A stretch of DNA of 64,000 bases. Origin: a virus. Position numbers and translations under genes: made by a program. Positions 1 through 64,000 of the stretch are shown here, in pieces. The DNA lies in IMG/VR virus record IMGVR_UViG_3300002542_000355, positions 11,781 to 75,780 of that record; one strand, given 5' to 3'. The notes beneath the pieces are model-generated. The model saw only the letters and a list, made by a program, of their open reading frames with translations, ran no database searches and had not been told where the DNA came from. How positions within the stretch are numbered: position 1 is the stretch's first letter; each line of letters begins with the position of its first letter.

Positions 1-690
1 TCTGTATTGATCGCGTTGATTAATCAAACCATTGGTGCAAACCAAACGATAAATGATAAATTGGATTGATATTTTACTTTTACCAACTTCGCTGTTTCGC
101 AAATGAATTGCAGGAAATACAATGTCATCTGTTACGCCAAATCTAACTTCATGTTCTGGTAATTTTCCAATTGTTTTTTTCAAGTGAGGCATTGTAAACC
201 GAACATCCATATAGTCGCTTGTTACGTTAAAATGTTCCGCTTGTAATTCGCTGAAGTCGTATTTTTCAATTTCTTTTAGGATCGGCAAATTATCCAAAAC
301 ATTATATCTGTCGCTAAATGCTCCGCGAATCAAATGTCTGTCGCCTTCATTATATGTTCTAATAAAAATGTCTGTATCATTTTTTAAAGTTTCAAGTCCT
401 CTTTGAATATTCATTTTAAACACTTCTTGATCTCGTTCAATTTCGTATGTGCTTTTCCCCTGCTTGTCCATCAATTTAGCCATATAAGATGACGGCAAAT
501 CCAATTTAGCACAAAATGTTTGCAATCCCGTTTTAGTAAAGTCAACGATCCCCAAACCATCAATATGTAGGCTGTTATCACGAATTGAAATGTCTTTCGG
601 CTTTTTCATAACATCGACTTTCTTTTGTTCAAGTGCTTCAATTTCTTCCAGTACCTTTTTAAATTTTTCTCCAAGATCGATTTTCTTCAA
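1..690 (-). CDS. DUF932-like protein, runs off the left edge (partial)
   Basis: Not in the ORF track. RBS AAGGAG then TTG at 690; frame open to position 1. Contains the HLRNSEVGKSKINIQFIVYRLVCTNGL motif typical of DUF932 proteins. Confidence 0.75.
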   Translation of the reverse strand, partial: MKKIDLGEKFKKVLEEIEALEQKKVDVMKKPKDISIRDNSLHIDGLGIVDFTKTGLQTFCAKLDLPSSYMAKLMDKQGKSTYEIERDQEVFKMNIQRGLETLKNDTDIFIRTYNEGDRHLIRGAFSDRYNVLDNLPILKEIEKYDFSELQAEHFNVTSDYMDVRFTMPHLKKTIGKLPEHEVRFGVTDDIVFPAIHLRNSEVGKSKISIQFIIYRLVCTNGLINQRDQYR

Positions 691-723
691 TGAAAACCAC
701 TCCTTAATATTATTTACAATTAT

Positions 724-752
724 ATTGTACGTTTAATATTATTTTATGTCAA
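724..752 (-). promoter_or_regulatory. sigmaA-type promoter for the DUF932-like gene
   Basis: TTGACA-17 nt-TACAAT on the minus strand. Confidence 0.75.
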
Positions 753-866
753 TATTATTTTTATATTTTATTTTTTTATACCCATTCTTTTTACACTCCC
801 TTTTATTAAAATTGTCATTTTATTTAACTTAAAAAATAGTATAACAAAATCAATGACCTATTCAAA

Positions 867-1133
867 TCATACATTGTCATAATCTTTAATCGTTACACTC
901 ACATCATTTGCATTATATGCAACTTCTGCTACTCCTCCCCTAACAAAAATAATAGCGTCGAATTTGTTAACTTCTTCTTTTTTGATTTCTGGATCGCCAT
1001 TATCAAAATCAACAATCTTTACATTAACATTTCCTTTATTTTCTTCAATATGTACAACTCCACCATTAACAGCTACAGCCACATATTTCATATTAGTCAT
1101 CCTTTCTTTATTTTTGTTTATCGCCATTTCCAT
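867..1133 (-). CDS. hypothetical protein with an internal tandem repeat
   Basis: ORF; the motif V.GGV..i..n.n.V.V.I.D.DN occurs twice. Confidence 0.7.
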   Translation of the reverse strand: MEMAINKNKERMTNMKYVAVAVNGGVVHIEENKGNVNVKIVDFDNGDPEIKKEEVNKFDAIIFVRGGVAEVAYNANDVSVTIKDYDNV

Positions 1134-1309
1134 TTCTCATCATCAAATACTAAAACTGTACCAAATGGCGTCATGGCATAAACGTCCCATTGACTGTTAT
1201 CATTTCTTTCTAATTTATTTTTTATTTCAAAAACTTTATCAATATTAACAAATCTTTTTTTATATTCTTCACCTGTATTGAAATTCTTTAATATAAATTT
1301 CGTCTTCAT
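1118..1309 (-). CDS. hypothetical protein
   Basis: ORF with RBS GAGGAG, operonic. Confidence 0.7.
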   Translation of the reverse strand: MKTKFILKNFNTGEEYKKRFVNIDKVFEIKNKLERNDNSQWDVYAMTPFGTVLVFDDEKWKWR

Positions 1310-1330
1310 CCAATACTCCTCCTCAATTTT

Positions 1331-1747
1331 TTACGGTCCAACGAGAATAATTCTTAATCCCTTTACGGCCCATTTTCTTTGCTCTTCCGTTGGAGAATAT
1401 AACACTTTACTCAACCAATATGCAGCTTCTTCTCTAGTAAATTTATTAATCCTTTCAGTCATAGCAACAATTTTATTAATGTCATGCATTCCTTTTTGTA
1501 ATCGAAATAGTAACGCTAATTTAACTCCTGCGCTTTGATTTTCATCAAATTCTACATTGAATTCTGTTAATGAGTCTGTTAACAAATAGTGATAATTTTG
1601 CGGAATTCCCAAATCATTCGTTTCTCCTGAAATAATATCTTTTAGTATCGTTCTACATGCTCTATATGTAGCATAATCCATTTCACCCATAATTTCGCTG
1701 TCATAAATCACTCTTAATTTTTTACCTTTAGTCAATAAGCAAATCAT
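1331..1747 (-). CDS. hypothetical protein
   Basis: ORF with RBS, operonic. Confidence 0.75.
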   Translation of the reverse strand: MICLLTKGKKLRVIYDSEIMGEMDYATYRACRTILKDIISGETNDLGIPQNYHYLLTDSLTEFNVEFDENQSAGVKLALLFRLQKGMHDINKIVAMTERINKFTREEAAYWLSKVLYSPTEEQRKWAVKGLRIILVGP

Positions 1748-1761
1748 ATTTTCACTTCCTT

Positions 1762-2022
1762 TTACAATCGTGGCTTAAGTCGCTTTTCAATAATCTCTTC
1801 TTCCGTTTTAATATTATTGCAAACATCATACAAATCATTTACTGCATCATCATAATTATCATAATCGCCAAGCGCACGGACAAGGCGATAGACGCCTTTT
1901 TTGGCTCAATGATCTGGTAACGTTTTTTGTCCCAATTGGTATTCTGCTGTTAAACCTCCGCTTTTCCTTACTCTTTCACAGTATTCCAACGTTTTTTGTT
2001 TCAACTCTGTTAAATTTCGCAT
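1762..2022 (-). pseudogene. small gene interrupted by an in-frame TGA at 1906-1908
   Basis: RBS GGAGGG and ATG at 2022; 87 codons to TAA at 1762 with one internal stop (..LPDH*AKKGVYRLV..). Confidence 0.55.
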
Positions 2023-2046
2023 AATAAATATCCCTCCAATTATTAA

Positions 2047-2772
2047 TTACATACGAGTCCTTGTTGTAAACGGTGGAAAATCACAAATCCAATTTGATAC
2101 ATTTCTTTCTTCTTCTGTCCATACCTCTCTATTAAAGACATCGTTTGTCCCCTCAAGTCGTTTGGGATAAGTATAAAATCCAAAGTCAAACACATTTCGC
2201 GCGACCATTCTAACAGTTTGTCCAGTACTGTTATTCCTAATTAAACCATCATAATAGCCATCTTGTCCATTTTCTCCGCCTGATGGTTTAATAAGTTTAT
2301 ATACTTCAATAATAGAATATTTGTTCTTATACATTTCACGTCTTTGTTTTTCTTCCTCTTGTTCTTCTTTCATTTTGTTATATATATCTTCCGTTTCTTC
2401 GATCCATTTGTCAATAATTGTGATTGCTGGTTTAACATATTCATCTTTAAGAGAATATTTGTAAAATGATTTATACAATAAATCTTTATTTCTTTTTTCT
2501 CCCCATTCGTAGTCTTCATTAAAAGCAACTTCGCATATTTCCCAAATGTTATTTTTTTTCGTCAAAAATTGCATTAATTCTAAAACAGAATTGTGAATAT
2601 AATATCCAACATCATAACTGTTATATGAATTGTCAAAAAGATTATTATTCAGTGTGCCAGCATCCATAATGAAAGGTTTTTGAATATTATCTTTAAGTGA
2701 TTTTAAATGTTCTAACGTTTTGTCAATATCAAATAAAAACAAGTAATCAGGATGTCTAAATTTAACTGTCAT
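2047..2772 (-). CDS. hypothetical phage protein
   Basis: 241-aa ORF with RBS GAGGGG. Confidence 0.8.
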   Translation of the reverse strand: MTVKFRHPDYLFLFDIDKTLEHLKSLKDNIQKPFIMDAGTLNNNLFDNSYNSYDVGYYIHNSVLELMQFLTKKNNIWEICEVAFNEDYEWGEKRNKDLLYKSFYKYSLKDEYVKPAITIIDKWIEETEDIYNKMKEEQEEEKQRREMYKNKYSIIEVYKLIKPSGGENGQDGYYDGLIRNNSTGQTVRMVARNVFDFGFYTYPKRLEGTNDVFNREVWTEEERNVSNWICDFPPFTTRTRM

Positions 2773-2789
2773 TGTTATTACACCCCTCT

Positions 2790-3422
2790 TTATTCAATAA
2801 TACTTTTAAAATAATTATGCAAACCTTCGCGCCCAATAAGCCATTCGCCATCTTCTGTCTGTCTTGCGGCGATCTTTTTTGCTTGACACAGTTTAATAAT
2901 AGTATCGTTTGAAACATTATATTTTTTTGCCGCTTCCGCAACTGTCAAAACTTGACTTAGTGTTGCTCTTTGCTCTTTATGTTCAAAATCATGTTTTGCC
3001 CACAATTTTTTTAATCCATTATGGACTGGTATCGGCAATTCCTCCAATCTGTCATAAACTTGATAGGTATCCCATCCCATCATTTTTGCAACGTCACCAA
3101 CATCGATGAATTCTGTTCCAATCAAATTAATGTAATGGAAAAATTTATTTTGTTTCATTTCCTTATTTTCTTCCTTCCAGTCGGGAAAAAAATCAAAGTT
3201 CGCAAAACTTTTACCTTGCAACGTATCAATTTTCAATGAAAACTTTGAAATCAAATCATCGAATAAAAAATATTCATCTACTATATCAAGATCATTTGTA
3301 TTATTAATATCAATTTTATCTTGTTCGTTTTTAAGAAGTTCAACAATTCTTTCAAAAACTTTGATAAAAACATGTTTTTTCATTGCTTTATCCTCCAAAC
3401 GTTTGAATTTATTGATTAACAA
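2790..3422 (-). CDS. protein with a C-terminal excisionase/MerR-like helix-turn-helix (probable start 3383)
   Basis: C-terminus LTVAEAAKKYNVSNDTIIKLCQAKKIAARQTEDGEWLI fits an HTH_17-like pattern; GGAGG precedes MKKHVF. Confidence 0.65.
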   Translation of the reverse strand: MLINKFKRLEDKAMKKHVFIKVFERIVELLKNEQDKIDINNTNDLDIVDEYFLFDDLISKFSLKIDTLQGKSFANFDFFPDWKEENKEMKQNKFFHYINLIGTEFIDVGDVAKMMGWDTYQVYDRLEELPIPVHNGLKKLWAKHDFEHKEQRATLSQVLTVAEAAKKYNVSNDTIIKLCQAKKIAARQTEDGEWLIGREGLHNYFKSIIE

Positions 3423-3464
3423 TAATTAGTGGATTTTTTAACGCTGTTTTGTATTTCTTTTTTG

Positions 3465-3695
3465 CTATTTCATATTTCTCTTTAGCTTCGTTAAATTCTT
3501 CTTTATATTTTTTAACATCATAGGCTCGCCTATAACCTCTCGCCTATAACCTTGCGTTTCCAAAGCAGATACATAACCATCTAGTTCATATGATCGAACA
3601 ATATCAGAATATTCCATTTTACCATTATTATATGCCGTTATTTCATAATTATCCAAATACACAAAATCAATTGTATATTGTTTCATATTTTCCAC
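3465..3695 (-). CDS. hypothetical protein
   Basis: ORF with RBS. Confidence 0.6.
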   Translation of the reverse strand: MENMKQYTIDFVYLDNYEITAYNNGKMEYSDIVRSYELDGYVSALETQGYRREVIGEPMMLKNIKKNLTKLKRNMK

Positions 3696-3777
3696 CCTTT
3701 CTTATTAAAAGACTTGTTTTATCGACTTTTTAATATTTATGACATGGTGTGTTATATGTAATATGTTTCCATGTATT

Positions 3778-4071
3778 ATATAACTCTCTTGCTTCTTCGA
3801 TAATATTACATTGACTCATTAAATAAGCCATTTCTTCAGCAATATAACCATGTCTTATGAACATACCATCATGCATTTTAGGAAAAATTTCTTTTGCTTT
3901 TTTGAATATATCATAGACTATTTTTTCATATTTTGTACACTGTCTTGTTGTTTTCTTGCTGTTATTTTTGAGGAATAAAGTCTTTTAAATCATAATTAAC
4001 TGGTTTTCCTGAAAGTAGCGATTCTTTTACATGATTTTCGTACTTAACATGAGCAATTGTTTATTTCATTT
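3778..4071 (-). pseudogene. decayed small gene
   Basis: GGAGG RBS followed by ATG AAA TAA; protein-like segments continue in shifted frames (..TKYEKIVYDIFKKAKEIFPKMHDG..EAREL*). Boundaries approximate. Confidence 0.4.
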
Positions 4072-4263
4072 GATATAACCTCCGTTTTTTTATATATATT
4101 TTACTTTTTATTCTACAAAAAGTAAAGCAAATTCAATCCAGTTCCCTTTTTTCGTGCGAACAAAAATTTTGTTATTGATTTTCTTGCCGTAAATAAAGCG
4201 CATTATATATCACCCCTTTGAGAATCTTTGGGGGACTATCCATTTCGAATAATCCCCTATATT

Positions 4264-4848
4264 TTATGCAGAATAAGGAACGTCACTTTCAACAATTTCA
4301 CAATTACTCAAAAGATACAATCCGTCAAAAGGTTTGTAACTTTTTTCAGTTACATAGTGATATTTTCCGTCGGCTGTTAACACTAGATTGATTCCCTTTC
4401 TTTTCGTGTGCCAGTCACCCCACGCTGCTATAATTAAATTTTCGTCTTTATTTCTTCTCATTTCTTCTTCTTTTTTGTTGGCAAGATATTGTTTGTATTG
4501 TTTTTCAAGTGGAGTTACACCAATAGCAATCAAATAATCAGCGTTCCAAAGACTTAACGACTTCATGAGAATATTTTCGATTTCGCTGTTATCTTTATTT
4601 CTAAAGAATTTTTGCCAAAAATGTTTCATTTCGAAAACTGGAATAGCATAGTCGCAATCCTCTTCATAGCAATAATAATCTTGGAATCTTGATCCTTTTG
4701 CTCTTGCATATTTTGAAAGCAATTGTTCTGCAATATCTTTATGGATCATAATTCCGCCATGACTAGCAGTTTCAACAATATAAACACCATCGACAACAGT
4801 TTTGCAATGATGAATATATCCCCATGGAGAAGTTGAAATCTGAATCAT
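4264..4848 (-). CDS. DUF7007-like protein
   Basis: N-terminal SPWG...DGVYIVETASHGGI...YEEDCDYAI motif. Confidence 0.65.
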   Translation of the reverse strand: MIQISTSPWGYIHHCKTVVDGVYIVETASHGGIMIHKDIAEQLLSKYARAKGSRFQDYYCYEEDCDYAIPVFEMKHFWQKFFRNKDNSEIENILMKSLSLWNADYLIAIGVTPLEKQYKQYLANKKEEEMRRNKDENLIIAAWGDWHTKRKGINLVLTADGKYHYVTEKSYKPFDGLYLLSNCEIVESDVPYSA

Positions 4849-4899
4849 TTTATAACACTCCTTTTAATATTATTATTTTAGTTTTTTAATTTTTGTTAT

Positions 4900-5208
4900 T
4901 TAAACTGTCTTGTTATACAATGGTGATTCCCCATATTTCTTGATACATTCTGTTATTTGTTTTTCAAAATCGTCATGACCAATTTTTTGCAAATTTCTTT
5001 TAAAGTCTTCAGTGCAAAGATTTTTGGTTTTACCTTGTGCAACAGAAATGCCTGTCCTTGGCTCGATTAAACAATTAGAATAATAACCATAGAATTTTAC
5101 GTTTTTTACATAGTATAATATGTATCCTTCTACTTTTACTTCGGTTCCAGTACATTCGATCCATTCCAATTTGTCTTCACTTCTTGAAAGGCGATACAAT
5201 TTTTTCAT
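4900..5208 (-). CDS. hypothetical protein
   Basis: ORF, operonic. Confidence 0.7.
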   Translation of the reverse strand: MKKLYRLSRSEDKLEWIECTGTEVKVEGYILYYVKNVKFYGYYSNCLIEPRTGISVAQGKTKNLCTEDFKRNLQKIGHDDFEKQITECIKKYGESPLYNKTV

Positions 5209-5209
5209 T

Positions 5210-5377
5210 TTATTTAACTTCGCGCCATACTAAATCAGGACGAACATCACCAATTATTAAACCATTTTCAGTTTGTAATGAGCAAAACCTAGAATATTTA
5301 TTTTCAATAAATTCTTGAAAAGAATAATTGTGACGTTCAATTACACGACCAGTCTTTAATTCTATTAATTCAAACAT
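5210..5377 (-). CDS. small hypothetical protein (55 aa)
   Basis: Not in the ORF track. RBS AAGGGAG; MFELIELKTGRVIERH..WREVK*; abuts the next gene. Confidence 0.55.
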   Translation of the reverse strand: MFELIELKTGRVIERHNYSFQEFIENKYSRFCSLQTENGLIIGDVRPDLVWREVK

Positions 5378-5453
5378 CTTTATTTGCTCCCTTCTGTTAA
5401 AATGTAGATTTTAACAGGCACATAGTAATTATACTATGTGCCTGTTATGGTTA

Positions 5454-6641
5454 TTAAGCAGTATATTGGTACAAATACCAGTCGCCGTCATTCACAACAA
5501 AATTTCCGCTTCTGTCTTGTTTTACTTGTCGTCTTTCTTGCTTGTCTGTTACAAATTTATCCCTGATTGGTTTTCCTTCTTCAATAGCAATTTTTTGGAT
5601 TGTTACGCTTTTTTCTGTCACTTTCACAACTTGATAAGCTGAAATAACAGCAGTACCAGCAATATTTTTCCTTACAAGGATGTCACCAATGTTAAACGGA
5701 TTTTTGATTTCTTTTTTCTCCTCCTTCCAGTCTTCAGGAATTTTGACTTCTTGAATTTCTGCATAATTATATTTCAATGTCCAATTATTCCATGGAAATT
5801 TTACTTCAATTGTTTTTGAATTTGCTTTTATAACTTCCGCCCAATCATTTTGAATTTTAACTAAATAACCTGATTTAATATCATTTTTTGTATATATTTT
5901 ACCAATCGCGTCTAATTTATTTTGAAAAAATGCCAACTTATCCACTTCATATTCCATTTTATCTAATAAAGATTGTAACCATTCTTGATTATTTTTTTCT
6001 TCTGCTGTTACAATCAACCGTTCATACTTTCTTATATTCGCTTCACATTCTTGAATTCTGTTATTAAGATATGAACGGTCTTGTAATTGTGTCATGCTTG
6101 CGGTTTGATGGGCTGTTATGGCCTTTTGCTTGAAGTATTCACTTTTTCGATATTCTTCAAAACCTTTATGATATCTGTCGTATATGCGTTGTCTTTGTCT
6201 AGCAAAAGCTTCCGATGCAGCATGTCCTGCAATGATCGGTTGTGTGAAAAAAGCAATATCATGATTTCGCAAATACTCATTCATTTCTGCTTGCAACATT
6301 TCAGCACGTTTTTCTGCATTTTCTGCATATTTTTCATAACGTTCGGCACGTCTTTCTGCTCGATCTACTTTCCGTTGCAATTCTTCCGCATATGTAAGCT
6401 TTTCACCCACTTTTCCGCCGTTTGTAAAACCAAACTGTTCAGCCGTTCGAATTGCCATGTAATGACTATTCTTTGAACGTGAAACCCATGCTTGGCGTTG
6501 AGGCGACCACAAGAAGAAACGTTTCAGGTTTGCTTTTTGGTCTGCTGTTAATGCTTGGTATTCGGATTTATTGAAATGTAATTCGATTTTTCCGGTTTCC
6601 TGATTCAACACATATTGTTTTTCTGCTGCTGTTACACTCAT
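5454..6641 (-). CDS. DUF3560-like protein
   Basis: RKVDRAERRAERYEKYAENAEKRA...FFTQPIIAGH motif, characteristic of DUF3560 in mobile-element polyvalent proteins. Confidence 0.75.
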   Translation of the reverse strand: MSVTAAEKQYVLNQETGKIELHFNKSEYQALTADQKANLKRFFLWSPQRQAWVSRSKNSHYMAIRTAEQFGFTNGGKVGEKLTYAEELQRKVDRAERRAERYEKYAENAEKRAEMLQAEMNEYLRNHDIAFFTQPIIAGHAASEAFARQRQRIYDRYHKGFEEYRKSEYFKQKAITAHQTASMTQLQDRSYLNNRIQECEANIRKYERLIVTAEEKNNQEWLQSLLDKMEYEVDKLAFFQNKLDAIGKIYTKNDIKSGYLVKIQNDWAEVIKANSKTIEVKFPWNNWTLKYNYAEIQEVKIPEDWKEEKKEIKNPFNIGDILVRKNIAGTAVISAYQVVKVTEKSVTIQKIAIEEGKPIRDKFVTDKQERRQVKQDRSGNFVVNDGDWYLYQYTA

Positions 6642-6675
6642 TTTTCATTTCCCCTTTATTATTATTTTATTTTAA

Positions 6676-6789
6676 TCAAGCATGTTCAATAAATTCCAGT
6701 AATTCATCGTATGTCATGTTATGAATAGGTTTAAAACGACTTTGAGGAAAGACAAGACGGAAAAGAAAATGCAGAATTTTCATTTTCAT
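6676..6789 (-). CDS. small hypothetical protein (37 aa)
   Basis: RBS AAGGAGG; MKMKILHFLFRLVFPQ..FIEHA*. Confidence 0.4.
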   Translation of the reverse strand: MKMKILHFLFRLVFPQSRFKPIHNMTYDELLEFIEHA

Positions 6790-6849
6790 TTTCAATCCTC
6801 CTTTCGTCTTATTTGAATAGATTATATTATATTTTATGTTGACTCGACA

Positions 6850-7044
6850 AGACATATTTTCTTTTTTCTAATCCTTCTTTATATTCTTCAATCACTCCAA
6901 ACAATTTCAATTGGTTCAATATACTTTTAATCAGCCAAAAATCTTTTGTTAAACCGCTGTTATCAATGATTTCATCAATGGTGACAGGTTTATTTGCACG
7001 TTTCATGAAGTTGATGATGTTTTTTTCAATTGTTGGTCAGTCAT
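6850..7044 (-). pseudogene. frameshifted small wHTH-like gene
   Basis: ATG overlaps the upstream stop (ATGA); one missing A in an A7 run at 7020-7026 would restore LKKNIINFMKRANKPVTIDEII... End approximate. Confidence 0.45.
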
Positions 7045-7286
7045 TGGATCATCACTCCTATTACATAGAATGGTTTTACATTTGGTTTCAATCGTTTCCA
7101 TGTTGTAGTTGGTGAATATGTTTGTTCCCATCCACAAAAATAATCGATAAAATCTTGATCAATATTATTGCTTACTACTTGATCGTCTACAATTTTGATT
7201 TTCCAGCCCTTGTTATTGATAACTTTTTCGATTAGTTTTGATTTACATTTATATCTTTCATGCAATTTGATTATCATTTTTATCAC
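7041..7286 (-). CDS. hypothetical protein
   Basis: ORF with RBS GGAG. Confidence 0.65.
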   Translation of the reverse strand: MIKMIIKLHERYKCKSKLIEKVINNKGWKIKIVDDQVVSNNIDQDFIDYFCGWEQTYSPTTTWKRLKPNVKPFYVIGVMIQ

Positions 7287-7313
7287 TCCTGTTATAATTT
7301 TATTTTCTCTTTT

Positions 7314-7670
7314 TTATGAATAGATTAATTCCCTTCCAGTAATAATACAATATGCCTCTTCTCCTATAATAAATTCTTCATTGTCAATAATAAATTGACC
7401 GTTGATATATTGTAAAATTTTCCCATTTTCGAGTAATAATCCATTTTCTGATAATAATGCTTCATGTTTTTTCTTTAACTTTTCATGTTCAGCTAATGTT
7501 ATATTTGGGACTATTGCCCAAAAAATACAATCATCTTTATAAATTCTTTTTGTTTCTCCTGCCACATTAAAAAAGATGCATTTTTCTGTTATTTTGATAT
7601 TATCTGAATAGACATTCCCAAAAACATGCTTATCGTCTTTAAGTTTGAAATATAAACCGTTTTTTGTCAT
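7314..7670 (-). CDS. hypothetical protein
   Basis: ORF with RBS AAGGAG. Confidence 0.75.
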   Translation of the reverse strand: MTKNGLYFKLKDDKHVFGNVYSDNIKITEKCIFFNVAGETKRIYKDDCIFWAIVPNITLAEHEKLKKKHEALLSENGLLLENGKILQYINGQFIIDNEEFIIGEEAYCIITGRELIYS

Positions 7671-7807
7671 GTTATTTCACTCCTTAATTTATATTATTTT
7701 ATTCCTGCTATCGACTCATAAAGCAAATGTTTACAAGTCCATAGCAGGAATAAAATCCTGCTTTTAACTGGATATGAAAATTAAGCGGATCGGCTCTGCT
7801 TGGATTG

Positions 7808-8056
7808 TTATAAATTCATTTGTCGTTCGTAACGATCAATTGCAGAATCATATACTTTGTCTTCAAATTGTTTGCTGTTAAGATATTCTTCATAGTTAAA
7901 ATTGGGATCATAGGAAATAATGTCAATTCCCATATTATCATAAATAACCATCACTTCAGCATTCGTCAATCCATGCTCTGGTGAATTTATACAACGTTCA
8001 AAAACCACTTCCGCAGGATAGTTTTCAATGTCAATAATAGTTTTATAAAGAATCAT
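7808..8056 (-). CDS. hypothetical protein
   Basis: ORF with RBS GGAGG. Confidence 0.75.
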   Translation of the reverse strand: MILYKTIIDIENYPAEVVFERCINSPEHGLTNAEVMVIYDNMGIDIISYDPNFNYEEYLNSKQFEDKVYDSAIDRYERQMNL

Positions 8057-8127
8057 TTTATATCGCCTCCAAATATAATATTTGATATTATTTAAAATAA
8101 AAAACAGGCAATAAGATGGAATACTTG

Positions 8128-8313
8128 TTATTTGGTTGCTGATTGTTCATTTTGCGCTGTTATAATTTGCATTGCTTCATGTCCGTATAGTACAGACATG
8201 CAATGTTTACATTGAAGCGCAGGAATGTTGTTATTGTTTTTGTTAACTGTTATTTGTATGAATCCTCTATTTCCGCACTCAACGCACAACAAATTGTTAA
8301 TATCTGTAGTCAT
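8128..8313 (-). CDS. YgiT-type zinc-finger protein, putative antitoxin
   Basis: CVEC...CKHC zinc ribbon directly downstream of a DUF4258-like gene. Confidence 0.55.
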   Translation of the reverse strand: MTTDINNLLCVECGNRGFIQITVNKNNNNIPALQCKHCMSVLYGHEAMQIITAQNEQSATK

Positions 8314-8336
8314 GTTATCACCCTTTTTTATTGTTA

Positions 8337-8642
8337 TTAATGATTATATAGTTTATTTATGACTGTAACAACATGTATTGTCCGTGTTTTTTCGTCAATT
8401 ACAAAAACAATATGTTTGTTTTTATCACTCCCATGAATTTTATATGCGTAATATCTCTTTTCTGTTAAACGAATGTCTAATAATTCAATAGGATTCGACA
8501 GCGCATTTATTATATCATCATATGATATTTTACGTTGTTCCATGCGTTGTTCGGCGTGTTCTGTTATGTAAATATTATGTAAATCCTTGGATAGTATCCG
8601 ACAGACCGTAAATAATTGTTCTTGATTAAGTCTTATTGCCAT
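8337..8642 (-). CDS. DUF4258-like (RelE-superfamily) putative toxin/RNase
   Basis: ITEHAEQRMEQRKISYDDIINAL...HIVFVID...VVTV matches the DUF4258 pattern. Confidence 0.65.
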   Translation of the reverse strand: MAIRLNQEQLFTVCRILSKDLHNIYITEHAEQRMEQRKISYDDIINALSNPIELLDIRLTEKRYYAYKIHGSDKNKHIVFVIDEKTRTIHVVTVINKLYNH

Positions 8643-8665
8643 GTTATTCCCCCCGTTCTGTTATT

Positions 8666-8738
8666 CGCAACCTAGACCGCTGTTATATGCGGTCTAACGC
8701 TTCCGGCTTAATGCGCTGTTTAGAGTCGCCGGAACGAC
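8666..8738 (-). ncRNA. pistol self-cleaving ribozyme
   Basis: Minus strand reads AGUCG UUCCGG CGACU CUAACAG CGCA UUAA GCCGGAA GCG UUAGACCGC auauaaca GCGGUCUAG G^U UGCG. P1, the loop pseudoknot (UUCCGG/CCGGAA), P2 (CGCA/UGCG), P3, and the conserved UUAAG, GCG and G^U are all present. Confidence 0.88.
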
Positions 8739-8740
8739 TG

Positions 8741-9073
8741 TTAAACTGTTACACACGTCAAACCTTTTTGCCATATATGGTTAGAAATAGCTTGTAAATT
8801 GTGTTTCATTCCTTCCATCCAGTCATAAATATTATCTTGTTCCGTCCATGTGAATATGATAACTACTTCTCTATTCTCGATATCCAGTTTGTAATTTTTT
8901 ATATAGTGCAAGTCAGGAGATGAAACATCATTGATTAGATTTTCGACATATTCAAATATCAATTTTTTGTTACGTTTAATATATTGTTTTTGCGTTCCTT
9001 CTCCGTCCCAATCGTCGAGCAATCTAGAAATAATGGGACGAACATTGATGATGATTTTTTTAGTCATAGTCAT
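8741..9073 (-). CDS. hypothetical protein, paralogue B of 9917-10252
   Basis: MTMTKKIIINVRPIIS..; near-identical to the upstream copy, including the RBS. Confidence 0.85.
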   Translation of the reverse strand: MTMTKKIIINVRPIISRLLDDWDGEGTQKQYIKRNKKLIFEYVENLINDVSSPDLHYIKNYKLDIENREVVIIFTWTEQDNIYDWMEGMKHNLQAISNHIWQKGLTCVTV

Positions 9074-9094
9074 GTTATCACTCCTTAATCATGC

Positions 9095-9319
9095 TCAATC
9101 ATTCCAAAATACTAGGCAAGAAACGTCGATCCCGTGCGCCTGCGCTTGGGCAAGGATTTCAGCTTTCAACGCGTCATACGTCCCGGTTTCATCACCTTCC
9201 ACCGGCGGCATCTCGGCATACAACTCGATTCCATCCACGTCGGCCTTCATGAAATCGACGCCAACGCCGGGATTTTCCCGGCTTTCTCCAGAACCGTAAT
9301 AAACCAGATGCTTTTCCAT
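9095..9319 (-). CDS. hypothetical protein
   Basis: RBS AAAGGGTG; GC-rich ORF directly downstream of hammerhead 1. Confidence 0.75.
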   Translation of the reverse strand: MEKHLVYYGSGESRENPGVGVDFMKADVDGIELYAEMPPVEGDETGTYDALKAEILAQAQAHGIDVSCLVFWND

Positions 9320-9348
9320 ATCTAATCACCCTTTCATAGTTTTGCGGC

Positions 9349-9426
9349 TTCCCGCGACCGGGACAAGCCCGGTTTCGGCCCGTAGCCAGCGGGCCCAAAG
9401 GCGCCTTCGCGCTCGTCAGGCGGGAA
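9349..9426 (-). ncRNA. type I hammerhead ribozyme 1, with an extra hairpin between core and stem II
   Basis: UUCCCGC CUGACGA [GCGC-GAAG-GCGC CUUUG] GGCCCG-CUGGCUA-CGGGCC GAAAC CGGG-CUUGU-CCCG GUC^ GCGGGAA; predicted cleavage between 9356 and 9355. Confidence 0.85.
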
Positions 9427-9589
9427 TGCGTGTTACAAAAGCAACTGCATATCCGTGTGACTCGACAATCTTTCTTGCTTCCTTTTTTCCGTCCGCCATG
9501 ACTTCGATCATCTTCCCGCAGCGAGTGTATACTTGATGTTTAGCACAACGGAATTTGTATTCGGCTTGTGGTCCAATTCTGTTATACAT
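9416..9589 (-). CDS. hypothetical protein whose stop codon lies in the hammerhead 1 core
   Basis: RBS GGAGGG before ATG at 9589; ends ..TRIPA-TGA. Confidence 0.7.
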   Translation of the reverse strand: MYNRIGPQAEYKFRCAKHQVYTRCGKMIEVMADGKKEARKIVESHGYAVAFVTRIPA

Positions 9590-9647
9590 GGTCAATCCCT
9601 CCAATTCGTAAACGGAAAAACTGATAACTTATGTTCAAGATAAACAT

Positions 9648-9893
9648 TCAAAAACTTGCAATAAAGTCACTAAAAAAATGATGAAATGTGCGAAAAAGTT
9701 CTCCATTTTTGTAAATGTTGTTTTCTACTCTCATGTTTTGCGAAAAACAATAATTGTCATTGAGCATAAGGACATAACTTTCAGCAACGTCTTCCGTCAT
9801 ATTCTCTTTTTGTTCAAGAATGTTGCCGTATCCGTCGTATAATGTGACAGAAACAATTCCGGTATCAATATTTTCGTTAATTTGCATCCACAT
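9648..9893 (-). CDS. hypothetical protein
   Basis: RBS GGGAGG before ATG at 9893 (the ORF track extends to 9950). Confidence 0.65.
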   Translation of the reverse strand: MWMQINENIDTGIVSVTLYDGYGNILEQKENMTEDVAESYVLMLNDNYCFSQNMRVENNIYKNGELFRTFHHFFSDFIASF

Positions 9894-9916
9894 TTGTTTG
9901 TTCCTCCCATATATTT

Positions 9917-10252
9917 TCATTTTACTATGCATGTCAAGCCTTTTTGCCATATATGATCAGAAATGACTTGCAAATTAAGTTTCATTCCTTCGCACCAGTC
10001 ATAAATATTGTCTTGTTCTATCCAAGTGTATGTTATTATCACTTCCCTATTTTCAATGTCTAATTTGTAACTATTGATATATTGTAAATCATAAGGGACC
10101 GAAATGTCATTGACTAGATTTTCAACAAATTCAAGTATCAGCTTTTTGTTACGTCTGATATATTGACTTTGTTTTCCTTCTCCGTCCCAATCGGCGAGAA
10201 GATTTGAAATGATAGGACGAACATTGATGATGATTTTTTTAGTCATAGTCAT
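9917..10252 (-). CDS. hypothetical protein, paralogue A of 8741-9073
   Basis: RBS AAGGAG before ATG at 10252; MTMTKKIIINVRPIIS.. Confidence 0.85.
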   Translation of the reverse strand: MTMTKKIIINVRPIISNLLADWDGEGKQSQYIRRNKKLILEFVENLVNDISVPYDLQYINSYKLDIENREVIITYTWIEQDNIYDWCEGMKLNLQVISDHIWQKGLTCIVK

Positions 10253-10277
10253 GTTATCACTCCTTAATATGTACAAA

Positions 10278-10475
10278 TCAGACGGTATTTCTTCTTCGTT
10301 CTTCCGGTAACTCCGTGAAGGTCAACACGTCTTCGAGTGTTGCGCCGACGGGATCAAAAGTTTCGCCGTCGTCTGTCGTAAACCTGACTACTACGTTACC
10401 TTCAACGGTGTAGTATCCGCTGTAAGTCACGTTGTTAAGACCGACATACTCACCATCGAAGTAACGTTTTGCCAT
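10278..10475 (-). CDS. hypothetical protein
   Basis: RBS GAGGGAG; directly downstream of hammerhead 2. Confidence 0.75.
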   Translation of the reverse strand: MAKRYFDGEYVGLNNVTYSGYYTVEGNVVVRFTTDDGETFDPVGATLEDVLTFTELPEERRRNTV

Positions 10476-10508
10476 TTTTGTTCACTCCCTCATTTGATTT
10501 TGCGGCTT

Positions 10509-10565
10509 CCCGCGACGCCCTTATGGGCGTTTCGACCCGGAGCCACCGGGCCATCGTCAGGCGGG
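10509..10565 (-). ncRNA. type I hammerhead ribozyme 2
   Basis: CCCGC CUGACGA U GGCCCGG-UGGCU-CCGGGUC GAAAC GCCC-AUAA-GGGC GUC^ GCGGG; predicted cleavage between 10514 and 10513. Confidence 0.9.
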
Positions 10566-10853
10566 GTTCCTTCGACGTTCGCGCCGCTCTTGCAGTTTTT
10601 TATACGCCGAAAGAACTTGCGGATACCATTGGTTATTCGGCTCAACGTAAATTCGATCCTTTTCGAAATAATCCGTCATCGTGTCCGTGTTGTTTATTGT
10701 ACGTAGACCCGGAATTTTCGGGAAACTCTCGTAATCCTTCGCGCGAATGATGATCGTTCCTTCCGGCATGTTTCGGGAAGTACACGGCCAGTAATAGGCG
10801 CGATACAGTTTGCCGTCAACCTTTATGCCGTTGTACATGAATTTTACTTGCAT
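10557..10853 (-). CDS. hypothetical protein whose stop codon lies in the hammerhead 2 core
   Basis: RBS AGGAGG; ends ..RRRNPA-TGA. Confidence 0.8.
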   Translation of the reverse strand: MQVKFMYNGIKVDGKLYRAYYWPCTSRNMPEGTIIIRAKDYESFPKIPGLRTINNTDTMTDYFEKDRIYVEPNNQWYPQVLSAYKKLQERRERRRNPA

Positions 10854-10963
10854 TGTTTGTTCCTCCTATGTAATATTTTATTTTTTTGGAGCGTCCAACA
10901 CTCCATAAGGCGCACAACGTGGCTGTTATGCGCCATTTGCAATGTTGGACAATTAAATAAAAT

Positions 10964-11212
10964 CTATTCATGGTTAAAAACTGTTTTTAGAAAATTATTT
11001 TCGATTTTTGTTAGTTTTTCAGTTAAATTTATAACACTGTTATCTTTTTTTAGTTCGTTAATTATATATTTTATTTTTTCATTTATTTCTGCTTCATTCT
11101 TTGCAAATGCTGTTATTGTTGCATTATTTTTTGAGTTATAACCACTTAAACCAATCTTTCCAAAAACATTTTTTTTCTTGATTGTAATATAATCATTTTG
11201 ATAAATAATCAT
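10964..11212 (-). CDS. hypothetical protein
   Basis: RBS AAGGAGG. Confidence 0.7.
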   Translation of the reverse strand: MIIYQNDYITIKKKNVFGKIGLSGYNSKNNATITAFAKNEAEINEKIKYIINELKKDNSVINLTEKLTKIENNFLKTVFNHE

Positions 11213-11234
11213 TTTTGTGCCTCCTTTTTTATTT

Positions 11235-11470
11235 TTATTCCGCTTTTTCTATCCCCTTGCATTATTATTTTTATTCTTCTTAAATAACTTCACTCCACGT
11301 TTTGCCATGTTTAAATAATAACCATTGTTCTAAAGTGTCAAAAAACATATCAAGTTCTTTGTCATAAAAACCTACATTTTTATCATGTTCTAATTTATCC
11401 ATATCTTTTAAAATAATTGTTTTCATTATTATTTCTCCCTTCTTGCAAGGGGACAGAAAAAGCGGAATAA
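11235..11470. repeat. 27-bp inverted repeat (11235-11261 and 11444-11470) flanking a 48-aa ORF
   Basis: ttattccgctttttct(a/g)tccccttgca versus its reverse complement; the single difference is a G-U pair in the minus-strand RNA. Confidence 0.85.
11280..11426 (-). CDS. small hypothetical protein (48 aa), first ORF of the early transcript
   Basis: Not in the ORF track. RBS AAGGGAG; MKTIILKDMDKLEHDKNVGFYDKELDMFF..EVI*. Confidence 0.65.
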   Translation of the reverse strand: MKTIILKDMDKLEHDKNVGFYDKELDMFFDTLEQWLLFKHGKTWSEVI

Positions 11471-11980
11471 TGTGGGGGTTGTGCCGGACTCCTACCGTGC
11501 CTATATGATACGAAATAAGCGTACCCTTTCAAGTCAGATAGCTGACTAGGGGCTTTTTTGACGGTATATCTCGCTCATACAGTCGCCTCCGTGGACTCCC
11601 CAGGTTCCACGAAGTGCTGCCACGCTGTTTCGTGTACGGACAGCCTGTCCACATTTTGACAAGCTGTTGTAACGTGGATCGCCGTTTCCACGCACGCGAA
11701 TAACTCGCGTGTAAATAATATTTTATTTTCAAAGATCAGCCCTTGCGCCGTTCAGCTTGCGCTGTTCAGCGACTTCCCCGGATGCTAGTGCAAGCTATCT
11801 TGCGTTCGCATCCTGCCAAGTAACTATGTAGGGAATTGATTCAGCGTGCTAGACGTTTTCAATGTCTTCCCCTTTGATCGGATTCGTTGCCGTCCGTATC
11901 GCTTGATACGGTATAAGCAGTCCGAGCAGGGAGGGAAAGTGATTGTCGTCGTTGCTGTTGTTCAATTCCTTTTATTGTTT
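11430..11980 (-). ncRNA. long structured 5' leader RNA with boxA-like motifs
   Basis: GC-elevated, hairpin-rich stretch with no credible ORF, between a strong promoter and the first RBS; GAUCUUUGAAAA at 11737-11726 and GACAUUGAAAAC at 11866-11855. Confidence 0.6.
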
Positions 11981-11986
11981 GATTCA

Positions 11987-12015
11987 AATATAGCATGAAA
12001 TCGAAAATAATGCAA
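11987..12015 (-). promoter_or_regulatory. strong sigmaA-type early promoter
   Basis: TTGCAT-17 nt-TATATT with extended -10 TG and an AT-rich upstream region. Confidence 0.75.
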
Positions 12016-12019
12016 TAGG

Positions 12020-12810
12020 TTTTTTTATGTACTATTATATTTTATTTTTAAAATGTTTTTTATTAGTTTGTTGGTGTGTGATAGAATTTATTTATTATGT
12101 TTGTCTGTTGGTGGTATATATATGTTTATGTATGGTGGACATATGTTTATGATGGGTAGACATGTGTTTTTGTGGAGTGGATATGTCTTGCGACTCACGC
12201 GCCATGTTACATATACGATTTTGCCATATATTCCCATTTTCACATTCGGAATGCTTTTGCCATTTATAAATGATATTTACATTTCTTTCCAATCCTTCAT
12301 ACTATTTCTATACAGTCACTATATACTTACTGCTACTCACTTCACCCAATATACTTATACATATATAGGCAGTATTCAGCTATGAGGGGGGATAGTTTAC
12401 ATTCATTTTTACCATTTTTTACCAAAATGTGCCCCTAGCACTTCCATCCCCACACCCTAAAATTTCAATCCACGATTACTCATATTTACCATTTTCTACC
12501 ACATTTTTCCCAAAAAATAATCGTATCACACATCGTAAAAATCCCATTATATCAACAAATTTCATCTCCACCAAATCACCCTAAAACTCCCCATATCACC
12601 ACTATAATATTTCAAAAACCTTGTCACATCAACAAATATACGATTTATCCACTATATCCACAATTATATAACATGCTCGCTACTCCAAATTTTCTTTTAA
12701 TATCAACAATTATTGCTTATTTCATTCTGCAAAAAATCTTTTTTGCGATAACACAAAATCCTACCATCGATCACAATTTTATAATCCCTCTACAAATAAA
12801 AAAACGCCTA
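12020..12810. other. low-complexity, strand-asymmetric non-coding region
   Basis: TG-rich (12050-12200) then G-poor, C/A/T-rich (12390-12810) on the plus strand; no credible RBS-led ORF. Confidence 0.5.
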
Positions 12811-12813
12811 ACA

Positions 12814-13545
12814 TCAGGCGTTTAATCGAGAATTCTTCTTTTTGTTTTCATAGAATTCAATATATTGCTGTTCTGTATTACCACCATAACCATATAAAAT
12901 ATGAAATTCAGTATGACAACCATCGCATAAGGTTACACCGTTAGTGGGATCAGTTCTTCTTTCTATACACCAGTCATAGCCATCTTTATGGTGAGCATGA
13001 AGAATAATACTATCATCAAATTGGTTTGTAATATTGCATATTTTACAGGTATAATTATCATTTTCTAACACGGTTGTTTTCCATTTTTCATATCCACTTT
13101 CATAATTTCTTATTTTTCTTTTCTTTAAATGTAATAAATTATATTTTTGTATTATATAATTTAATAATTCTTTTGGAAATTCAATTTTATCAAACACATT
13201 ATATGGTATATCATAACAAGCTCTATTTTCATAATTAAATTTAATAATTAGAACTGTAGTATATTTTATTTTGTCATTATTAAAATTAATATAATTTTTT
13301 TCTTTAAGATTTATTAATATATTTTTTATTCTATTTTTATTTCTAGTGTCGTCTCCATTAGGTTTCATTACATAAAATTTATTTTTCATTAATTGTGATA
13401 TTGTATCAATATTAATTAAAGTAATATTATCATAAATTATTTTATATCTATACAACAATGAATATAAATATAATTCATTTGAATCTAATTTATATTGTTC
13501 ATCATCCAAAAAAGCTACTACTGGAATAAGTATATTATTGTTCAT
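12814..13545 (-). CDS. winged-helix-like N-terminal domain fused to an HNH endonuclease
   Basis: RBS GGGAGG before ATG at 13545; C-terminal CKIC..LHAHH..NGVTLCDGCH..FH; N-terminus homologous to the adjacent gene. Confidence 0.8.
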   Translation of the reverse strand: MNNNILIPVVAFLDDEQYKLDSNELYLYSLLYRYKIIYDNITLINIDTISQLMKNKFYVMKPNGDDTRNKNRIKNILINLKEKNYINFNNDKIKYTTVLIIKFNYENRACYDIPYNVFDKIEFPKELLNYIIQKYNLLHLKKRKIRNYESGYEKWKTTVLENDNYTCKICNITNQFDDSIILHAHHKDGYDWCIERRTDPTNGVTLCDGCHTEFHILYGYGGNTEQQYIEFYENKKKNSRLNA

Positions 13546-13596
13546 ATTATCCTCCCTTAAAATTAAAATGGAATTTCCTCTTCCCAAGTATTGTTA

Positions 13597-14334
13597 TTAT
13601 TTTTTTTTATTTCCTTTATATCCAAAAGCCAGTTCCCATTCATTATTCACTTCTTTCATATAAAACCTATTCCATTTCTTAATGATTTCCTCACTTGGTC
13701 TAGTATAATATGTATTTTCATATTGCTTTACATCTCCATATTCGTTTTGATAATAATCACCAGAAAACTTCCATATCCTTGGCTTGAATTGATAAGAATT
13801 CATTTTTTCAATTACACTTCTAATTGTGGATTCAGATTTTTTTGCTAGTTTACTCCATTTATAATAAGACAAACTTCTTCCTGTATCTCCAAAGCAATCA
13901 ATATATGCATAAATAAAAAATTCTAATGGATCTTCAAACTGATCAAAAATTGAATAAGTAATATTACTATTATAACCAATAGACGAGTCTACAGATAAAA
14001 ATTCAATTTCAAGTGAATCTGAATTTTTCATTTTTTCATGAATTTCACTAACACCTATTGTTTCAATATATCCTTTATTTTTTAAATTAATTAATAATTG
14101 TTTAATCGTCCTTTTGTTTCTGGATTCATCTCCATTTGCAAATTTGTAACAAAGATTATTAATCATATCAATGCTGGTTCTTGTAATCCAATTATCGGGT
14201 ATTCGATCTCTATATAACCAAGCATATAAGTATAACTCATCAATAGTTAAATGTTTTGATTGATATTTAATAGTATCAATAAAAACACAATTTGGGATAA
14301 TAATATAATTTTCTTCTTTTTTAGCTACAGTCAA
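13597..14334 (-). CDS. putative winged-helix replication initiator / DNA-binding protein
   Basis: RBS GGGGGTG before TTG at 14334; ELYLYAWL..RNKRTIKQLLINLKNKGYI; second HTH-like segment SYYKWSKLAKKSESTIRSVIEKM. Confidence 0.55.
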   Translation of the reverse strand: MTVAKKEENYIIIPNCVFIDTIKYQSKHLTIDELYLYAWLYRDRIPDNWITRTSIDMINNLCYKFANGDESRNKRTIKQLLINLKNKGYIETIGVSEIHEKMKNSDSLEIEFLSVDSSIGYNSNITYSIFDQFEDPLEFFIYAYIDCFGDTGRSLSYYKWSKLAKKSESTIRSVIEKMNSYQFKPRIWKFSGDYYQNEYGDVKQYENTYYTRPSEEIIKKWNRFYMKEVNNEWELAFGYKGNKKK

Positions 14335-14382
14335 ATAATCACCCCCTTGGATGAAATTATTTTGTCGCATTATTCTTTTTAA

Positions 14383-14523
14383 TAGTTTATTCTTTGTATA
14401 GTTTATTCTTTTTATTACTTGTTGCTCAGAGCAGAAATTTCTGCAAAATAGAAATGACGATTTGCAGATATTTCTGCAAAATATAAAGTCGGCACTTTAT
14501 TTAGCAGAAATATCTGCAAAATA
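14383..14523. repeat. iteron-like repeats, candidate replication origin
   Basis: Three palindromic GCAGA-W4-TCTGC+AAAATA units at 14431, 14464 and 14504, plus AAAGAATAAACTA-type direct repeats at 14383-14418. Confidence 0.6.
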
Positions 14524-14539
14524 GATGGGCACATTATTG

Positions 14540-14568
14540 ATGATAATTTGTTTAAATTATAAAGTCAA
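14540..14568 (-). promoter_or_regulatory. sigmaA-type promoter reading through the repeats into the wHTH genes
   Basis: TTGACT-17 nt-TATCAT. Confidence 0.6.
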
Positions 14569-14575
14569 TATGTAT

Positions 14576-16816
14576 TTATTTTTTATTCTCATACTCCTTC
14601 AACATCTCCAACAAAAACGTATTCCTCTGTACAACCTCATTATTATCAATAGCATATCTCAATGCTTCATTTTCAAATAAAAACATACATTTCTTGCTTG
14701 CTCTTGTTAATCCCGTGTAAATCAATTGACGACTTAAAAGTTTATATGCACTAAAATCAATTGCAAAAATAACATTTTCAAATTGTGAACCTTGCGATGC
14801 ATGAGTGCTAAGTGCATATGCCATATCAATATCTTTCATATCCTCTTGTGTATAGACCACAATTTCATCTTTACCCACAAACCTGAATCCTGCTGTTTTT
14901 TCGTCTAGATCAATCCATTCAATAAATCCCAATGTCCCGTTGTACACATCATTATTATAATCATTACCTCTCTTGATAATTTTATCTCCAACTTTAAATT
15001 CAAAGCCATTTCTTTTTAATCCAGCATTAGGATTAGGGTTAAAAATTTGTTGTAACTCTAAATTCAATGCTTTTGTACTTAGGCTACCTCTTTCTTTCAT
15101 TGGTACAATAATTTGAAATTCTCTTAAATCAATCCGGTCTTTGACTTTTTTACAAATATCAATGATGTGCGAAGCAATATCTGGTTTACGTTCAAAGGGA
15201 ATTAAAGTTAAATCTTGAAGTTCGCCTACGGTTTTGTTTTTAAAATCTCCACGATCATTAATTTGAATTCCTTCTCTGACCATATTGGCATGAGATAAAA
15301 TTCCACTTTTCTGTGCTTGTCTGTGCACTTTTGTTAATTCACAAACAGGAACAACTTTACTATGAATGAGATCCAATAATACTAAACCAGATCCAATTGG
15401 AGGCAATTGTTGAATGTCACCTAAAATAATTAACTTACCACCGTCTTTAATAGCAGAAACCAATTTATAAAAAATAAAATTGTTTACCATCGATGCTTCA
15501 TCAAGAACAATAATATCATGAGGCAATCGATATTCTCGGTCATAAGCAAATCCATTTGCAGGGTTGTAACCCAATAGTCTATGAATTGTTTTAGATTCAA
15601 GTCCTGTTGCTTCAATAATGCGTTGCGAAGCCTTGCCAGATAAGGAACATGTATTGTATGTATACTCATTAAGTACACCTAATACACCTTTTAAAATCGT
15701 CGTTTTACCTGATCCTGCTTTACCTGAAATAATAACAACATTGTTTTCTACACAAGTTTTAATTGCATGAATTTGTTCATCTGTAAATTTAAAACCTTGC
15801 TCTTGCTCAATTCTTTTAATTCTATCATCTAAATCATTTATAATTGTAGTCACTGGATGATTCATTAATTCCATCAAGTATTCAGCAATTTTACTTTCAT
15901 AATGATAATTTCTATATAGTCCAATTCTCCAACTATCACTATAAAACCTTTGATCTTTAATAAATAATTCACTTTTTAAATGATCTGAAATGATTTTGTA
16001 TTCCAAATTCGCTTCATCCATTACTTTTTCAATCAACTCATCTTTTTCAATCCAACAATGACCATTATCTTCTTCTCTAGTCAAAATATATTCAATACAA
16101 GCATTAATTCGATATGGAGAATCTTCTTTTATTCCACTTTTTAATGCATATTCATCCACTTTTTTAAATCCAATTCCAGATATTTCTTCACAAAGTATGT
16201 AAATATTTTCTTTTATTTTTTGTAGTGCATATGTTGTATTTCCACCAAAATGATTAATAATTTTTTTTATGATGGTATGTGTAACGCCTAATGAAGATAG
16301 TTCAACCAATGCATCTTGAATATCAAGATTTTCATTTACAGCATCTTGAATGCGTTGAAATACTACATCCCCAATACCTTTAATTTTAGAATAATCTAAT
16401 TTCCCTTCACGAATAAATTGAATGATATTTGTTTCATTTGGATATGCTTCTTGGATCGCATTTACATAACTTTCTGGAATGATTGTTCTTAAAAAAGCAT
16501 ATTGTCCTTCAATCGTTTGTGGAATGTCTTGTTTAATATTAATGACTTTATATCCTATACCATATCGTGGGTGATTGGTTTCTTGAATTTCTGCTATGTA
16601 CTCTTCACCAAGGGTTAATTTTTGCATTTCCCCTGAAATTACAAAATTATTAAATTTATTTAGTTTGATTGGTGCATTTGTATCATGAGTTATACAAGAA
16701 TAAACACGAAAATCCGTTGTTGTTTTTGGGAATAAGTCGTAAGTAGGAATTAATTTAAGTTTAATAATATCACTCATTAACGCTTTCATCTCCTTAGTAA
16801 TAATATTCCCACACAC
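14576..16816 (-). CDS. recD2: ATP-dependent RecD2-like SF1B helicase
   Basis: Walker A GKAGSGKTT, LDEASMV, GDIQQLPPIG, HRQA, YALSTHASQGSQF, YTGLTRAS; N-terminal HhH region. Confidence 0.92.
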   Translation of the reverse strand: MCGNIITKEMKALMSDIIKLKLIPTYDLFPKTTTDFRVYSCITHDTNAPIKLNKFNNFVISGEMQKLTLGEEYIAEIQETNHPRYGIGYKVINIKQDIPQTIEGQYAFLRTIIPESYVNAIQEAYPNETNIIQFIREGKLDYSKIKGIGDVVFQRIQDAVNENLDIQDALVELSSLGVTHTIIKKIINHFGGNTTYALQKIKENIYILCEEISGIGFKKVDEYALKSGIKEDSPYRINACIEYILTREEDNGHCWIEKDELIEKVMDEANLEYKIISDHLKSELFIKDQRFYSDSWRIGLYRNYHYESKIAEYLMELMNHPVTTIINDLDDRIKRIEQEQGFKFTDEQIHAIKTCVENNVVIISGKAGSGKTTILKGVLGVLNEYTYNTCSLSGKASQRIIEATGLESKTIHRLLGYNPANGFAYDREYRLPHDIIVLDEASMVNNFIFYKLVSAIKDGGKLIILGDIQQLPPIGSGLVLLDLIHSKVVPVCELTKVHRQAQKSGILSHANMVREGIQINDRGDFKNKTVGELQDLTLIPFERKPDIASHIIDICKKVKDRIDLREFQIIVPMKERGSLSTKALNLELQQIFNPNPNAGLKRNGFEFKVGDKIIKRGNDYNNDVYNGTLGFIEWIDLDEKTAGFRFVGKDEIVVYTQEDMKDIDMAYALSTHASQGSQFENVIFAIDFSAYKLLSRQLIYTGLTRASKKCMFLFENEALRYAIDNNEVVQRNTFLLEMLKEYENKK

Positions 16817-16892
16817 TCATGTGTGGGTATGTTTAGTAATTATATAATATATTTTATGTTTAAAAACAAAATAACAATAAAGAGTATTGTTG

Positions 16893-17951
16893 TCAATTGT
16901 TTTTTCTATTATTTATAATATTTTGTGCCTCCCTCCGTAGTTTTTGTCCAAAACCATTTCCTTGTTTTTTTACTAACATCAATAATTCTTCATGGGTCAA
17001 TTGATCAAATACATCATCATCAATTTTTTCAAAAGCTGCAATCCCTGTGATATTTGTTTGTGGTTTAAGATAATACTTATAAGGCACATCAGGAGAACTC
17101 CAAGAACCTTGAGCAGTTACAGCCGTCATATCCCCACCAGTAAATTCATAAGCAAAATCTGCGCCAGCTTTTCGGATACTGTGAAAAGAGATGTTTCTTC
17201 TTGGATCAAAACCAGCAATTTTACAAAGTCGTTGCATCATTTGAGAAATACCTTTAGCATCTATTGTGAATAGTTTGTCATCGGTACGTTTTCGCACATC
17301 TTTTTCTTTTGCTTGAAGAAGAATTTGATAAAGGTCTGCATGGATTTCTTTGTAAATTTTCTTGCCTTTATCCAAAAAGTCTGGTTCAATAATATATTTG
17401 TTAGGATCTTTATCACATTGTCTAATGTGTTTATATTCTAACTGTAATAAAGCATTTTGCCTCATGCTGGTTGCAAAGGCTAAAAGAATTAAAGCATATT
17501 TCATATAGCGATTGTGGGTTTCATATTTAAGCGCTAACTCAGCCAATAAAAACACTTCATCAGGAGATAAGAATCCTATTCTGGTTGAATCATCTGGTAG
17601 ATCATCTACATCAAGTGCGTGTGGGTTCACATCATAATTATTTTTTTGAAAAAATTTATACAAACTTTTTACTGCCACTAATTTACTATTTACGGTGGAA
17701 TTTTTAAATCGATCAGAGAGATATGATTGATAATCCAACACTTCTGCATTAATTACCTTCAAATCATCAGTAGTTAAATCTTCAATATTTTTGTTTCTTA
17801 AATACATAAAAAAATCTCGTATATCTTTTTCGTATTTTATGGCTGTGTTTTTGCTACTTTTTGCTTTATTACGAAGGAAGATTTGAATATGATCAAATAC
17901 AGTATTTTGATTTAATCTAGTTACATTGTTTGCATAATTTATGGAATTCAT
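16893..17951 (-). CDS. tyrosine-recombinase-fold protein, YopP(SroD)-like
   Basis: SAM-like N-terminal domain; MRQN, FHSIRK, GSW and YKYY catalytic positions; recalled similarity to SPbeta YopP. Confidence 0.8.
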   Translation of the reverse strand: MNSINYANNVTRLNQNTVFDHIQIFLRNKAKSSKNTAIKYEKDIRDFFMYLRNKNIEDLTTDDLKVINAEVLDYQSYLSDRFKNSTVNSKLVAVKSLYKFFQKNNYDVNPHALDVDDLPDDSTRIGFLSPDEVFLLAELALKYETHNRYMKYALILLAFATSMRQNALLQLEYKHIRQCDKDPNKYIIEPDFLDKGKKIYKEIHADLYQILLQAKEKDVRKRTDDKLFTIDAKGISQMMQRLCKIAGFDPRRNISFHSIRKAGADFAYEFTGGDMTAVTAQGSWSSPDVPYKYYLKPQTNITGIAAFEKIDDDVFDQLTHEELLMLVKKQGNGFGQKLRREAQNIINNRKNN

Positions 17952-17987
17952 TTACATACTCCTTTCAAAAATTTGGTATATACTTTA

Positions 17988-18066
17988 AGTATATAGGCAT
18001 TTTTATGAAAAGTCAATAACGTAAAATATTATAAATATTGATATTTTATTAATTTTATGATATTCT
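17988..18066. promoter_or_regulatory. divergent sigmaA-type promoters
   Basis: Minus: TTGACT(18016)-17-TATACT(17988). Plus: TTGATA(18038)-17-TATTCT(18066) with extended -10. Confidence 0.7.
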
Positions 18067-18131
18067 AAAAGTAAGAATATAATCAGAAAGGAGGCAATTA
18101 TTTTATTCTAAATAATTGAATAAAGATTGAA

Positions 18132-18350
18132 ATGAAAAACGCAAATAAAATAAAATATCAAGCAATTAAATATTATGAAGTGCCTCATATTTTTTATACA
18201 AAAGAAGGGGATGAATTACCATATTTTTTAGAACATATTACTAGTGGACGATTGTATAAAGAATATATTGAAGATACGGATGATGATTATTATATTCAAC
18301 TATTAAATTTAAATAAGAAAGGTGGTGATACAAGGGACAATGATGAATGA
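18132..18350 (+). CDS. hypothetical protein
   Basis: ORF overlapping the start of the next gene. Confidence 0.55.
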   Translation: MKNANKIKYQAIKYYEVPHIFYTKEGDELPYFLEHITSGRLYKEYIEDTDDDYYIQLLNLNKKGGDTRDNDE

Positions 18351-19926
18351 TTCTCAACTAGGAATTTATTGCATTACAAACAAACATACAAATAAAATGT
18401 TTATTAATTCAACAAAAAATATTAATACATACAAGGCACCATTGATCAAAAAATTAAACAAGGGAGAGCATAAAAATAAGAGATTGCAGGATGCTTGGAA
18501 TAAATACAAGCAAGATTCATTTGAATTTATTATTCTTGAAACACTTGACGATCCTGATAAATTGAATGAAAGAAAAAATTATTGGATTAATCAGTTTAGA
18601 AGTAATGAAATCGATTATGGTTATAACCTAGAGGAAATAAAAAGACCGTGGCAACAAAAAAGAGATGAGTGGTCAAAACAGAAAAAGTGGCATGTTGACG
18701 GAAGCATCCAACAATTTTTATATTCTATTATCAAACAATTAGATTATAATTTAGAATTTGCAGAAGATCGAGTTGAACATTTAAATAAGGTGTTAACCAA
18801 TGAAAAGATAGAATGGTTAATAAATTATATTAGTTCACCATTATTTGCAAAAAAACAAATTAAATCAAAATCTGATTTCTTGACAGAAAATGATACTTCT
18901 TTACTTGGTTTAAGTACTATTGTTGATTATTTGGTATTTCCTAAATATAAAAATCAAACACAAAAAAAGAAAAGTGTTGAATGGGGAAGTACTGTAAAAC
19001 TTAAAAAAACAAAGAAGAACATGAATTTGGGGAGTAAGAAAGAAATTTTACTTGGTAGCAAGGAAGAAGTTGAAAAGATACCTAAAATATTCACAATCAA
19101 CAAAAAAATAAAAATAACTAGCGAAGATTTGGTAAAATATCCTGAAATCAAAGAAGTATATGATGTATTACAATACTTAAGAAAAGTATTAGGTCATGGT
19201 AAGAACAGCAACATTAAAAAAGAATGTGAAAAAGCAATTGTAACTAAATACGGCGAAAAACAGTTATATATGTTAAAGAAATTATTTAAGGACTTGTCAT
19301 CTGAAATAGTGATAATGAAAGAAAAATTAGCTGGTATTATTCATTTTAAAAGATTAACAAAGGAATCAACAGTTTTTAATTTTGATGAAGATACAGGATA
19401 TTTTTCAGATAAATACGTTGATGGGCAAATTGTATATGGTGACTATGTATTAGTATCAGAAAACAGAATTGATTTTGCTAAAGAGAAACATATTTTAGAA
19501 TTGATTAATTACTACAGTCAACTTAAGCAAAGTGTATATTATCAACCTGATCATGACATGTGGGCAATCTTATTTGTATTAGATGAGTTAATTGAAAAAA
19601 CTTTATTTGATGATTACATTAAAGATATTTTGATTATGAAGATTGACGGATATGAAGCCAAAGATATTATTGAGAAGATATATAAAAAATACGGTGTAAA
19701 ATTAACCGAAGATAGATTATCAAAAATTTATAATGATACTATTCCTAAAATGATAGCTAGTACATATTTACAAGATCGAGAAGATTGGATCTTTACCTAT
19801 AAGGTTAAGGGAACTTATAAGACATGTGCAAAATGTAAACAAAATAGATTAGCAACAACAAAATATTTTAGTCCAGACAAAAGGAATAAGGATGGATTAC
19901 ATAGTTTTTGTAAAAATTGTAGATAA
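18322..19926 (+). CDS. degenerate GIY-YIG domain fused to a putative transcription regulator (HTH-like region and C-terminal zinc finger)
   Basis: GIYCITNKHTNKMFINST..SFEFIILE..E..WI N-terminus; C-terminal CAKC..CKNC. Confidence 0.6.
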   Translation: MVIQGTMMNDSQLGIYCITNKHTNKMFINSTKNINTYKAPLIKKLNKGEHKNKRLQDAWNKYKQDSFEFIILETLDDPDKLNERKNYWINQFRSNEIDYGYNLEEIKRPWQQKRDEWSKQKKWHVDGSIQQFLYSIIKQLDYNLEFAEDRVEHLNKVLTNEKIEWLINYISSPLFAKKQIKSKSDFLTENDTSLLGLSTIVDYLVFPKYKNQTQKKKSVEWGSTVKLKKTKKNMNLGSKKEILLGSKEEVEKIPKIFTINKKIKITSEDLVKYPEIKEVYDVLQYLRKVLGHGKNSNIKKECEKAIVTKYGEKQLYMLKKLFKDLSSEIVIMKEKLAGIIHFKRLTKESTVFNFDEDTGYFSDKYVDGQIVYGDYVLVSENRIDFAKEKHILELINYYSQLKQSVYYQPDHDMWAILFVLDELIEKTLFDDYIKDILIMKIDGYEAKDIIEKIYKKYGVKLTEDRLSKIYNDTIPKMIASTYLQDREDWIFTYKVKGTYKTCAKCKQNRLATTKYFSPDKRNKDGLHSFCKNCR

Positions 19927-20035
19927 TTACGTCAAAATATAACAAATAAGTGCCTAATTACAGTATATAGTATGAGAGGGTATGAATATTTTACTTTCTC
20001 AAAAAACAAAAATTTAAAGGGAGATTGATCAATTT

Positions 20036-20314
20036 ATGAACAAAGCAGATTTAATTACAGCAATTTCAAAAAATACAGGTTACACTAAAAAAGATGTTAG
20101 TACAGTTGTAGAAGCTTTTACTGACGTTGTGACTGAAGCCCTTGCTCAAGGTCAAGATGTAAACATTAGTGGCTTTGGAAAATTTCTAACTCGAAAACGC
20201 GCTGCGCGTACTGCTCGTAATCTTCAAACTGGAGAAACTATTCAAGTACCTAGTCGTGTATCCCCTGCATTTAAGGCTGGAGCAAAACTAAAAGAAGCAG
20301 TACGCAATTCTTAA
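20036..20314 (+). CDS. hup: HU-family DNA-binding protein (YonN-like)
   Basis: MNKADLI..GFGKF..RAARTARNLQTGETIQVP..PAFKAG. Confidence 0.95.
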   Translation: MNKADLITAISKNTGYTKKDVSTVVEAFTDVVTEALAQGQDVNISGFGKFLTRKRAARTARNLQTGETIQVPSRVSPAFKAGAKLKEAVRNS

Positions 20315-20413
20315 TATACCCCTCTAATAGTGACGCTATGCAACTATGAATTTCCTCAAATGGTTGCATAGCGTCGAATCGTAAATTTTTAGATATAGAT
20401 ATGGGGGTTTATT

Positions 20414-21067
20414 ATGCCACTACCAAAAGATAATCTTTTATTTGGATTTGCTCCAAAGCTTACTGAAGAGCAAAAAGAATATGTGAATGCAATTTTTGAC
20501 TACCAGTTCACTATTGTCAATGCAAAAGCAGGAACAGGAAAAACTACATTAGCTGTTGCCGTTGCCAAATTATTAAATAAACCACTTTATTATATATTCA
20601 GTCCTGTTGAAGAAAGAACGATGGGCTTTAGACCCGGAAACCAAAGAGAAAAAGAAGAGTCATATATTACCCCCTTGAAAGATGCGTTAATTGAAATAAA
20701 TGAAGATCCTGAACGAGTAATATTTAATCCAGAAAGACCAGACTTATTAAAACGCGGAGAAGTATGGGTATATCCCATGTCTCATGTTTTTGCTAGAGGT
20801 ATGAACCTTAAAGGGAAGGTTGTAATCATTGATGAAGCACAAAATTTCACTCGTGGAGAATTGAAAAAAGTCTTAACTAGAATTCATGATGATTGCAAAG
20901 TAATAATGATTGGTCATGATGGACAAAATGATTTACCTAATCCAGATAAAAGTGGATTTGTTCCATACATAGAGCATTTTAAAAATGAATCTTATGTTAA
21001 AATATGTAGTTTAACACATAATTTTAGAGGAAAACTTGCTACTCACGCAGATACATTAACTTGGTGA
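20414..21067 (+). CDS. phoH: PhoH-family ATPase
   Basis: AKAGTGKTT, RGMNL, IIDEAQN, GHDGQND. Confidence 0.9.
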   Translation: MPLPKDNLLFGFAPKLTEEQKEYVNAIFDYQFTIVNAKAGTGKTTLAVAVAKLLNKPLYYIFSPVEERTMGFRPGNQREKEESYITPLKDALIEINEDPERVIFNPERPDLLKRGEVWVYPMSHVFARGMNLKGKVVIIDEAQNFTRGELKKVLTRIHDDCKVIMIGHDGQNDLPNPDKSGFVPYIEHFKNESYVKICSLTHNFRGKLATHADTLTW

Positions 21068-21090
21068 AAAAAATTTAGGGAGTTGATGTA

Positions 21091-21276
21091 ATGGCAAAAA
21101 GAAATAATTCTGTCCAATTTAATGGCGTTCTAGATGTGGATACGATGGAAATTACAGAGGAAGATAAAAACGGTGTTTTTGTTTATGATTTACTTGCAGA
21201 ATTGCGTAGGTTTGATGGGAAATTGGTTTCACTCACTTTGAAAGAGGAGTTTCCTGTCGAACCCAAAGAATGTTAA
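21091..21276 (+). CDS. yonK: YonK-family protein
   Basis: Recalled similarity to SPbeta YonK, and synteny. Confidence 0.75.
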   Translation: MAKRNNSVQFNGVLDVDTMEITEEDKNGVFVYDLLAELRRFDGKLVSLTLKEEFPVEPKEC

Positions 21277-22505
21277 GGGGTGATTTCTTGAATAAAGATA
21301 AACTCCTTGAATTGGGCATAAAAAAACGTGAAGGTTTACTTGATTTAACTTGGCAACAAATAGCCAATCAATATGGTGGAGATATATTCACTGATGGAGA
21401 AATGTTGCGATGTTGGGTAAAAAATCAAGTATTTAAAAAGAATAAAGAAAGTAAAAATGAAAATAAAAGTGATATTTTAAAAGAAAAATCATTTAAAGAA
21501 ACAGTAGAAATACATAAAGATGGCACTCAATCAAGCAATAAATTGGTAAAAATGAGTTTTGAGGATTCAAAAAATCCTGAGTTTTTATTGAAGGCACATG
21601 GATATGATTCCAATGCTTGGGAATTAGTCTCTGCCAGATCAAATATTTGGAATACCTATAGCAAACAAGATGGAGTGCTTCAATTATATGCGAGCCAAAT
21701 AACTGTAAGACCAAAACAAAATACATTTGATTTTAATAAACTATTAGAGACTATAAAACAAACCAATCCATTACATATTGAAATTGAAAAAATAAAAGTA
21801 AATAATAATAGATTATTGGAAATTCCATTATTTGATGCTCATTTTGGAATATCAGATTATGAATATTACAAACCAACCCAAGTAAAGATTATACATAAAT
21901 TAAGTCAAAGTAAATGGAAAGAAGTTTTGTTTGTAGTTGGTCAGGATCTATTTCATCACGACAATTTTCGTTCAAGTACAGCGAATGGGACAATTATCGA
22001 AAATGTAGATATGGTAAAAGCATGGAATGATTGTCGAGTATTTTATGAGCCATTAATTGAAGTTGCTATTAAACAATCCAGTAATGTAAAGGTTATGTAT
22101 GCAAAAGGAAATCATGATGAATCAATGAGTTGGGCTTTTGTACAATTTTTAAAAGCTAGATTTCCTCAAGTTGAATTTGATGATTCTTTTCAAGAAAGAA
22201 AAGTACATGTATTTGGAGATAACTTCATTGGAATTACACATGGGGATAAAGCAAGAAAAAATTTGCATAACATATTCCCCATTGAGTTTCCTGATTTATG
22301 GGCAAAAGCCAAAAATAGAGAAATACATATGGGACATATTCATATTGAAGACGCTAAAGATGTGTTCGGTATGATGGTTAGAACATTAGCAACCAGAAAC
22401 AAAACAGATAAATGGCATCAAGATAATGGATATGTTGGTGGACATAAGCGTTTTATGTTGTTTGAGTATAGCTTAGAAGAGTTGGAGAGTATTCATTATG
22501 TTTGA
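21270..22505 (+). CDS. YonJ-like metallophosphoesterase
   Basis: DAHFG, GQD, KGNHD, THGD and GHIH motifs; synteny. Confidence 0.85.
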   Translation: MLRGDFLNKDKLLELGIKKREGLLDLTWQQIANQYGGDIFTDGEMLRCWVKNQVFKKNKESKNENKSDILKEKSFKETVEIHKDGTQSSNKLVKMSFEDSKNPEFLLKAHGYDSNAWELVSARSNIWNTYSKQDGVLQLYASQITVRPKQNTFDFNKLLETIKQTNPLHIEIEKIKVNNNRLLEIPLFDAHFGISDYEYYKPTQVKIIHKLSQSKWKEVLFVVGQDLFHHDNFRSSTANGTIIENVDMVKAWNDCRVFYEPLIEVAIKQSSNVKVMYAKGNHDESMSWAFVQFLKARFPQVEFDDSFQERKVHVFGDNFIGITHGDKARKNLHNIFPIEFPDLWAKAKNREIHMGHIHIEDAKDVFGMMVRTLATRNKTDKWHQDNGYVGGHKRFMLFEYSLEELESIHYV

Positions 22506-22578
22506 AAATTCGCGCTGACACACACCAGCGGCTTTAGTCGTGTGAGGTTCACGTAGTATGAATCGCAATATGTGAAAC

Positions 22579-22911
22579 ATGCGAATCCTCTGCTTCCGTT
22601 TGGAGGTGGATAAATTGAATGAAGAACAAATTAATGATTTTGAAGATGATGAATTTGGTGACGTTTATTTGATCGATGAACCCGAAGATATCGATTTAAT
22701 AATGATCCCTAAATTGGAGATTAATGTAGACAATGTAATTGAACAGTATGCTAAGCAATTAAGAAAATGTAAAACATTAAAAGAAGCAAAAGAAGTATTA
22801 TTTGATTTATATACGTATGCAAGTACTATTTCATATATTGAAAATGAGATTGCTGATATTCAAATTAAAGCAAAGAATTTGGAAGTATTAAAGCAACATT
22901 TAAATTTTTGA
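22579..22911 (+). CDS. hypothetical acidic protein; stop codon supplied by the IS end
   Basis: ORF; TGA at 22909-22911 lies within the IS right end. Confidence 0.65.
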   Translation: MRILCFRLEVDKLNEEQINDFEDDEFGDVYLIDEPEDIDLIMIPKLEINVDNVIEQYAKQLRKCKTLKEAKEVLFDLYTYASTISYIENEIADIQIKAKNLEVLKQHLNF

Positions 22912-23090
22912 CACTCCCCACACCTAAAGGCGGGGGATTCTTGGATGATTAACGCACTCATGCATTTCTGCTTCATGCAATCTCCAAGTTAAGGGCTGTG
23001 TCATCAGCCCATCCTAAGACAGACCATATAGGTTCTTAGGCTGACAGACTGTTACCATCTGTCACAGGTTGACGCATAATATTTATCGCT
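22908..23090 (-). ncRNA. omega (re)RNA of TnpB; 5' end approximate
   Basis: Structured region overlapping the tnpB 3' end and ending at the right-end TCAA. Confidence 0.6.
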
Positions 23091-24094
23091 CCAACCTGAT
23101 CTCGATGTGTTTTGAATCCGCATGAACATTCGTATTTTCGATCATCTGCACGATTCCTTGTTCCACAACAAGGGCAAGTTTGCGAAGTATATGCTGGATT
23201 CACATATACAACTTTAATTCCTGCTAAATTAGCTTTGTACTCAATAAACTTTTGCAACTGATAAAACGACCAATTATGCAGATTCTTTGCGTTTTTACGA
23301 CTTGTTCTTGTCGTTTGGCGAATATTCGCCAAAATTTCGAGTTTAATTGCTGATACATTTTCTTTGATAGCAAAATTTATAATCTGTCTACTAATTTTAT
23401 GATTTTGATCTTTCATCCATCGACTTTCTTTGTTTCCTAGTTTCTTGATTGCATGTAACTTTTTAAGTTTTCCTAATTTTTTTCTACGTGATTGGTATTT
23501 GCGACGAATATATTTTATTTGTCTACCGTTACCAAAAAATCTAGTTTTACCTGTTGATGTTACACATACAGCAGGAACTTTTAATCCAAGATCAACACCC
23601 ATTATATTTTCACTATTAACATCTTCTTGTTCTGGAATCTGAATTGAAACTTGAGCATACCATTTGCCTGATTTTTCAACAATACGCATAAGACCAAGTT
23701 TAGATTTTTTAATTAATTTCATATCTTTCTCTGTTGGAATGGCTTTAAAATACGTTTTCTTTGTTTTACCGTTAATAGAAATAGGAAAAGCAATCGCATT
23801 ATCTAAAATTGTATAGTTTTGATTATTAATATAATACACAGGTTTTTTAAGTACAGATAACTTTTTAGTTTTTCTATATTTATTAAAAACACTTTTTGCA
23901 TCTCTAATTGCTTGATTACAAATAGCAGATGGGAGTGATGTTTGGATATTTTTTGTCGTGATTTTCGGAAATGAATCATTATCAACTGCTTGTTTTGTTA
24001 ATTGATTTACAATTTTAATATATTCTTGAGATAATTGTTTCAATATAATTGGATTAGTTGGAAAAAATCTTATTTTGATTGTTAGTGATTGCAA
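23036..24094 (-). CDS. tnpB: RNA-guided endonuclease TnpB
   Basis: RuvC motifs GVDLG, IKLE and RDQVGAINI; zinc finger CPCC..CSC. Confidence 0.95.
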   Translation of the reverse strand: MQSLTIKIRFFPTNPIILKQLSQEYIKIVNQLTKQAVDNDSFPKITTKNIQTSLPSAICNQAIRDAKSVFNKYRKTKKLSVLKKPVYYINNQNYTILDNAIAFPISINGKTKKTYFKAIPTEKDMKLIKKSKLGLMRIVEKSGKWYAQVSIQIPEQEDVNSENIMGVDLGLKVPAVCVTSTGKTRFFGNGRQIKYIRRKYQSRRKKLGKLKKLHAIKKLGNKESRWMKDQNHKISRQIINFAIKENVSAIKLEILANIRQTTRTSRKNAKNLHNWSFYQLQKFIEYKANLAGIKVVYVNPAYTSQTCPCCGTRNRADDRKYECSCGFKTHRDQVGAINIMRQPVTDGNSLSA

Positions 24095-24218
24095 TATATC
24101 ATCTCCTTTATTTTTATTTTAATATATTTTATTTTATTGTCAATATTTACCGCCATTCATCCCCATGCCTAAAGGCAGAGGCTTTCTGACGGTTGCAGTG
24201 TAAATATATAAATGTCAA

Positions 24219-24246
24219 GCACTTCAACGTAAGTTGGAGTGTTTTT
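24219..24246 (+). terminator. intrinsic terminator
   Basis: gcacttcaac-gtaa-gttggagtgt followed by a T run. Confidence 0.6.
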
Positions 24247-24376
24247 ATTTATATATTTATATTTTTTCATGAGAAGGAGGAACCTCGGTAGTAAGGTTCT
24301 GAAAAATAGACGCTATCTCCCTCGTCTTCCTTCTCATGATTTTTTAAAACAAAAGGGGGAGAAAGAGGGTGAAATT

Positions 24377-25273
24377 ATGAAAGGGAGAAAAGAGCTATAT
24401 AAAAAGTGTACCAAATGCAATAAAGATAAAAAAATATCAAATTTTTATAATTCAAATAGTAAACTTACCGACGGCAAATCTCCTATTTGCAAAGATTGCA
24501 TAAAAGAAATGATTGATTATGAAGACATGAATTCTGTTTATTCTATACTAAGAACACTTGACATTCCTTTTATCCTTGAATATTGGAATAAAGCACTTGA
24601 AAAAAGTGACAAAGATCCATTCGGCAATTATATGCGAATGGCAAATTCATTAAGGCAATTTCAAGGCTTAACGTGGGATGATAGTATTTTTGAAAGTAAA
24701 GATGAATTAATTAACATAAAAGATAGTGAAAATAAAACTCAAATAGTTAGCAATAAAGAATTAATTGAAAAATGGGGAGATTATCCACTAGAAGAAATTA
24801 AATTATTTGAAAAAAAATATCAAGAATTGAGAGTAAATTATCCAGAAAGAACAGCAATGCATACAGAAGCATTAAAAATTTATGTTCGTTACAGAGTAAA
24901 AGAGGAATTAGCTACACAAAAAGGAGCTTATAAAGAAGCTGAAGCTTGGGGCAAACTTGCAAAAGATGCTGCTGCATCTGCAAAAATTAATCCATCACAA
25001 CTTTCTAAAGCTGATTTGTCTGATGGATTGGATACATTTTCTCAATTGGTTAGAACGGTTGAGCAAGCAGTTGATATTATACCAATATTACCTAAATTTA
25101 AAGCAAGACCACAAGATAGAGCAGATTTTACATTATGGTGCTACATAAATTATGCAAGAGATTTAAAAGGTTTGCCACCTGCTAAATATGAAGATATCTA
25201 TAAGTTTTATGAAGAAAGAAAAAAAGAATATGAACAAATGATGGCTGGTGAAGAGCAGGATGGCGAGTTATAA
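24377..25273 (+). CDS. YonG-like protein, putative terminase small subunit
   Basis: Zinc-binding CTKC..CKDC; directly upstream of terL; start chosen by RBS. Confidence 0.65.
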   Translation: MKGRKELYKKCTKCNKDKKISNFYNSNSKLTDGKSPICKDCIKEMIDYEDMNSVYSILRTLDIPFILEYWNKALEKSDKDPFGNYMRMANSLRQFQGLTWDDSIFESKDELINIKDSENKTQIVSNKELIEKWGDYPLEEIKLFEKKYQELRVNYPERTAMHTEALKIYVRYRVKEELATQKGAYKEAEAWGKLAKDAAASAKINPSQLSKADLSDGLDTFSQLVRTVEQAVDIIPILPKFKARPQDRADFTLWCYINYARDLKGLPPAKYEDIYKFYEERKKEYEQMMAGEEQDGEL

Positions 25274-27020
25274 ACATTTTCAATCAGATAATGCTAAACA
25301 TACAAGAAATAGAATCGACACTAGGAATCCAGCTTTTAATCCAACTGTTTCGATGGTTAGTGATAAACAAAAAGATAGTTTTATGGCTAATTTACATAAA
25401 TATATTGATTTTGTAAGTTGGGCACGTTGGTTTCCTGATCTTTGGTATGACTTAATTACTCCTGAAACTGGTGGTATTAGATTAGATTTAGACCAAAGAA
25501 TATTTTTAAGATGTATAGCAAGATTTGTTTCTATGTATGGTGTTTTTCCCCGAGGTTATGGAAAAACATTTTGTGAAGTATTAGGTATGGTTCATGCGGC
25601 TATTTGGTATCCAGATATTGAGATATCAATGACTGCTCAAACGCTACAAAACGCAAGTAAAATTCTTGAAGATAAATGGCGTGAAATCATTAAATTTTAC
25701 CCATTAATACAAAATGAAGTAGCTGGAAATCCTTCATTTACAAAAGATAGTGCAGAAATCAGATTTATTTCTGGTGGGAGAATTGACGTTCTAGCCAATG
25801 CTCAAAGTAGTAAGGGACAAAGAAGAAAAAGATTACAGATTGAAGAAGCAGCACTATTAAATAACGAATTATTTGAAGATGTTTTGGAGCCAATTCCAAA
25901 TGTTCCAAGACGTACTATTGGTAAAAAAGCTGTCGTTAACCCAGAAGAATTAAATGGTCAAATTAATTTTTTTACTACTTCAGGTTTTAGAGGATCTGAT
26001 GAGTTTGAAAGAAATATAAAAATGATTGATGAAATGGCAGAATTAAAAGGAAAAATAGTTTTGGGTTCTGATTGGCAACTTGCAGTTAATTATGGGCGTG
26101 GAGAACCTAAATCTGCCATACTTGATAAAAAATCAAGATTATCACCAACTTATTTTGCTATGAACTATGAATCTAAATGGATCGGTGCAACAGATGGAGC
26201 ATTAGTTGATATAAATAAATTATTAGATTTAAGAACTTTATCTGCACCTGAATTTTCGCATGATGGAAAGAAAACATCTGAATATGCTATTGGAGTAGAC
26301 GTTGCACGTTCACAATCAGAAAGTAATAACCAAACTTCTATTGCAGTTGTTAAAATAAAAAGAAATAAAGAAGGCAGAATTACAATGCTTTCTCTTGTTA
26401 ATTTAATCAATTTACCTAACGGATTAAATTTTTCTGCTCAAGCAATAGAAGTAAAAAAAATCAGAAATGTATATAAAGCAAGTGTAGTTGTTGTGGATAC
26501 TAATGGTGTAGGTTCAGGCTTATTGGATGAATTATTAAAAGAGACGACAGATCCAATAAGTGGTGAAAGTTTGGGTTGCTGGAAGACTATAAATACAGAT
26601 CATGAACCAGAAACAAATAATGCTGAGAAAGTTGTTTACGCTTTAACCGCACAAGGAATTAATCATGATATTATTGTTAATTTTATTGATATGGTAGAAA
26701 GCAAAAAACTTCAATTATTAGAAAAAGTTTCTGAAAATAATTATGATATAAATGATAAAGAGTTTGCAAAAAGAATTTATCCACATATTCAAACAGACAG
26801 ATTAATTGAAGAAATTGCAAATTTAAAAATAAAACATTTACAAAGTGGAAAATTAACTGTTGAACAAGTAACAAAAAGAGTTGATAAAGATAGATATAGT
26901 AGTTTATCTATGGTACTTTGGTATATCAAAAATTTTATGGAAAAAGTAGCAGAAAAGCAAAATATCGATCCATATAAGTATTTATTAATACACAAACCAA
27001 ATATATATGCAAGGAGGTGA
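25260..27020 (+). CDS. terminase large subunit (YonF-like)
   Basis: PRGYGKT Walker A, IEEA, GVDVAR nuclease motif, KDRYSS. Confidence 0.92.
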   Translation: MASYKHFQSDNAKHTRNRIDTRNPAFNPTVSMVSDKQKDSFMANLHKYIDFVSWARWFPDLWYDLITPETGGIRLDLDQRIFLRCIARFVSMYGVFPRGYGKTFCEVLGMVHAAIWYPDIEISMTAQTLQNASKILEDKWREIIKFYPLIQNEVAGNPSFTKDSAEIRFISGGRIDVLANAQSSKGQRRKRLQIEEAALLNNELFEDVLEPIPNVPRRTIGKKAVVNPEELNGQINFFTTSGFRGSDEFERNIKMIDEMAELKGKIVLGSDWQLAVNYGRGEPKSAILDKKSRLSPTYFAMNYESKWIGATDGALVDINKLLDLRTLSAPEFSHDGKKTSEYAIGVDVARSQSESNNQTSIAVVKIKRNKEGRITMLSLVNLINLPNGLNFSAQAIEVKKIRNVYKASVVVVDTNGVGSGLLDELLKETTDPISGESLGCWKTINTDHEPETNNAEKVVYALTAQGINHDIIVNFIDMVESKKLQLLEKVSENNYDINDKEFAKRIYPHIQTDRLIEEIANLKIKHLQSGKLTVEQVTKRVDKDRYSSLSMVLWYIKNFMEKVAEKQNIDPYKYLLIHKPNIYARR

Positions 27021-27044
27021 CGTGTCATTAAAGCCAAAGTACAA

Positions 27045-28538
27045 TTGCAACAATCATTGCCGACACAAGAGGAATTGCGAGAACTTCGTCAAAAAATGTT
27101 CCAAATCTTTAGACAATTAAACCTTATTGATTTAACTTTATATAAAAAGGAAAGTGTAGTTTCAACATTTACAAAGGATGAATTGAAACGATATTTAAAA
27201 GATATATCGCAATCAAATAATCAAAAAAAATTACGTGAAATTTCTAGAGCATTGTATTTTACTTCTCCACATTATAGGAGTTTAATCAATTATTATTCAA
27301 CATTATATAATTTTGATTATGTTATAGAAGGTTATGACATTGATCCTGCTACTACAGATAAAGAAAAATATAAGAAAGCATATTTAAAGTCAATATCTTC
27401 CATTGAAAAAATGAATATTAAACATGAATCGTTAAAGATTCGTATCAATTCATATATAGATGGTGTTTTTTATGGTTTTGCGCGTCCAAGCAAAAATGGA
27501 TTTTATATTCAACAATTAAATCCTGATTATTGTACTATCTCATATATTAATTTTGAAACTGGATTGTATGGATATTCTTTTAATTTTTCTATTTTTAACA
27601 ACAATGAACAATTACTTTCTAATTACCCAGAAGAGTTTACAACAATTTATAATCAATTAAAGAACCAGAAAAATAAAACAGCAGATTATTGGGTAAAAAT
27701 TGAATCTCCAAATGCAATATGTATTAAAACAAGTCCTTGGACTTACCCAATTCCACCACTTGTAGGATTGTTTGAAGGAATTTTGGATATTGCAGATTTC
27801 AAAGCAATGAACAAAGGTAAAGAGGAAATTGGGAATTATAAAATATTATTTCAAAAAATTCCAATGAAAGACGGAAAAGATGCAGAAAAAGATGAGTTCT
27901 TAATTTCTGAGGATTATGTAAAAATATTTCATGATAATATTTCGTCTTCATTGCCACCACAAGTTGGGATTATTACTACTCCAATGGATATTGAACCGGT
28001 AGAATTTGAAAAAGATACAGTAGATAAAAATAAAGTTAGCGAAGCTACAAGTCAGTATTGGAATGAAGCTGGCGTATCTGAATTATTGTTTGGCAATAAT
28101 GATTCAAGCACATCATTAAAGTATTCGGTTCAAGCTGATGAAGCTACCCTAATTCCATTAGTAAAAGAATTTGAGAGATGGATTAATGAATATCTAAAAA
28201 GTGAGCAGAGAGGACAGTATAAATTTAGAGTAAGAATTCTTGAAACAACTAAATTTAATGTTAAAGATTATTTTGATACAAGATTAAAGGCTGCTCAATT
28301 TGGAATTCCAGTAAAAAATGAATTGATTTCTATATTAGGAATGCAACCTAGTTCAATGTATATTAATGCTTATTTAGAGAATGATGTACTAGAATTGACA
28401 GACAAATTAATTCCATTAAGTTCAAGTCATACTTCCACAGGAGGAAAAACTAATGATGGTGGAAGACCCTTAAAAGATGAAACTGAATTATTAGAAAGTG
28501 GAATTGTTACTCGTGAAAATGATAGCAATGCTGAGTAA
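27045..28538 (+). CDS. portal protein (YonE-like)
   Basis: Size, synteny, and LIPLSSSHT..GGRP C-terminus. Confidence 0.82.
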   Translation: MQQSLPTQEELRELRQKMFQIFRQLNLIDLTLYKKESVVSTFTKDELKRYLKDISQSNNQKKLREISRALYFTSPHYRSLINYYSTLYNFDYVIEGYDIDPATTDKEKYKKAYLKSISSIEKMNIKHESLKIRINSYIDGVFYGFARPSKNGFYIQQLNPDYCTISYINFETGLYGYSFNFSIFNNNEQLLSNYPEEFTTIYNQLKNQKNKTADYWVKIESPNAICIKTSPWTYPIPPLVGLFEGILDIADFKAMNKGKEEIGNYKILFQKIPMKDGKDAEKDEFLISEDYVKIFHDNISSSLPPQVGIITTPMDIEPVEFEKDTVDKNKVSEATSQYWNEAGVSELLFGNNDSSTSLKYSVQADEATLIPLVKEFERWINEYLKSEQRGQYKFRVRILETTKFNVKDYFDTRLKAAQFGIPVKNELISILGMQPSSMYINAYLENDVLELTDKLIPLSSSHTSTGGKTNDGGRPLKDETELLESGIVTRENDSNAE

Positions 28539-28569
28539 AATGTTTTGATTTTGTCAAGGAGGTGAGATA

Positions 28570-30171
28570 TTGAAGTTCAGTTTAAATACAAGTATTCCTG
28601 TTCAATTTGAAACAATTGAACAAATTGGTGATAGTAGATTTGTTCGAGGAAAAGTTTGGATTTGTCACACTGGAAAAAATCTAAACAATTCAATATTTAG
28701 CAAAGAAGTTATAGAAGCGGCAATTCCATCTCTTGCAAATATTCCTGTATTGGGATTTATAGAAGTAAATAATTTAAATCAGACAGATTTTAAGGGGCAT
28801 GAACAGCGTCTTATTATTGACAAAAATGGTGTTAAGATTGAATACTTGGGTAGAATGTATGGCATTGTGCCTGAAAGCAATAATGCCAAATTCGAGTGGA
28901 AAATGTGTGATGATGGTATTAAGAGGGAGTTTTTAACTGCTGAAGTTTTATTACATACGAAGTTTCCTGAATGTATTGATATTATACAAAGAGATGGAGT
29001 TAAAGGCCAATCAATGGAATTACAACCAGAATCGATTAAAGGAAAATTCAACAAAGATGGATTGTTTGAATTTACCGAATTTAAATTTGAAGGATTGTGT
29101 CTTTTGGGTGATGATGTAATTCCAGCTATGCGTGGAAGTGAACTTGAACTATTTACACAATACAATTACCAAGAAGATTATATTGAATTATTAAAAGAAT
29201 TCAACAGTACATTTTCACAAATTAATGTTAAAGATGATAACAAAGGAGGCAATCAAGTGGACGAAAAACTTGAACTTTTTAATAAATATCCAACACTTAA
29301 AGAAGAAGATGTTGCTGAACTAAAAGCTAATTTGGAAAAATATACACTTGAAGAGTTAGAAAATGAATTGATCAAACGTGTTGAATCACAAAATAAAAAT
29401 AAGCCTACACAAACTGATTTTGCTTTAACTGCTAAACAATTTGAGCAAGAACTTCGAGCAATTCTGTCACAAGAAAAAGTTGTTGATCGTTGGGGAGATA
29501 CTGTAAGGGCTTATTGGTACATTGATCATGATGAAAATCGAGTATACGCAGAAGATACTCAAAATAATTATCTACCTGTTGGCATTAATTACACTGTAAA
29601 TGGTGACAAAATTACTATTGATTTTTCAACTAAGAAAAGAATTAAATGGGTTCCTCAAGATATTGAGGATGGAACAGAAGCAATTTCCTTGATGTCAGTT
29701 GAGAGAAACCAATATGAAATTGAAAAAATTAATAATGAATTTTCTACATATAAAACTGATGCCGAATCAAAATTATCAACAAAACAAACAGAATATCAAC
29801 AACTTGTAGAACAATTCAATACTCTCAAAGATCGTTATACTGCTATTGAAGATGAATATACAAAATTGAATGCTGAATATGCTGCTAAACTTAAAGCAGA
29901 ACGAGAAGAAGCAGAAAATGAAATCTTTACTGCTTTTGCGAAAGAGTTGACTGAAGAAGAAATGGCAGAGGTTAAAAATAACAAAGATAATATGGAACTT
30001 GATGAAATCAAAGATAGATTATTTGCTTTAGTTGGCAAGAAAAAAGCAAAACTTAATTTTTCTATTCAAGATAAACCAAAAATTATTGATTTACAAATGA
30101 ATGAACCAGTTCAACCAAAGAAAACTGGAAAGTCGTATGAAGAATTAATTGAAAAATACAGACATAAGTAA
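28570..30171 (+). CDS. prohead protease/scaffold (YonD-like)
   Basis: HTGKNLNNS..GQSMEL..GLCLLG; acidic coiled-coil C-terminus. Confidence 0.8.
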   Translation: MKFSLNTSIPVQFETIEQIGDSRFVRGKVWICHTGKNLNNSIFSKEVIEAAIPSLANIPVLGFIEVNNLNQTDFKGHEQRLIIDKNGVKIEYLGRMYGIVPESNNAKFEWKMCDDGIKREFLTAEVLLHTKFPECIDIIQRDGVKGQSMELQPESIKGKFNKDGLFEFTEFKFEGLCLLGDDVIPAMRGSELELFTQYNYQEDYIELLKEFNSTFSQINVKDDNKGGNQVDEKLELFNKYPTLKEEDVAELKANLEKYTLEELENELIKRVESQNKNKPTQTDFALTAKQFEQELRAILSQEKVVDRWGDTVRAYWYIDHDENRVYAEDTQNNYLPVGINYTVNGDKITIDFSTKKRIKWVPQDIEDGTEAISLMSVERNQYEIEKINNEFSTYKTDAESKLSTKQTEYQQLVEQFNTLKDRYTAIEDEYTKLNAEYAAKLKAEREEAENEIFTAFAKELTEEEMAEVKNNKDNMELDEIKDRLFALVGKKKAKLNFSIQDKPKIIDLQMNEPVQPKKTGKSYEELIEKYRHK

Positions 30172-30192
30172 ATTTAAATTTGAAATTTGTTT

Positions 30193-30223
30193 AAAACACA
30201 TCTTATATCAAGATGTGTTTTTT
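30193..30223 (+). terminator. intrinsic terminator
   Basis: aaaacacatctt/aagatgtgtttt followed by a T run. Confidence 0.65.
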
Positions 30224-30268
30224 ATATTAAAAATAATATTTTTTAAATTATAAGGAGGAAATTAAATA

Positions 30269-30757
30269 ATGGCAAATCATGGTATTGTGAGACTTGACAA
30301 ACTTCAAGCTGTATATGCGGGAAATATTGAATCTATTCAAGCAACTGTGGATCTAGACAATGGCTCTGTAGTTGCAATTGGTGGTTTAGTTGCAAATGCA
30401 GGTGGAGAGGTTGTGGAAGCATCTGCTCCAACTGACGTAGCAACTCAAGAAGTTCTACTTGTTGCGTCTCCTGAACTTCTTTATGATCCTCAACGTGAAG
30501 GATTAGGTGATTTTTACAATAAAGCTAATAAACCTGCACGCGCTTATCATTTTACTGTTGGTGACATCGTAACTGTAACTGACAATATGATTAACGGCAC
30601 TAGTGTTGTTGGTCAATATCTTGTTCCTGAAAATGGAAGTGTAAAACTTGTTCCTGCTGCTGATCTTTCTGGCGGAACTCGTTTTGCTGCTGTAGTTATT
30701 GCTAAAGAAAAGGTATATGGTGAAGATTGCACGGTTTATCGTGTAGTTAAATGCTAA
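30269..30757 (+). CDS. capsid decoration/cement protein (YonC-like)
   Basis: Synteny between scaffold and capsid genes. Confidence 0.65.
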   Translation: MANHGIVRLDKLQAVYAGNIESIQATVDLDNGSVVAIGGLVANAGGEVVEASAPTDVATQEVLLVASPELLYDPQREGLGDFYNKANKPARAYHFTVGDIVTVTDNMINGTSVVGQYLVPENGSVKLVPAADLSGGTRFAAVVIAKEKVYGEDCTVYRVVKC

Positions 30758-30804
30758 TTTAAATTAAAAGTTAAATTATTATTAATTAGGAGGAATATAG
30801 AAAT

Positions 30805-31800
30805 ATGGAAAATGTTAAAGCTATTATCGATCTAGGTATTGATCTTTCTTTTGGAAAAGTAACTAATTTTTCTGTTGATGAAGCTAATGAAACGTTTCGT
30901 AGGGCACTTAATGAATTAGCTGGCATGGAAGATGGCAAATTTGATTATAAAAAATTCCGCAGAAATCAAACAGCTATCTTTGAAATCATTGAAGAAGTTC
31001 TTGATGTTCGTTTAGAAGAAGGTTTGAAAAATCAATTTGAACGCTTTGTAGATTATCGTAGTGTAGCCTTTGGTGACAAACTTCAATTCCGTCCACCGAA
31101 TCGTGAACTATTCCGTGTAAGTTCTATTGCTGGTGGAACTAATAACCTTCGTAGACAACGTATTGGTGAAATGCAACCGTTCCAAATTGAGACTGGGTGG
31201 GAAGGTGTTAAGTTTTATGATGAATTGGAACGCTTCCTTGCTGGTCGTGTAGACTGGAATGATTTGGTTAATCGTGTAGAACGGTCATTTACCAATAAAA
31301 TTCAAGAAACTATTTATACTGCGATTAAAGGTGCATATAGTGGGGTTACCGCTCCGTTTTCTCATACTGGCGCTTGGGATCTAGAAGAGTTCAATTTGAT
31401 TGTTGAACATGTTCGTGCCGCTACTGGACTAGAACCAATGGTTATTGGTACTCGTATTGCAGTAAGCAAAGCTGTTCCCAATTCTAATTATATTTCTGAT
31501 TCTATGAAAGATAGTCGTAATCAAAATGGTTTCTTTGAAACCGTTGATGGTATTCAATTTGGTATTATTCCTCAAGCACATAAAGTTGGAACATATGATT
31601 TTATTATTGATAATGATTTCTTGCTAATCCTTCCTAATGGTAATGAAAAAATGATTAAATTCGTTATGGAAGGTGGAACGTTGATCAAAGAAGTTACTGA
31701 TCAACAAAATGCAGATGACAGTCAAGAATATGTAGTGCGTAGAAAATATGGGGCTGCTGCTGTTTCTGGTGATATTTACGGCGTATATATTCTTCAATAA
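30805..31800 (+). CDS. major capsid protein (YonB-like)
   Basis: 331 aa; strong RBS; synteny; followed by a terminator. Confidence 0.85.
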   Translation: MENVKAIIDLGIDLSFGKVTNFSVDEANETFRRALNELAGMEDGKFDYKKFRRNQTAIFEIIEEVLDVRLEEGLKNQFERFVDYRSVAFGDKLQFRPPNRELFRVSSIAGGTNNLRRQRIGEMQPFQIETGWEGVKFYDELERFLAGRVDWNDLVNRVERSFTNKIQETIYTAIKGAYSGVTAPFSHTGAWDLEEFNLIVEHVRAATGLEPMVIGTRIAVSKAVPNSNYISDSMKDSRNQNGFFETVDGIQFGIIPQAHKVGTYDFIIDNDFLLILPNGNEKMIKFVMEGGTLIKEVTDQQNADDSQEYVVRRKYGAAAVSGDIYGVYILQ

Positions 31801-31809
31801 TATTAATTT

Positions 31810-31845
31810 ACAGGAGAGGAGAAAATATCCTCTCCTGTATTTTTT
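31810..31845 (+). terminator. intrinsic terminator
   Basis: acaggagagga/tcctctcctgt followed by a T run. Confidence 0.75.
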
Positions 31846-31872
31846 ACAAAAATAAAGGGAGATGAGTATAAA

Positions 31873-32472
31873 TTGGCAAAAGGAAATGCTGGAATGAAAA
31901 AAACGGTTGTTAAGCCTAACGAAGTTAATACAGAACTTAAAAATGAAAAATTAGATTATAATGAGTTGGATTATAATAACAAGGATAATAAAGTTGCTGA
32001 ACAACAATCGAAAACAAATGTTAGAAAAAAACTTGATGAAAATATGCTTGTTCCAATTGCTAGTGGAGTTCAGGGTAGATTGACTTATATTGATCCAAGA
32101 ACGGGCAAAGTGTGGAAATTTGAACGGTATGGTGATGAAGATGTAATGGAATTACGTGAACTTCGCACCATGCTATCTTCTGCACGCAAATTCTTAACAA
32201 GAGGTTGGATTCGTGTTTTGGATGATGAGGTTATTGAATATTTGAATTTAGAAAGATTTCAACAAGAAGTTGTAACTCCTGAAGATTTAGAAAGATTATT
32301 AACTTCTGAACCCGAACAAATATTAAAAGTAGTAAAAGAAGCAAATTCAAATGCAAAACGCTTGATTTATGGTTTTGCAAAAGAAAAATATGTAAATGGT
32401 GAATTAACAAATATTCATATTATTAGAGCAATTGAAGATGGATTGGGTGAATCTTTAGACCCAAATATTTAA
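31873..32472 (+). CDS. YonA-like head-associated protein
   Basis: Synteny; YGDEDVMELRELRTM motif. Confidence 0.6.
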   Translation: MAKGNAGMKKTVVKPNEVNTELKNEKLDYNELDYNNKDNKVAEQQSKTNVRKKLDENMLVPIASGVQGRLTYIDPRTGKVWKFERYGDEDVMELRELRTMLSSARKFLTRGWIRVLDDEVIEYLNLERFQQEVVTPEDLERLLTSEPEQILKVVKEANSNAKRLIYGFAKEKYVNGELTNIHIIRAIEDGLGESLDPNI

Positions 32473-32478
32473 TATTGG

Positions 32479-32907
32479 GTGTGTGATTTTATGGCTACTC
32501 CTTTTACTGACATTTATGATGTTTTTCTAAGTCAAATTCACGATCCTGTATTTATGGAACAGGATACCGATGATGAATTGAAAAAGAGATATTTATTAAA
32601 CAGTATTCCAAAGTTTCGTAAATGTTTAAAGGATTTATCTAGTCGTGACGACACACAATTTAATCAAACTTTATCTGATGAAGAAATTCTTATTTTAGGA
32701 ACTTTGATGGTAATTGAATATTTAAATCCAATGATTATTTCTTTACAAAATCTCAAACAATTTATAAGTAGTAAAGATTTTAAAATGACATCTCAAGCAA
32801 ATCATCTTGAAAAATTGATAATGTTACGAGATGTAAAGAGGAAAGAAGCAAATAAATTAATTTTAGATTACACATATAATAATGGAAATTTGAGTGATTT
32901 AAAATGA
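32479..32907 (+). CDS. head-tail adaptor (YomZ-like)
   Basis: ATPFTDIYDVFL..SQANHLEKL; synteny. Confidence 0.65.
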   Translation: MCDFMATPFTDIYDVFLSQIHDPVFMEQDTDDELKKRYLLNSIPKFRKCLKDLSSRDDTQFNQTLSDEEILILGTLMVIEYLNPMIISLQNLKQFISSKDFKMTSQANHLEKLIMLRDVKRKEANKLILDYTYNNGNLSDLK

Positions 32908-33905
32908 GTTATAAAGATAAATATATAAAAAGAAACGATTCTTATAATGCTTATTCATTAAAAAATGTATATATTAATGATGTTCAAAATACTGTTCTTA
33001 ATTCTTTTTTAGATAATCCTTCTGCAAAAGAAGTTTATTTGAATGATAATACAGAAAGTACGTGGGTATGGATTGTAGAGGATACAAAAACACCCACCAC
33101 AAAAAAAATTATTATGAAACCTAATGATACAATTGAAGCAGGATGGATTGTTAATTGGAATAATGAAAACTGGATATGCATATCTGCTGATCATTCTAAA
33201 GATGTATATCAAACAGGCTTTATTGAAAAATGTAATGCCAATCTTAAATGGAAAGATGAAAGTGGAACAATCCACTCTTACCCTTGTATATTTTATTATG
33301 GAACCAAAGCTAACTTTGGAACTTATTCAGACAAGGTTATGACACTTCCAGATGGACGTAGACAAGTAGTTGTTCAGAAAAATGAACATACAATAAAAAT
33401 AAAAAGAGACGTGCGCTTTATATTTGGAGGAAGTGTATTTAAAGTAATTGATTTTGATTATGTCAGTGAAGAGGGATTGGTAAATCTTAATTTAAAAGAT
33501 GACCAATTTAATCCTGCAACTGATAATTTAGAATTAGGTATAGCTGATTATTACACTTCAGAAAATGAGGATACTACTCCTTCATTACCAGTTACCGGAC
33601 TAACATTAGTTATAAAGTCCACATCTACTACACCATATGAGATAAGAAAAAATCAGCAAAAAGAATATTTCATTGAAGTGTATGATGGCTCAACATTAGT
33701 GCCAAATGAAACGGTAACATGGCAATTGTTTGCAGATGATCGGGCTAGTTCCACGACATTAGCAACAATTACAAGTCAAACGGGAACAAATTGTATTGTA
33801 AAAAATAATGGTGCAATATCAGGATATGTTCAATTGAAAGCAACTTTGAATAGTGATAATACCGTTATTGCTTGGTCAAGGATACAAATGAAAAGTCTAT
33901 TTTAA
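32904..33905 (+). CDS. head-closure protein with a C-terminal Ig-like extension
   Basis: Synteny; EKCNANLKW motif. Confidence 0.6.
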   Translation: MSYKDKYIKRNDSYNAYSLKNVYINDVQNTVLNSFLDNPSAKEVYLNDNTESTWVWIVEDTKTPTTKKIIMKPNDTIEAGWIVNWNNENWICISADHSKDVYQTGFIEKCNANLKWKDESGTIHSYPCIFYYGTKANFGTYSDKVMTLPDGRRQVVVQKNEHTIKIKRDVRFIFGGSVFKVIDFDYVSEEGLVNLNLKDDQFNPATDNLELGIADYYTSENEDTTPSLPVTGLTLVIKSTSTTPYEIRKNQQKEYFIEVYDGSTLVPNETVTWQLFADDRASSTTLATITSQTGTNCIVKNNGAISGYVQLKATLNSDNTVIAWSRIQMKSLF

Positions 33906-34399
33906 AGGAGGGGATTGAAATATCAAGGTTACAAGATTTAAGTAAAGATAAAATGACAATAATTGAAAGAATTCTTTCATCTCAAGGTATATGCAAGGCA
34001 TTAAAATATACCAGTTCAAACTTTTTAGATCAACCTGATATTGTTGATCCCTCCGAATTAATAATGGACAAAATATATCCTTATTATCGTATTCCTGAAA
34101 CTTCTTCAGAAGCATCATCATATATTTTGTTTTCATTTAGAAATTATCGATTAACAAAAGGTGGAAATAAATTCAAGTCTGGTTTAATTCAAATATTTGC
34201 AATTACTCATAAAAGTTTGATTACAACAGACTATGGATTTTTGCGTTATGATTATATTATTTCTGAAATTGATAAATTAATGAATGATGTGCGAGGAATT
34301 GGAATAGGAAAGCTTGAGTTTGATAAAATGGATGAAATTTATATTAATAATGATTATCTTGGAAGTTATATTGCTTATAAGCCTTATGAGTGGAATTAG
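33872..34399 (+). CDS. tail terminator/completion protein
   Basis: Synteny; true start probably near 33917. Confidence 0.55.
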   Translation: MVKDTNEKSILKEGIEISRLQDLSKDKMTIIERILSSQGICKALKYTSSNFLDQPDIVDPSELIMDKIYPYYRIPETSSEASSYILFSFRNYRLTKGGNKFKSGLIQIFAITHKSLITTDYGFLRYDYIISEIDKLMNDVRGIGIGKLEFDKMDEIYINNDYLGSYIAYKPYEWN

Positions 34400-35125
34400 G
34401 TGATTACAGTGGATAATCGCCTAAATTACTTTTTGGGAAAACCAGTACAAATAAATGGTGTAAATATATATTCTCCAACAATTAATAGTATTGTAGAAAT
34501 TGGGGAGATACAATACAGCATTTATTTAGCAATTGCAACTTTTAATAAAGAAACGGTATTTAAATATTTATTTAACTTAGATGATGACAGGTTTAAAGAA
34601 ATTGAAAATGATAATGCATTTGATTTATTTATTTTGATTCCGGTAATAAGGGAAGAATTAATACAGGCATTAAAATTTTTTATTCATGAGGACGATGTTG
34701 AATTTATATATTCAACATCATCTTTTTTTGTAAAAGGAAAAGAGTTTTTGAATAGAAATAATTATGAAGCAGTTGCAAAGATTATAAAAGAATCGAATGG
34801 GGTTATTGATGATAATAAACCTTTAAAATTTAAAAATAATAAGGCAAAAGAAATGTATGAGAAATTACAGAAATTAAGAAGTCAATATAAGAAAAATGAA
34901 GATGATTCATTAGGATTAAAAGATATGCTATCTGTGTTGTGTAATGCTGACGGGAATGGAATAAATATATTCAATGTTGGCAATTTAACAATTTATCAAG
35001 TTTATGAACACTTTGAAAGGTTAAATATAAAAGAAAAACACACAAGATTGTTGCGCGTATGGGCAAATGGTTATTTGGGTAAAGATGAAAAACTACCTGA
35101 GTGGATTACAAAAGGCAAATTCTAA
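34400..35125 (+). CDS. tail-associated protein (YomV-like)
   Basis: Synteny; NIFNVGNLTIYQVYEHF motif. Confidence 0.55.
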   Translation: MITVDNRLNYFLGKPVQINGVNIYSPTINSIVEIGEIQYSIYLAIATFNKETVFKYLFNLDDDRFKEIENDNAFDLFILIPVIREELIQALKFFIHEDDVEFIYSTSSFFVKGKEFLNRNNYEAVAKIIKESNGVIDDNKPLKFKNNKAKEMYEKLQKLRSQYKKNEDDSLGLKDMLSVLCNADGNGINIFNVGNLTIYQVYEHFERLNIKEKHTRLLRVWANGYLGKDEKLPEWITKGKF

Positions 35126-35145
35126 TCTCCGAAAGGAGATTTTTT
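35124..35145 (+). terminator. intrinsic terminator
   Basis: aatctcc-gaaa-ggagatt followed by a T run. Confidence 0.7.
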
Positions 35146-35176
35146 ATTTTTATATTAAATAAGGAGGAATATATAA

Positions 35177-35956
35177 ATGGCATTAAATTTAGGGCGTTAT
35201 GGTTCTAGGGAAATTATGAATTTTACCTTTTTTGATTATGTTACTAAAAATCCCATTTTAACAATGGATTATGCAACTTCAGCACAGACAGAAAATACCG
35301 CAGAAACAGTTTATGCGAGAGGTGGATCTGGAAACCCAAGGCGTATTGCATGGCATGGTGATAAAGAAACTACGGTAACTGTTGAAACTCAAATTTTTTC
35401 AATGCAACATCTAGCATTACTTGCTGGTGAAAATATTTCTTCAGGTGCAAATGATATTTACAAAAATGAAACTTTAACGGTTCAAGATGGCGGAACTGGT
35501 GAAAAGGTTATTACCTTGTCTAAAACTCCTGTGGGTACGACAGCAGATATTGCAGTATTTTCATATGTAAATGGAATTTTGGGTCAATCACAAACTGTTG
35601 AAAGTATTAATGCAAATGAAGTTCAATTAGCTGTTGGTTCTACAGTAAATATTGGTGAAGAAGTTATGGTATTTTATAGATGGAGCGCAACAAGTTCACA
35701 TAAACTATCCTTTACTGCAAAAGGATTTCCTCCATATATTTTTATGGTTGGTGACACTGTGTATTCTGATGAAATTTCTGGTGAAATTGTATCTGCCCAA
35801 TTGAAATATTATAAAGCAAAATTACAACCAAACTTTACGATTACTAATTCTCCAACAGGAGATCCTAGCACGCTATCACTTACTATTGATGTGTTTCCGG
35901 TTAAAATTAATGGTGTAGATACACTATACGATATGGTTATCTATGAAGATGCATAA
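35177..35956 (+). CDS. major tail tube protein
   Basis: ETVYARGGSGNPRRIAW; strong RBS; no sheath gene nearby. Confidence 0.8.
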   Translation: MALNLGRYGSREIMNFTFFDYVTKNPILTMDYATSAQTENTAETVYARGGSGNPRRIAWHGDKETTVTVETQIFSMQHLALLAGENISSGANDIYKNETLTVQDGGTGEKVITLSKTPVGTTADIAVFSYVNGILGQSQTVESINANEVQLAVGSTVNIGEEVMVFYRWSATSSHKLSFTAKGFPPYIFMVGDTVYSDEISGEIVSAQLKYYKAKLQPNFTITNSPTGDPSTLSLTIDVFPVKINGVDTLYDMVIYEDA

Positions 35957-35960
35957 AACA

Positions 35961-35990
35961 AAAAGGGCGTATCAAATGATACGCCCTTTT
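35961..35990 (+). terminator. intrinsic terminator
   Basis: aaaagggcgtatc/gatacgccctttt. Confidence 0.75.
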
Positions 35991-36020
35991 AGTATTTAAT
36001 AATTAGGGAGAGATGATTTA

Positions 36021-36536
36021 ATGCCAAAACAAAAAAAACTCACACTGGCAACAATTAATAAATTAAATAGCGAATTCGATCAACGTAAAACAATTTATGT
36101 CTGCGGAGACTATCCAGTTCAAGTTGACATAAAATTTAGGAAAACAAAAATTCAAAAAATGATTTTGGATTATATTATAATTCTTGAGGATTTACGAAAA
36201 CAAAAAAATGTTAATGAAGAAACGCTAATGCGAACAACTTCATTAATCAATACTTTAATTGTAAAATATTTTACTGATATTCCAGTTCCCCCAATAGACA
36301 ATATTGAAAAATTAATTCAGGTATCTAATGCACTTCTTGATTTAGGCATTATGGATGTATTATTTGATGGTAATAAAAATGGCTTCCCTAAAGATCAACT
36401 TGAATTAGTAAAAACAGAAATTGATAAAGTTTCTAAAAATATTGGTCAATTACTTGGAGAAATGGGGATTAAAGCAGTATTGAATGAAAATAAAGATGAA
36501 GAGGAAGTTGATAATGAAAACAAAATTAAAAGTTAA
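36021..36536 (+). CDS. tail assembly chaperone
   Basis: Position after the tail tube gene. Confidence 0.55.
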   Translation: MPKQKKLTLATINKLNSEFDQRKTIYVCGDYPVQVDIKFRKTKIQKMILDYIIILEDLRKQKNVNEETLMRTTSLINTLIVKYFTDIPVPPIDNIEKLIQVSNALLDLGIMDVLFDGNKNGFPKDQLELVKTEIDKVSKNIGQLLGEMGIKAVLNENKDEEEVDNENKIKS

Positions 36537-36545
36537 ATATAAAAA

Positions 36546-37064
36546 GTGGTGATTATTTTGATAAAAATCAATAATCTAAAAGAATTAGAAAAAATATTAA
36601 ACAAAAAAATTGCTTCAGCATTACAAAATGAAGTTGCTCAAACAGCAAAAGAAACCATGAGAGAAGTAATCTATGAAGAAGTCTATCCCAAATATAAACC
36701 TAAAGCATACGACCGTAAAATGGATAATGGTGGTCTAACAGATTATGAAAATATGCAAATTACAGTAATTAATGATAATACAATTGCTTTAAGAAATATT
36801 AGAAGTGATTGGGAAGGTACTACTCCTGATTTGGATATAATAACAGGTGAATTTTTCCAGAGTGGTATTCCAAGGCTTGATAGAGATGTTCCCATGGTTG
36901 TTGAAACTGGAGATGGATATGAATGGGATATATTAAGTGGGAAAAGACCACCTCCAAGACCATTTCATGAACCGACTAAAGAAGAATTAGAGAATACAGG
37001 CAAAGCAAAATATGCGCTTTACAAGGGTCTGAAACGACAAGGCTTAAATGTTGAACCAAGGTAG
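36546..37064 (+). CDS. HK97 gp10-like tail completion protein
   Basis: PPPRPFHEPTKEEL motif. Confidence 0.55.
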   Translation: MVIILIKINNLKELEKILNKKIASALQNEVAQTAKETMREVIYEEVYPKYKPKAYDRKMDNGGLTDYENMQITVINDNTIALRNIRSDWEGTTPDLDIITGEFFQSGIPRLDRDVPMVVETGDGYEWDILSGKRPPPRPFHEPTKEELENTGKAKYALYKGLKRQGLNVEPR

Positions 37065-37072
37065 GTGATTTA

Positions 37073-38071
37073 ATGAACATAAAAAAGAATATGGTTCGTG
37101 ATCGTGCTGATAAATTACCAGAAGTAACAGATGAAAAATGGATGCAAGTATCAAGTGAACATAGGAGACTTGCTGAAGAATTTTTAGAAATGAATTCGTC
37201 ATTATCTCCTAAAACGCTTGTTCAGTATAGATCGGGAATACGACAATTTTTCTGGTGGGTTCATCAATCGCTTTCTGATAAACCCATAACCAAAATTTCA
37301 AAAAGAGATTTTCAAAGATATATAAATTATTTAGATTCAAGGAAAATGTCATCAAATGCAAAAAAGTTCAAGAAATCAGTAGTGTCAAGTTTTTGTAATT
37401 ATATAGAGAATATGGTTGCAGATGACGAAGAAGAATATAAAAATTTTCGTAATTTTACAAGGGGCTTACCTCCAATTCCAACAAATCATGTTTATGAAAA
37501 GGTAAAAATTACTAAAGAAGATTATGAATTAATGATGGATGTTTTATTAAATGAAGAAGATTATTTGGGTGCTGCTTGGGTAGCTACAGCATTTAATGTT
37601 GGCGCAAGACGCGCAGAAATTCCTCAATTTAAAACAGAAATTCTTAGTTACCCTATACCAGAAGGACAAAACTATGTGTTAAGTCATATTGTTCGTTTAA
37701 AGGGCAGAGGAGAAGACGGAAAGCAGGAGCCTTACATGATCAATCTTGAAGCCTTAAAATACATGAAGTTATGGGCAGATAAACGTGGATACGATCATGA
37801 ATATATTTTTACTGTTAAGTATGGCGGGGAAATTGTACCAGTATCAGAACAATGGGCTAATGATTTTTGTTCAAGGAAACTTTCAAATATACTTGGTAGA
37901 CGTATTAATCCTCATTTGTTTAAAGCGTCTTGTGTGACATATTTGTTGGAACAAGGCGTAGATTTGGCATTAGTTTCAAAATATATTGCTCATCATAATG
38001 ATGTATCAACTACTATTAAACATTATGATTTGCGCGATTTTGCAGAAGAAAAAAATAAAATATTTGGTTAA
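37073..38071 (+). CDS. YomM-like tyrosine-recombinase-fold protein
   Basis: GARRAE, NPHLFKAS, AHH and KHYDL; recalled similarity to SPbeta YomM, and the same position. Confidence 0.85.
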   Translation: MNIKKNMVRDRADKLPEVTDEKWMQVSSEHRRLAEEFLEMNSSLSPKTLVQYRSGIRQFFWWVHQSLSDKPITKISKRDFQRYINYLDSRKMSSNAKKFKKSVVSSFCNYIENMVADDEEEYKNFRNFTRGLPPIPTNHVYEKVKITKEDYELMMDVLLNEEDYLGAAWVATAFNVGARRAEIPQFKTEILSYPIPEGQNYVLSHIVRLKGRGEDGKQEPYMINLEALKYMKLWADKRGYDHEYIFTVKYGGEIVPVSEQWANDFCSRKLSNILGRRINPHLFKASCVTYLLEQGVDLALVSKYIAHHNDVSTTIKHYDLRDFAEEKNKIFG

Positions 38072-38099
38072 AATATAAATTTTAAAGGGAGATGATCTT

Positions 38100-38531
38100 T
38101 TGAAATTATATAACCACGAATTAGAACCTTTCATTGAATTCCTCTATAAACTCAAATTGTCAGGCAAATCATCCCGAATGAGAGTCCGTTTTATTAATTT
38201 ATTAACTGAAAAATATAAATTATTCAAAGAAGAACATATGCAATTAATTAAAGAACATTCAAATTTAGACGAAAATGGAAACCCTAAGATTGTTGAAGTA
38301 AATGGGGTTAAACAATTTGATGTGAAAGACTTGGTTTCTTTTAATAAAGATTATACAGAATTATTGAATGAAGAGGTAGTTATTGAAGAATCAGAAAGCA
38401 ATAAAGAAATGCTTTTAAGTGTTAAAGAGTCTGTATTAAATTGTAACCAAGAATTTGAAGGTGAATCTGCAATTCAACATGATCGTTGGTGTGAAATTAT
38501 GGAGCAGATTTGTTATGAAAATGACAAATAA
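38100..38531 (+). CDS. DUF1617-like phage protein
   Basis: KLSGKSSRMRVRF..LDENGNPK motif; TTG start with RBS. Confidence 0.6.
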   Translation: MKLYNHELEPFIEFLYKLKLSGKSSRMRVRFINLLTEKYKLFKEEHMQLIKEHSNLDENGNPKIVEVNGVKQFDVKDLVSFNKDYTELLNEEVVIEESESNKEMLLSVKESVLNCNQEFEGESAIQHDRWCEIMEQICYENDK

Positions 38532-38733
38532 ATGTAGATCAGATTTTGAACATGATAAAGTATATGCTTCATATATTTTGTCATCTTATCCTCTTCAACA
38601 CTCTTGGATTTGTTCTAAATGTGGTGAAAGTGGTATAGACGTTGGATATAATGTGCGCGAATTAAGTTATGAAGAACTATTGAATTATTTTCCAAATATG
38701 CATAAACGCATACGCAGATATTTTCTTGATTAA
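38455..38733 (+). CDS. small zinc-ribbon protein (probable start 38515)
   Basis: WICSKCGE motif. Confidence 0.45.
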   Translation: MKVNLQFNMIVGVKLWSRFVMKMTNKCRSDFEHDKVYASYILSSYPLQHSWICSKCGESGIDVGYNVRELSYEELLNYFPNMHKRIRRYFLD

Positions 38734-38790
38734 ATCGTTTGCATTTGCGTCTGCAAAGGGGTAAATGCAGACGCTTTAGGCAAGAAAGAT

Positions 38791-39156
38791 TTATTCTTCA
38801 GGTGTTATGTTGTTGTTCATTGAATCTTTGTAAAATTGCACTTTTGTAGGCCAGTCAATACCGTATTTTTTGTAAATTTCACCTATAACATCATCTGGAT
38901 AGTGTAAGTAATTATAAATTGGCATTGTTGTGAAATTTGATCTAAATCTTTTGGGAACCCAAACAAGATCATATCCAAGTGTTTCAGCAATTTCTAAAAT
39001 TTCGGTATAGCGAATAGTACCCTTTGACAATTTATTGTTTAAATTTTGAACTGTATCTTTTTTATTAAAACGTTTATTAATTTCTTCAACTATTTCAGTT
39101 AATTTGTAACCCTGTTGTATAAGTATTATTTTGATTTGATTCTTTATTGAATCCAT
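38791..39156 (-). CDS. HTH DNA-binding protein (moron regulator)
   Basis: IKNQIKIILIQQGYKLTEIVEEIN..NLNNKLSKGTIRYTEILEIAETLGY. Confidence 0.7.
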   Translation of the reverse strand: MDSIKNQIKIILIQQGYKLTEIVEEINKRFNKKDTVQNLNNKLSKGTIRYTEILEIAETLGYDLVWVPKRFRSNFTTMPIYNYLHYPDDVIGEIYKKYGIDWPTKVQFYKDSMNNNITPEE

Positions 39157-39244
39157 CTAATTCACTCCTTGTAAAAATATTTTAACGGATAATTTAATTA
39201 TTTTCAATAAATTTTATTACTAAACCTTATAGTTTAAAATTATA

Positions 39245-39273
39245 TTGACAAGGATAATTATATGGTATATTAT
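39245..39273 (+). promoter_or_regulatory. sigmaA-type promoter divergent from the HTH gene
   Basis: TTGACA-17 nt-TATTAT. Confidence 0.65.
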
Positions 39274-39311
39274 TACATTAGTAAGTTTAATATTAAACTG
39301 TTTTCGGAGGG

Positions 39312-39563
39312 TTGACAATGGATTCAAAAGAATTGATTCGATTGATGGACAGAGCTTGTGATGGTAAGCAGGAGTTTTTAGATTACTTGGAGTATGTGGA
39401 TGTTCACATTGAGGATGAAGATGTGTATGAGGAAATAATTAGTTGGCCTGATGATAAGGTAGTTGGGTTTGCAAATTGGTGGGATTGGGATTTAGATGAA
39501 CTGAGGGATGCGGTTTTCTTATTCAATAGTAATTACATAAATAACAAGGGACACTGTGCATAA
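39312..39563 (+). CDS. small acidic hypothetical protein (moron)
   Basis: RBS GGAGG, own promoter, terminator at 39590-39623. Confidence 0.7.
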   Translation: MTMDSKELIRLMDRACDGKQEFLDYLEYVDVHIEDEDVYEEIISWPDDKVVGFANWWDWDLDELRDAVFLFNSNYINNKGHCA

Positions 39564-39643
39564 ATAAACAGATACAAATATTTATTATTAAAGAGGTAAT
39601 ATCTTCATGATATTACCTCTTTTGATTTGAAAGGGGTGAAAAT

Positions 39644-41464
39644 GTGCTAAGTCGAGACGATTTGCTTATTTTAATTACTGCAACATTAAATACCGGAAAA
39701 TCAATTGGTGAAATTAATGCAGCGATTAAGGGAATAGAAAAGAAAATAAATAAATTAAAATTAAGAGTAGAAGTTCCACAGGATTTTCAAAAGCATGTTG
39801 AAAGTTTTATTAATGCTGCTGAAAAATTGAAAAAAGTTTCTGATGAACAAAAAAGAGTAGTTAGCGAAACAATCAAAGAATTTGAATACGCTGATGGAAC
39901 TACTAAAAAAATAATTCAACGACAGTTGGCTGATGGACAAATAATTACAAGCACAACGGAAAAGATCAAAGAGCAAACTAAAACTGTTCAACAATTAAGT
40001 GATGATGTCGAACGATTAGGATTGGAATATCAAAAGACATATAGAGTTAATAAAGATGGTACACAAATTCTCACTCAAGAAATTAGACAAACAGAAGATT
40101 TAAACCGTCAAATAATAAAATATAATGAACAAGGAAAAGTTACAAGCAATATTATTAAAGATAATATTGGACAAAGAGAAAAATATAATAAAAACTTAGA
40201 ACACACAATTAAATTATATCAACAACAAGCTAGAATTAATGTTGATGATTTAACAAGACGTTTTGGAGAAGATATTGATCATAATGCATTAAGTAAATGG
40301 CTGGATGACGTTAATAGTTTAAACAGAAGTGTACCTGATGTAGATAAACGAATGAAGGAATTATCTACATCTCTTAAAGAAATTGAAACGAATGCAAAAA
40401 GAATTCAAGAAATTAGAAAACGCGGAACCTTAATAGGTCAGTCAAATGATTTAATTGGTAATGAAGTAACTGAAAATCAATTAAAGAATGTATTAGCATT
40501 AAATGAAGCATTTAAAGATAGAGAAATTAGAGAAATATCATTAAATAGTACCACTGGAAAATGGACTGCAACACTTAAAGAAAATGAAAATCAAAATAGA
40601 ATATTAAAAGGTACTATTGATAAAACCACTGGAAGCATTTATTTGCAAGAAAATGCATTGAAACAAGCACATGCTAGTCAACTAGGAGTATTAAAACAAC
40701 TGGAAATTGCTGCCAAAAGAGTCCCCGTCTGGATGCTTGCAATGACAAGTTTTTATGCTCCAATAAGGGGATTAAGAGAAGCCGTTAGAAATATTATTGA
40801 AATCGATACTCAAATGACTGAATTGGCAAGAGTGCTGCCAGATCAAGTTGAGTTATCAGATATTTTGCAAACAAATATTAAATTGGCCAACCAATTAGGA
40901 AAAAGTATTCAGGATATTAATGAAGCGGCAATTGGATTTGCAAGACAGGGATTTGGAGAAGATCAAATTAAATATCTCACAGAGGCTGCTGTATTAGCAG
41001 CGAACGTTTCAGAACTGACAGTTGAAGAATCAATGTCTGCTATGACAGCGGCGATGACAATATTTAATGTTAAAGCTGAAGATTCTGTTAGAATAATTGA
41101 TGCTCTCAACGAAGTAGATAACAACTTCGCAATTACAACCAAGGATTTGGCTTTAGCATTACAACGTGCAGGAAGTACGGCAGTTGCATTTAATGTAACT
41201 TTAGAAGAAATGATTGGTCATGCTACTGCTATTGGTGTTCAAACAAGAGAATCGGGTAGTGTCATTGGGAATGCACTAAAAACGATTTACTCTCGTTTAA
41301 CAACGATGGACTCAAGTATTGATGCCCTCGATTCCATTGGAATTAAAATAAAAGATGCCAGTGGAGAAATGAAGTCAGCTACACAAATTATTTCAGAACT
41401 TCAGGAAAAATGGAATTCGTTATCGGCAGAACAGCAACAGAATATAGCGGTGACACTGGCGGGT
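39644..41464 (+). CDS. tail tape measure protein, exon 1
   Basis: TP901-type TMP core (GFARQG..TRESGSVIGNALKTIYSRL); frame ends at ..TLAG at the intron. Confidence 0.88.
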
Positions 41465-41803
41465 AAAAATTTGCCCACTATTCAAGTGATTGAATAGAAA
41501 AAAGTTGGCTATATCGGTAAACCCCCTAACGTAAAGACGAGGGAAATACCGAGGAAAGGTTAATAAGTATACATTTAGGCTGAAATATAATTTAATAAAA
41601 TTTCTTACTCAGCCTAATATATATACTTATTAAAATCCGTAACGACTATACGCCAACCATCTTATAGTAAGATGATGATATAGTCTGAACTCTATGGAAA
41701 CATAGAGAGGGAAGGTCGAGTGTAAAGACACTCTTGGAAGTACCCTCCCCGCTATAGATTTAATCTATAGTCAGTAGCCCTAATGGGTGAAAGTAACAGA
41801 TTG
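41465..41803 (+). ncRNA. group I intron (339 nt, no homing endonuclease)
   Basis: Exon GGU| pairs with the IGS GCCCAC; P3 GUUGGC/GCCAAC; P4 UCGGU/ACCGA; P7 GACUA/UAGUC in GUAACGACUAUA and GAUAUAGUCUG; terminal omega-G at 41803; splicing restores TLAG-RYQLSRF in frame. Confidence 0.9.
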
Positions 41804-44800
41804 AGATACCAGTTGAGCCGTTTCTTGGCTTTGATGCAAGGCCAACAACTGTCTATTGATGCAACAAAAGCTGCTCTAAATTCATATGGTTCAGCCGTAA
41901 GAGAAAATGAGAAATATTTACAATCGCTCGAAGCAAGAATTAATATGATGAAAAACGCATGGACTGAATTGGGTCTTGCAATGGGTGATGCTTTATTAAC
42001 AGACTCTATTATAGTTTTAACTGAATTTGCTAAAGGATTAGCTAATCAATTAAAGGGACTTGTTGATAATTTTGGTGTTTTACCAGTAGTATTAGGAACA
42101 GCAGGTTTTGCAGCAGGGGCATTGAGCAAAAATTTTCGTACATTAACTATTGCATCAATTTCTCTTGGAAAAGGTATTACAGCACTTGGCGTATCTGCAC
42201 GTGCTGCTACTGCTGCGTTGCGTGGATTGGCTTCGGCAACTGTAGTAGGAGCAGTATTTGTTGCATTAGGATATGGATTAGAATTACTTATTAATTATTT
42301 GGCAGAGGCTAATAATGAAATAGAGCAATTTGAAGATCGATTAGAAGATTTAAATTTTCAGTCCACTGGCTTAGAACAATTGATTAAAGAATATGAAGGA
42401 TTATTAAATAAAACTGATAAAACAATTGAAGATCAGCAAAGAATGCGCGAAATACAAAGACTTTTTGTAAGCGAGTATGGTGTTGCAATTGAAGCCGTAA
42501 ACGAATATGGAGAAGCTTATGCAGAAAACATTGAATTAGCTAAAGAGAGATTGGAAATATTAAAAGAAGAAGTTAGGTTAGAAAAGGAACGAGCAATAAA
42601 TGCTTATAAAAAAGAGGAATCAGAACAGATTGAAAGATTAGAGAAAGAACAACAGGCAATTGAGAAGTATATAAAAAATATCAAGAAACATGAGCAATCT
42701 ATCAGGGAATATCAAGAGAGAATTAGTTCAGGAAAAGTAAGTAGCGAATATTTACAATTTGCACGAGAAGAAATTAGTAGACATCAAAGAGAAATAGAAA
42801 AATATCAGGATAAATTAGCAAAATCTGAAGAAAATTATAAGAAAACTTTAAATAATATAATTTTAAATAACTACAAAGCCTTTGAAAAAATAATGGATGA
42901 TTTATCAGAACAAGGGATAAAAGTTAATGATAAAATTAGAGGAATAATTCATGAATGGGCTAAAATTTGGGCAACCGAAGGGAAAACTATTGATCAAGTT
43001 AGTGGTACTGTTAGAAAGTTAATTATTGAACTAACAAAATTGCCAGAAGATGCAAGTATCGATGATTTGTTAAATCTATTTAAAAAGTTGAATATTAAAT
43101 TTATTCCAGATGAAAATATTGATTCTATGAAAATATTTAAGATTATATTGTCTGGAATGTCAAACGAATTGCAGTATGTTAATACTGAATTGGATGAAAT
43201 GGCTGATCAGACTGATAATGCAACAGATTCAATTAAAAATTATCTATCAGAGATTAAAGAATTAAATGCTGTATTACGAGATTTGAATAGTAATCAAACA
43301 TTAAATGCAGAAACAGTTTTTGATTTGATAATAAAATATCCTCAATTAATAAATCATATACATAAAACAACCAATGGTTGGAAAATTGAAAAAGAAGCTA
43401 TTATTGCACTGAGGGCAGAAAGAATTAATGATCAGATTACTGCTATTCAATCGCAAACTCAAATGTCCGATGCAGTAATTAAGGAATTGGGAAAGAGATT
43501 AGAAAGTTATGATATCGAAATATCTAAGATATATGACTTAAAAACGGCTAGAGAAGAATTAGCCAAAATTGATAAGCCCCTTTTAACTTCAAAGCCCATA
43601 CTTATGTCAGATGAAGCATTTTTACGTGAAGAATTTGAGAAAAAATATGGGGCACCAAATATAAATTTATTTCAAAAGATGGCCTATGACAAAGCGTTTG
43701 AACAATTTTTACAAAGTGAAAAAAGGGCCTATGAAGAATATATAAAATTATATAATGATACAATAAATTATGGTAAATCAGAAGAAGAAAGAAGGAAAAA
43801 TGCAGAAGAGCTTCAAAAAAGACTAGAGCAATTAAGAAAGGAATTGGAGACTCCAAGTTTTGGCGACACTGAATCAAAATCTAAAAAATTCGATCCATAT
43901 ATTATTGATGAATATGCAAATAAAATTAGTGAATTAGAACTTCAACTTGACCAATCAGAAACGCGACAGACAAGATTAAATGAAACTTCGGCTGAATATA
44001 GACAAGAACTAGAATTACAAATTGAATTGTATCGTCAGATGCAAAACCTTACTAAAGATCATATAAAAAGTCTTGAAAATCAGAATTTAACTCTAAGCAA
44101 TCAAAGAAAACGGTTATCTCAGAGTAGCGAAGAATATCATAAATTAACAGAACAGATAGACAAAAATAATCAAAAAATTATACAATTAAAATCTTCAATT
44201 GAATCTTGGGAAAGAAGTATTATTTCTAATGAAAAAGAACTTGTCAATATTGCAAAGCAGATTGAGGAAGAATTGTTAGATAAGCAAAGAAAAGCTGAGG
44301 AAGAAAAACGAGAAAATGCTAAGAGAACTTATGATATTCAAAAAGAAGCAGCAGATTTATGGAAAGATTATATCGAAAACACCGCTGATGAAATAGTTGA
44401 TATATACAAAAAAGCATTAGAAAAACAGCGTGATTTGGCAATTGATCATATTCAAGAACAAATCAAACTTGAAGATGAAAGGCACAAGAAGCGAATCGAG
44501 AATTTAGATGATGAGTATGGACGATTTGAGGAAATAATTAACGCACAATTAAAATCATTAGATAGGACTAAAGATGAAGAAGATTATCAAAAGGAATTAA
44601 CCAAAAAACAGCAAAAACAACTAGAGTTACAGAAAAAAATAGACGAATTATCTCTTGATAATTCTATTGAAGCGAAAGCAAGAAGAGCGGAATTACAAAA
44701 AGAATTGGCTGAATTAATTGAGGAAACTGAAGAATTTATGCGTAATCGACAAATAGAATTACGCAAGGAAGCCTTACAAGACACTTTAGATAACAAGAAG

Positions 44801-45652
44801 AAAGAAATTGATAATATTAAGAAAAGCGAAGATAAAATACATGAAACCATAAAGAACAGATTAGAGAAGCAATTAGAGGACGAGAAGAAGTTTTGGGAAG
44901 AATTATTGAAAAACGATCAGTTTTTTATGGATTTAAGACAGAATATTATTGATGGCAAAATAGAAAATATTAATACAAGTATTGCAGGGTTAAAAAATCA
45001 AGTTGAAAGTCATATGATTTCTATTGGACAATCCATTGATGATAATTTTATAAAAAAATTACAACAAGCACAATCGATGCTTGAATCAATAGATTACTCA
45101 AATCCAGCAGCACCAAAACCAAGAGACGAAAGTCAATATTATCAACCAAAAAATGATTTTGAAAAAAGAATCATTGAACTAATGAAAAAGAATAGCGAAG
45201 AATGGTTTTTTGCCTCAGATGCGCAGCGCAAAGAACTAGAGAGAATAAATGAGCAATATGCTGAGTTTCTTGGAGGGAATATATATAAATCAAAAGGCGT
45301 TTGGTATAAAGATGGATTACGTTTGTATCATGAAGGTGGAGTAGTTGGAGATCCAAGTAAATTTTCATTGGCTCAAAAACTTCACAAATTATTGAATCTA
45401 AAAAATAATGAAGAACTTAGTATATTGAAGCATGGTGAATTGGTGTTAAAGAATCCAATTGATTCATTATCGAAAATGCTGAGTAGTTTTAATCTTGCAA
45501 ACTTGATTAATCAACGAACTGGTGAAGGAAATCGAATAAATAATATTAATATTTATATTGATAAGGTAACTGGAGATCGTAAAAGTGCGGAAGATGTTGC
45601 ATCAACGATTGTTAAGCGTTTAACAGCAAGAGGAGTTGTACTAAATAATTAA
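41804..45652 (+). CDS. tail tape measure protein, exon 2 (spliced product about 1889 aa)
   Basis: RYQLSRFLALM..YLQSLEARIN; long coiled coils; C-terminal LYHEGGVVG. Confidence 0.88.
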   Translation, partial: RYQLSRFLALMQGQQLSIDATKAALNSYGSAVRENEKYLQSLEARINMMKNAWTELGLAMGDALLTDSIIVLTEFAKGLANQLKGLVDNFGVLPVVLGTAGFAAGALSKNFRTLTIASISLGKGITALGVSARAATAALRGLASATVVGAVFVALGYGLELLINYLAEANNEIEQFEDRLEDLNFQSTGLEQLIKEYEGLLNKTDKTIEDQQRMREIQRLFVSEYGVAIEAVNEYGEAYAENIELAKERLEILKEEVRLEKERAINAYKKEESEQIERLEKEQQAIEKYIKNIKKHEQSIREYQERISSGKVSSEYLQFAREEISRHQREIEKYQDKLAKSEENYKKTLNNIILNNYKAFEKIMDDLSEQGIKVNDKIRGIIHEWAKIWATEGKTIDQVSGTVRKLIIELTKLPEDASIDDLLNLFKKLNIKFIPDENIDSMKIFKIILSGMSNELQYVNTELDEMADQTDNATDSIKNYLSEIKELNAVLRDLNSNQTLNAETVFDLIIKYPQLINHIHKTTNGWKIEKEAIIALRAERINDQITAIQSQTQMSDAVIKELGKRLESYDIEISKIYDLKTAREELAKIDKPLLTSKPILMSDEAFLREEFEKKYGAPNINLFQKMAYDKAFEQFLQSEKRAYEEYIKLYNDTINYGKSEEERRKNAEELQKRLEQLRKELETPSFGDTESKSKKFDPYIIDEYANKISELELQLDQSETRQTRLNETSAEYRQELELQIELYRQMQNLTKDHIKSLENQNLTLSNQRKRLSQSSEEYHKLTEQIDKNNQKIIQLKSSIESWERSIISNEKELVNIAKQIEEELLDKQRKAEEEKRENAKRTYDIQKEAADLWKDYIENTADEIVDIYKKALEKQRDLAIDHIQEQIKLEDERHKKRIENLDDEYGRFEEIINAQLKSLDRTKDEEDYQKELTKKQQKQLELQKKIDELSLDNSIEAKARRAELQKELAELIEETEEFMRNRQIELRKEALQDTLDNKKKEIDNIKKSEDKIHETIKNRLEKQLEDEKKFWEELLKNDQFFMDLRQNIIDGKIENINTSIAGLKNQVESHMISIGQSIDDNFIKKLQQAQSMLESIDYSNPAAPKPRDESQYYQPKNDFEKRIIELMKKNSEEWFFASDAQRKELERINEQYAEFLGGNIYKSKGVWYKDGLRLYHEGGVVGDPSKFSLAQKLHKLLNLKNNEELSILKHGELVLKNPIDSLSKMLSSFNLANLINQRTGEGNRINNINIYIDKVTGDRKSAEDVASTIVKRLTARGVVLNN

Positions 45653-45702
45653 GGGACTAGAAAATATCTAGTCCCTTAAATTTATTCTTTGGTGGTGGAG
45701 AT

Positions 45703-46296
45703 ATGGCTATTCGTTCAAGCGAATACTTTATTTTTGATGGCATACCATCAAATAGCTTTGGAATCATTAATGTAAACATTAGCTCAGGGATGCAAGAGGA
45801 ACCCTTTGTCGCAGGAAGAGAAATAAGGGAAACATCGATAAGAGGCAATGACAGGCCATATTTTCAAGGGATTGATCGTCAGCCTTTACAATTTAATGTA
45901 TCCTTTGCTTTTGAAGAAAGATGGAATAGAGAATTGATCAATAAAGTGGCAAGATGGCTAACCGATCATGAGTATTATAAGCCGCTCATCTTTTCGGATG
46001 AACCTGAGAAAATCTATTATGCTCTTTTCGTTGATAACCCTACATTAATTCACAACTGCCTATCTGAAGGTTACATCAATTTAACGGTGCGCTGCGACAG
46101 CCCTTATGTTTACAGCCCCCTGAGCCTGACCAAAATTTATGATTGGAATGAAACGCCACAAACAATAGAGGACTCAAATATGAGTCAAGGGGAATTAAAC
46201 AATTTGATTGTAGATGCAAATGGAAGACTTGTTTTACATCCGAATAAAACGAAATGGTCAGACTTACCGTCTTCTACGCAATGGAAAGATCTATAA
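45703..46296 (+). CDS. distal tail protein (Dit), N-terminal part
   Basis: YFIFDGIPSNSFGIINV..RWLT..YKPLIFSD..CDSPY. Confidence 0.75.
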   Translation: MAIRSSEYFIFDGIPSNSFGIINVNISSGMQEEPFVAGREIRETSIRGNDRPYFQGIDRQPLQFNVSFAFEERWNRELINKVARWLTDHEYYKPLIFSDEPEKIYYALFVDNPTLIHNCLSEGYINLTVRCDSPYVYSPLSLTKIYDWNETPQTIEDSNMSQGELNNLIVDANGRLVLHPNKTKWSDLPSSTQWKDL

Positions 46297-46312
46297 GCAA
46301 AGAGGTGATTTT

Positions 46313-46948
46313 GTGTCAAGTGTAAGTTCTAACATCGGTTTGATATTACCTGAAATTGAAGATCAAATTCATCAAACGATCATGGATTTATATAACAACT
46401 TTTCGAAACTAGATGAAATTGCTGATATTTATATGGATGAAGCACCTGCTAGTGGTTTTTGGAAAATAAGTAGACGTGTTTATAAAAAGAATCCGTCCAT
46501 TGGAGATTATGTTGGTTGGGTAAATCTTCGTGAAGGGATGGCTGCACCAGTTTGGAATAGCCTAACTTCATATTCAGTTGGCGACCTGATCATTCCGCCC
46601 AATGATAATGGTCACTATTATGAATGTGTTCAATCTGGATATAGTGGGGTAAATGTTCCATCATTTCCAACGATTTCTGGTGAAACAGTTAGAGATATTT
46701 ACGGATATTCATACTGGACTCCATCTAAAAACTATAATGAAGGTGATATAGTTCTTCCATCTATAGAGAATAATCGATTTTATGTTTGTACAGTTGCAGG
46801 CCTTTCTGGAATTTCTGAACCTACATGGACGATAGTTGATGGTGAATCAGTAAATGACAATCAAGTCGTTTGGGTTGGTTATCGTATTGTGACATGGAAA
46901 GAAAAAGGTGTAGCAGCACATTTTCGACCATTTGGAAAAATTGAATAA
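46313..46948 (+). CDS. carbohydrate-binding protein with two CBM5/12-like repeats
   Basis: W..(S/N)Y..GD.I/V.P...N..YY.C...G.SG repeated twice; GTG start after AGAGGTG. Confidence 0.65.
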   Translation: MSSVSSNIGLILPEIEDQIHQTIMDLYNNFSKLDEIADIYMDEAPASGFWKISRRVYKKNPSIGDYVGWVNLREGMAAPVWNSLTSYSVGDLIIPPNDNGHYYECVQSGYSGVNVPSFPTISGETVRDIYGYSYWTPSKNYNEGDIVLPSIENNRFYVCTVAGLSGISEPTWTIVDGESVNDNQVVWVGYRIVTWKEKGVAAHFRPFGKIE

Positions 46949-46965
46949 GTATGGGATGATGAAAA

Positions 46966-47607
46966 ATGGCTAAGTGGTCAGATTTAGCAAAATTTAGAGG
47001 TATGCGTGTATCACCGATTTTTACTTTGAATCTAGATGGAGATGGAGCAATTACAAATATATCTTGGGAAAGTAATGAACCAGAAGGAACGAATATTGCC
47101 ATTGAAACCAGTGTATCTTTTGATGGGGGCTATGATTGGACAGACTGGAAAAAAGTTGAGAACGGTGGAATGATACCTGATTTAGAAAGTCATATCTCTT
47201 TAAAAAACGTTAAATTTAGATACCGTGTTTTCGAAAGTACAAATGAGGCTAACTTAAGCCCAAGCTTAACAAAGGTTACTTTTTATTTTGAGCCCATTAT
47301 TTATTTTGAAAATAAGGGAGACAGAAAAATTTATCCGGAAATATGGATTACGAAAACGGGGAATGGCGATATTTCGATTATTAATACTTCCAATGGCAAC
47401 CAAGAATTTAAATTTACCAACTTGTTAGATGGTGAAAAGTTATATATACATGGAGAGCGCAGATATATTGAAACCAGTTTGCCTATGACATATAGGTATA
47501 GCAATTTCAATAACGAATATCTTGAATTTGTTTATGGTGAAAATATATTGCGTGTGGTGGGGAATGCACAAATCCAATTTAGATATCAATATAAATATTT
47601 GAGATAA
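46966..47607 (+). CDS. distal tail protein (Dit), insert and C-terminal part
   Basis: FENKGDRKIYPEIWI..FNNEYLEFVYGENILRV C-terminus. Confidence 0.7.
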   Translation: MAKWSDLAKFRGMRVSPIFTLNLDGDGAITNISWESNEPEGTNIAIETSVSFDGGYDWTDWKKVENGGMIPDLESHISLKNVKFRYRVFESTNEANLSPSLTKVTFYFEPIIYFENKGDRKIYPEIWITKTGNGDISIINTSNGNQEFKFTNLLDGEKLYIHGERRYIETSLPMTYRYSNFNNEYLEFVYGENILRVVGNAQIQFRYQYKYLR

Positions 47608-47621
47608 AAGGAGGTGAAATT

Positions 47622-50600
47622 TTGTTAGGGATTATTGATTGGAACAAAAAACCAGAGCAACCGCGACTTTATTTAACTAGGCCAAATAGAGAAATTATTG
47701 CTGAGTTATCAGAAGCATATAATATAAGGTTTAATAGTAAAATAATTGAGTTGAATGATTTGGAGTTTGATATTCCTTTTGAGATAGATATCAATCATCA
47801 ACTTGTAAAAAATAAAAATGTTGATTTACTAAAAGAAAGATACTTAATTTATATGGAGTTTGGTAACTATAAAGAATGGTTTATTATTGTTAAAATAACA
47901 GATAGCATGGATGAAGAGGGAGATTCAAAAACTGTATTTTGTTATTCATTAGCATATCAATTAAAAAATAAATTATTACGAGGATATCAAGTTGAAGCCA
48001 AGGATATTCGATATGTTTTAACAGATGTGCTTGCAGAAACCCCTTGGGGAATTGGAACACTAGACGCTGATTTTGAAACCACATATCGTTCATTTGATTT
48101 TTCTAATACTTCGGTGTTGGATGCGATTTACCAAATTGGTGAAACTTACAATGCGGTTATCGAATGGGATACGGTAAATCGTTTGGTTAGTTTTATAAAA
48201 CCGGAACTTCATGGCATCCATCGAGGAATTGAGTTTTCGTATGGCCATTATTTAAAGACGATGGGAAAAGAGTCCAATGCAGATGAGATGGTCACTCGTC
48301 TAAAAGCATTTGGTAAAGATGGCATGTCCATTAATGGAGTAAATCCAATTGGACAGAACTATATCCAAGATTTTTCCTATTTTATGTACCCTTTTGAACG
48401 TGATGCCAATGGTCAGGTAATCCAACACAGTTATTACATGTCTGATTCATTGTGCCATGCTCTATTGGATTATGAAGCATTAGTTGAGTCTAAGAAAAAT
48501 GAATTTAATACATATCTTACAAACAAAGAAAACCTACAATCCACACTTAGTCAGAAAGAAATTGAAATGGTTACGTTGAAAAACCAAGAAGCGCAAATTA
48601 ATGAGATCGTTCTCGCGCAACAGTTTGACGAAAATATGTGGTTTCATAAATTTGTGTATAATGGGACACCTGTTGCGATCAGCCAAAAGACAAAACGCCC
48701 TGAATATGCCTATGTTGTACTTTGCAAAGTTTCACAAACATCTAATATTACAGTTAGTTTGGATGGGATTCAAAGGAATCTATCTGCGGGTTCTTGGGTA
48801 GTATTGGGCAAGGTTAAAAATACGAGTACAATTGCATTAAATGTTAACGGAACAGCTACGAATGTAGATGTGTTTATTCAAATTGCTAACATTACCACAC
48901 AAGAATATGACACTTTGAGTAACGAGAATGCATTAATCGAAAAGTATTGTTTAGACCATAAACAGATGCAAATTTCTCAAAAGCAATTAGAAATTAACAC
49001 GTTAAATAACCAAATAGAGAGCGTAAATAATGACATTGAAGCTCTTAGAAATATCTTGGCAATGGAAAACAATTTTACAACAGAACAATTGGATGAACTA
49101 AGCAATTATATTATCGAACGAGAGTTTGAAGATCAAAACTATATTGACCCTCACGATTTATATGAGGCAACTAAAGAAAAGTTTGAAGAATTTAAAAAGC
49201 CCCAAATGATTATTGATATTGATATCGTGAATTTTAAAGAAGTTATTGAAGAACAAGGCAATTGGGACAAATTGGTTTTGGGGGATTATGTTACTGTTGT
49301 ATATGAACGAATGAACACTAAAGTAACTGCGAAAATAATTGAGATATCATATGATTTTGAAGACAGGAATATACAACTCAGAATCGCTAACATAAAAGAT
49401 ATTAGTGATGAAAATCGAAAGTTAGAGAGGTACATATATAGAAGTATTGGAACATCAACAACGGTTAGTCTAGAGAAAAATAAATGGGGAAAAGCGGTTA
49501 CAGATGTAAGCGAAATCAGTAAACTTTTTGATAATCTGTGGGATAAAATTACCAACGAAATTAATATGGCCAGCAATGAATATGTAGTGTATGACCGAAA
49601 CGGTTTAACTATATTTGACCCCAATGATTCGCTAAGATTTTTGAGGGCAACACATGGAGCATTGGCCCTTACAAGATCAGGCGGATTAAGATATGAAACG
49701 GCTATTACACCAGATGGAATTATTGCCGAACGGTTATTTGGGAAAATCCTTCTAACCCAACGTGTCACCATTGGCGATGACGACGGCATCTTAGAAATTC
49801 ATGGGGCTAAAGCCACCATCACAGACCGTTGTAATCGCGAAGTTATGAAATTTGGGTTAATTGAGGAAAATCCAGATAAATTTGGCATCATGTTAAATCG
49901 TTATTCCAGTGACAATTGTAATGATACAAATATTGTCAACAGGGTTTTTATGACCGAAGATGATGGATTTAAAATTCAACGTAAATCCGGTTTAAACTAT
50001 ATTGATATGGTTTGGTTGGACTTAGATGGTTATTTTCATGGAAATGGAATTCGGCTGGATTATGTTGAAGGTACTTTAAGTAATGGGATCAGTATCGATC
50101 CTATTAACGGAATTATTGTAACTCGTTCCGATGGACTAGTTAGAAGTAAATTAAATGCCACTGAAGGAATTGGAATTGAACGTTTTGAAAATGGGGCATG
50201 GGTTAAAAAATTATTTTTCAATATATCAGGAGAATTTAGAGCAGAAGATTTAGTAGCAAAACGATTAAGAATTGTAAATGATTTTGACGATCTATTGCTT
50301 GATTCAAATACTAATTATTTAAATATTGGTCGCTTTCAACAGATTATTACGGATGGAAAATTAACTCCAATTGAAAAATTAACTCTTAAACAAGAATGGG
50401 AAACCATACAAACGGAGTATCAAAAAATATTGTATCAAGCACAGCAATATCAATATTCAGCTAGAGATGGTGGAACAATCAGTCACATAAACATTCCTCC
50501 ATTTACAGCGGCTTATGTAGAATTAGGCAATTACATAACACCATTGTTAGCAAATATGAATGAAACCACAACCGTAGATAGAACGGAATTTACTCAAAAA

Positions 50601-51680
50601 TTTCAAAATTATTATGACCAAGCAAGAAGGATTATTAATGAAATTACTGATGCATTGAAGTATAGTTCTTTATTATTAGGCGTTCCTTATAATAAGGTTA
50701 CGATCGATGCACAGAATGGGATTTTAGTTGAAAGAAGTGACAATTTAATAAGAACGAAACTTAATGCCACAGAAGGAATAAGCATAGAAAGAAATAATGG
50801 CAGCCTTTGGACAAAGAAATTTTACGTAGATTTAAATGGTATATTACATGCAGAAGATCTAGTAGCAAAAAGATTGAAAATAGTTACCGATCCATTTGGT
50901 GGAGCGACAGAAGATGTAGTATTAATAGATGCAGAACAAAGAAAGTTATACTTGAATAATTTTGATATTATTGGTGCTGGTACAATAACTGCACAGTATA
51001 TTATAGTTAATACAGTTACGGCTGATGACGGATTTATTGCTAATTTAACAGTTAATAAACTAAAGACATTGGGGAAAATAGATACAGTTGGTATGTACGT
51101 TGATTTTATTAACGCAGAAAATAACACAGCCAAATGGATAACAGGTCAAATTACTTCGAGAGCACAAGCAACAACCAACGATGGAACGCCGTTATATTGG
51201 ACAGATGCGAGTAAATCAATGGTTACTACCAAAGTTACTTCCTATCCCGTATACAATTTAAATATTAACAAACATGAGAAATTAATAATTGGATTTGATG
51301 GAACTGGTTTAGGCGCTTATCCTTATATACAGATGGGAGAAGGTTCAGGAACAGGAAATAAAGGAAAATCATTTATATATAAATATACTGATTTATGGGA
51401 GTTTACATATTATGCTCGTGTTACAGAATATGAGAGAAATATATTTTTTGAAGATTCGCAAATACGAATATTTGCTGAAAATGGAGCAGTTGTATTGGAG
51501 CATTCTACTGGTTCAAAAATATCTATATCAGAAAATGGTAATTCCATCTTAATTCAATTACATAATGGTAGTTCGGTTACATTGAGTACAACGGGGTTAA
51601 ATATGAATATTACTGGCGCAATTAATATAAATGCAACTGGTCAAATTAAACTAAATGGTTCAAGTATACATTTAAATTAA
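47622..51680 (+). CDS. Tal / central tail hub-spike protein
   Basis: Prophage-tail N-terminal domain (ELNDLEFDIP..VTRLKAFGKDG); coiled coil; internal repeats; beta-helix-like C-terminus ending IHLN. Confidence 0.8.
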   Translation: MLGIIDWNKKPEQPRLYLTRPNREIIAELSEAYNIRFNSKIIELNDLEFDIPFEIDINHQLVKNKNVDLLKERYLIYMEFGNYKEWFIIVKITDSMDEEGDSKTVFCYSLAYQLKNKLLRGYQVEAKDIRYVLTDVLAETPWGIGTLDADFETTYRSFDFSNTSVLDAIYQIGETYNAVIEWDTVNRLVSFIKPELHGIHRGIEFSYGHYLKTMGKESNADEMVTRLKAFGKDGMSINGVNPIGQNYIQDFSYFMYPFERDANGQVIQHSYYMSDSLCHALLDYEALVESKKNEFNTYLTNKENLQSTLSQKEIEMVTLKNQEAQINEIVLAQQFDENMWFHKFVYNGTPVAISQKTKRPEYAYVVLCKVSQTSNITVSLDGIQRNLSAGSWVVLGKVKNTSTIALNVNGTATNVDVFIQIANITTQEYDTLSNENALIEKYCLDHKQMQISQKQLEINTLNNQIESVNNDIEALRNILAMENNFTTEQLDELSNYIIEREFEDQNYIDPHDLYEATKEKFEEFKKPQMIIDIDIVNFKEVIEEQGNWDKLVLGDYVTVVYERMNTKVTAKIIEISYDFEDRNIQLRIANIKDISDENRKLERYIYRSIGTSTTVSLEKNKWGKAVTDVSEISKLFDNLWDKITNEINMASNEYVVYDRNGLTIFDPNDSLRFLRATHGALALTRSGGLRYETAITPDGIIAERLFGKILLTQRVTIGDDDGILEIHGAKATITDRCNREVMKFGLIEENPDKFGIMLNRYSSDNCNDTNIVNRVFMTEDDGFKIQRKSGLNYIDMVWLDLDGYFHGNGIRLDYVEGTLSNGISIDPINGIIVTRSDGLVRSKLNATEGIGIERFENGAWVKKLFFNISGEFRAEDLVAKRLRIVNDFDDLLLDSNTNYLNIGRFQQIITDGKLTPIEKLTLKQEWETIQTEYQKILYQAQQYQYSARDGGTISHINIPPFTAAYVELGNYITPLLANMNETTTVDRTEFTQKFQNYYDQARRIINEITDALKYSSLLLGVPYNKVTIDAQNGILVERSDNLIRTKLNATEGISIERNNGSLWTKKFYVDLNGILHAEDLVAKRLKIVTDPFGGATEDVVLIDAEQRKLYLNNFDIIGAGTITAQYIIVNTVTADDGFIANLTVNKLKTLGKIDTVGMYVDFINAENNTAKWITGQITSRAQATTNDGTPLYWTDASKSMVTTKVTSYPVYNLNINKHEKLIIGFDGTGLGAYPYIQMGEGSGTGNKGKSFIYKYTDLWEFTYYARVTEYERNIFFEDSQIRIFAENGAVVLEHSTGSKISISENGNSILIQLHNGSSVTLSTTGLNMNITGAININATGQIKLNGSSIHLN

Positions 51681-51762
51681 TAATTTATTTTTTTATGCTT
51701 ACAAAAATAATCTTTCTGTGCTATAATAATCTTAGGAAAAGCATGGAAAGGGGAGTAAGATT

Positions 51763-52452
51763 ATGAAGAAAATTGTCATTGCATTTCTTTGTGGGGCTTT
51801 GTTTTTCTCAGGTGTCAGTTACGCAGCAGAAGAATTTGTCGTGAAATCAGTAAAGGTGAAAAATTATAAAATCATTCTTAATGGTGAAGAAGTGACCTTA
51901 AAAAATAAACCACTTCTCATTAATAATGGGACTACTTATTTGCCAGTTCGTGAAGTCGCAGAATTAACAAATCATTCTGTAGAATTTGACGGTACTGGTG
52001 AAGGGGTGATTACACTGACAAGTATTGAAAACGAAAATGTCATTGAAGAATCTAATAGCAATAAAAATTTAACAACAAATGATAGTGATGAGTTTGTTTT
52101 TGCAAAATTGCCACAAACAAAAGAAAAAGATGGGGTAGTAATTACAGTTCATTCAATTACAATCACTGAAACTTCGACTGATTTTGAAGTTACTGTAACC
52201 AACAATAGAGAAGATTATATTAGAGTATATTTTACTCATCCTATGAGAGCCAATCATAACGTAAGCGGAAAAGAAGCTAAGGTTGCTGGAACTATTAACG
52301 ATAAAGATTTTGAGGATATTATATTAGCCGGAGAAACTAAAAATGGAATTATTCAGAAGGGTAATATTGATGTTGATAGTGAAAATGTAATTTTTAACGT
52401 TAGTATTAATGGGCCAAGAGATATAATTCCGTTTTATATTAATCTGAAATAG
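51763..52452 (+). CDS. secreted stalk / copper-amine-oxidase-N-like domain protein (moron)
   Basis: Signal peptide MKKIVIAFLCGALFFSGVSYA; GTTYLPVREVAE motif; own terminator at 52460-52486. Confidence 0.7.
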   Translation: MKKIVIAFLCGALFFSGVSYAAEEFVVKSVKVKNYKIILNGEEVTLKNKPLLINNGTTYLPVREVAELTNHSVEFDGTGEGVITLTSIENENVIEESNSNKNLTTNDSDEFVFAKLPQTKEKDGVVITVHSITITETSTDFEVTVTNNREDYIRVYFTHPMRANHNVSGKEAKVAGTINDKDFEDIILAGETKNGIIQKGNIDVDSENVIFNVSINGPRDIIPFYINLK

Positions 52453-52504
52453 TTTGATTAATAACCCGCCAAAAGGCGGGTTATTTAATTTAATGGAGGA
52501 AATT

Positions 52505-53005
52505 ATGGCAGGGGTAGCATTTAACACATCAAAAATTGTTGAGTCAGTAAAAAACAATCATGTTACATATGACATTTATGTTTATCAACAAGTAGGCGGG
52601 GGATATTGTGGTGCTTATGATGAAGATGGCAATTGTATCTACTGGGTTCCCCCTGTCTATGATTGGGTTTATTCCGGTTCAAGTAGTACTCATGCAAAAA
52701 TTAATGGCGAAGTAGTTACTTCATCTAATGTTTATGTAAATGGGAAACCCATAGCTAAAGTTGGCGACCAAACAAACGAATCTTGGATTGCTGATCCTTC
52801 TGTTCCACCAGATACAAGCACAACCCAATATCGAAACATACGACCCGGAACATCAGGAAGTGGTTACGGTCAAATTACCATTGGCAATTCATCGAATGTA
52901 TATGTTGGTGGTCAAAGTGTAGCAGTTATTGGTTCACAAGTAACAACACATTTGGGAAATACAACAACCATTCAAGAAGGAAGTAGCAATGTATTTATTG
53001 GCTAA
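52505..53005 (+). CDS. PAAR-like spike tip protein
   Basis: SSNVYVNGKPIAKVGD, SSNVYVGGQSVAVIGS and IQEGSSNVFIG repeats. Confidence 0.7.
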   Translation: MAGVAFNTSKIVESVKNNHVTYDIYVYQQVGGGYCGAYDEDGNCIYWVPPVYDWVYSGSSSTHAKINGEVVTSSNVYVNGKPIAKVGDQTNESWIADPSVPPDTSTTQYRNIRPGTSGSGYGQITIGNSSNVYVGGQSVAVIGSQVTTHLGNTTTIQEGSSNVFIG

Positions 53006-53022
53006 ATTAAGGAGGTGAGATA

Positions 53023-54186
53023 TTGGCAATACAAACATACTTACAATTTAATGATCCCGTTGTATACCATTGGCGAAAGGGAGATGCAAGTGACCCATAT
53101 AAGCACAGGTATGATTCGTTGCCAGTAATAAATAACATTATTACATTATTAGAAATTCCTTCTGAATCTCACAAAGTTAAAATATCAGGATTAACGGAAA
53201 TTTCTCAAGAAACCTATGAAAGAGTCAGACAAATAGGTGAAAGCCAATTCTTAGTTAATTATAGTAATGGAGTCGTGCAATTTCATCCTTCGCAAGAAGG
53301 GAAAACCTTTTTATGTGAATATTATGGTCGCGGCTTTATTATGTATCCTGCTTCTAGAGTCTATGCCATGGTACATCGAAGCCCAGATATTGTGAAGACA
53401 TTACAGGATATTATTGATGAAGCAAAAAACCAACTAGATCAAACACAATTAGCCATTGATAACCTTCAAGTCATCATTCAGAATGCGATTAATGCAACGA
53501 ATAATGCCAATACTGCTACTGATAATGCAAATTGGGCAAGAACACAAGCATTAATGGCTGCTCAAGAGGCAAGAGAAGCTAGAGATAGTAGCATCATTAT
53601 TTATAAGGAACCTGTTGATACCTTTGAAGATATCGCCACTACATACCCCAATCCTAAAAATGGTTGGCGAGTTATGGTTAAAGAAACTGGTGATATTTAT
53701 CGATTTGATGGAATTAATGGTGGCGGTTGGGAATTAATTGAAAATTGGACAGGTGGGGTTATCCCATTAGCATCCGAAACAACTGATGGTCTTATGAGTT
53801 CGGATGATTATACAAAATTTCACCAAAAACTTGAATATAGAACAATGGTGTTTGTAATTCCAAATACAAGAGTACTTGGAATTCAAAGAGCGGTAATTCG
53901 CTTTCCTTTTGATGGAGAAATTGTTTCTGCTTATGCTTTTTGTGTAACGGAAGGCGTTACACAAAACACAGTAATGAATATAGAAAAAATATCTGAGTCA
54001 AATTTTCTGTCAAATAATAATTGGTCAAATGTGTGCGATATTATTCTTGCAGTTGGTGAAAATAAAAGTACATATAATGTTATTCATAACCCCCAAGTTC
54101 AAGCAGGGGATTATTTTAGAATTAACTTGTTTCAAGCCGATGTTGAAATGGGGAGTTTTGTTGTACAAATTGAAGTTAAAATATAA
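53023..54186 (+). CDS. tail/baseplate-associated structural protein
   Basis: Synteny; Ala/Asn-rich coiled coil; PLASETTDGLMS motif. Confidence 0.6.
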   Translation: MAIQTYLQFNDPVVYHWRKGDASDPYKHRYDSLPVINNIITLLEIPSESHKVKISGLTEISQETYERVRQIGESQFLVNYSNGVVQFHPSQEGKTFLCEYYGRGFIMYPASRVYAMVHRSPDIVKTLQDIIDEAKNQLDQTQLAIDNLQVIIQNAINATNNANTATDNANWARTQALMAAQEAREARDSSIIIYKEPVDTFEDIATTYPNPKNGWRVMVKETGDIYRFDGINGGGWELIENWTGGVIPLASETTDGLMSSDDYTKFHQKLEYRTMVFVIPNTRVLGIQRAVIRFPFDGEIVSAYAFCVTEGVTQNTVMNIEKISESNFLSNNNWSNVCDIILAVGENKSTYNVIHNPQVQAGDYFRINLFQADVEMGSFVVQIEVKI

Positions 54187-54195
54187 AAAAGGAGT

Positions 54196-54672
54196 ATGAT
54201 AATTATGCCAGCACCTGAAGTACTTTGGTACAATGCAAATAATACAGCACAAGTAACTGAATGGAATATTGGTACTGTTGATGCGGGAACTGTTTCTGCA
54301 CCGACAACATTTTTGATTTGGAATAATAGAGGCGGTTCAAGTCCATTATCGGACATGACAAACTGTACGATTACAACGAAAGATAATGCAGGAGGAAACA
54401 CAGGGGAATTGGTTGTTGATAAGTGGATTAAAGTAAGAGTGGACTCATTGGGCGAAACGGAATTTAATGATGGGATTGGAGGACTTATTACAAAAGTGAT
54501 TGGTGCGGAGGGCACGCCCGGCATCATTTCTGGTGCAGCCAATGATGGAAATATGAATACTGCCGCTACAAAAGCGAATTTTGCCAAAGTAACATTAGTT
54601 GCTGATGTTCCTGCTATGGCTACAGCAGGAAATGTTAGCTTTCTAACAAGGATTGCTTATCAATACATTTAA
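54196..54672 (+). CDS. tail-associated structural protein
   Basis: RBS AAGGAG; Ig-like composition. Confidence 0.55.
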   Translation: MIIMPAPEVLWYNANNTAQVTEWNIGTVDAGTVSAPTTFLIWNNRGGSSPLSDMTNCTITTKDNAGGNTGELVVDKWIKVRVDSLGETEFNDGIGGLITKVIGAEGTPGIISGAANDGNMNTAATKANFAKVTLVADVPAMATAGNVSFLTRIAYQYI

Positions 54673-54768
54673 GACAAAATACAATTTTATACGAGTATTA
54701 TGGGCATCCTCAAATAATATATGGGGATGCCTTTTTATTTACACTCACAATACAATGGGAGGATTTTT

Positions 54769-55365
54769 ATGTTTCATCTTGTTAATCCATATTCACCAGT
54801 AGAACAGGATTTTATTTGGTTGGCAGAGTATGCTAATGGGTCTTATTTATCCGAATTTGATTTTAAAACTCATAAGGAAAATAGTTTTTATGATATAGAT
54901 AGGAAATCCATTATAAGATTTGGTTTAATAGGCTGTGGACACAAATTATTTTATGAGGTATATAGAGGGATATTTGTCATTCAAGGAAAGATATTTAATT
55001 TTATCTATCGATACAATGATACAAATTATTCTTTAAGTGGAGTAAGTAAATTGTACAATGATATTATCGCTTTTAAAAATGCTGAATCGTTTTGTAATTT
55101 AAGCACTGGACGATCTATGGGTCGTATTACTCAATATAATTTTGGTTATAAAACAAAAAATGAATATGGAGATGGGATAAATATTAACTTCCAAGCTATA
55201 TGCCAGATTCCTTATAACGAACAAGCAACATTTCATTTAAAATTGGTTGCTAACAAAAAGATGGATGGAAAGCTATTAATCATTGGAAACGGTAGGATAA
55301 TTGATGAATATGATGCACCTTTATCTGAAGGCGTTGGGGGTGAAATTACGTGGCGACTGAGGTAA
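54769..55365 (+). CDS. hypothetical phage protein
   Basis: RBS GGGAGG before ATG at 54769. Confidence 0.65.
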   Translation: MFHLVNPYSPVEQDFIWLAEYANGSYLSEFDFKTHKENSFYDIDRKSIIRFGLIGCGHKLFYEVYRGIFVIQGKIFNFIYRYNDTNYSLSGVSKLYNDIIAFKNAESFCNLSTGRSMGRITQYNFGYKTKNEYGDGININFQAICQIPYNEQATFHLKLVANKKMDGKLLIIGNGRIIDEYDAPLSEGVGGEITWRLR

Positions 55366-56912
55366 TTAAAAAAAGAGATGCTTATTCCAAAACATTTTAT
55401 TTGGGGAATGGTGAGTTTCAAAAAGAAATTTATTCATACCCAATCCATTATAAAGATGAAACAGGCGAATGGAAAGAAATTGATACTTCAATAGAACCTG
55501 TTATGACTTGGGAGTTTACTGATGCTGTTGTAAAAAATATTTATCGTGCATATTTTACCGACACAACGCAAGAAAACATTCATTTGGTTAGCTTTGAAAC
55601 TATTGATGAAAATGGAATTGAACGATGGGTAAATTTGAAACTTAAAGATGCACACCCAATTGATAAAACCATTAATAATAATGAATATACATATATCGAA
55701 TGTTATCCAAATATTGATGTTCAATATTTGGTTATTAATGATAGATTAAAAGAAAATATAATAATAAAAAGTCCTACGGATAAAAAAAGTTTTACATTTA
55801 CATTAAAAATGCATGGATTGACAGTATCGCAATTAAATAATGGTGATATAGCAATATTAAATAGTGACACCAATGAAATAATTTCAAAACTTGATAAACC
55901 TTATATGATTGATGCAAATGGTGTTAGAAGTGATGGAGTAGAGTATGTTCTTGGACATGATGGAGAATTTGAAACACTTACTGTTGTAATAACTGATGAA
56001 CAGTTTTTGGAAACTAGTGCCTATCCTGTTTGTATAGACCCCTCGATTATTATTGAGGATCAAACTGGAGTACAAATGTATAGAAGTGATGGCAATCATA
56101 ATGATGAAATTTTTGGTATGAATATGTCATCAGGCGTTGCAATATGGTATTCTGCGATATATTATCAAATTATTGAGCAATTTAAAAGTGAGTTATCTTC
56201 TAATACTGTTATACTTGATTTTTATCTTGATTTATATTGTATTAACAGAAATGGTTCTTCTTCTTATCAAGTTACATTTAATACAATAGAAAGACCATGG
56301 AGTCATGGTGAGCAACCAAGTAGAGATAGTGAACAAACATTTTTGCAATTTCCACCTAATAGCGTTGGTGCTAATACGTGGAAAAGAATCGATTTAAAAA
56401 ATGCGCTTAGTAAAAATTTTTATGGATTTACTATTAATTATCAGCGAGGAGTAATTACTCATTACATTCATTTTGCATCTCCATTTCATTCTAATATTTC
56501 AATAAGACCTAAATTGGCAATTAAATGGCTTAATAAACCTTTACTCTTATTTCATGATGGAACAGGTATAGATGGGATTTATGCTGATGAAAAAGGAAAT
56601 GTATTTAAATACTTAAATATTGGCTTGTTAATCGCAGGACAAACATCTACTCCACAAAGGGTATGGTTGCGCAATCTTTCTGGTTTTGATATAAATAATT
56701 TACAAGTTCATGTCGAGAATCCAAATATTGCAGATCATGTAGAAGTTGAAATATCTTTAACACAAAATCCATTTATTCCTGAGCCTATATTAAGATTTAA
56801 TGGGACATACGCTGACGGTGAAGATGTTTCATTTTATGTAAGAGTAAAATCAAATGAGTTTGCTATGACTGGTGGTTATTTTAATATTTTAGCAAAAGCT
56901 GAACCTGCTTAA
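55350..56912 (+). CDS. tail-associated protein with a WapA/Rhs-N-like region and a DNRLRE-like domain
   Basis: SKTFYLGNG..YPIHYKDETGEW..LKENIII..AYPVCIDPS. Confidence 0.55.
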   Translation: MATEVIKKRDAYSKTFYLGNGEFQKEIYSYPIHYKDETGEWKEIDTSIEPVMTWEFTDAVVKNIYRAYFTDTTQENIHLVSFETIDENGIERWVNLKLKDAHPIDKTINNNEYTYIECYPNIDVQYLVINDRLKENIIIKSPTDKKSFTFTLKMHGLTVSQLNNGDIAILNSDTNEIISKLDKPYMIDANGVRSDGVEYVLGHDGEFETLTVVITDEQFLETSAYPVCIDPSIIIEDQTGVQMYRSDGNHNDEIFGMNMSSGVAIWYSAIYYQIIEQFKSELSSNTVILDFYLDLYCINRNGSSSYQVTFNTIERPWSHGEQPSRDSEQTFLQFPPNSVGANTWKRIDLKNALSKNFYGFTINYQRGVITHYIHFASPFHSNISIRPKLAIKWLNKPLLLFHDGTGIDGIYADEKGNVFKYLNIGLLIAGQTSTPQRVWLRNLSGFDINNLQVHVENPNIADHVEVEISLTQNPFIPEPILRFNGTYADGEDVSFYVRVKSNEFAMTGGYFNILAKAEPA

Positions 56913-56972
56913 TGGCAGGTTTTTTGTTTTATTTTAGTGTTCCAATACAATGGAAAAGGATGTGATATAAAT

Positions 56973-58091
56973 ATGCCTGTACCAGCGACAACGGGGGTTT
57001 TACGTACAACAATTCAAGATATGGAAATTGGTGATTATATAGTATGCAATTATCAAGCCAATAGTGGAACAGGCGGAGCGTTCAGTAATTTAGGTGGAGA
57101 AATTGATACAGAAATACCTATAAATGGTTCGGAAACACCAAATGGCAGTTTTTATTTTATAAAGGTTAATAAAGGATTGCTAGTTGCTGACCGAGTTGTA
57201 CAACATAGTATTTCATGGAATGTATTAAATGGAGCAAAATATATAGAAGGGTGTCCTTGGGATGTAAGTGCGATTCCTCCAATGACAAGTAATACTACTC
57301 CAAGTGGAGTAGCTAGTGCTAGTAGTATTTATAATAGCTCTTATGATGCTTGGAATGCATTTTGTGGTAATGATTCTAGCACCCCTTATCCGTGGAATAC
57401 TGCTAATGGAGTTAAAACTGGTTGGATTTCTTACCAATTTGAAAATCCAATTGTTATAAAAAAATACACAATAAAAGCAACATTTAACTCTGCTGATATA
57501 TCATCATCGCCTAAAAGTTGGATATTTGAGGGTTCACATGATAACATATCTTGGGAGATTTTAGATGTAAAAAATAATCAACCAGCTTGGAGTGTAAACG
57601 AAGTAAGGGGGTTCTCAATAGATAATGATGTTAGCTATTTATCATACAGAATTAGAGTTTTAGAAAATCACGGGGGGCCATATGTTATTATAAATAGAAT
57701 AAAAATGATGAAAGAAATAAATATTATCAGATCTCTTTCAGGAGGAGTTACATACTCTGATAGATTTGGAAATAGTTCAACTACTGATCAAGGATATGGA
57801 GGATGGCCTGCTAACAATGAATGGGATAAATATATCGCAAACTTTCCAAGAAACTTAATTCAATATGGAAAAACTTTAGATGATGTTTTTCATCATATTT
57901 CCGGTGGAGTTTATACTTGGTGTCAGGAAACAGCAATGCTAGGAATGAAGGCGGGAGAGAATGTAGCTAACACATCGGATAAAAGAATAATAAGAGGTAG
58001 AAATAATGATTTTCAAATTTCGTGGGAAACATATAATATTAACACTAATTTAGTCGGCTTTAGACCAGTATTGGAATATAAGGAGGTGTAA
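56973..58091 (+). CDS. receptor-binding protein: C-type-lectin-like scaffold with an inserted F5/8 type C (discoidin)-like module
   Basis: PMTSNTTPSG..WISYQF..IKKYTI..PKSWIFEGS..W; C-terminal GFRPVL. Confidence 0.6.
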   Translation: MPVPATTGVLRTTIQDMEIGDYIVCNYQANSGTGGAFSNLGGEIDTEIPINGSETPNGSFYFIKVNKGLLVADRVVQHSISWNVLNGAKYIEGCPWDVSAIPPMTSNTTPSGVASASSIYNSSYDAWNAFCGNDSSTPYPWNTANGVKTGWISYQFENPIVIKKYTIKATFNSADISSSPKSWIFEGSHDNISWEILDVKNNQPAWSVNEVRGFSIDNDVSYLSYRIRVLENHGGPYVIINRIKMMKEINIIRSLSGGVTYSDRFGNSSTTDQGYGGWPANNEWDKYIANFPRNLIQYGKTLDDVFHHISGGVYTWCQETAMLGMKAGENVANTSDKRIIRGRNNDFQISWETYNINTNLVGFRPVLEYKEV

Positions 58092-58096
58092 GGTAA

Positions 58097-61000
58097 TTGG
58101 CTAATATTGGCGATCAACTTACATCTCCTGAATCTGGTTGGAGAAGATACGATAATAATAGCGATGGTATAGCATATAATGGAACATGGTCAACTTGGTC
58201 AAATTCATCTCATTATAGAGGATCAACTGTATATTCTAATAGTGTAAATTCAAAAATCTTTTTTAAATTTAAAGGAACGAAATTAAGAATAATTTCTCCA
58301 ATGTATAGTTCTTCTCAAAAATACAGTACAAGTGTAGTTATAAAAATAGATGATGAAATAGAATATTTTTCAGTAAGATCATCTACAGACGCTAATTTTC
58401 AAAGATTGGTATATGAAAAAATTGGACTGAATTATGATATTCATCAAGTAGAAATTTACACAAATATTGAAGGTCAATTTTTTCATTTAGATGCTATTGA
58501 TATTGATGATATTGGCTATATTATAGCGTCAGTTGGATCTAGACTTACATCTCCTGAGCCGGGATGGAAAAGGTACGATAATAAAAATTCAGCCTTTCAG
58601 TATGTAGGATCTGGTTGGTATAGTTTATCTGATGTTCCTTCTCAATATTATCAAGGAGAAGGGATGTTTTCAGCGGTCAGAGGAGATAAAGTAAGATTTG
58701 ATTTTATTGGAAGCAACATCAGATTTGTAATGCAACGATACTCTAATAGACACGATAGCATTCCTGTTTATATCGATGATTTACTTGTTAATACGTATAG
58801 TGACTATGCGACATCAGCACTCCCAAGTGTATTAGTATTTGAATATACAGGATTGATGTGGGGAAGACATAAAGTTGAAATTATTGTTCCTAATGATGCT
58901 TCAGTAAATAAACTCATTTTATGGGACGCTGTAGATATTGATGAAAATGGGAGACTTCTTCATTCTGATGAGGTCTTAGATATTTCAGATTTAGAAGTTG
59001 GAAAACGTATTCGTTGCCACTATAATGCGTCAAGCAATCAATTTGGTGCATTCAGTAGATTGGGACAAGAAACTTCAGATTTTATTCCTGCTACATCCAC
59101 AGCAACACCAGATGGGGATTTTTATCTCATAATGGTTGAAGATTGGAATGGAATTAAACGATTAATAGCTGATAGAAATATTCAACATTCTATTTCATGG
59201 GACACATTAAATACAGTAGGAGTGGCATCGGGGAGCGGGTTACAGTTAAAATATAATATTCAAGAACGGCTTGAAGCTCTGTATCATTTTGAAGAAAGTG
59301 GTTCTATTTTAATTGATTCATTAAGTCGAAGAAATGGAAACATTACTGGAACAACGATAGTTACAGGTTATAATGGAGGAAATGCTAGAAGTTTTAGTGG
59401 AACAGATAAAATAACTTTTAATTCTCCAGTTATACCATTAGGAAAAAAAAGTATCAGGTTTAAGATTAAGAAGTCTACAATTCCTACTGCGGCAGAGTAC
59501 ATAATTTGGAATGCAATTTCATTTGCTGAAAAGGGTACTAATGTTGCTGTTCAAACTAATGGATCTATTGTATTTTTACTTTACAATGGAACAACCGAAA
59601 GTTTTAGGGTCACTGGAACAAAAAATATTTGTGATGGTCAATGGCATGATATTTTGTTAACATGGGATGGTACTGTCAATACAGACGGGGTTAAAATGTA
59701 TATTGATGATATGACAACCCCTCATGTAACTGGAACTTCTAGTGCAATAGAAACATCTGCATCTACTAGAAATCTTTCTATTTCTGGTCACACCGAAACA
59801 GCAAGGATGTTTAATGGAATATTAGATGAGTTAGAAATATACAATGATGTAATAGATCCTATTAACACTAAACCCATTTCTAATAATTATTTATACACGA
59901 TTCGACTTCTTACTGGTGGCATATTTTCTACAGACACAGACAATGAATGGAGCAAATATATTGTTAACTCTACTTTAAATGGAACAATTACAGCGGGAGA
60001 CAATGCGGTATGGAATTGGAATGGAATTGCATCTTGGACTTCAACTACACCAACCAACTCAGCTTCTAATAGAATGTGCAGAGGAAATGCTGGTGCTGGA
60101 AGTTATTATACAGATAGAGCATCGAGTATTGCAAATTCTGTTAATGGATTCAGACCAGTATTGATTATTGAAGATTTATCAATTTTTGGCGATTTAACAT
60201 CATCAATAAACATTAATAGTGATTATAAAAAATTAGAAAATGGATTTTATGGATATGATAAGTTATCCAATTTGTACGTACTTTATAATAATTCGTTAAT
60301 AAGTAATATTAATATTCGCTCTCATGGTCGAATGACGGGAAAAGTTGAAATTTCTCCTGTATATACATTGAATTTAGATTCACAAATTGATGTAAAACAA
60401 GTTTCACAATTGTTTTCAACTTTATCTGTTAATCCTAAAGGGCAAATGACGGGTATCGTGGATGTAATACCGCCGCCAAGAATCACAGTTGAAACCGCAA
60501 CGATTCAAGATGCCTTTGTTAGATCAAGTGTTCCGAGACTGAATTATGGTACAACACAGAAAATTTTGTTTGGATACAGTCAGGATTTAAATGATATATA
60601 TAGATCATTTATTAAATTTGACCTTAATCATATTCCTGAAAAAATGAGGATAACAAAGGCAATATTAAAGTTATATTTTGATTACGATTCTCAACCGGAA
60701 TTGCAAATACAAATAAAAGAGCTATTAGAAGACTGGACGGAATTAGGAATAACATGGGCAAATCAGCCTGTGGCTACAAATACTGTGGCTTCTTTGACAG
60801 TAGGTAGTACAAAGGGTTATATTGAGATTGACATACTGGATGTTGTAAATAGATGGTACAACGGAGATACAGAAAATAATGGCTTAATGATTCGATCTAC
60901 TGATGAATCGATACCATTATATTATAGTTTTTGTAGTAGAGAACATTCACAATTTAAACCAAAATTAGAGATCGAATACTTTGATCCTTTTCCGAAAAGT

Positions 61001-61747
61001 GTGGATTTAAGTGTTAGACAGGCGAGTTTAACTGTTAGAAGTAACAGATGGAAAGATCTATCATCTAAATTAAATGTCCGTACCACATGGGATTACAAAG
61101 AATTGGTATCCAGTATGCATATTTACAATTTTAATTATATGATTGAATCATCCATTACTGTAATAAGAAAAAATGTGTATTCAACAATGAAAGTAAGAAG
61201 AAGTGATAAGAGCAATCTTCCTTCTTCTTTTTCTATTAAGAAAACAGGTTTCCCAATAGATTTGTCCTCAAAATTATTTGTAAACAATCCAGATATTTAT
61301 TGCAATATTATAGTAAGACGAAGTGATAAATCATTACTGTCCGGTTCAGTTATTGCAAGAAGAACCGAGTGGAGTAAATTAAATTCTTCAATTAGTCAAA
61401 TTCGTACAAAGATTCATTGTAGTATCTCAGTTGTATTCTCAAGTTCTATAGATGGGAGTATAACTGTTAGACAAAAAAGGTGGGGAAATCTCCCGTCCCA
61501 TATTATAGCAATTAAACATAGAGAAAAAGATTTGGATGGAAATATTAGCGTATTTAAAAACGAGGATTTTCATGGTCATATATTTGTGCGTTCTGGATAC
61601 CTAAAGTCAAGTATTATGATTCCATATCGAGAAACATTTGATTTAAAAACAAGATTAAACGTTCAAGTATTTTATATTAGTGATCTAGAGAGCGTACTCA
61701 TAGTACAAGAAGATCCATATAATACTGCATATGCTTTTATATTATAA
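58097..61747 (+). CDS. large receptor-binding/tail fibre protein (repeats, CLec-like scaffold with LamG insert, DNRLRE domain)
   Basis: Tandem LTSPESGWRRYD repeats; LamG CDGQWHDILLTWDG..FNGILDELEIY; GFRPVL; DAFVRSS.P..NYG. Confidence 0.7.
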   Translation: MANIGDQLTSPESGWRRYDNNSDGIAYNGTWSTWSNSSHYRGSTVYSNSVNSKIFFKFKGTKLRIISPMYSSSQKYSTSVVIKIDDEIEYFSVRSSTDANFQRLVYEKIGLNYDIHQVEIYTNIEGQFFHLDAIDIDDIGYIIASVGSRLTSPEPGWKRYDNKNSAFQYVGSGWYSLSDVPSQYYQGEGMFSAVRGDKVRFDFIGSNIRFVMQRYSNRHDSIPVYIDDLLVNTYSDYATSALPSVLVFEYTGLMWGRHKVEIIVPNDASVNKLILWDAVDIDENGRLLHSDEVLDISDLEVGKRIRCHYNASSNQFGAFSRLGQETSDFIPATSTATPDGDFYLIMVEDWNGIKRLIADRNIQHSISWDTLNTVGVASGSGLQLKYNIQERLEALYHFEESGSILIDSLSRRNGNITGTTIVTGYNGGNARSFSGTDKITFNSPVIPLGKKSIRFKIKKSTIPTAAEYIIWNAISFAEKGTNVAVQTNGSIVFLLYNGTTESFRVTGTKNICDGQWHDILLTWDGTVNTDGVKMYIDDMTTPHVTGTSSAIETSASTRNLSISGHTETARMFNGILDELEIYNDVIDPINTKPISNNYLYTIRLLTGGIFSTDTDNEWSKYIVNSTLNGTITAGDNAVWNWNGIASWTSTTPTNSASNRMCRGNAGAGSYYTDRASSIANSVNGFRPVLIIEDLSIFGDLTSSININSDYKKLENGFYGYDKLSNLYVLYNNSLISNINIRSHGRMTGKVEISPVYTLNLDSQIDVKQVSQLFSTLSVNPKGQMTGIVDVIPPPRITVETATIQDAFVRSSVPRLNYGTTQKILFGYSQDLNDIYRSFIKFDLNHIPEKMRITKAILKLYFDYDSQPELQIQIKELLEDWTELGITWANQPVATNTVASLTVGSTKGYIEIDILDVVNRWYNGDTENNGLMIRSTDESIPLYYSFCSREHSQFKPKLEIEYFDPFPKSVDLSVRQASLTVRSNRWKDLSSKLNVRTTWDYKELVSSMHIYNFNYMIESSITVIRKNVYSTMKVRRSDKSNLPSSFSIKKTGFPIDLSSKLFVNNPDIYCNIIVRRSDKSLLSGSVIARRTEWSKLNSSISQIRTKIHCSISVVFSSSIDGSITVRQKRWGNLPSHIIAIKHREKDLDGNISVFKNEDFHGHIFVRSGYLKSSIMIPYRETFDLKTRLNVQVFYISDLESVLIVQEDPYNTAYAFIL

Positions 61748-61756
61748 AGAGTTTTT

Positions 61757-61787
61757 AACACGGGGTACTTGGAGTACCCCGTGTTTT
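61757..61787 (+). terminator. intrinsic terminator
   Basis: aacacggggtact/agtaccccgtgtt followed by a T run. Confidence 0.75.
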
Positions 61788-61812
61788 ATTAATTAGGGAA
61801 GGGGTATTAGTA

Positions 61813-62280
61813 GTGGATTACTTAAAAATTATGGTAATTTCAACAAAAGACCAGTTTGTAAAGATTTTTACAGATCATTTGTTTTATGTTGGGGGAGTGA
61901 TCGTAGGATATATTTGCTATTTAACTGGACTTACTACCAAAGAATTAATGAGTGCATTTATTTTAATTCTATGTGACATTGCATCAAGAGTATGGGCAGA
62001 AAAAGTAAATAAAAGGGCGATTTTATCCAAAAAAATGTACTCTGGATTTGTTGGTAAAATTATGGCTTATGCAATTTTATTTATTGCTGCCAATCACGCA
62101 TTTTACATTGGTGAATATCTAAAATATGTATTTCTTTCTGGTTTTGGTTTGATTGAGATTCGTTCGATTTATGAAAACTTAAAGGAGGCTAAACAGAAGC
62201 ACCTTGTATTCTTTGAAGACAAGATTTTACAAGAAGAAAAGAGGTTCAAAGAAAAAAAGAATGAAGACTTTAAAAAATAA
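61813..62280 (+). CDS. phage holin
   Basis: Hydrophobic segments; IEIRSIYENL motif; upstream of the endolysin. Confidence 0.8.
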   Translation: MDYLKIMVISTKDQFVKIFTDHLFYVGGVIVGYICYLTGLTTKELMSAFILILCDIASRVWAEKVNKRAILSKKMYSGFVGKIMAYAILFIAANHAFYIGEYLKYVFLSGFGLIEIRSIYENLKEAKQKHLVFFEDKILQEEKRFKEKKNEDFKK

Positions 62281-62300
62281 TATATTATTTTTTTTAGGAG

Positions 62301-63140
62301 GTGATATCATTGTCTTATAAAATTATTGAGCAATATTTAACTCCCAATCCCTATTCAAGGCCACAAACAAAAATAAAAAAAATACTTGGAATCGTTGTGC
62401 ATTGGGTTGCAAATCCAATGTCAACAGCGAAAAATAACAGAGATTATTTTGAGTCTTTGAGAACCAAAAAGAGTCTTTATGCTTCAGCACATGAAATTAT
62501 TGATCTTAATGGCGATATCATTATTTGTATTCCAAAAGATGAAATGGCCTACCATGTAGGGACTAATCGACCTTATAAGGCAGGGGCTACACAAATTTAT
62601 ACTCCTGCTGCATGGGAAAGACTAAATACAAATTCATCTAAAAAAATACAACCGTACCCTAACAACTGTACATATGGAATTGAATGTACACATGTTGACT
62701 GGACAGGCAAAATGACTGATGCAACGTATAACACACTCGTTGAACGTTGTGCTGACCTTTGCATTGAATTTAAACTCGATCCAATTATGGATTTGTGGAC
62801 ACATCAGGAGGTGGTTGGTTGGAAAGATTGCCACAGGTGGTTTGTGAACAACCCAAATGAGTGGAAAACATTCAAAGAAAAAGTCAAAACAGTAATGAAT
62901 CAAAAATTAAACAAGGAGGAAGAAGAAAAAATGATTCAACAATTGCAACAACAAATTAAACAATTGGAAAAAAAGATTGCTGATTTGGAAAAACGTCAAA
63001 AATTAGAGGCGATTCCTGATTGGGCAAAACAAGCCGTTGAAAATGCCGTTCAAAAAGGACTAATCGATACTCCCAACAATGGTAGTTATGATTTTTATCG
63101 CTTAGTTACGATTCTAGATCGCGCTGGACTTTTGAAATAA
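62301..63140 (+). CDS. endolysin, N-acetylmuramoyl-L-alanine amidase (Amidase_2) with an SLH-like tail
   Basis: IVVHWVAN, ASAHEII, AYHVG, YGIE, THQEV..KDC; C-terminal PDWAKQAVENAVQKGLI. Confidence 0.9.
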   Translation: MISLSYKIIEQYLTPNPYSRPQTKIKKILGIVVHWVANPMSTAKNNRDYFESLRTKKSLYASAHEIIDLNGDIIICIPKDEMAYHVGTNRPYKAGATQIYTPAAWERLNTNSSKKIQPYPNNCTYGIECTHVDWTGKMTDATYNTLVERCADLCIEFKLDPIMDLWTHQEVVGWKDCHRWFVNNPNEWKTFKEKVKTVMNQKLNKEEEEKMIQQLQQQIKQLEKKIADLEKRQKLEAIPDWAKQAVENAVQKGLIDTPNNGSYDFYRLVTILDRAGLLK

Positions 63141-63159
63141 GCAAAGGAGTGAATTATTA

Positions 63160-63555
63160 ATGGAAACATTGTATAGTATTATTGTGGTGGCAGTTATTGT
63201 TTGTATTGGATTTGTTTTAGTTCCGTATTTGGAGAAAAAAGGGTGGTACAAAAAAGATAGTATCGACTTATCTAAAAAGATTTTAAAGATTGTTGAGATT
63301 TTAGTTATGAAATATGGTAAAGATCAAGCTTTTAAAGATAAATATATTGTGATTCATGTTGTTGTGGAAGACATTGTTGATTTTGTTGAAGTAATTGCTA
63401 CATATGAAGATAATGAAGATAAAAAGAAGATGGCGTTTGATATGTGTATCGCCACTTTAGAGAAATTGGGCTTTACTATTGATGAGGATGACAAATTAAT
63501 TATTGAATTTGCTATTGAATCTGCTGTTGAATTACTCCCTCCAACGTCAAAATAA
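63160..63555 (+). CDS. holin-like membrane protein
   Basis: N-terminal transmembrane helix; KKKMAF..IESAV motif. Confidence 0.55.
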   Translation: METLYSIIVVAVIVCIGFVLVPYLEKKGWYKKDSIDLSKKILKIVEILVMKYGKDQAFKDKYIVIHVVVEDIVDFVEVIATYEDNEDKKKMAFDMCIATLEKLGFTIDEDDKLIIEFAIESAVELLPPTSK

Positions 63556-63694
63556 ACTGATTTTTGTTGTCCTAATTAAAGTCTAAAATATCAATAATAT
63601 CAATATATTAACCTCCCTCAAGTAAAATTTGAAAAATCTGCATTGTTGTCCTAAATTCGACATTATACGACATATTACTTGAGGGAGGCTTTTT

Positions 63695-64000
63695 TTAATA
63701 GCGTATACATAACATACCATGTTCATTAGGCACATTCATCAAAGATTTGGTTCCATCTTTGTAAATGATCCTGTATCCCTCCTCTATTACTTCTATTTGT
63801 TTAACATATTCCTCTACCGGCTTTTCAATTTTCTTTTTATGAATTTCTAAATGACGAATGATGACGTTGATGATCTCCTCTTCTTCGATAAAGAAGCTTG
63901 AACAAAATTCTTTTCCATAGTTAGCGAAACCCGAGCAGATATATGCTGGCTTCTTACGAAACATTTTGAATTTATAGTTTTTGCCACAATTTTTACATTT
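63695..64000 (-). CDS. recombinase zinc-beta-ribbon-like protein, partial (starts beyond the window)
   Basis: Frame open to the edge: KCKNCGKNY..AYICSGFANYGKEFCS..IEEEEI. Confidence 0.65.
   Translation of the reverse strand, partial: KCKNCGKNYKFKMFRKKPAYICSGFANYGKEFCSSFFIEEEEIINVIIRHLEIHKKKIEKPVEEYVKQIEVIEEGYRIIYKDGTKSLMNVPNEHGMLCIRY

Follow-up and report, generated by a model that had tools for sequence, protein, structure and literature searches.

A pistol ribozyme and two type I hammerhead ribozymes, one with an insertion, predicted to divide a transcript of small Paenibacillus prophage genes

Among the small minus-strand genes of a Paenibacillus (Bacillota) provirus, one pistol ribozyme and two hammerhead ribozymes, HH1 and HH2, lie within 1.9 kb (8666-10565). 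We consider it probable (about 70%) that the three are genuine ribozymes in one long transcription unit of the prophage and most likely cut its polycistronic RNA between genes; transcript cutting appears to be the likeliest role of the three motifs. The analysed record, IMGVR_UViG_3300002542_000355, is the whole 77,676-bp (77.7-kb) provirus, and coordinates refer to a 64,000-nt stretch of it, hereafter the window (Table 1).

Table 1 Features of the ribozyme-bearing region, in window coordinates and in the order of minus-strand transcription.
Feature	Coordinates	Strand	Remarks
Terminator-like hairpin with T-run	12802..12823	-	closes the preceding minus-strand unit
Weaker terminator-like hairpin	12441-12429	-	5-bp stem; same scan
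98-aa ORF, upstream of HH1	10557..10853	-	GC 47%, surroundings 20-34%
HH1, type I hammerhead	10501..10565	-	model R1 81.1 bits, E 1.5e-19
HH1 stem I	10565-10561 x 10513-10509	-	
HH1 core CUGACGA	10560-10554	-	followed by extra U at 10553
HH1 stem II	10552-10546 x 10540-10534	-	loop II UGGCU 10545-10541
HH1 GAAA	10533-10530	-	
HH1 stem III	10530-10525 x 10520-10515	-	
HH1 C17	10514	-	predicted cut 10514/10513
HH1 tail AGCCG	10507-10503	-	pseudoknot pairing with loop II UGGCU
65-aa ORF, 38 nt past HH1 cut	10278..10475	-	GC 48%
111-aa ORF, paralogue A	9917..10252	-	AT-rich, no family match
100-aa ORF	9648..9950	-	no family match
57-aa ORF, upstream of HH2	9416..9589	-	GC 45%; ends Pro-Ala-stop, stop 9418-9416 in CUGA core
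HH2, type I hammerhead variant	9343..9424	-	model R1 47.9 bits, E 1.2e-10
HH2 stem I	9424-9420 x 9355-9351	-	
HH2 core CUGACGA	9419-9413	-	
HH2 inserted hairpin GCGC-GAAG-GCGC	9412-9401	-	followed by linker CUUUG 9400-9396
HH2 stem II	9395-9390 x 9382-9377	-	loop CUGGCUA 9389-9383
HH2 GAAA	9376-9373	-	
HH2 stem III	9373-9368 x 9362-9357	-	
HH2 C17	9356	-	predicted cut 9356/9355; pattern 9419..9356
74-aa ORF, 36 nt past HH2 cut	9095..9319	-	GC 52%
110-aa ORF, paralogue B	8741..9073	-	stop codon 8743-8741
Pistol ribozyme	8666..8739	-	Rfam RF02679, 63.8 bits (gathering 34.5); predicted cut G8671/U8670
101-aa DUF4258 protein	8337..8642	-	Pfam PF14076, E 3.5e-11; ATG 28 nt past pistol cut
61-aa CxxC...CxxC protein, after DUF4258 gene	8128..8313	-	from translation; zinc-ribbon match weak, below cut-off

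In the list of open reading frames (ORFs), the minus strand holds every ORF between about 11426 and 5454, and a terminator scan of the window found no minus-strand terminator-like site between 12429 and about 5450. The ribozymes sit on the coding strand, between genes, in what looks like a single terminator-free transcription unit, and the strand and intergenic setting given in the initial annotation are thereby borne out. A promoter at about 12015-11987 appeared plausible by eye and fails the criteria of the promoter scan. The predicted cuts are 38 nt (HH1), 36 nt (HH2) and 28 nt (pistol) upstream of the next ATG, in agreement with the earlier description of ribozymes placed at gene ends, 28-40 nt before the following start codon. 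The ORF upstream of HH1 stops at 10559-10557 and that upstream of HH2 at 9418-9416, both within the CUGA core; in the 98-aa ORF the last codons, Pro-Ala-stop, coincide with the 5' strand of stem I and the UGA of the core. Between the stop codon of paralogue B and the pistol there are 2 nt. The Rfam scan of the whole window at gathering thresholds (the remainder of the record was scanned too) was not exhaustive, as it overlooked a group I intron that a narrow Rfam scan alone returned, at 73 bits. A rescan of positions 1-6100 and 6000-14000 against Rfam with laxer filters gave no further ribozymes there.

The pistol had been described as complete and cut at 8671/8670, and this holds: the match covers model positions 1-68 of 68, including P1, P2 and P3. 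In the RF02679 alignment G8671 and U8670 occupy the two columns of the linker that joins P3 to the 3' strand of P2, which places the predicted cut between them. A 7-bp pseudoknot between UUCCGGC in the P1 loop and GCCGGAA in the P2-P3 junction dominates the free-energy fold and is formed in the minimum free energy (MFE) structure. In the linker a C replaces the first A of the consensus AUAAA; the env25 pistol presumably has a U at this position. By its full-length model match, we regard the pistol as a genuine member of class RF02679.

For the hammerheads we used a covariance model, R1, trained on 16 viral homologues that are unrelated and include no window sequence. Within the 77,676-bp record it matches HH1 and HH2 exclusively, and a generic hammerhead core pattern was found twice, with 0.01 occurrences expected by chance. 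HH1 has a complete core (CUGACGA, GAAA, the A15.1-U16.1 closing pair and C17) with one extra U after A9; the core-to-C17 pattern, 10560..10514, sets its predicted cut. Its MFE fold is exactly the hammerhead secondary structure, in which stems II and III are closed by loops and stem I is open. Judged by core, fold and model score, HH1 is a genuine member of the type I hammerhead family and is predicted to cleave itself.

Both hammerheads belong, as judged by model R1 and by covariation, to a large and widespread subfamily of phage-borne type I hammerheads, which has members in more than 200 viral contigs and in 16 of the 141 Paenibacillaceae genomes sampled. The extra U after A9 is present in 106 of 178 subfamily members. 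Across 80 family members 93.8% of cells are paired, as against 76.9% in shuffled sequences and 30-43% in slid controls, and double changes occur in 19 of 22 pairs. All three stems covary across the subfamily, and so does the pseudoknot between loop II and the 3' tail (UGGCU/AGCCG, UGGU/ACCA, GGAUA/UAUCC, GGG/CCC). The overlap of stop codon and core also recurs: in 69 of 172 members the longest open frame upstream is the one closed by the core UGA, the other two frames accounting for 26 and 19.

The hammerhead models of Rfam 15 detected neither HH1 nor HH2 at E<=10, whether the input was 8 kb, an 86-nt slice or, for RF00163, the whole record, and at gathering score they missed all of the roughly 60 family members in 18 loci. 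The Infernal/Rfam check proposed in the initial annotation therefore recovers the pistol (RF02679) and leaves the hammerheads unmatched. Given the custom model R1 and the covariation analysis, we read this miss as a gap in the models and not as evidence against the hammerhead fold. Annotation pipelines will miss a subfamily that is invisible to the Rfam 15 models.

The initial annotation had counted two complete type I hammerheads. Both sites and both predicted cuts stand and HH1 is complete, but HH2 departs from the standard fold: it keeps every invariant core base, yet 17 nt (the hairpin plus CUUUG) part A9 from G10.1 and precede the first stem II pair. As all core bases are there, HH2 is hammerhead-derived, and its tail is identical to that of HH1 and likewise complementary to UGGCU in loop II, a contact between the stem I and stem II sides. 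In solved hammerheads the A9/G10.1 junction stacks and binds a metal ion. HH2 may be slower, regulated or inactive. There is a substantial chance, somewhat below even, that HH2, alone of the three, is a relic, either dead or crippled, in which the insertion abolishes catalysis, so that the operon would be cut at two sites and not three. The insertion does stand at a structurally sensitive junction, and in the MFE structure A13 and A14 of the core GAAA are base-paired to two uridines of the CUUUG linker, a pairing from which an inactive conformer would result. In fold energy HH2 does not surpass shuffled sequences (z = -0.1). The variant is also scarce, being present, among the matches listed, in four viral contigs and the window; a looser insertion pattern run on viral and metagenome contigs gave, among the matches listed, just these four known cases. 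The 31 matches of a fixed-hairpin pattern in genome contigs were all chance matches in coding DNA.

Other features of the variants speak against decay. They persist in at least three lineages, stem III has been fully exchanged with compensation, stem II shows a compensatory change from C-G to U-A, and the core bases, stem I and the pseudoknot tail are all intact; HH1 and the L034 hammerhead differ nearly solely by the insertion. The inserted stem is invariant in an alignment of HH2 with the four other variants and so is without covariation support. We put forward only tentatively, as a rather doubtful proposition, that HH2 and its four relatives constitute a novel hammerhead architecture that is functional, with domain II as a three-way junction, in which the GNRA-type hairpin and the CUUUG linker may branch out at A9/G10.1. 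The linker can base-pair to the catalytic GAAA, so the insertion might be an intrinsic off-switch, or else a site at which a factor docks; in either case cleavage would become conditional.

Most of the genes around the ribozymes resemble nothing characterized. Searches of Pfam, PHROGs and the ESM Atlas gave no function for the flanked genes except for DUF4258 in the gene after the pistol, of which the CxxC...CxxC protein may be a partner. The 98-aa protein has weak matches to phrog_18160 and phrog_18717, whose function is not known, and only distant relatives in IMG/VR, where no relatives of the 110-aa paralogue were found. Paralogues A and B are 78% identical. In the phage database the only similar DNA is the hammerhead itself, in Salisaeta phage SSIP-1.

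It seems to us unlikely that the ribozymes chiefly travel as passengers of mobile gene modules or form their junctions, with cleavage incidental or mildly useful and the conserved hammerheads marking, and perhaps promoting through homologous recombination, the borders of small GC-rich cassettes. The genes adjoining HH1 and HH2 do stand out in composition (45-52% GC, against 20-34% for their neighbours), and each GC-rich module precedes a copy of the 110-aa paralogue with an identical ribosome-binding region. Homologues recur in hammerhead-bearing viral contigs at differing positions relative to the ribozyme, that of the 65-aa protein (84% identical) in L053 and those of the 74-aa protein in three others (L094, L042 and L058). 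L010, L034, L053 and L107 have one upstream gene in common and differ in the hammerhead interior or in downstream sequence, and the flanked genes are likewise not constant in Perreault et al. 2011 (PMC3088659). Over hundreds of copies, however, cores, stems and pseudoknot are under strong purifying selection, which argues that catalysis itself is selected and not sequence homology alone. Traffic of such modules is moreover compatible with transcript cutting and does not exclude it.

In the transcript-cutting mechanism, which we prefer, the ribozymes would most likely fold co-transcriptionally and cut the polycistronic transcript between genes, and the predicted cuts at 10514/10513, 9356/9355 and 8671/8670 would release internal pieces of 1158 and 685 nt. 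Because all three cuts are near the 3' edge of the ribozyme, each upstream mRNA would keep nearly the whole structured ribozyme, its 3' end capped by stable hairpins that finish in a 2',3'-cyclic phosphate, and each downstream mRNA would have a 5'-OH end and, ahead of its first gene, a 28-38 nt leader with the ribosome-binding site. Motif membership, structure, position and strand are established here by computation; cleavage in vivo and its effects on mRNA stability or translation we infer. The interpretation in the initial annotation has partial support, and its early operon and separately regulated mini-mRNAs are to be regarded as putative. The downstream products of HH1 and HH2 both begin with the 12 nt GCGG-GAAG-CCGC, which can refold from nucleotide 1 as a hairpin (-7.4 kcal/mol in each). 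Such a 5'-terminal hairpin is found in 71% of the family as against 16% in shuffles, and none of 500 shuffles reaches 71%. It would compete with stem I and the pseudoknot, and could thereby render the cut irreversible and shield the new 5' end.

A 5'-OH end is not automatically stabilising in Bacillota, where RNase J1 reportedly breaks down the 5'-OH RNA that the glmS ribozyme leaves. If RNase J1 attacks such ends, cleavage could lower and not preserve the expression of downstream genes. By analogy with this case, the ribozymes of a Bacillota host such as Paenibacillus might serve to down-regulate, exposing 5'-OH mRNAs to RNase J1 and keeping, for instance, the toxin-like DUF4258 gene low, instead of yielding stable mini-mRNAs; the downstream product of the pistol, which encodes the DUF4258 protein, is indeed without structure at its 5' end (0 kcal/mol). 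We hold this to be improbable, as both hammerhead products bear the conserved hairpin flush with their 5' end, a placement that in Bacillus mRNA decay guards against 5' exonucleolytic attack, and as a constitutive ribozyme would have a fixed and not a regulated effect.

That the hammerhead pair frees the 1158-nt four-gene RNA for circular ligation, or that its flanks are joined and the segment is spliced out, is very improbable: the possibility was raised by Perreault et al. 2011 (PMC3088659), the stem I strands and the 16 nt after the cut are identical in HH1 and HH2, so that the 5' end of the excised RNA would perfectly substitute for the lost tail of HH2, and the 5'-OH and 2',3'-cyclic phosphate ends are those used by hammerhead ligation or RtcB, but the same authors sought spliced or circular products of tandem prophage hammerheads and found none, identical stem I strands occur family-wide and are explained by the fold, and the 5'-terminal hairpin should disfavour re-association.

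Although hundreds of sites of self-cleaving ribozymes in phages are known, reviews still call their role hypothetical (PMC6765202), and this locus leaves that picture unchanged. It does offer a compact test case, with two ribozyme classes in 1.9 kb, two hammerheads with identical ends, a natural pair with and without the insertion, stop codons in the catalytic core and a culturable host genus. The conserved terminal hairpin on the downstream product suggests a route to an irreversible cut and a protected new 5' end.

The host protein RNase III cuts the early polycistronic mRNAs of phages T7 and SP82 and leaves 5'-phosphate and 3'-OH ends. The resemblance to our locus is one of analogy only: intergenic cuts would yield gene-sized mRNAs with structured 3' ends in both, whereas here the cut would be autocatalytic and the ends 5'-OH and 2',3'-cyclic phosphate. 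Salisaeta icosahedral phage 1 (SSIP-1, JN880423) has two hammerheads of the same subfamily (R1 scores of 58 and 50 bits), unannotated in its record. As in the window, they lie in tandem on the coding strand; they flank a single small gene (ORF 17). The host phylum and the type of phage are different, and the insertion variant is absent. A pseudoknot hammerhead solved by Zhan et al. 2024 (PMC11300833) is fast, cleaving at 16 per min at 1 mM Mg2+, and its helix II loop, like that of the window hammerheads, takes part in a pseudoknot, which there fixes the active fold. In that structure the loop pairs with an additional stem-loop carried by helix I, and here with the single-stranded tail 3' of stem I.

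The pistol agrees with its class (RF02679; Harris et al. 2015, PMC4604425) in P1, P2, P3, the pseudoknot and the G-U site, and also in its Firmicutes and phage setting and in having other self-cleaving ribozymes nearby; we see no material difference. By the account in PMC4604425, the class was found through the clustering of ribozyme genes with each other (hammerhead, twister) and with phage genes (Weinberg et al. 2015). The closest precedent for the array is that of Perreault et al. 2011 (PLoS Comput Biol, PMC3088659), in which tandem hammerheads flank prophage genes and were proposed to generate gene-length mRNAs from long transcripts; a 2019 review (PMC6765202) restates this polycistron-processing idea and describes the role of phage ribozymes as hypothetical. 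Three tandem arrangements were there shown to cleave in vitro in native polycistronic constructs of about 2 kb, and for the A. tumefaciens triple hammerhead, which is among the three, cleavage was also seen in vivo (in E. coli), whereas cleavage in our locus is predicted from sequence. Common to both are several hammerheads placed in some 2 kb of the coding strand, amid small and varied phage genes, and, in the type I examples, a pseudoknot tying stem I to stem II. The novelty first claimed for a mixed-class array was overstated in view of these tandem prophage hammerheads that cut transcripts and of the clustering of pistol and hammerhead ribozymes (Weinberg et al. 2015). Such arrays have been on record in phage operons since 2011-2015, and this locus is a further example, in which the hammerheads are mixed with a pistol and belong to the subfamily with an extra U after A9 that Rfam 15 does not see, one copy carrying a 17-nt insertion at that place.

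Searching the window with Rfam 15 revealed a full-length pistol, and alignment to the Rfam model assigned G8671 and U8670 to the dinucleotide linker at which pistols cleave, the same cut that the initial annotation had proposed. The two type I hammerheads that it had placed in the same operon (HH1 and HH2) were matched by no Rfam 15 hammerhead model on 8 kb at E ≤ 10; the Rfam hammerhead models gave no hammerhead match on an 86-nt slice, and an RF00163 search of the whole record found neither. In both, CUGACGA ... GAAA ... GUC and a 5-bp stem I are visible by eye. A generic hammerhead core pattern occurs twice, compared with 0.01 occurrences expected by chance, and its positions reproduce the cuts first proposed. 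Two exact-pattern scans of IMG/VR yielded upwards of 200 loci sharing this hammerhead architecture, 16 of which, none from the window, were used to train a covariance model (R1). Within the entire 77,676-bp record R1 matched HH1 and HH2 only, so that all three ribozymes are located on the minus strand where they had been annotated, the pistol by Rfam and the hammerheads by core pattern and R1.

Coordinates of the ribozymes and other features (window positions unless a locus is named)
Feature	Position	Strand	Predicted cut	Score or remark
HH1	10565..10501 (core pattern 10560..10514)	-	10514/10513	R1 81.1 bits, E 1.5e-19
HH2	9424..9343 (core pattern 9419..9356)	-	9356/9355	R1 47.9 bits, E 1.2e-10
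Pistol	8739..8666	-	8671/8670	Rfam 63.8 bits, curated cut-off 34.5
DUF4258 and 61-aa CxxC genes	8128-8642	-		DUF4258: Pfam E 3.5e-11
Terminator-like site	12823-12802			good
GC-rich noncoding stretch	11430-11990	-		about 500 nt, up to 63% GC
IS1222 frameshift element likeness	10490-10552	-		12.7 bits
Group I intron (RF00028)	41455-41707	+		73 bits, cut-off 50
Tyrosine integrase (385 aa) and host ppiB gene start	L002 (end of provirus record) 101-1258 and 1546-1977; record about 75800-77676	-
Twister-sister, locus L094	5967-6041	+		Rfam 53 bits
Twister-sister, locus L010	1081-1152	-		Rfam 46 bits
Six hammerheads, locus L184 (IMGVR_UViG_3300042555_003139)	696-3340
SSIP-1 hammerheads, locus L366 (JN880423 about 10220-10705)	1497-1562 and 1918-1985	-		R1 58 and 50 bits; unannotated in record

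Among 80 family members, 93.8% of cells are paired in the proposed structure, compared with 76.9% in shuffles and 30–43% when partners are slid, and 19 of 22 pairs are changed on both sides (about 10 in shuffles). Because the search patterns already prescribed a portion of stem I and the core, invariance there is not informative. The stem II loop UGGCU forms a pseudoknot with an AGCCG tail just after stem I, and this pseudoknot covaries, with partner sets that include UGGU/ACCA, GGAUA/UAUCC and GGG/CCC. HH1 folds at minimum energy into exactly the hammerhead structure and has all three helices, the tertiary contact and a complete core, since the additional U that it carries between A9 and G10.1 is the subfamily norm (106 of 178 members). 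The 3' half and tail of HH1 also bear a weak partial likeness to the Rfam IS1222 frameshift element, with GGUGGCUC..GGG.CGAAA and CGGGAAGCCG as common stretches, which is probably due to chance.

HH2 has every core base, but an insertion follows A9 and precedes the first pair of stem II: a GCGC-GAAG-GCGC hairpin of 12 nt and then a CUUUG linker. Among the matches listed, only four viral contigs share it, namely L094 and a single lineage made up of L034, L053 and L107; the genome and metagenome matches listed contained no other true insertion variant. The A9/G10.1 junction is structurally sensitive in solved hammerheads, and we put the chance that HH2 is inactive or badly slowed at a little under even. 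In its predicted fold two linker U residues pair with A13 and A14 of the catalytic GAAA, and the inserted stem is invariant in all insertion variants and therefore lacks covariation support. Against such a loss, the L034 copy and HH1 differ almost solely by the insertion, stem III is fully exchanged with compensation across three insertion-variant lineages, a compensatory change replaces C-G by U-A in stem II, and core, stem I and tail are intact; this comparison of lineages would argue for HH2 function.

The IMG/VR record, a provirus, has 31.6% GC, far below its flanking host DNA. The GC-rich ppiB gene at its end encodes a protein 90% identical to that of Paenibacillus cisolokensis, with best matches all from Paenibacillus, and the host is therefore assigned to this genus. 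From about 11426 to 5454 the minus strand carries a string of closely packed ORFs, which includes, in order, a 98-aa ORF, HH1, a 65-aa ORF, a 111-aa ORF (paralogue A), 100-aa and 57-aa ORFs, HH2, a 74-aa ORF, a 110-aa ORF (paralogue B, 78% identical to A), the pistol, a DUF4258 protein and a 61-aa protein with two CxxC pairs. A terminator-like site lies ahead of the string and none follows its start on the minus strand until about 5450, which is consistent with one long transcript. The ORFs preceding HH1 and HH2 both finish Pro-Ala-stop, encoded by CCC-GCC-UGA, which belongs to stem I and the core. The hammerhead-plus-neighbour modules look like imports from GC-richer phages, because the four ORFs touching hammerheads have 45–52% GC (neighbours 20–34%) and the 65-aa and 74-aa genes have homologues at other positions in other hammerhead-bearing contigs.

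A GC-rich noncoding stretch in this 31% GC genome separates the promoter region from the operon's first small ORF. It has no Rfam match at E ≤ 10 and no similar DNA in the phage database or the fetched loci, and may represent a structured leader RNA that has yet to be described. In the tail region, a group I intron sits between long plus-strand ORFs (39644-41497 and 41783-45652); it was overlooked by the Rfam gathering scan of the whole window and found by a narrow scan.

The ribozymes would fold co-transcriptionally and then cut the polycistron between genes. Because all three predicted cuts lie near the ribozyme's own 3' edge, the upstream mRNA would keep its stop codon and end in stable hairpins with a 2',3'-cyclic phosphate, and the downstream mRNA would start with a 5'-OH and a 28–38-nt leader that includes a ribosome-binding site. 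The downstream hammerhead product opens with a hairpin of at least 4 bp, its first base paired, in 71% of members compared with 16% of shuffles (0 of 500 shuffles reached the observed value); the products of HH1 and HH2 both form GCGG-GAAG-CCGC (-7.4 kcal/mol). The hairpin cannot coexist with stem I and the pseudoknot, and its formation could therefore promote release of the product and protect the freshly made 5' end; the signal is suggestive, being partly due to the pseudoknot's own sequence needs. In 69 of 172 members the core UGA is the stop codon of the longest open frame entering from upstream (26 and 19 in the other frames), so a terminating ribosome would often occupy the 5' half of the ribozyme and could couple folding to translation. 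The pistol product has no 5' structure in its predicted fold and encodes, directly after the cut, the DUF4258 protein, which may pair with the CxxC protein in a toxin-antitoxin-like manner. In Bacillota, RNase J1 reportedly degrades the glmS product with its 5'-OH end (Collins 2007), and the pistol product, with its toxin-like gene, might therefore be destabilised rather than preserved.

Four features are mildly new: a hammerhead subfamily undetected by Rfam 15, the rare insertion variant at A9/G10.1, recurrent stop codons within the core and the conserved 5'-terminal hairpin of the downstream product. A ribozyme specialist would find the array itself unsurprising, and the locus is a tidy experimental system for what phage ribozymes do. 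The observation is confirmed for ribozyme class, fold, strand and position; its initial reading as a ribozyme-segmented early operon is partly supported and has, for the most part, published precedents. Multiple prophage hammerheads flanking genes or short gene blocks were described by Perreault et al. 2011 (PMC3088659), who proposed that long phage transcripts are cut into gene-length mRNAs; native polycistronic constructs of ~2 kb were cleaved (three arrays in vitro, one in E. coli), and circular or spliced products were sought without success. A 2019 review (PMC6765202) repeated the processing idea and called the function unresolved, and Harris et al. (PMC4604425) describe pistols as prevalent in Firmicutes and near phage genes.

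The subfamily was found in 16 of 141 sampled Paenibacillaceae genomes and the pistol in three. Four contigs share the same upstream gene end and differ in hammerhead interior (canonical in L010; insertion type in L034, L053 and L107) and in the downstream twister-sister, which is the same in L010 and L053 but is not shared by L034 and L107; this suggests recombination within or at the ribozymes. The densest array seen, in L184, holds six subfamily hammerheads within about 2.7–4 kb, and in the cultured Salisaeta icosahedral phage 1 (SSIP-1) two flank ORF 17. L094 and L010 carry further mixed-class arrays, in which a twister-sister follows a subfamily hammerhead at a distance of a few tens of bases to hundreds of bases. 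The initial annotation was aware of no functional description of a mixed-class array; given the published precedents and the other arrays, such a combination of ribozyme classes within a phage operon belongs to a known type.

Follow-up and report, generated by a model that had tools for sequence, protein, structure and literature searches.

Stop codons of upstream genes within the cores of predicted type I hammerhead ribozymes in a phage operon

The locus studied here raises the question of why two phage genes should both end inside the catalytic core of a hammerhead ribozyme. The window, a stretch of 64,000 nucleotides (positions 11,781 to 75,780 of the IMG/VR virus record IMGVR_UViG_3300002542_000355), carries two hammerhead elements, HH1 and HH2, between small genes on the minus strand. 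The original prediction, made from the letters of the DNA, was that the UGA of each core doubles as the stop codon of the gene upstream, and that a terminating ribosome might thereby gate cleavage. What genomic hammerheads do in phages has for the most part yet to be proven. We considered these two junctions together with those of their relatives in other phage genomes.

Anatomy of the two hammerheads

Both elements present the same order of parts, namely CUGACGA, a hairpin rich in G+C, GAAA, another hairpin (this one closed by A-U), GUC and GCGGG (Table 1). The upstream ORFs, their last four codons (AAC CCC GCC TGA for P0001 and ATT CCC GCC TGA for P0002) and their overlap with the cores confirmed that the stop is in each case the UGA of CUGACGA, that is U4-G5-A6. 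The Pro-Ala codons do form the 5' strand of stem I, CCCGC pairing with the GCGGG that follows GUC in HH1 and in HH2, and the two upstream genes are indeed unrelated, as P0001 and P0002 gave no BLASTP alignment at E values up to 100. For P0001 there are 16 homologues and weak matches to PHROGs of unknown function. The downstream genes start 38 nt past the predicted cut of HH1, with GAGGGAG ahead of the start, and 36 nt past that of HH2.

Table 1. Positions of the two hammerheads, their neighbouring genes and the nearby pistol ribozyme in the window
Feature	Position	Strand	Basis or remark
Upstream gene 1 (P0001), 98 aa, C-terminus ...RRNPA*	10557..10853	(-)	ORF and translation
P0001 stop TGA	10559-10557	(-)	U4-G5-A6 of HH1 core
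HH1, type I hammerhead	10502..10565	(-)	core and helices, structural descriptor, family covariance model
HH1 stem I, 5' strand	10565-10561	(-)	
HH1 stem I, 3' strand	10513-10509	(-)	
HH1 core CUGACGA	10560-10554	(-)	
HH1 extra U	10553	(-)	
HH1 stem II	10552-10546 with 10540-10534	(-)	
HH1 loop UGGCU	10545-10541	(-)	
HH1 GAAA	10533-10530	(-)	
HH1 stem III	10530-10525 with 10520-10515	(-)	
HH1 C17	10514	(-)	predicted cut between 10514 and 10513
HH1 putative pseudoknot partner AGCCG	10507-10503	(-)	
HH1 alternative hairpin	10513-10502	(-)	5' end of 3' product
Gene downstream of HH1, 65 aa	10278..10475	(-)	ORF
Upstream gene 2 (P0002), 57 aa, C-terminus ...TRIPA*	9416..9589	(-)	ORF and translation
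P0002 stop TGA	9418-9416	(-)	U4-G5-A6 of HH2 core
HH2, type I hammerhead	9344..9426	(-)	core and helices, family covariance model
HH2 stem I, 5' strand	9426-9420	(-)	
HH2 stem I, 3' strand	9355-9349	(-)	
HH2 core CUGACGA	9419-9413	(-)	
HH2 inserted hairpin GCGC-GAAG-GCGC and linker	9412-9398	(-)	directly after A9
HH2 stem II	9395-9390 with 9382-9377	(-)	loop CUGGCUA
HH2 GAAA	9376-9373	(-)	
HH2 stem III	9373-9368 with 9362-9357	(-)	
HH2 C17	9356	(-)	predicted cut between 9356 and 9355
HH2 tail hairpin	9355-9344	(-)	
Gene downstream of HH2, 74 aa	9095..9319	(-)	ORF
ORF upstream of pistol	9073-8741	(-)	stop TAA 8743-8741
Pistol ribozyme	8666..8739	(-)	RF02679, 63.8 bits against a gathering score of 34.5

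The core positions C3, U4, G5, A6, N7, G8 and A9, then G12, A13 and A14, the A15.1-U16.1 pair and an H17 other than G are all present in HH1 and HH2. Stem I is open and stems II and III are loop-closed, which makes both elements type I, and at least one extra base stands between A9 and stem II in HH1, in HH2 and in most relatives. These relatives, more than 170 loci as a lower bound, were collected by two sequence-pattern scans of viral contigs and represent one hammerhead subfamily. A structural descriptor (the core, three helices each of at least 4 bp and H17 other than G) found at least 178 elements in phage loci totalling 1.6 Mb, whereas reversing these sequences gave none. In an alignment of 28 relatives (A5), 98.5% of cells in the three stems were paired, against about 40% in controls with slid partners, and 60 cells showed double changes against 13.9 in shuffles; because the search pattern had largely fixed stem I, this covariation supports stems II and III.

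A covariance model (R1) built from A5 without HH2 recovered HH2 at 41.9 bits (E 3e-11), placing 16 inserted bases after A9. HH1 scored 85.5 bits, a value that follows by construction from its place in the seed. Searching the window with R1 gave nothing beyond these two elements, and HH1 and HH2 are the only hammerheads of the 77.7-kb IMG/VR provirus record that contains it. Using the Rfam hammerhead models on positions 8000-11500, no match was obtained either at the gathering score or at E values up to 10, the pistol ribozyme being the only hit. The hammerhead models of Rfam release 15 miss this phage type I subfamily entirely (10502-10565 and 9344-9426), possibly because a base is added after A9 and stem I is open, and annotation pipelines that depend on Rfam will leave it unmarked.

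Hammerheads of all types are described as having a pseudoknot between stems I and II (PMC3088659), and in HH1 and HH2 a possible counterpart is pairing between the UGGCU of loop II and an AGCCG of the tail. Among the matches listed, 40 of 154 distinct ribozymes have loop II-tail pairings of 5 bp or more, against 19 with permuted tails in what is a crude test, and inspection by eye showed clear covarying loop-tail pairs among the relatives, for example GGUC/GACC and GGAUA/UAUCC.

HH1 and HH2 have in common their 5' flank and an identical 3' tail, GCGGGAAGCCGC followed by AAAA; the identical flanks, CCCGCCUGACGA and GUCGCGGGAAGCCGCAAAA, stand behind unrelated genes, and as these flanks are shared the two may not be independent events. 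HH2 differs by an insertion of 15-16 nt beside A9. Its nearest relative (L195:980-1000) carries the same inserted hairpin with the loop GAAA, and has stems II and III that differ from those of HH2 and resemble those of HH1. Since L195 keeps the insertion with an altered loop and next to other stems, we take it to be more probably a module under maintenance than a single chance defect.

Upstream stops in related phage hammerheads

At the rate found in the family (below), the probability that both hammerheads of the window share their stop is about 0.08, which is unremarkable alone. For the family as a whole, a junction was counted for each distinct upstream sequence if 200 nt or more of DNA preceded the ribozyme and if an ORF of 50 aa or longer had its end between -60 and +20. 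With redundancy removed by k-mer similarity and ORFs called by simple rules, the matches listed gave 143 non-redundant junctions, to which the following counts refer. The upstream stop lies on the core UGA (position 0) in 42 (29%) and at -9 in 23, followed by -8 (9 junctions), -10 (8), -11 (7), -4 (5) and -12 (4), with 7 more inside stem II (+10, +11 and +14); no position other than the core UGA and -9 holds more than 9 of the 143. Altogether 105 of these listed junctions (73%) have the stop at most 12 nt upstream of the ribozyme or inside it before the cut.

The coincidence of stop and core UGA therefore exceeds chance at the family level. In its descriptive part the original prediction is supported. 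Counted by elements, the core UGA is the stop of an ORF of 50 aa or longer in 54 of 179 of the matches listed, and these ORFs fall into 45 BLASTP families, which means that one ribozyme core ends many unrelated genes. Stem I sequences vary widely across the hammerhead family.

The second preferred position has a simple geometrical meaning: 17 of the 23 listed junctions with a stop at -9 have the modal 5-bp stem I, so that -9 corresponds to a stop flush against stem I. When tight junctions among the matches listed were summed by frame, roughly 69 were in the frame of the core UGA against 21 and 21 in the other two, and zero spacer was favoured about 3:1 over one or two spacer bases. We attribute this preference for zero spacer and for the UGA frame to packing, but it could also reflect selection for contact between ribosome and ribozyme. 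Among the same matches, upstream frames open for at least 100 codons numbered 25 in the UGA frame, 2 in the +1 frame and 3 in the +2 frame, and long ORFs almost never cross the predicted cut. On the other side of the cut, the first start preceded by a Shine-Dalgarno sequence lies at a median of 40 nt (interquartile range 33-51, among the matches listed; 38 and 36 nt in the window), and little more than the ribozyme and a ribosome-binding site fits between the two genes.

The ribozymes that share their stop show no sign of adaptation to use as a terminator. Tandem UGAUGA, in which N7 is U, is not enriched where the core UGA is the stop in use (19 of 42 against 54 of 101 among the matches listed, p=0.46), and we rejected the idea of a tandem-stop adaptation on this ground. 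Stem I is of similar length in overlapping and other listed junctions. The idea of an in-frame backup stop was also rejected, as the excess came only from -9 and otherwise 13 listed junctions were in frame against 39 out of frame (p=0.24). A stop on the core UGA always precedes the predicted cut, and the cleaved upstream mRNA would consequently keep a complete ORF. For gene calling and RNA annotation this means that an ORF may well end within the core of a ribozyme.

Turnover at orthologous junctions

In an alignment, P0001 and its close homologues all finish at one column, their last residues being NPA, NLA, NHA, KRA or KRS, whereas distant homologues have longer, unrelated tails and are followed by the next gene within 12-38 nt, which leaves no space for a ribozyme. 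Two orthologues (L188 and L196) keep the hammerhead with the stop in its core, which reads UGAUGA in L196; in L188 a Leu codon (CUC) replaces the Pro codon, which leaves a G.U pair in stem I. Two others (L186 and L187) keep the 5' half and the TGA and are missing GAAA, stem III and GUC. The junction at L187:1468-1560 has the appearance of a decayed hammerhead of which stem I, core and stem II remain, and at L197:902-950 there is only a fused end-piece remnant, with a TAG stop two codons earlier.

Other hairpins occupy the equivalent junction in L180-182 and L198. In L180:3298-3378 (also in L181 and L182) a recurring hairpin, CGCYCC-GAAA-GGGGCG, is followed by CGGCGCU, and the same element form is found at L193:700-740; a second small hairpin and AAAAC come after it. 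This element matched no Rfam family at E values up to 1, and an Rfam scan of the orthologous junction elements in L180, L187, L188 and L183 matched no ribozyme family.

At the place of HH2, the P0002 homologue P0020 has the same length and ends in IPQ; its stop is TAA, and next come an intrinsic terminator and a promoter close to consensus. The corresponding stretch at L183:3175-3280 (also in L184 and L185) contains the TAA, a G+C hairpin with a T run and a TTGACA/TATAAT-type promoter. Such a replacement supports a role of the ribozyme in transcript separation. Orthologues with and without ribozyme have equal protein length and differ in the last 1-3 residues (IPA against IPQ; NPA against KRA or KRS).

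Because ribozymes have been gained or lost at orthologous junctions, because L195 is a mosaic and because a terminator and promoter stand at the HH2 place, the ribozyme is seen to be a labile, mosaic module at gene boundaries, replaceable by a terminator-promoter pair. The earlier suggestion of a portable stop-plus-processing cassette is a fair description of a core that ends 45 families of genes and of mosaic modules that are exchanged or lost at orthologous junctions.

Packing, exchange and translation as possible explanations of the shared stop

We consider it probable, though well short of certain, that HH1 and HH2 serve to process the transcript between cistrons, that they are packed against the upstream genes as far as overlap is permitted, and that they are not a dedicated regulatory device. 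Judging from hammerhead chemistry and from related prophage hammerhead clusters, which cleave in vitro and in vivo (PMC3088659), the polycistronic prophage transcript would cut itself after GUC at HH1 and at HH2. The upstream product would contain the complete ORF, its stop and 43-60 nt of stems II and III with a cyclic phosphate end, and the downstream product would begin with a 5'-OH G and carry a leader of about 36-38 nt with a small hairpin at its start and the Shine-Dalgarno site at its end. The GCGG at the start of this product can fold back on CCGC into a tail hairpin, which is incompatible with stem I and with the putative pseudoknot and would thus render cleavage irreversible. A 5'-end tail hairpin of at least 4 bp is found in 112 of 154 relatives among the matches listed, compared with about 74 in shuffled controls. 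The computed energies of the active and tail-hairpin folds are -32.8 and -31.6 kcal/mol for HH1 and -40.3 and -36.1 kcal/mol for HH2.

The upstream ORFs extend through the 5' strand of stem I and stop at the core UGA, an overlap that would be permitted by a UGA that is invariant and precedes the cut, and that would be cheap because the 5' strand of stem I takes almost any codons while its non-coding 3' partner co-varies. The shared stop may then be seen as the extreme of a general flush packing, helped by the exchange of ribozyme modules at gene boundaries, and the two dominant layouts, zero spacer and sharing of the core UGA, are both extremes of compaction. The sequences directly show the anatomy, the membership in the family (on both sequence and structure), the stop positions across the family and the turnover at orthologous junctions, whereas self-cleavage in vivo, the fate of both products and the absence of a regulatory role are what we infer for this locus.

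A different origin for the same arrangement is that ribozyme modules bringing their own last codons and stop were recombined in, with the breakpoint inside the gene end and gradual loss of spacer playing a minor part. The identical flanks of HH1 and HH2 behind unrelated genes would be expected from such events, but gene conversion after insertion could also produce them. Copies within one genome have stem I and tail in common, but across the family stem I is highly divergent. In L195 the insertion of HH2 stands beside stems II and III of the HH1 kind, and orthologues with and without ribozyme differ only at their last 1-3 residues at constant length; from these junctions, however, gain looks the same as loss. 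We regard this origin as unlikely to be the main explanation, and it is compatible with packing.

The reading that accompanied the original prediction is that cleavage may be gated by translation, the terminating ribosome occluding or melting stem I and the core. As a full explanation, this would have upstream translation time cleavage or the release of the 3' product, with the shared stop selected to that end. From the established ribosome footprint, a terminating ribosome would sit over stem I and the core and reach into stem II. The predicted clash is therefore sound, and folding and termination would never be simultaneous. Moreover, flush or overlapping stops are the rule (73% of the 143 junctions among the matches listed), and since the active and tail-hairpin folds of HH1 are nearly isoenergetic and the minimum-energy fold loses stem I once more upstream sequence is included, small perturbations could switch the hammerhead fold. 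However, stops at -4 to -12 and in stem II, about 44% of the junctions among the matches listed, would produce an equal clash, so that the shared codon is not special. Nor did we see the enrichment of tandem stops or the change in stem I that selection on the codon might leave; orthologous junctions manage without any ribozyme; and a stop before the cut gives a complete upstream product in either order of events. Translation-gated cleavage, although physically plausible, thus seems improbable to us, and we prefer packing because it explains the data more simply.

Equally doubtful is a broader version, in which terminating ribosomes are part of the ribozyme cycle across the family, delaying cleavage for as long as the upstream gene is heavily translated, or else stripping the 3' product off stem I after the cut so that the tail hairpin forms and makes cleavage irreversible, with operon processing coupled to translation; gating, if true, would tie mRNA processing to protein synthesis in a simple and natural way. 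That one or both of HH1 and HH2 are inactive relics whose TGA is an ordinary stop codon, as the hammerhead remnants in L187 and L197, the large insertion beside A9 of HH2 and the lack of an Rfam hammerhead match might suggest, is very hard to credit when neither element has lost a core nucleotide or any of its three stems, when L195 retains the HH2 insertion, with another loop, next to different stems, and when candidate pseudoknot partners are present.

Nucleotides used twice at gene ends are familiar from the ATGA-type stop/start overlaps of compact operons; at HH1 and HH2, by contrast, the second user is a catalytic RNA core and not another ORF. RiboJ-type synthetic insulators place a ribozyme and a hairpin ahead of a ribosome-binding site. 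As predicted for HH1 and HH2, cleavage in these insulators fixes a short leader with the hairpin first and the ribosome-binding site exposed. Unlike RiboJ, HH1 and HH2 are natural, they overlap the upstream coding sequence, and their hairpin would compete with stem I and the putative pseudoknot.

The closest natural counterparts are the clusters of Perreault et al. 2011 (PMC3088659), in which several ribozymes likewise lie between small variable genes of one prophage transcript, have a pseudoknot between stems I and II (for which HH1 and HH2 carry candidate partners) and are proposed to divide a long transcript into gene-length mRNAs. Compared with them, the present elements are of type I with an extra U after A9, and HH2 has an inserted hairpin; the terms 'stop codon' and 'UGA' are absent from the text of that paper (PMC3088659), in which sharing of the core UGA and flush packing are not described. 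In the papers searched, among them a review of ribozyme biology, we found no prior description of a shared stop in phage hammerheads. In coding viroid-like RNAs, start and stop codons overlap hammerhead motifs (bioRxiv 10.64898/2026.09.16.752053); these are circular RNA replicons with type III ribozymes, whereas here the hosts are operons of DNA phages, and systematic use of the core UGA is not reported in that study. What the present survey adds is the flush packing of the ribozyme between stop and short leader, the rarity of ORFs that cross the cut and the replacement of the ribozyme by a terminator-promoter pair, which together support the view that these ribozymes act as punctuation splitting the operon transcript into single-gene mRNAs.

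The window also offers a comparison with another class of ribozyme, the pistol that lies in the next intergenic gap but one after HH2, two genes further on. Weinberg et al. 2015 reportedly found further ribozyme classes, pistol and twister among them, close to hammerheads in phage-like DNA. Here the pistol occupies an equivalent intergenic gap and is equally tight to the upstream stop, the TAA of ORF 9073-8741 ending 1 nt before it, but unlike HH1 and HH2 it shares no codon with the gene. Inside the same ORF, a match to the glutamine riboswitch aptamer (8989-9046, minus strand; 24.1 bits, below the gathering score of 35, with an E value of 0.044 in a 3.5-kb search) is probably due to chance. 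Among other phage pistols, 6 of 11 lie at most 7 nt from the upstream stop, which is suggestive of flush packing but comes from a small sample (12 non-redundant pistols passed the filter), and in several of the surveyed phage pistols the initial AGCCG directly follows or overlaps TAA.

Follow-up and report, generated by a model that had tools for sequence, protein, structure and literature searches.

A conserved structured leader RNA with an rRNA-operon-type boxA precedes an operon of a predicted SPbeta-like phage

The leader of Bacillales rRNA operons is built of a small hairpin, the boxA AUGAUCUUUGAAA and the processing stalk of 16S rRNA. In B. subtilis, AUGAUCUUUGAAA is the consensus of the rrn leaders, lies just after the small hairpin and binds NusB, as shown by NMR (PMC13753749, mBio 2026). 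The binding of NusB to rrn boxA was reported only in 2026; antitermination by boxA and Nus factors in Gram-positive bacteria is still an open question, and for the rRNA operons there is no direct evidence of it even in B. subtilis (PMC13753749). In the literature we met no report of a boxA in Bacillota other than those of the rRNA operons. Among phages, T7 is described as placing an antitermination element of the boxA kind after its early host promoters (work of Savalia et al. 2010, cited in PMC3709561). Lambda nut, which contains a boxA, HK022 put and EAR are further cis signals in nascent RNA which modify the elongation complex. In the pLS20-type plasmids, conAn2 is an RNA of 260-600 nt in which one patch is GC-rich and an inverted repeat of 20 bp flanks about 240 nt (PMC8191782). 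Here we describe a phage leader RNA and compare it with these systems.

The leader lies in a stretch of viral DNA of 64,000 nucleotides, called the window below, in which minus-strand genes extend from about 17950 down to 1. Since the window is syntenic with three contigs related through their integrase (L023-L025), sharing HU, PhoH, YonG, YonK and a YonO-like polymerase, its carrier is, judged by gene content, a large SPbeta-like temperate phage of spore-forming-type bacteria. These three contigs have no copy of the leader, and the element is also absent from SPbeta, which has no leader-type boxA (AF020713). The features discussed are the following:

12823-12802, minus strand: terminator-like hairpin, which ends the genes preceding the promoter (integrase, RecD2-type helicase and two 257-aa proteins); the promoter comes about 800 nt further on
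12015-11987, minus strand: predicted sigma-A-type promoter, with -35 TTGCAT (12015-12010), a 17-nt spacer, the TG of an extended -10 (11995-11994) and -10 TATATT (11992-11987)
11969-11832, minus strand: module D1, closed by GGAAUUGA/UCAAUUCC in the MFE fold, with a CA-rich 5' strand
11866-11855, minus strand: GACAUUGAAAAC, second boxA candidate, inside D1
11817-11774, minus strand: module D2, a two-tier hairpin whose AUAG loop is invariant, with GGGGAA after it
11738-11726, minus strand: rrn leader-type boxA UGAUCUUUGAAAA, with an A/U-rich spacer behind it
11712-11637, minus strand: variable hairpins CACGCGA/UCGCGUG, CGUGGA/UCCACG and ACAGCUUGUC/GACAGGCUGU
11636-11468, minus strand: D4 core, a multi-helix fold of about 170 nt common to the window and two relatives (L003, L018)
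11470-11444, minus strand: 5' arm of the 27-bp long-range stem
11426-11280, minus strand: ORF-A, the first gene of the operon, 48 aa, with its ATG at 11426, enclosed by the long-range stem
11261-11235, minus strand: 3' arm of the long-range stem

Walking from the neighbouring proteins led to three relatives of the leader, L003 (an IMG/VR contig), L015 (a Logan contig) and L018 (an ENA contig which is cut in the middle of the leader, with the 5' end missing); L017 is a 100% identical copy from another sample. All of them are metagenomic phage contigs. The family consists of three full-length lineages (the window, L003 and L015) and the partial L018, in several large collections. The full-length versions agree in the position of the promoter, in the long, folded and untranslated leader behind it, and in a long-range stem which encloses ORF-A. 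With the leader as query, BLAST of phage and plasmid collections gave no match, a search of viral contigs with the flanking 257-aa protein found nothing, and scanning contigs from viruses, genomes and metagenomes for exact motifs returned the L003 contig only, besides chance matches in coding or high-GC sequence. When ORF-A was used for a profile search, 20 proteins were retrieved, of which only P0004, encoded on L018, added a new leader; five contigs (L019-L021, L033 and L034) have a homologue of ORF-A and no leader. The covariance model of the D4 core, R1, found no copy among the collected sequences beyond its own three source sequences.

The promoter at 12015-11987 had been called a consensus promoter in the original prediction. 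This overstates it, as the -35 box agrees with the consensus at 3/6 positions and the -10 box at 5/6, and the site is of the extended -10 type; in a promoter scan it was not among the top listed sites. The equivalent place is occupied by TTGCGT-17-TATTAT in L003 and by TTGACG-17-TATAAT in L015. Transcription is predicted to start near 11980.

The minus strand from 11985 to 11430, ahead of ORF-A, is a real, conserved, structured non-coding leader of about 550 nt with no Rfam family. Its GC content is raised (0.47 at 11601-12000 vs about 0.30 in nearby DNA), and its MFE of -191.8 kcal/mol compares with -150.3 +/- 6.3 for shuffled sequences (z -6.6). The other full-length leaders also fold beyond their shuffles, with z -3.5 for L015 and z -2.3 for L003. 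Which strand is the RNA? Because the opposite strand of the region folds about equally well (z -5.8), the folding energy by itself carries no information on this. The promoter, the orientation of the genes and of boxA, and the conserved helices, in which we counted 19 G.U cells and no A.C cells, point to minus-strand RNA; by the same G.U pattern, promoter and boxA orientation, a DNA-level or opposite-strand reading is disfavoured. A coding reading is ruled out because the open reading frames in the leader differ between the versions, none being conserved between the window and its relatives, and because the substitutions are compensatory. The nested hairpins listed in the original prediction are all present on the minus strand, and its proposal of an uncharacterised structured leader was borne out. 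It had also suggested a search of Rfam and a test of covariation in homologues. The leaders of the window, L003 and L015 matched no Rfam family at gathering scores, with put, EAR, GOLLD, ROOL and others absent even at E up to 10, and the collected relatives have compensatory changes in D2, D4 and the long stem. No tRNA or tmRNA was found by a dedicated search.

The conservation of the leader is modular. D1 is present in the window and in L015, with its closing stem at the same place, and is missing from L003. D2 was found in all three full-length leaders, with compensatory changes in 9 of its 13 pairs, while the variable hairpins at 11712-11637 are replaced by other hairpins in L003 and L018. 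The D4 core has 48 pairs, 16 of them changed on both sides, a covariation which comes from three sequences and is modest in depth and clear in direction. Its cells are paired in 98.6% of cases, compared with 32-43% when the partners are slid, and 0/500 shuffles reached the observed values. Between the leaders of the window and L003, 22/79 pairs show covariation. In D4 the covarying helices are separated by the invariant single-stranded stretches CGUCAAAAAAG, UUGAAA and CACAAC, and the 3' hairpin exposes an invariant SD-like loop, UAGGAGU, with no start codon behind it; a GGG/CCC helix closes the multi-helix domain. R1 scores its three source sequences at 183-194 bits and does not recognise the unrelated 3' domain which replaces D4 in L015. 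The leader is thus a small, previously undescribed structured-RNA family with clear covariation. D4 also contains a CUAU-loop hairpin complementary to the loop of D2: in the window and in L003 the apical loop of D2, GAUAGC (11798-11791, minus strand), can pair with the D4 loop GCUAUC (11543-11536, minus strand), and L018 has the GCUAUC loop. The two loops may be in contact; as both are invariant, covariation is uninformative on such a kissing interaction. We also considered GGGGAAAGUCCAUGC of L003 as the CR-I region of RNase P and rejected it, as it has no P4 partner, gives only an 8-bit hairpin match and does not occur in the window.

In the long-range stem, leader and trailer pair over 26-28 bp (-40 to -48 kcal/mol); the duplex covaries and is present in four lineages, and in L018 its distal half has an entirely different sequence. 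The homologues of ORF-A inside this stem are 73-85% identical, and more distant ones occur without any leader. Within the 5' arm (window 11470-11432, minus strand), the pyrimidine tract CCCCUU can pair either with the RBS of ORF-A (AAGGGAG) or with the 3' arm, a choice also found in L003, L015 and L018, and these alternative pairings may form a translational switch. The relatives have a further local pairing open to them, between the end of the 3' arm and a copy of the 5'-arm word downstream; it gives an alternative hairpin, which the window does not have. The pairing words are GCGGAAU/AUUCCGC in L003 (4061-4095) and L015 (3310-3340), AGCGG/CCGCU in L016 (166-205) and GACAG/CUGUC in L018 (551-580). 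Words of the same family as the stem arms form another inverted repeat, UUAUUCCUGCUAU ... AUAGCAGGAAUAA, between two genes further downstream, at about 7755-7700 (minus strand); it may be a stem for processing or regulation which recurs in the operon.

About 245 nt past the predicted start, in sense orientation, the window reads C-UGAUCUUUGAAA-A. By its sequence this is a real boxA, equal over 13 nt to the rrn leader boxA of Bacillales, the group whose leaders served as the standard here; the boxA of the phage's own host may differ. The 12-mer UGAUCUUUGAAA has a single occurrence in the 64 kb (128 kb of strand), where 0.06 would be expected, and was present in 6/100 shuffles of the window; scaled to one strand of the 550-nt leader, the expectation is about 0.0003. 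The looser boxA pattern of the original prediction is not significant across the whole window. Compared with the NusB-binding consensus, which is that of B. subtilis and may not be that of the host, UGAUCUUUGAAAA agrees at 12/13 positions, and the boxA of L015 is AUGAUCUUUGAAA exactly (13/13). Among the plasmid-borne rRNA operons of Bacillales which we used for comparison, the identical UGAUCUUUGAAAA precedes 16S at a distance of 134 nt (Paenibacillus polymyxa) or 82 nt (Bacillus badius), and P. cellulosilyticus and Peribacillus simplex have one-base variants of it. The similarity of the phage leaders to the rrn leaders is confined to these 13 nt. In the MFE fold of the window, the CUUUG of boxA is within a weak 5-bp hairpin.

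How well is the motif kept within the family? L015 retains boxA and the A/U spacer with different neighbouring hairpins, whereas the leader of L003 has no boxA within 3 mismatches and reads CACAUUGACAAC at the corresponding position; as the L018 contig is cut upstream of this place, retention was judged on the window, L015 and L003. The motifs of the window and L015 are shared by descent and therefore count as one origin, not two. The original prediction named two boxA motifs, and both sequences are there. The one at 11738-11726 is truly of the rrn leader type; GACAUUGAAAAC in D1 is not credible, since the CUUU core is missing, the sequence is partly paired in the MFE fold and neither L015 nor L003 has a counterpart. 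The Bacillota rrn consensus, quoted there as GUUCUUUGAAAA, also needs correction, as the consensus of the B. subtilis rrn leaders is AUGAUCUUUGAAA (PMC13753749); ahead of its 16S, P. cellulosilyticus has a variant UGUUCUUUGAAAA.

Compared with the described systems, the locus is most like a Bacillales rRNA operon leader. Both have the identical 13-nt boxA in sense orientation behind a sigma-A promoter and hairpins, a long untranslated folded RNA and a long leader-trailer duplex, and the layout of the phage element (promoter, hairpins, one rrn boxA, folded RNA and a 27-bp leader-trailer stem) follows that of an rRNA operon leader, with the 48-aa ORF-A in the place inside the stem where 16S would sit. 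There are also clear differences. The phage stem encloses this small gene and not rRNA, about 270 nt of an unrelated fold separate boxA from the stem, the likeness in sequence is limited to the 13 nt, and there is a single boxA with no spacer copy. In T7, too, a boxA of the host rrn type lies behind promoters of the host RNA polymerase and no N protein is involved (PMC3709561). T7 is, however, a virulent coliphage with an E. coli-type boxA, and the text consulted (PMC3709561) describes no large conserved fold beside it. Lambda nut has its boxB after boxA, whereas in the phage leader the hairpins precede boxA and an A/U-rich stretch follows; no boxB/N pair was recognised.

The operon behind the leader also contains RNA elements. 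The only Rfam family in the window is a pistol ribozyme at 8666-8739. Hammerhead-like motifs of the form CUGACGA ... GAAAC ... GCGGGAAGCCGCA lie between small GC-rich genes (window 9420-9330 and 10560-10490, minus strand), and a similar motif follows the leader in L018 (830-900, 1135-1215); Rfam does not call them at its gathering score. A simple scan of the minus strand beyond the leader found no canonical intrinsic terminator; 8360-6600 and 5480-5200 were in addition read directly. The gene for a 395-aa DUF3560 protein is immediately followed by a hairpin made of a perfect 16-bp palindrome (hairpin at 5412-5447); since a U-tail is lacking on the minus strand, this hairpin may serve for processing or stop transcription in both directions. 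Given the long processing-type stem and the ribozymes downstream, expression of the operon seems to be organised mainly through RNA.

What could an rrn boxA do in front of such an operon? The reading we favour, at a probability of about 0.45 and thus tentatively, is that the element is an rRNA-operon-style leader, with hairpin, boxA and a stem like the processing stalk, which recruits Nus factors. Loading of Nus factors is the most likely role of the 13-mer because of the rRNA-leader-like order of the elements and the printed precedent of T7, and through its leader boxA the phage probably borrows the machinery with which the cell transcribes its rRNA. The nascent boxA would bind NusB:S10 of the host, which in turn would load an rrn-type Nus complex on RNA polymerase, and this complex would shield the long leader and the operon, as punctuated by the pistol ribozyme and presumptive hammerheads, from premature termination, chiefly of the Rho type. 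It may also help the RNA to fold during its synthesis, and the long stem would be a likely site for RNase III, separating leader from message. Because the scan found no canonical terminator downstream, a need for read-through is not evident; we hold it more plausible that the 0.55-kb leader and the operon cut by ribozymes would be protected from Rho, or that folding of the RNA during transcription would be assisted. A leader with the rrn 13-mer is a compact natural reporter for the Gram-positive boxA/Nus question.

More questions are raised by L003, which keeps D2, D4 and the stem without boxA. It follows that boxA is dispensable for whatever the fold does and that recruitment of Nus factors does not explain the large D2/D4 fold. 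Could this fold be a new class of RNA which, together with boxA or in its place, reprograms the Gram-positive elongation complex? It spans about 330 nt, is closed by GGG/CCC, includes the possible GAUAGC/GCUAUC contact and is kept where boxA is lost; we regard this idea as unlikely. If it were true, the whole unit would be an rRNA operon in miniature, with the phage putting the rrn machinery for antitermination and chaperoning to use for a polycistronic RNA processed by ribozymes, and it would provide the first non-rrn target of the Nus-boxA complexes of Bacillota and a handle on their function.

Alternatively, the leader may mainly govern processing, stability and translation, with boxA secondary. 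The stem would then be an RNase III site, the UAGGAGU loop a 5' stabiliser, and the 5' arm a switch between the RBS and the 3' arm. Several of our observations suit this: at 26-28 bp the conserved, covarying duplex has the length needed by RNase III, the pyrimidine tract has its two partners in all four versions, the SD-like loop is invariant with no start codon to serve, and the pistol ribozyme brings ribozyme cleavage into the same operon. However, it leaves unexplained why a 13-nt rrn boxA should be retained exactly and why about 330 nt of conserved fold should lie upstream of the stem, and every step of the processing is conjectural. We think it unlikely that processing is the main function.

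In another account, D2 and D4 are themselves a cis antiterminator which contacts RNA polymerase or elongation factors, in the way of put, EAR and conAn2, and boxA is optional. It is the fold and not boxA that all lineages keep, as L003 shows, and conAn2 offers a parallel in its size, GC-rich patch, inverted repeat and position (PMC8191782); like the phage leader, it is a large, poorly conserved RNA heading a long operon of a Gram-positive mobile element. Yet the comparison with conAn2, which was by description and not by sequence, also reveals differences. conAn2 follows the conAn1 gene and needs the conAn1 protein for its long range (PMC8191782), and no boxA has been reported in it, whereas our leader directly follows a promoter with no conAn1-like gene seen ahead, and its inverted repeat encloses ORF-A and not the RNA core; the leader thus does not have the bipartite organisation of conAn (features from PMC8191782). 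Put and EAR are far smaller than the phage leader (PMC8191782) and neither gave an Rfam match. In addition, L015 has a different 3' domain which R1 does not recognise, and the simple scan of the minus strand found no downstream terminators that would have to be passed. We therefore hold this account to be quite unlikely.

Less probable still is that cleavage of the stem frees the leader as a stable phage ncRNA which acts in trans, for example as a decoy or anti-defence RNA, comparable to other ornate RNAs of phages. A closed multi-helix domain with its GGG/CCC closing helix and complementary D2 GAUAGC and D4 GCUAUC loops, followed directly on the 3' side by a cleavable stem, would suit such an RNA. 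But with three lineages in several large collections the family is very small, and its domains are swapped between relatives, which fits a cis leader better than a machine-like RNA. Finally, it is very improbable that D4 is a riboswitch-like element which senses a ligand or protein and gates the operon. Its conserved multi-helix junction, with invariant single-stranded stretches between covarying helices, would suit such an element, but D4 is tied to no terminator or clear platform for RBS sequestration, is replaced by an unrelated domain in L015 and matches no Rfam riboswitch.

Some further observations concern DNA outside the leader. Just upstream of its promoter the window has direct repeats (about 12100-12150, minus strand, CATAAACATAT twice), and upstream direct repeats are also found in L025 (13500-13860, about 20 copies of CTTATAAC) and in L015 (2310-2360, GTGGACA twice). 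These repeat words, specific for each phage and located at one shared place, look like operators or iterons. Three phages share GTAAACTATCCCCCC, which lies some 400 nt ahead of the promoter in DNA that has otherwise diverged (window 12385-12400, minus strand; L003 3045-3060; L015 2130-2143). Elsewhere in the window, among phage structural and DNA genes, a 352-aa TnpB/Cas12f-like protein is encoded at 23036-24094 (minus strand), with the Pfam domains OrfB_IS605 and Cas12f1-like TNB.
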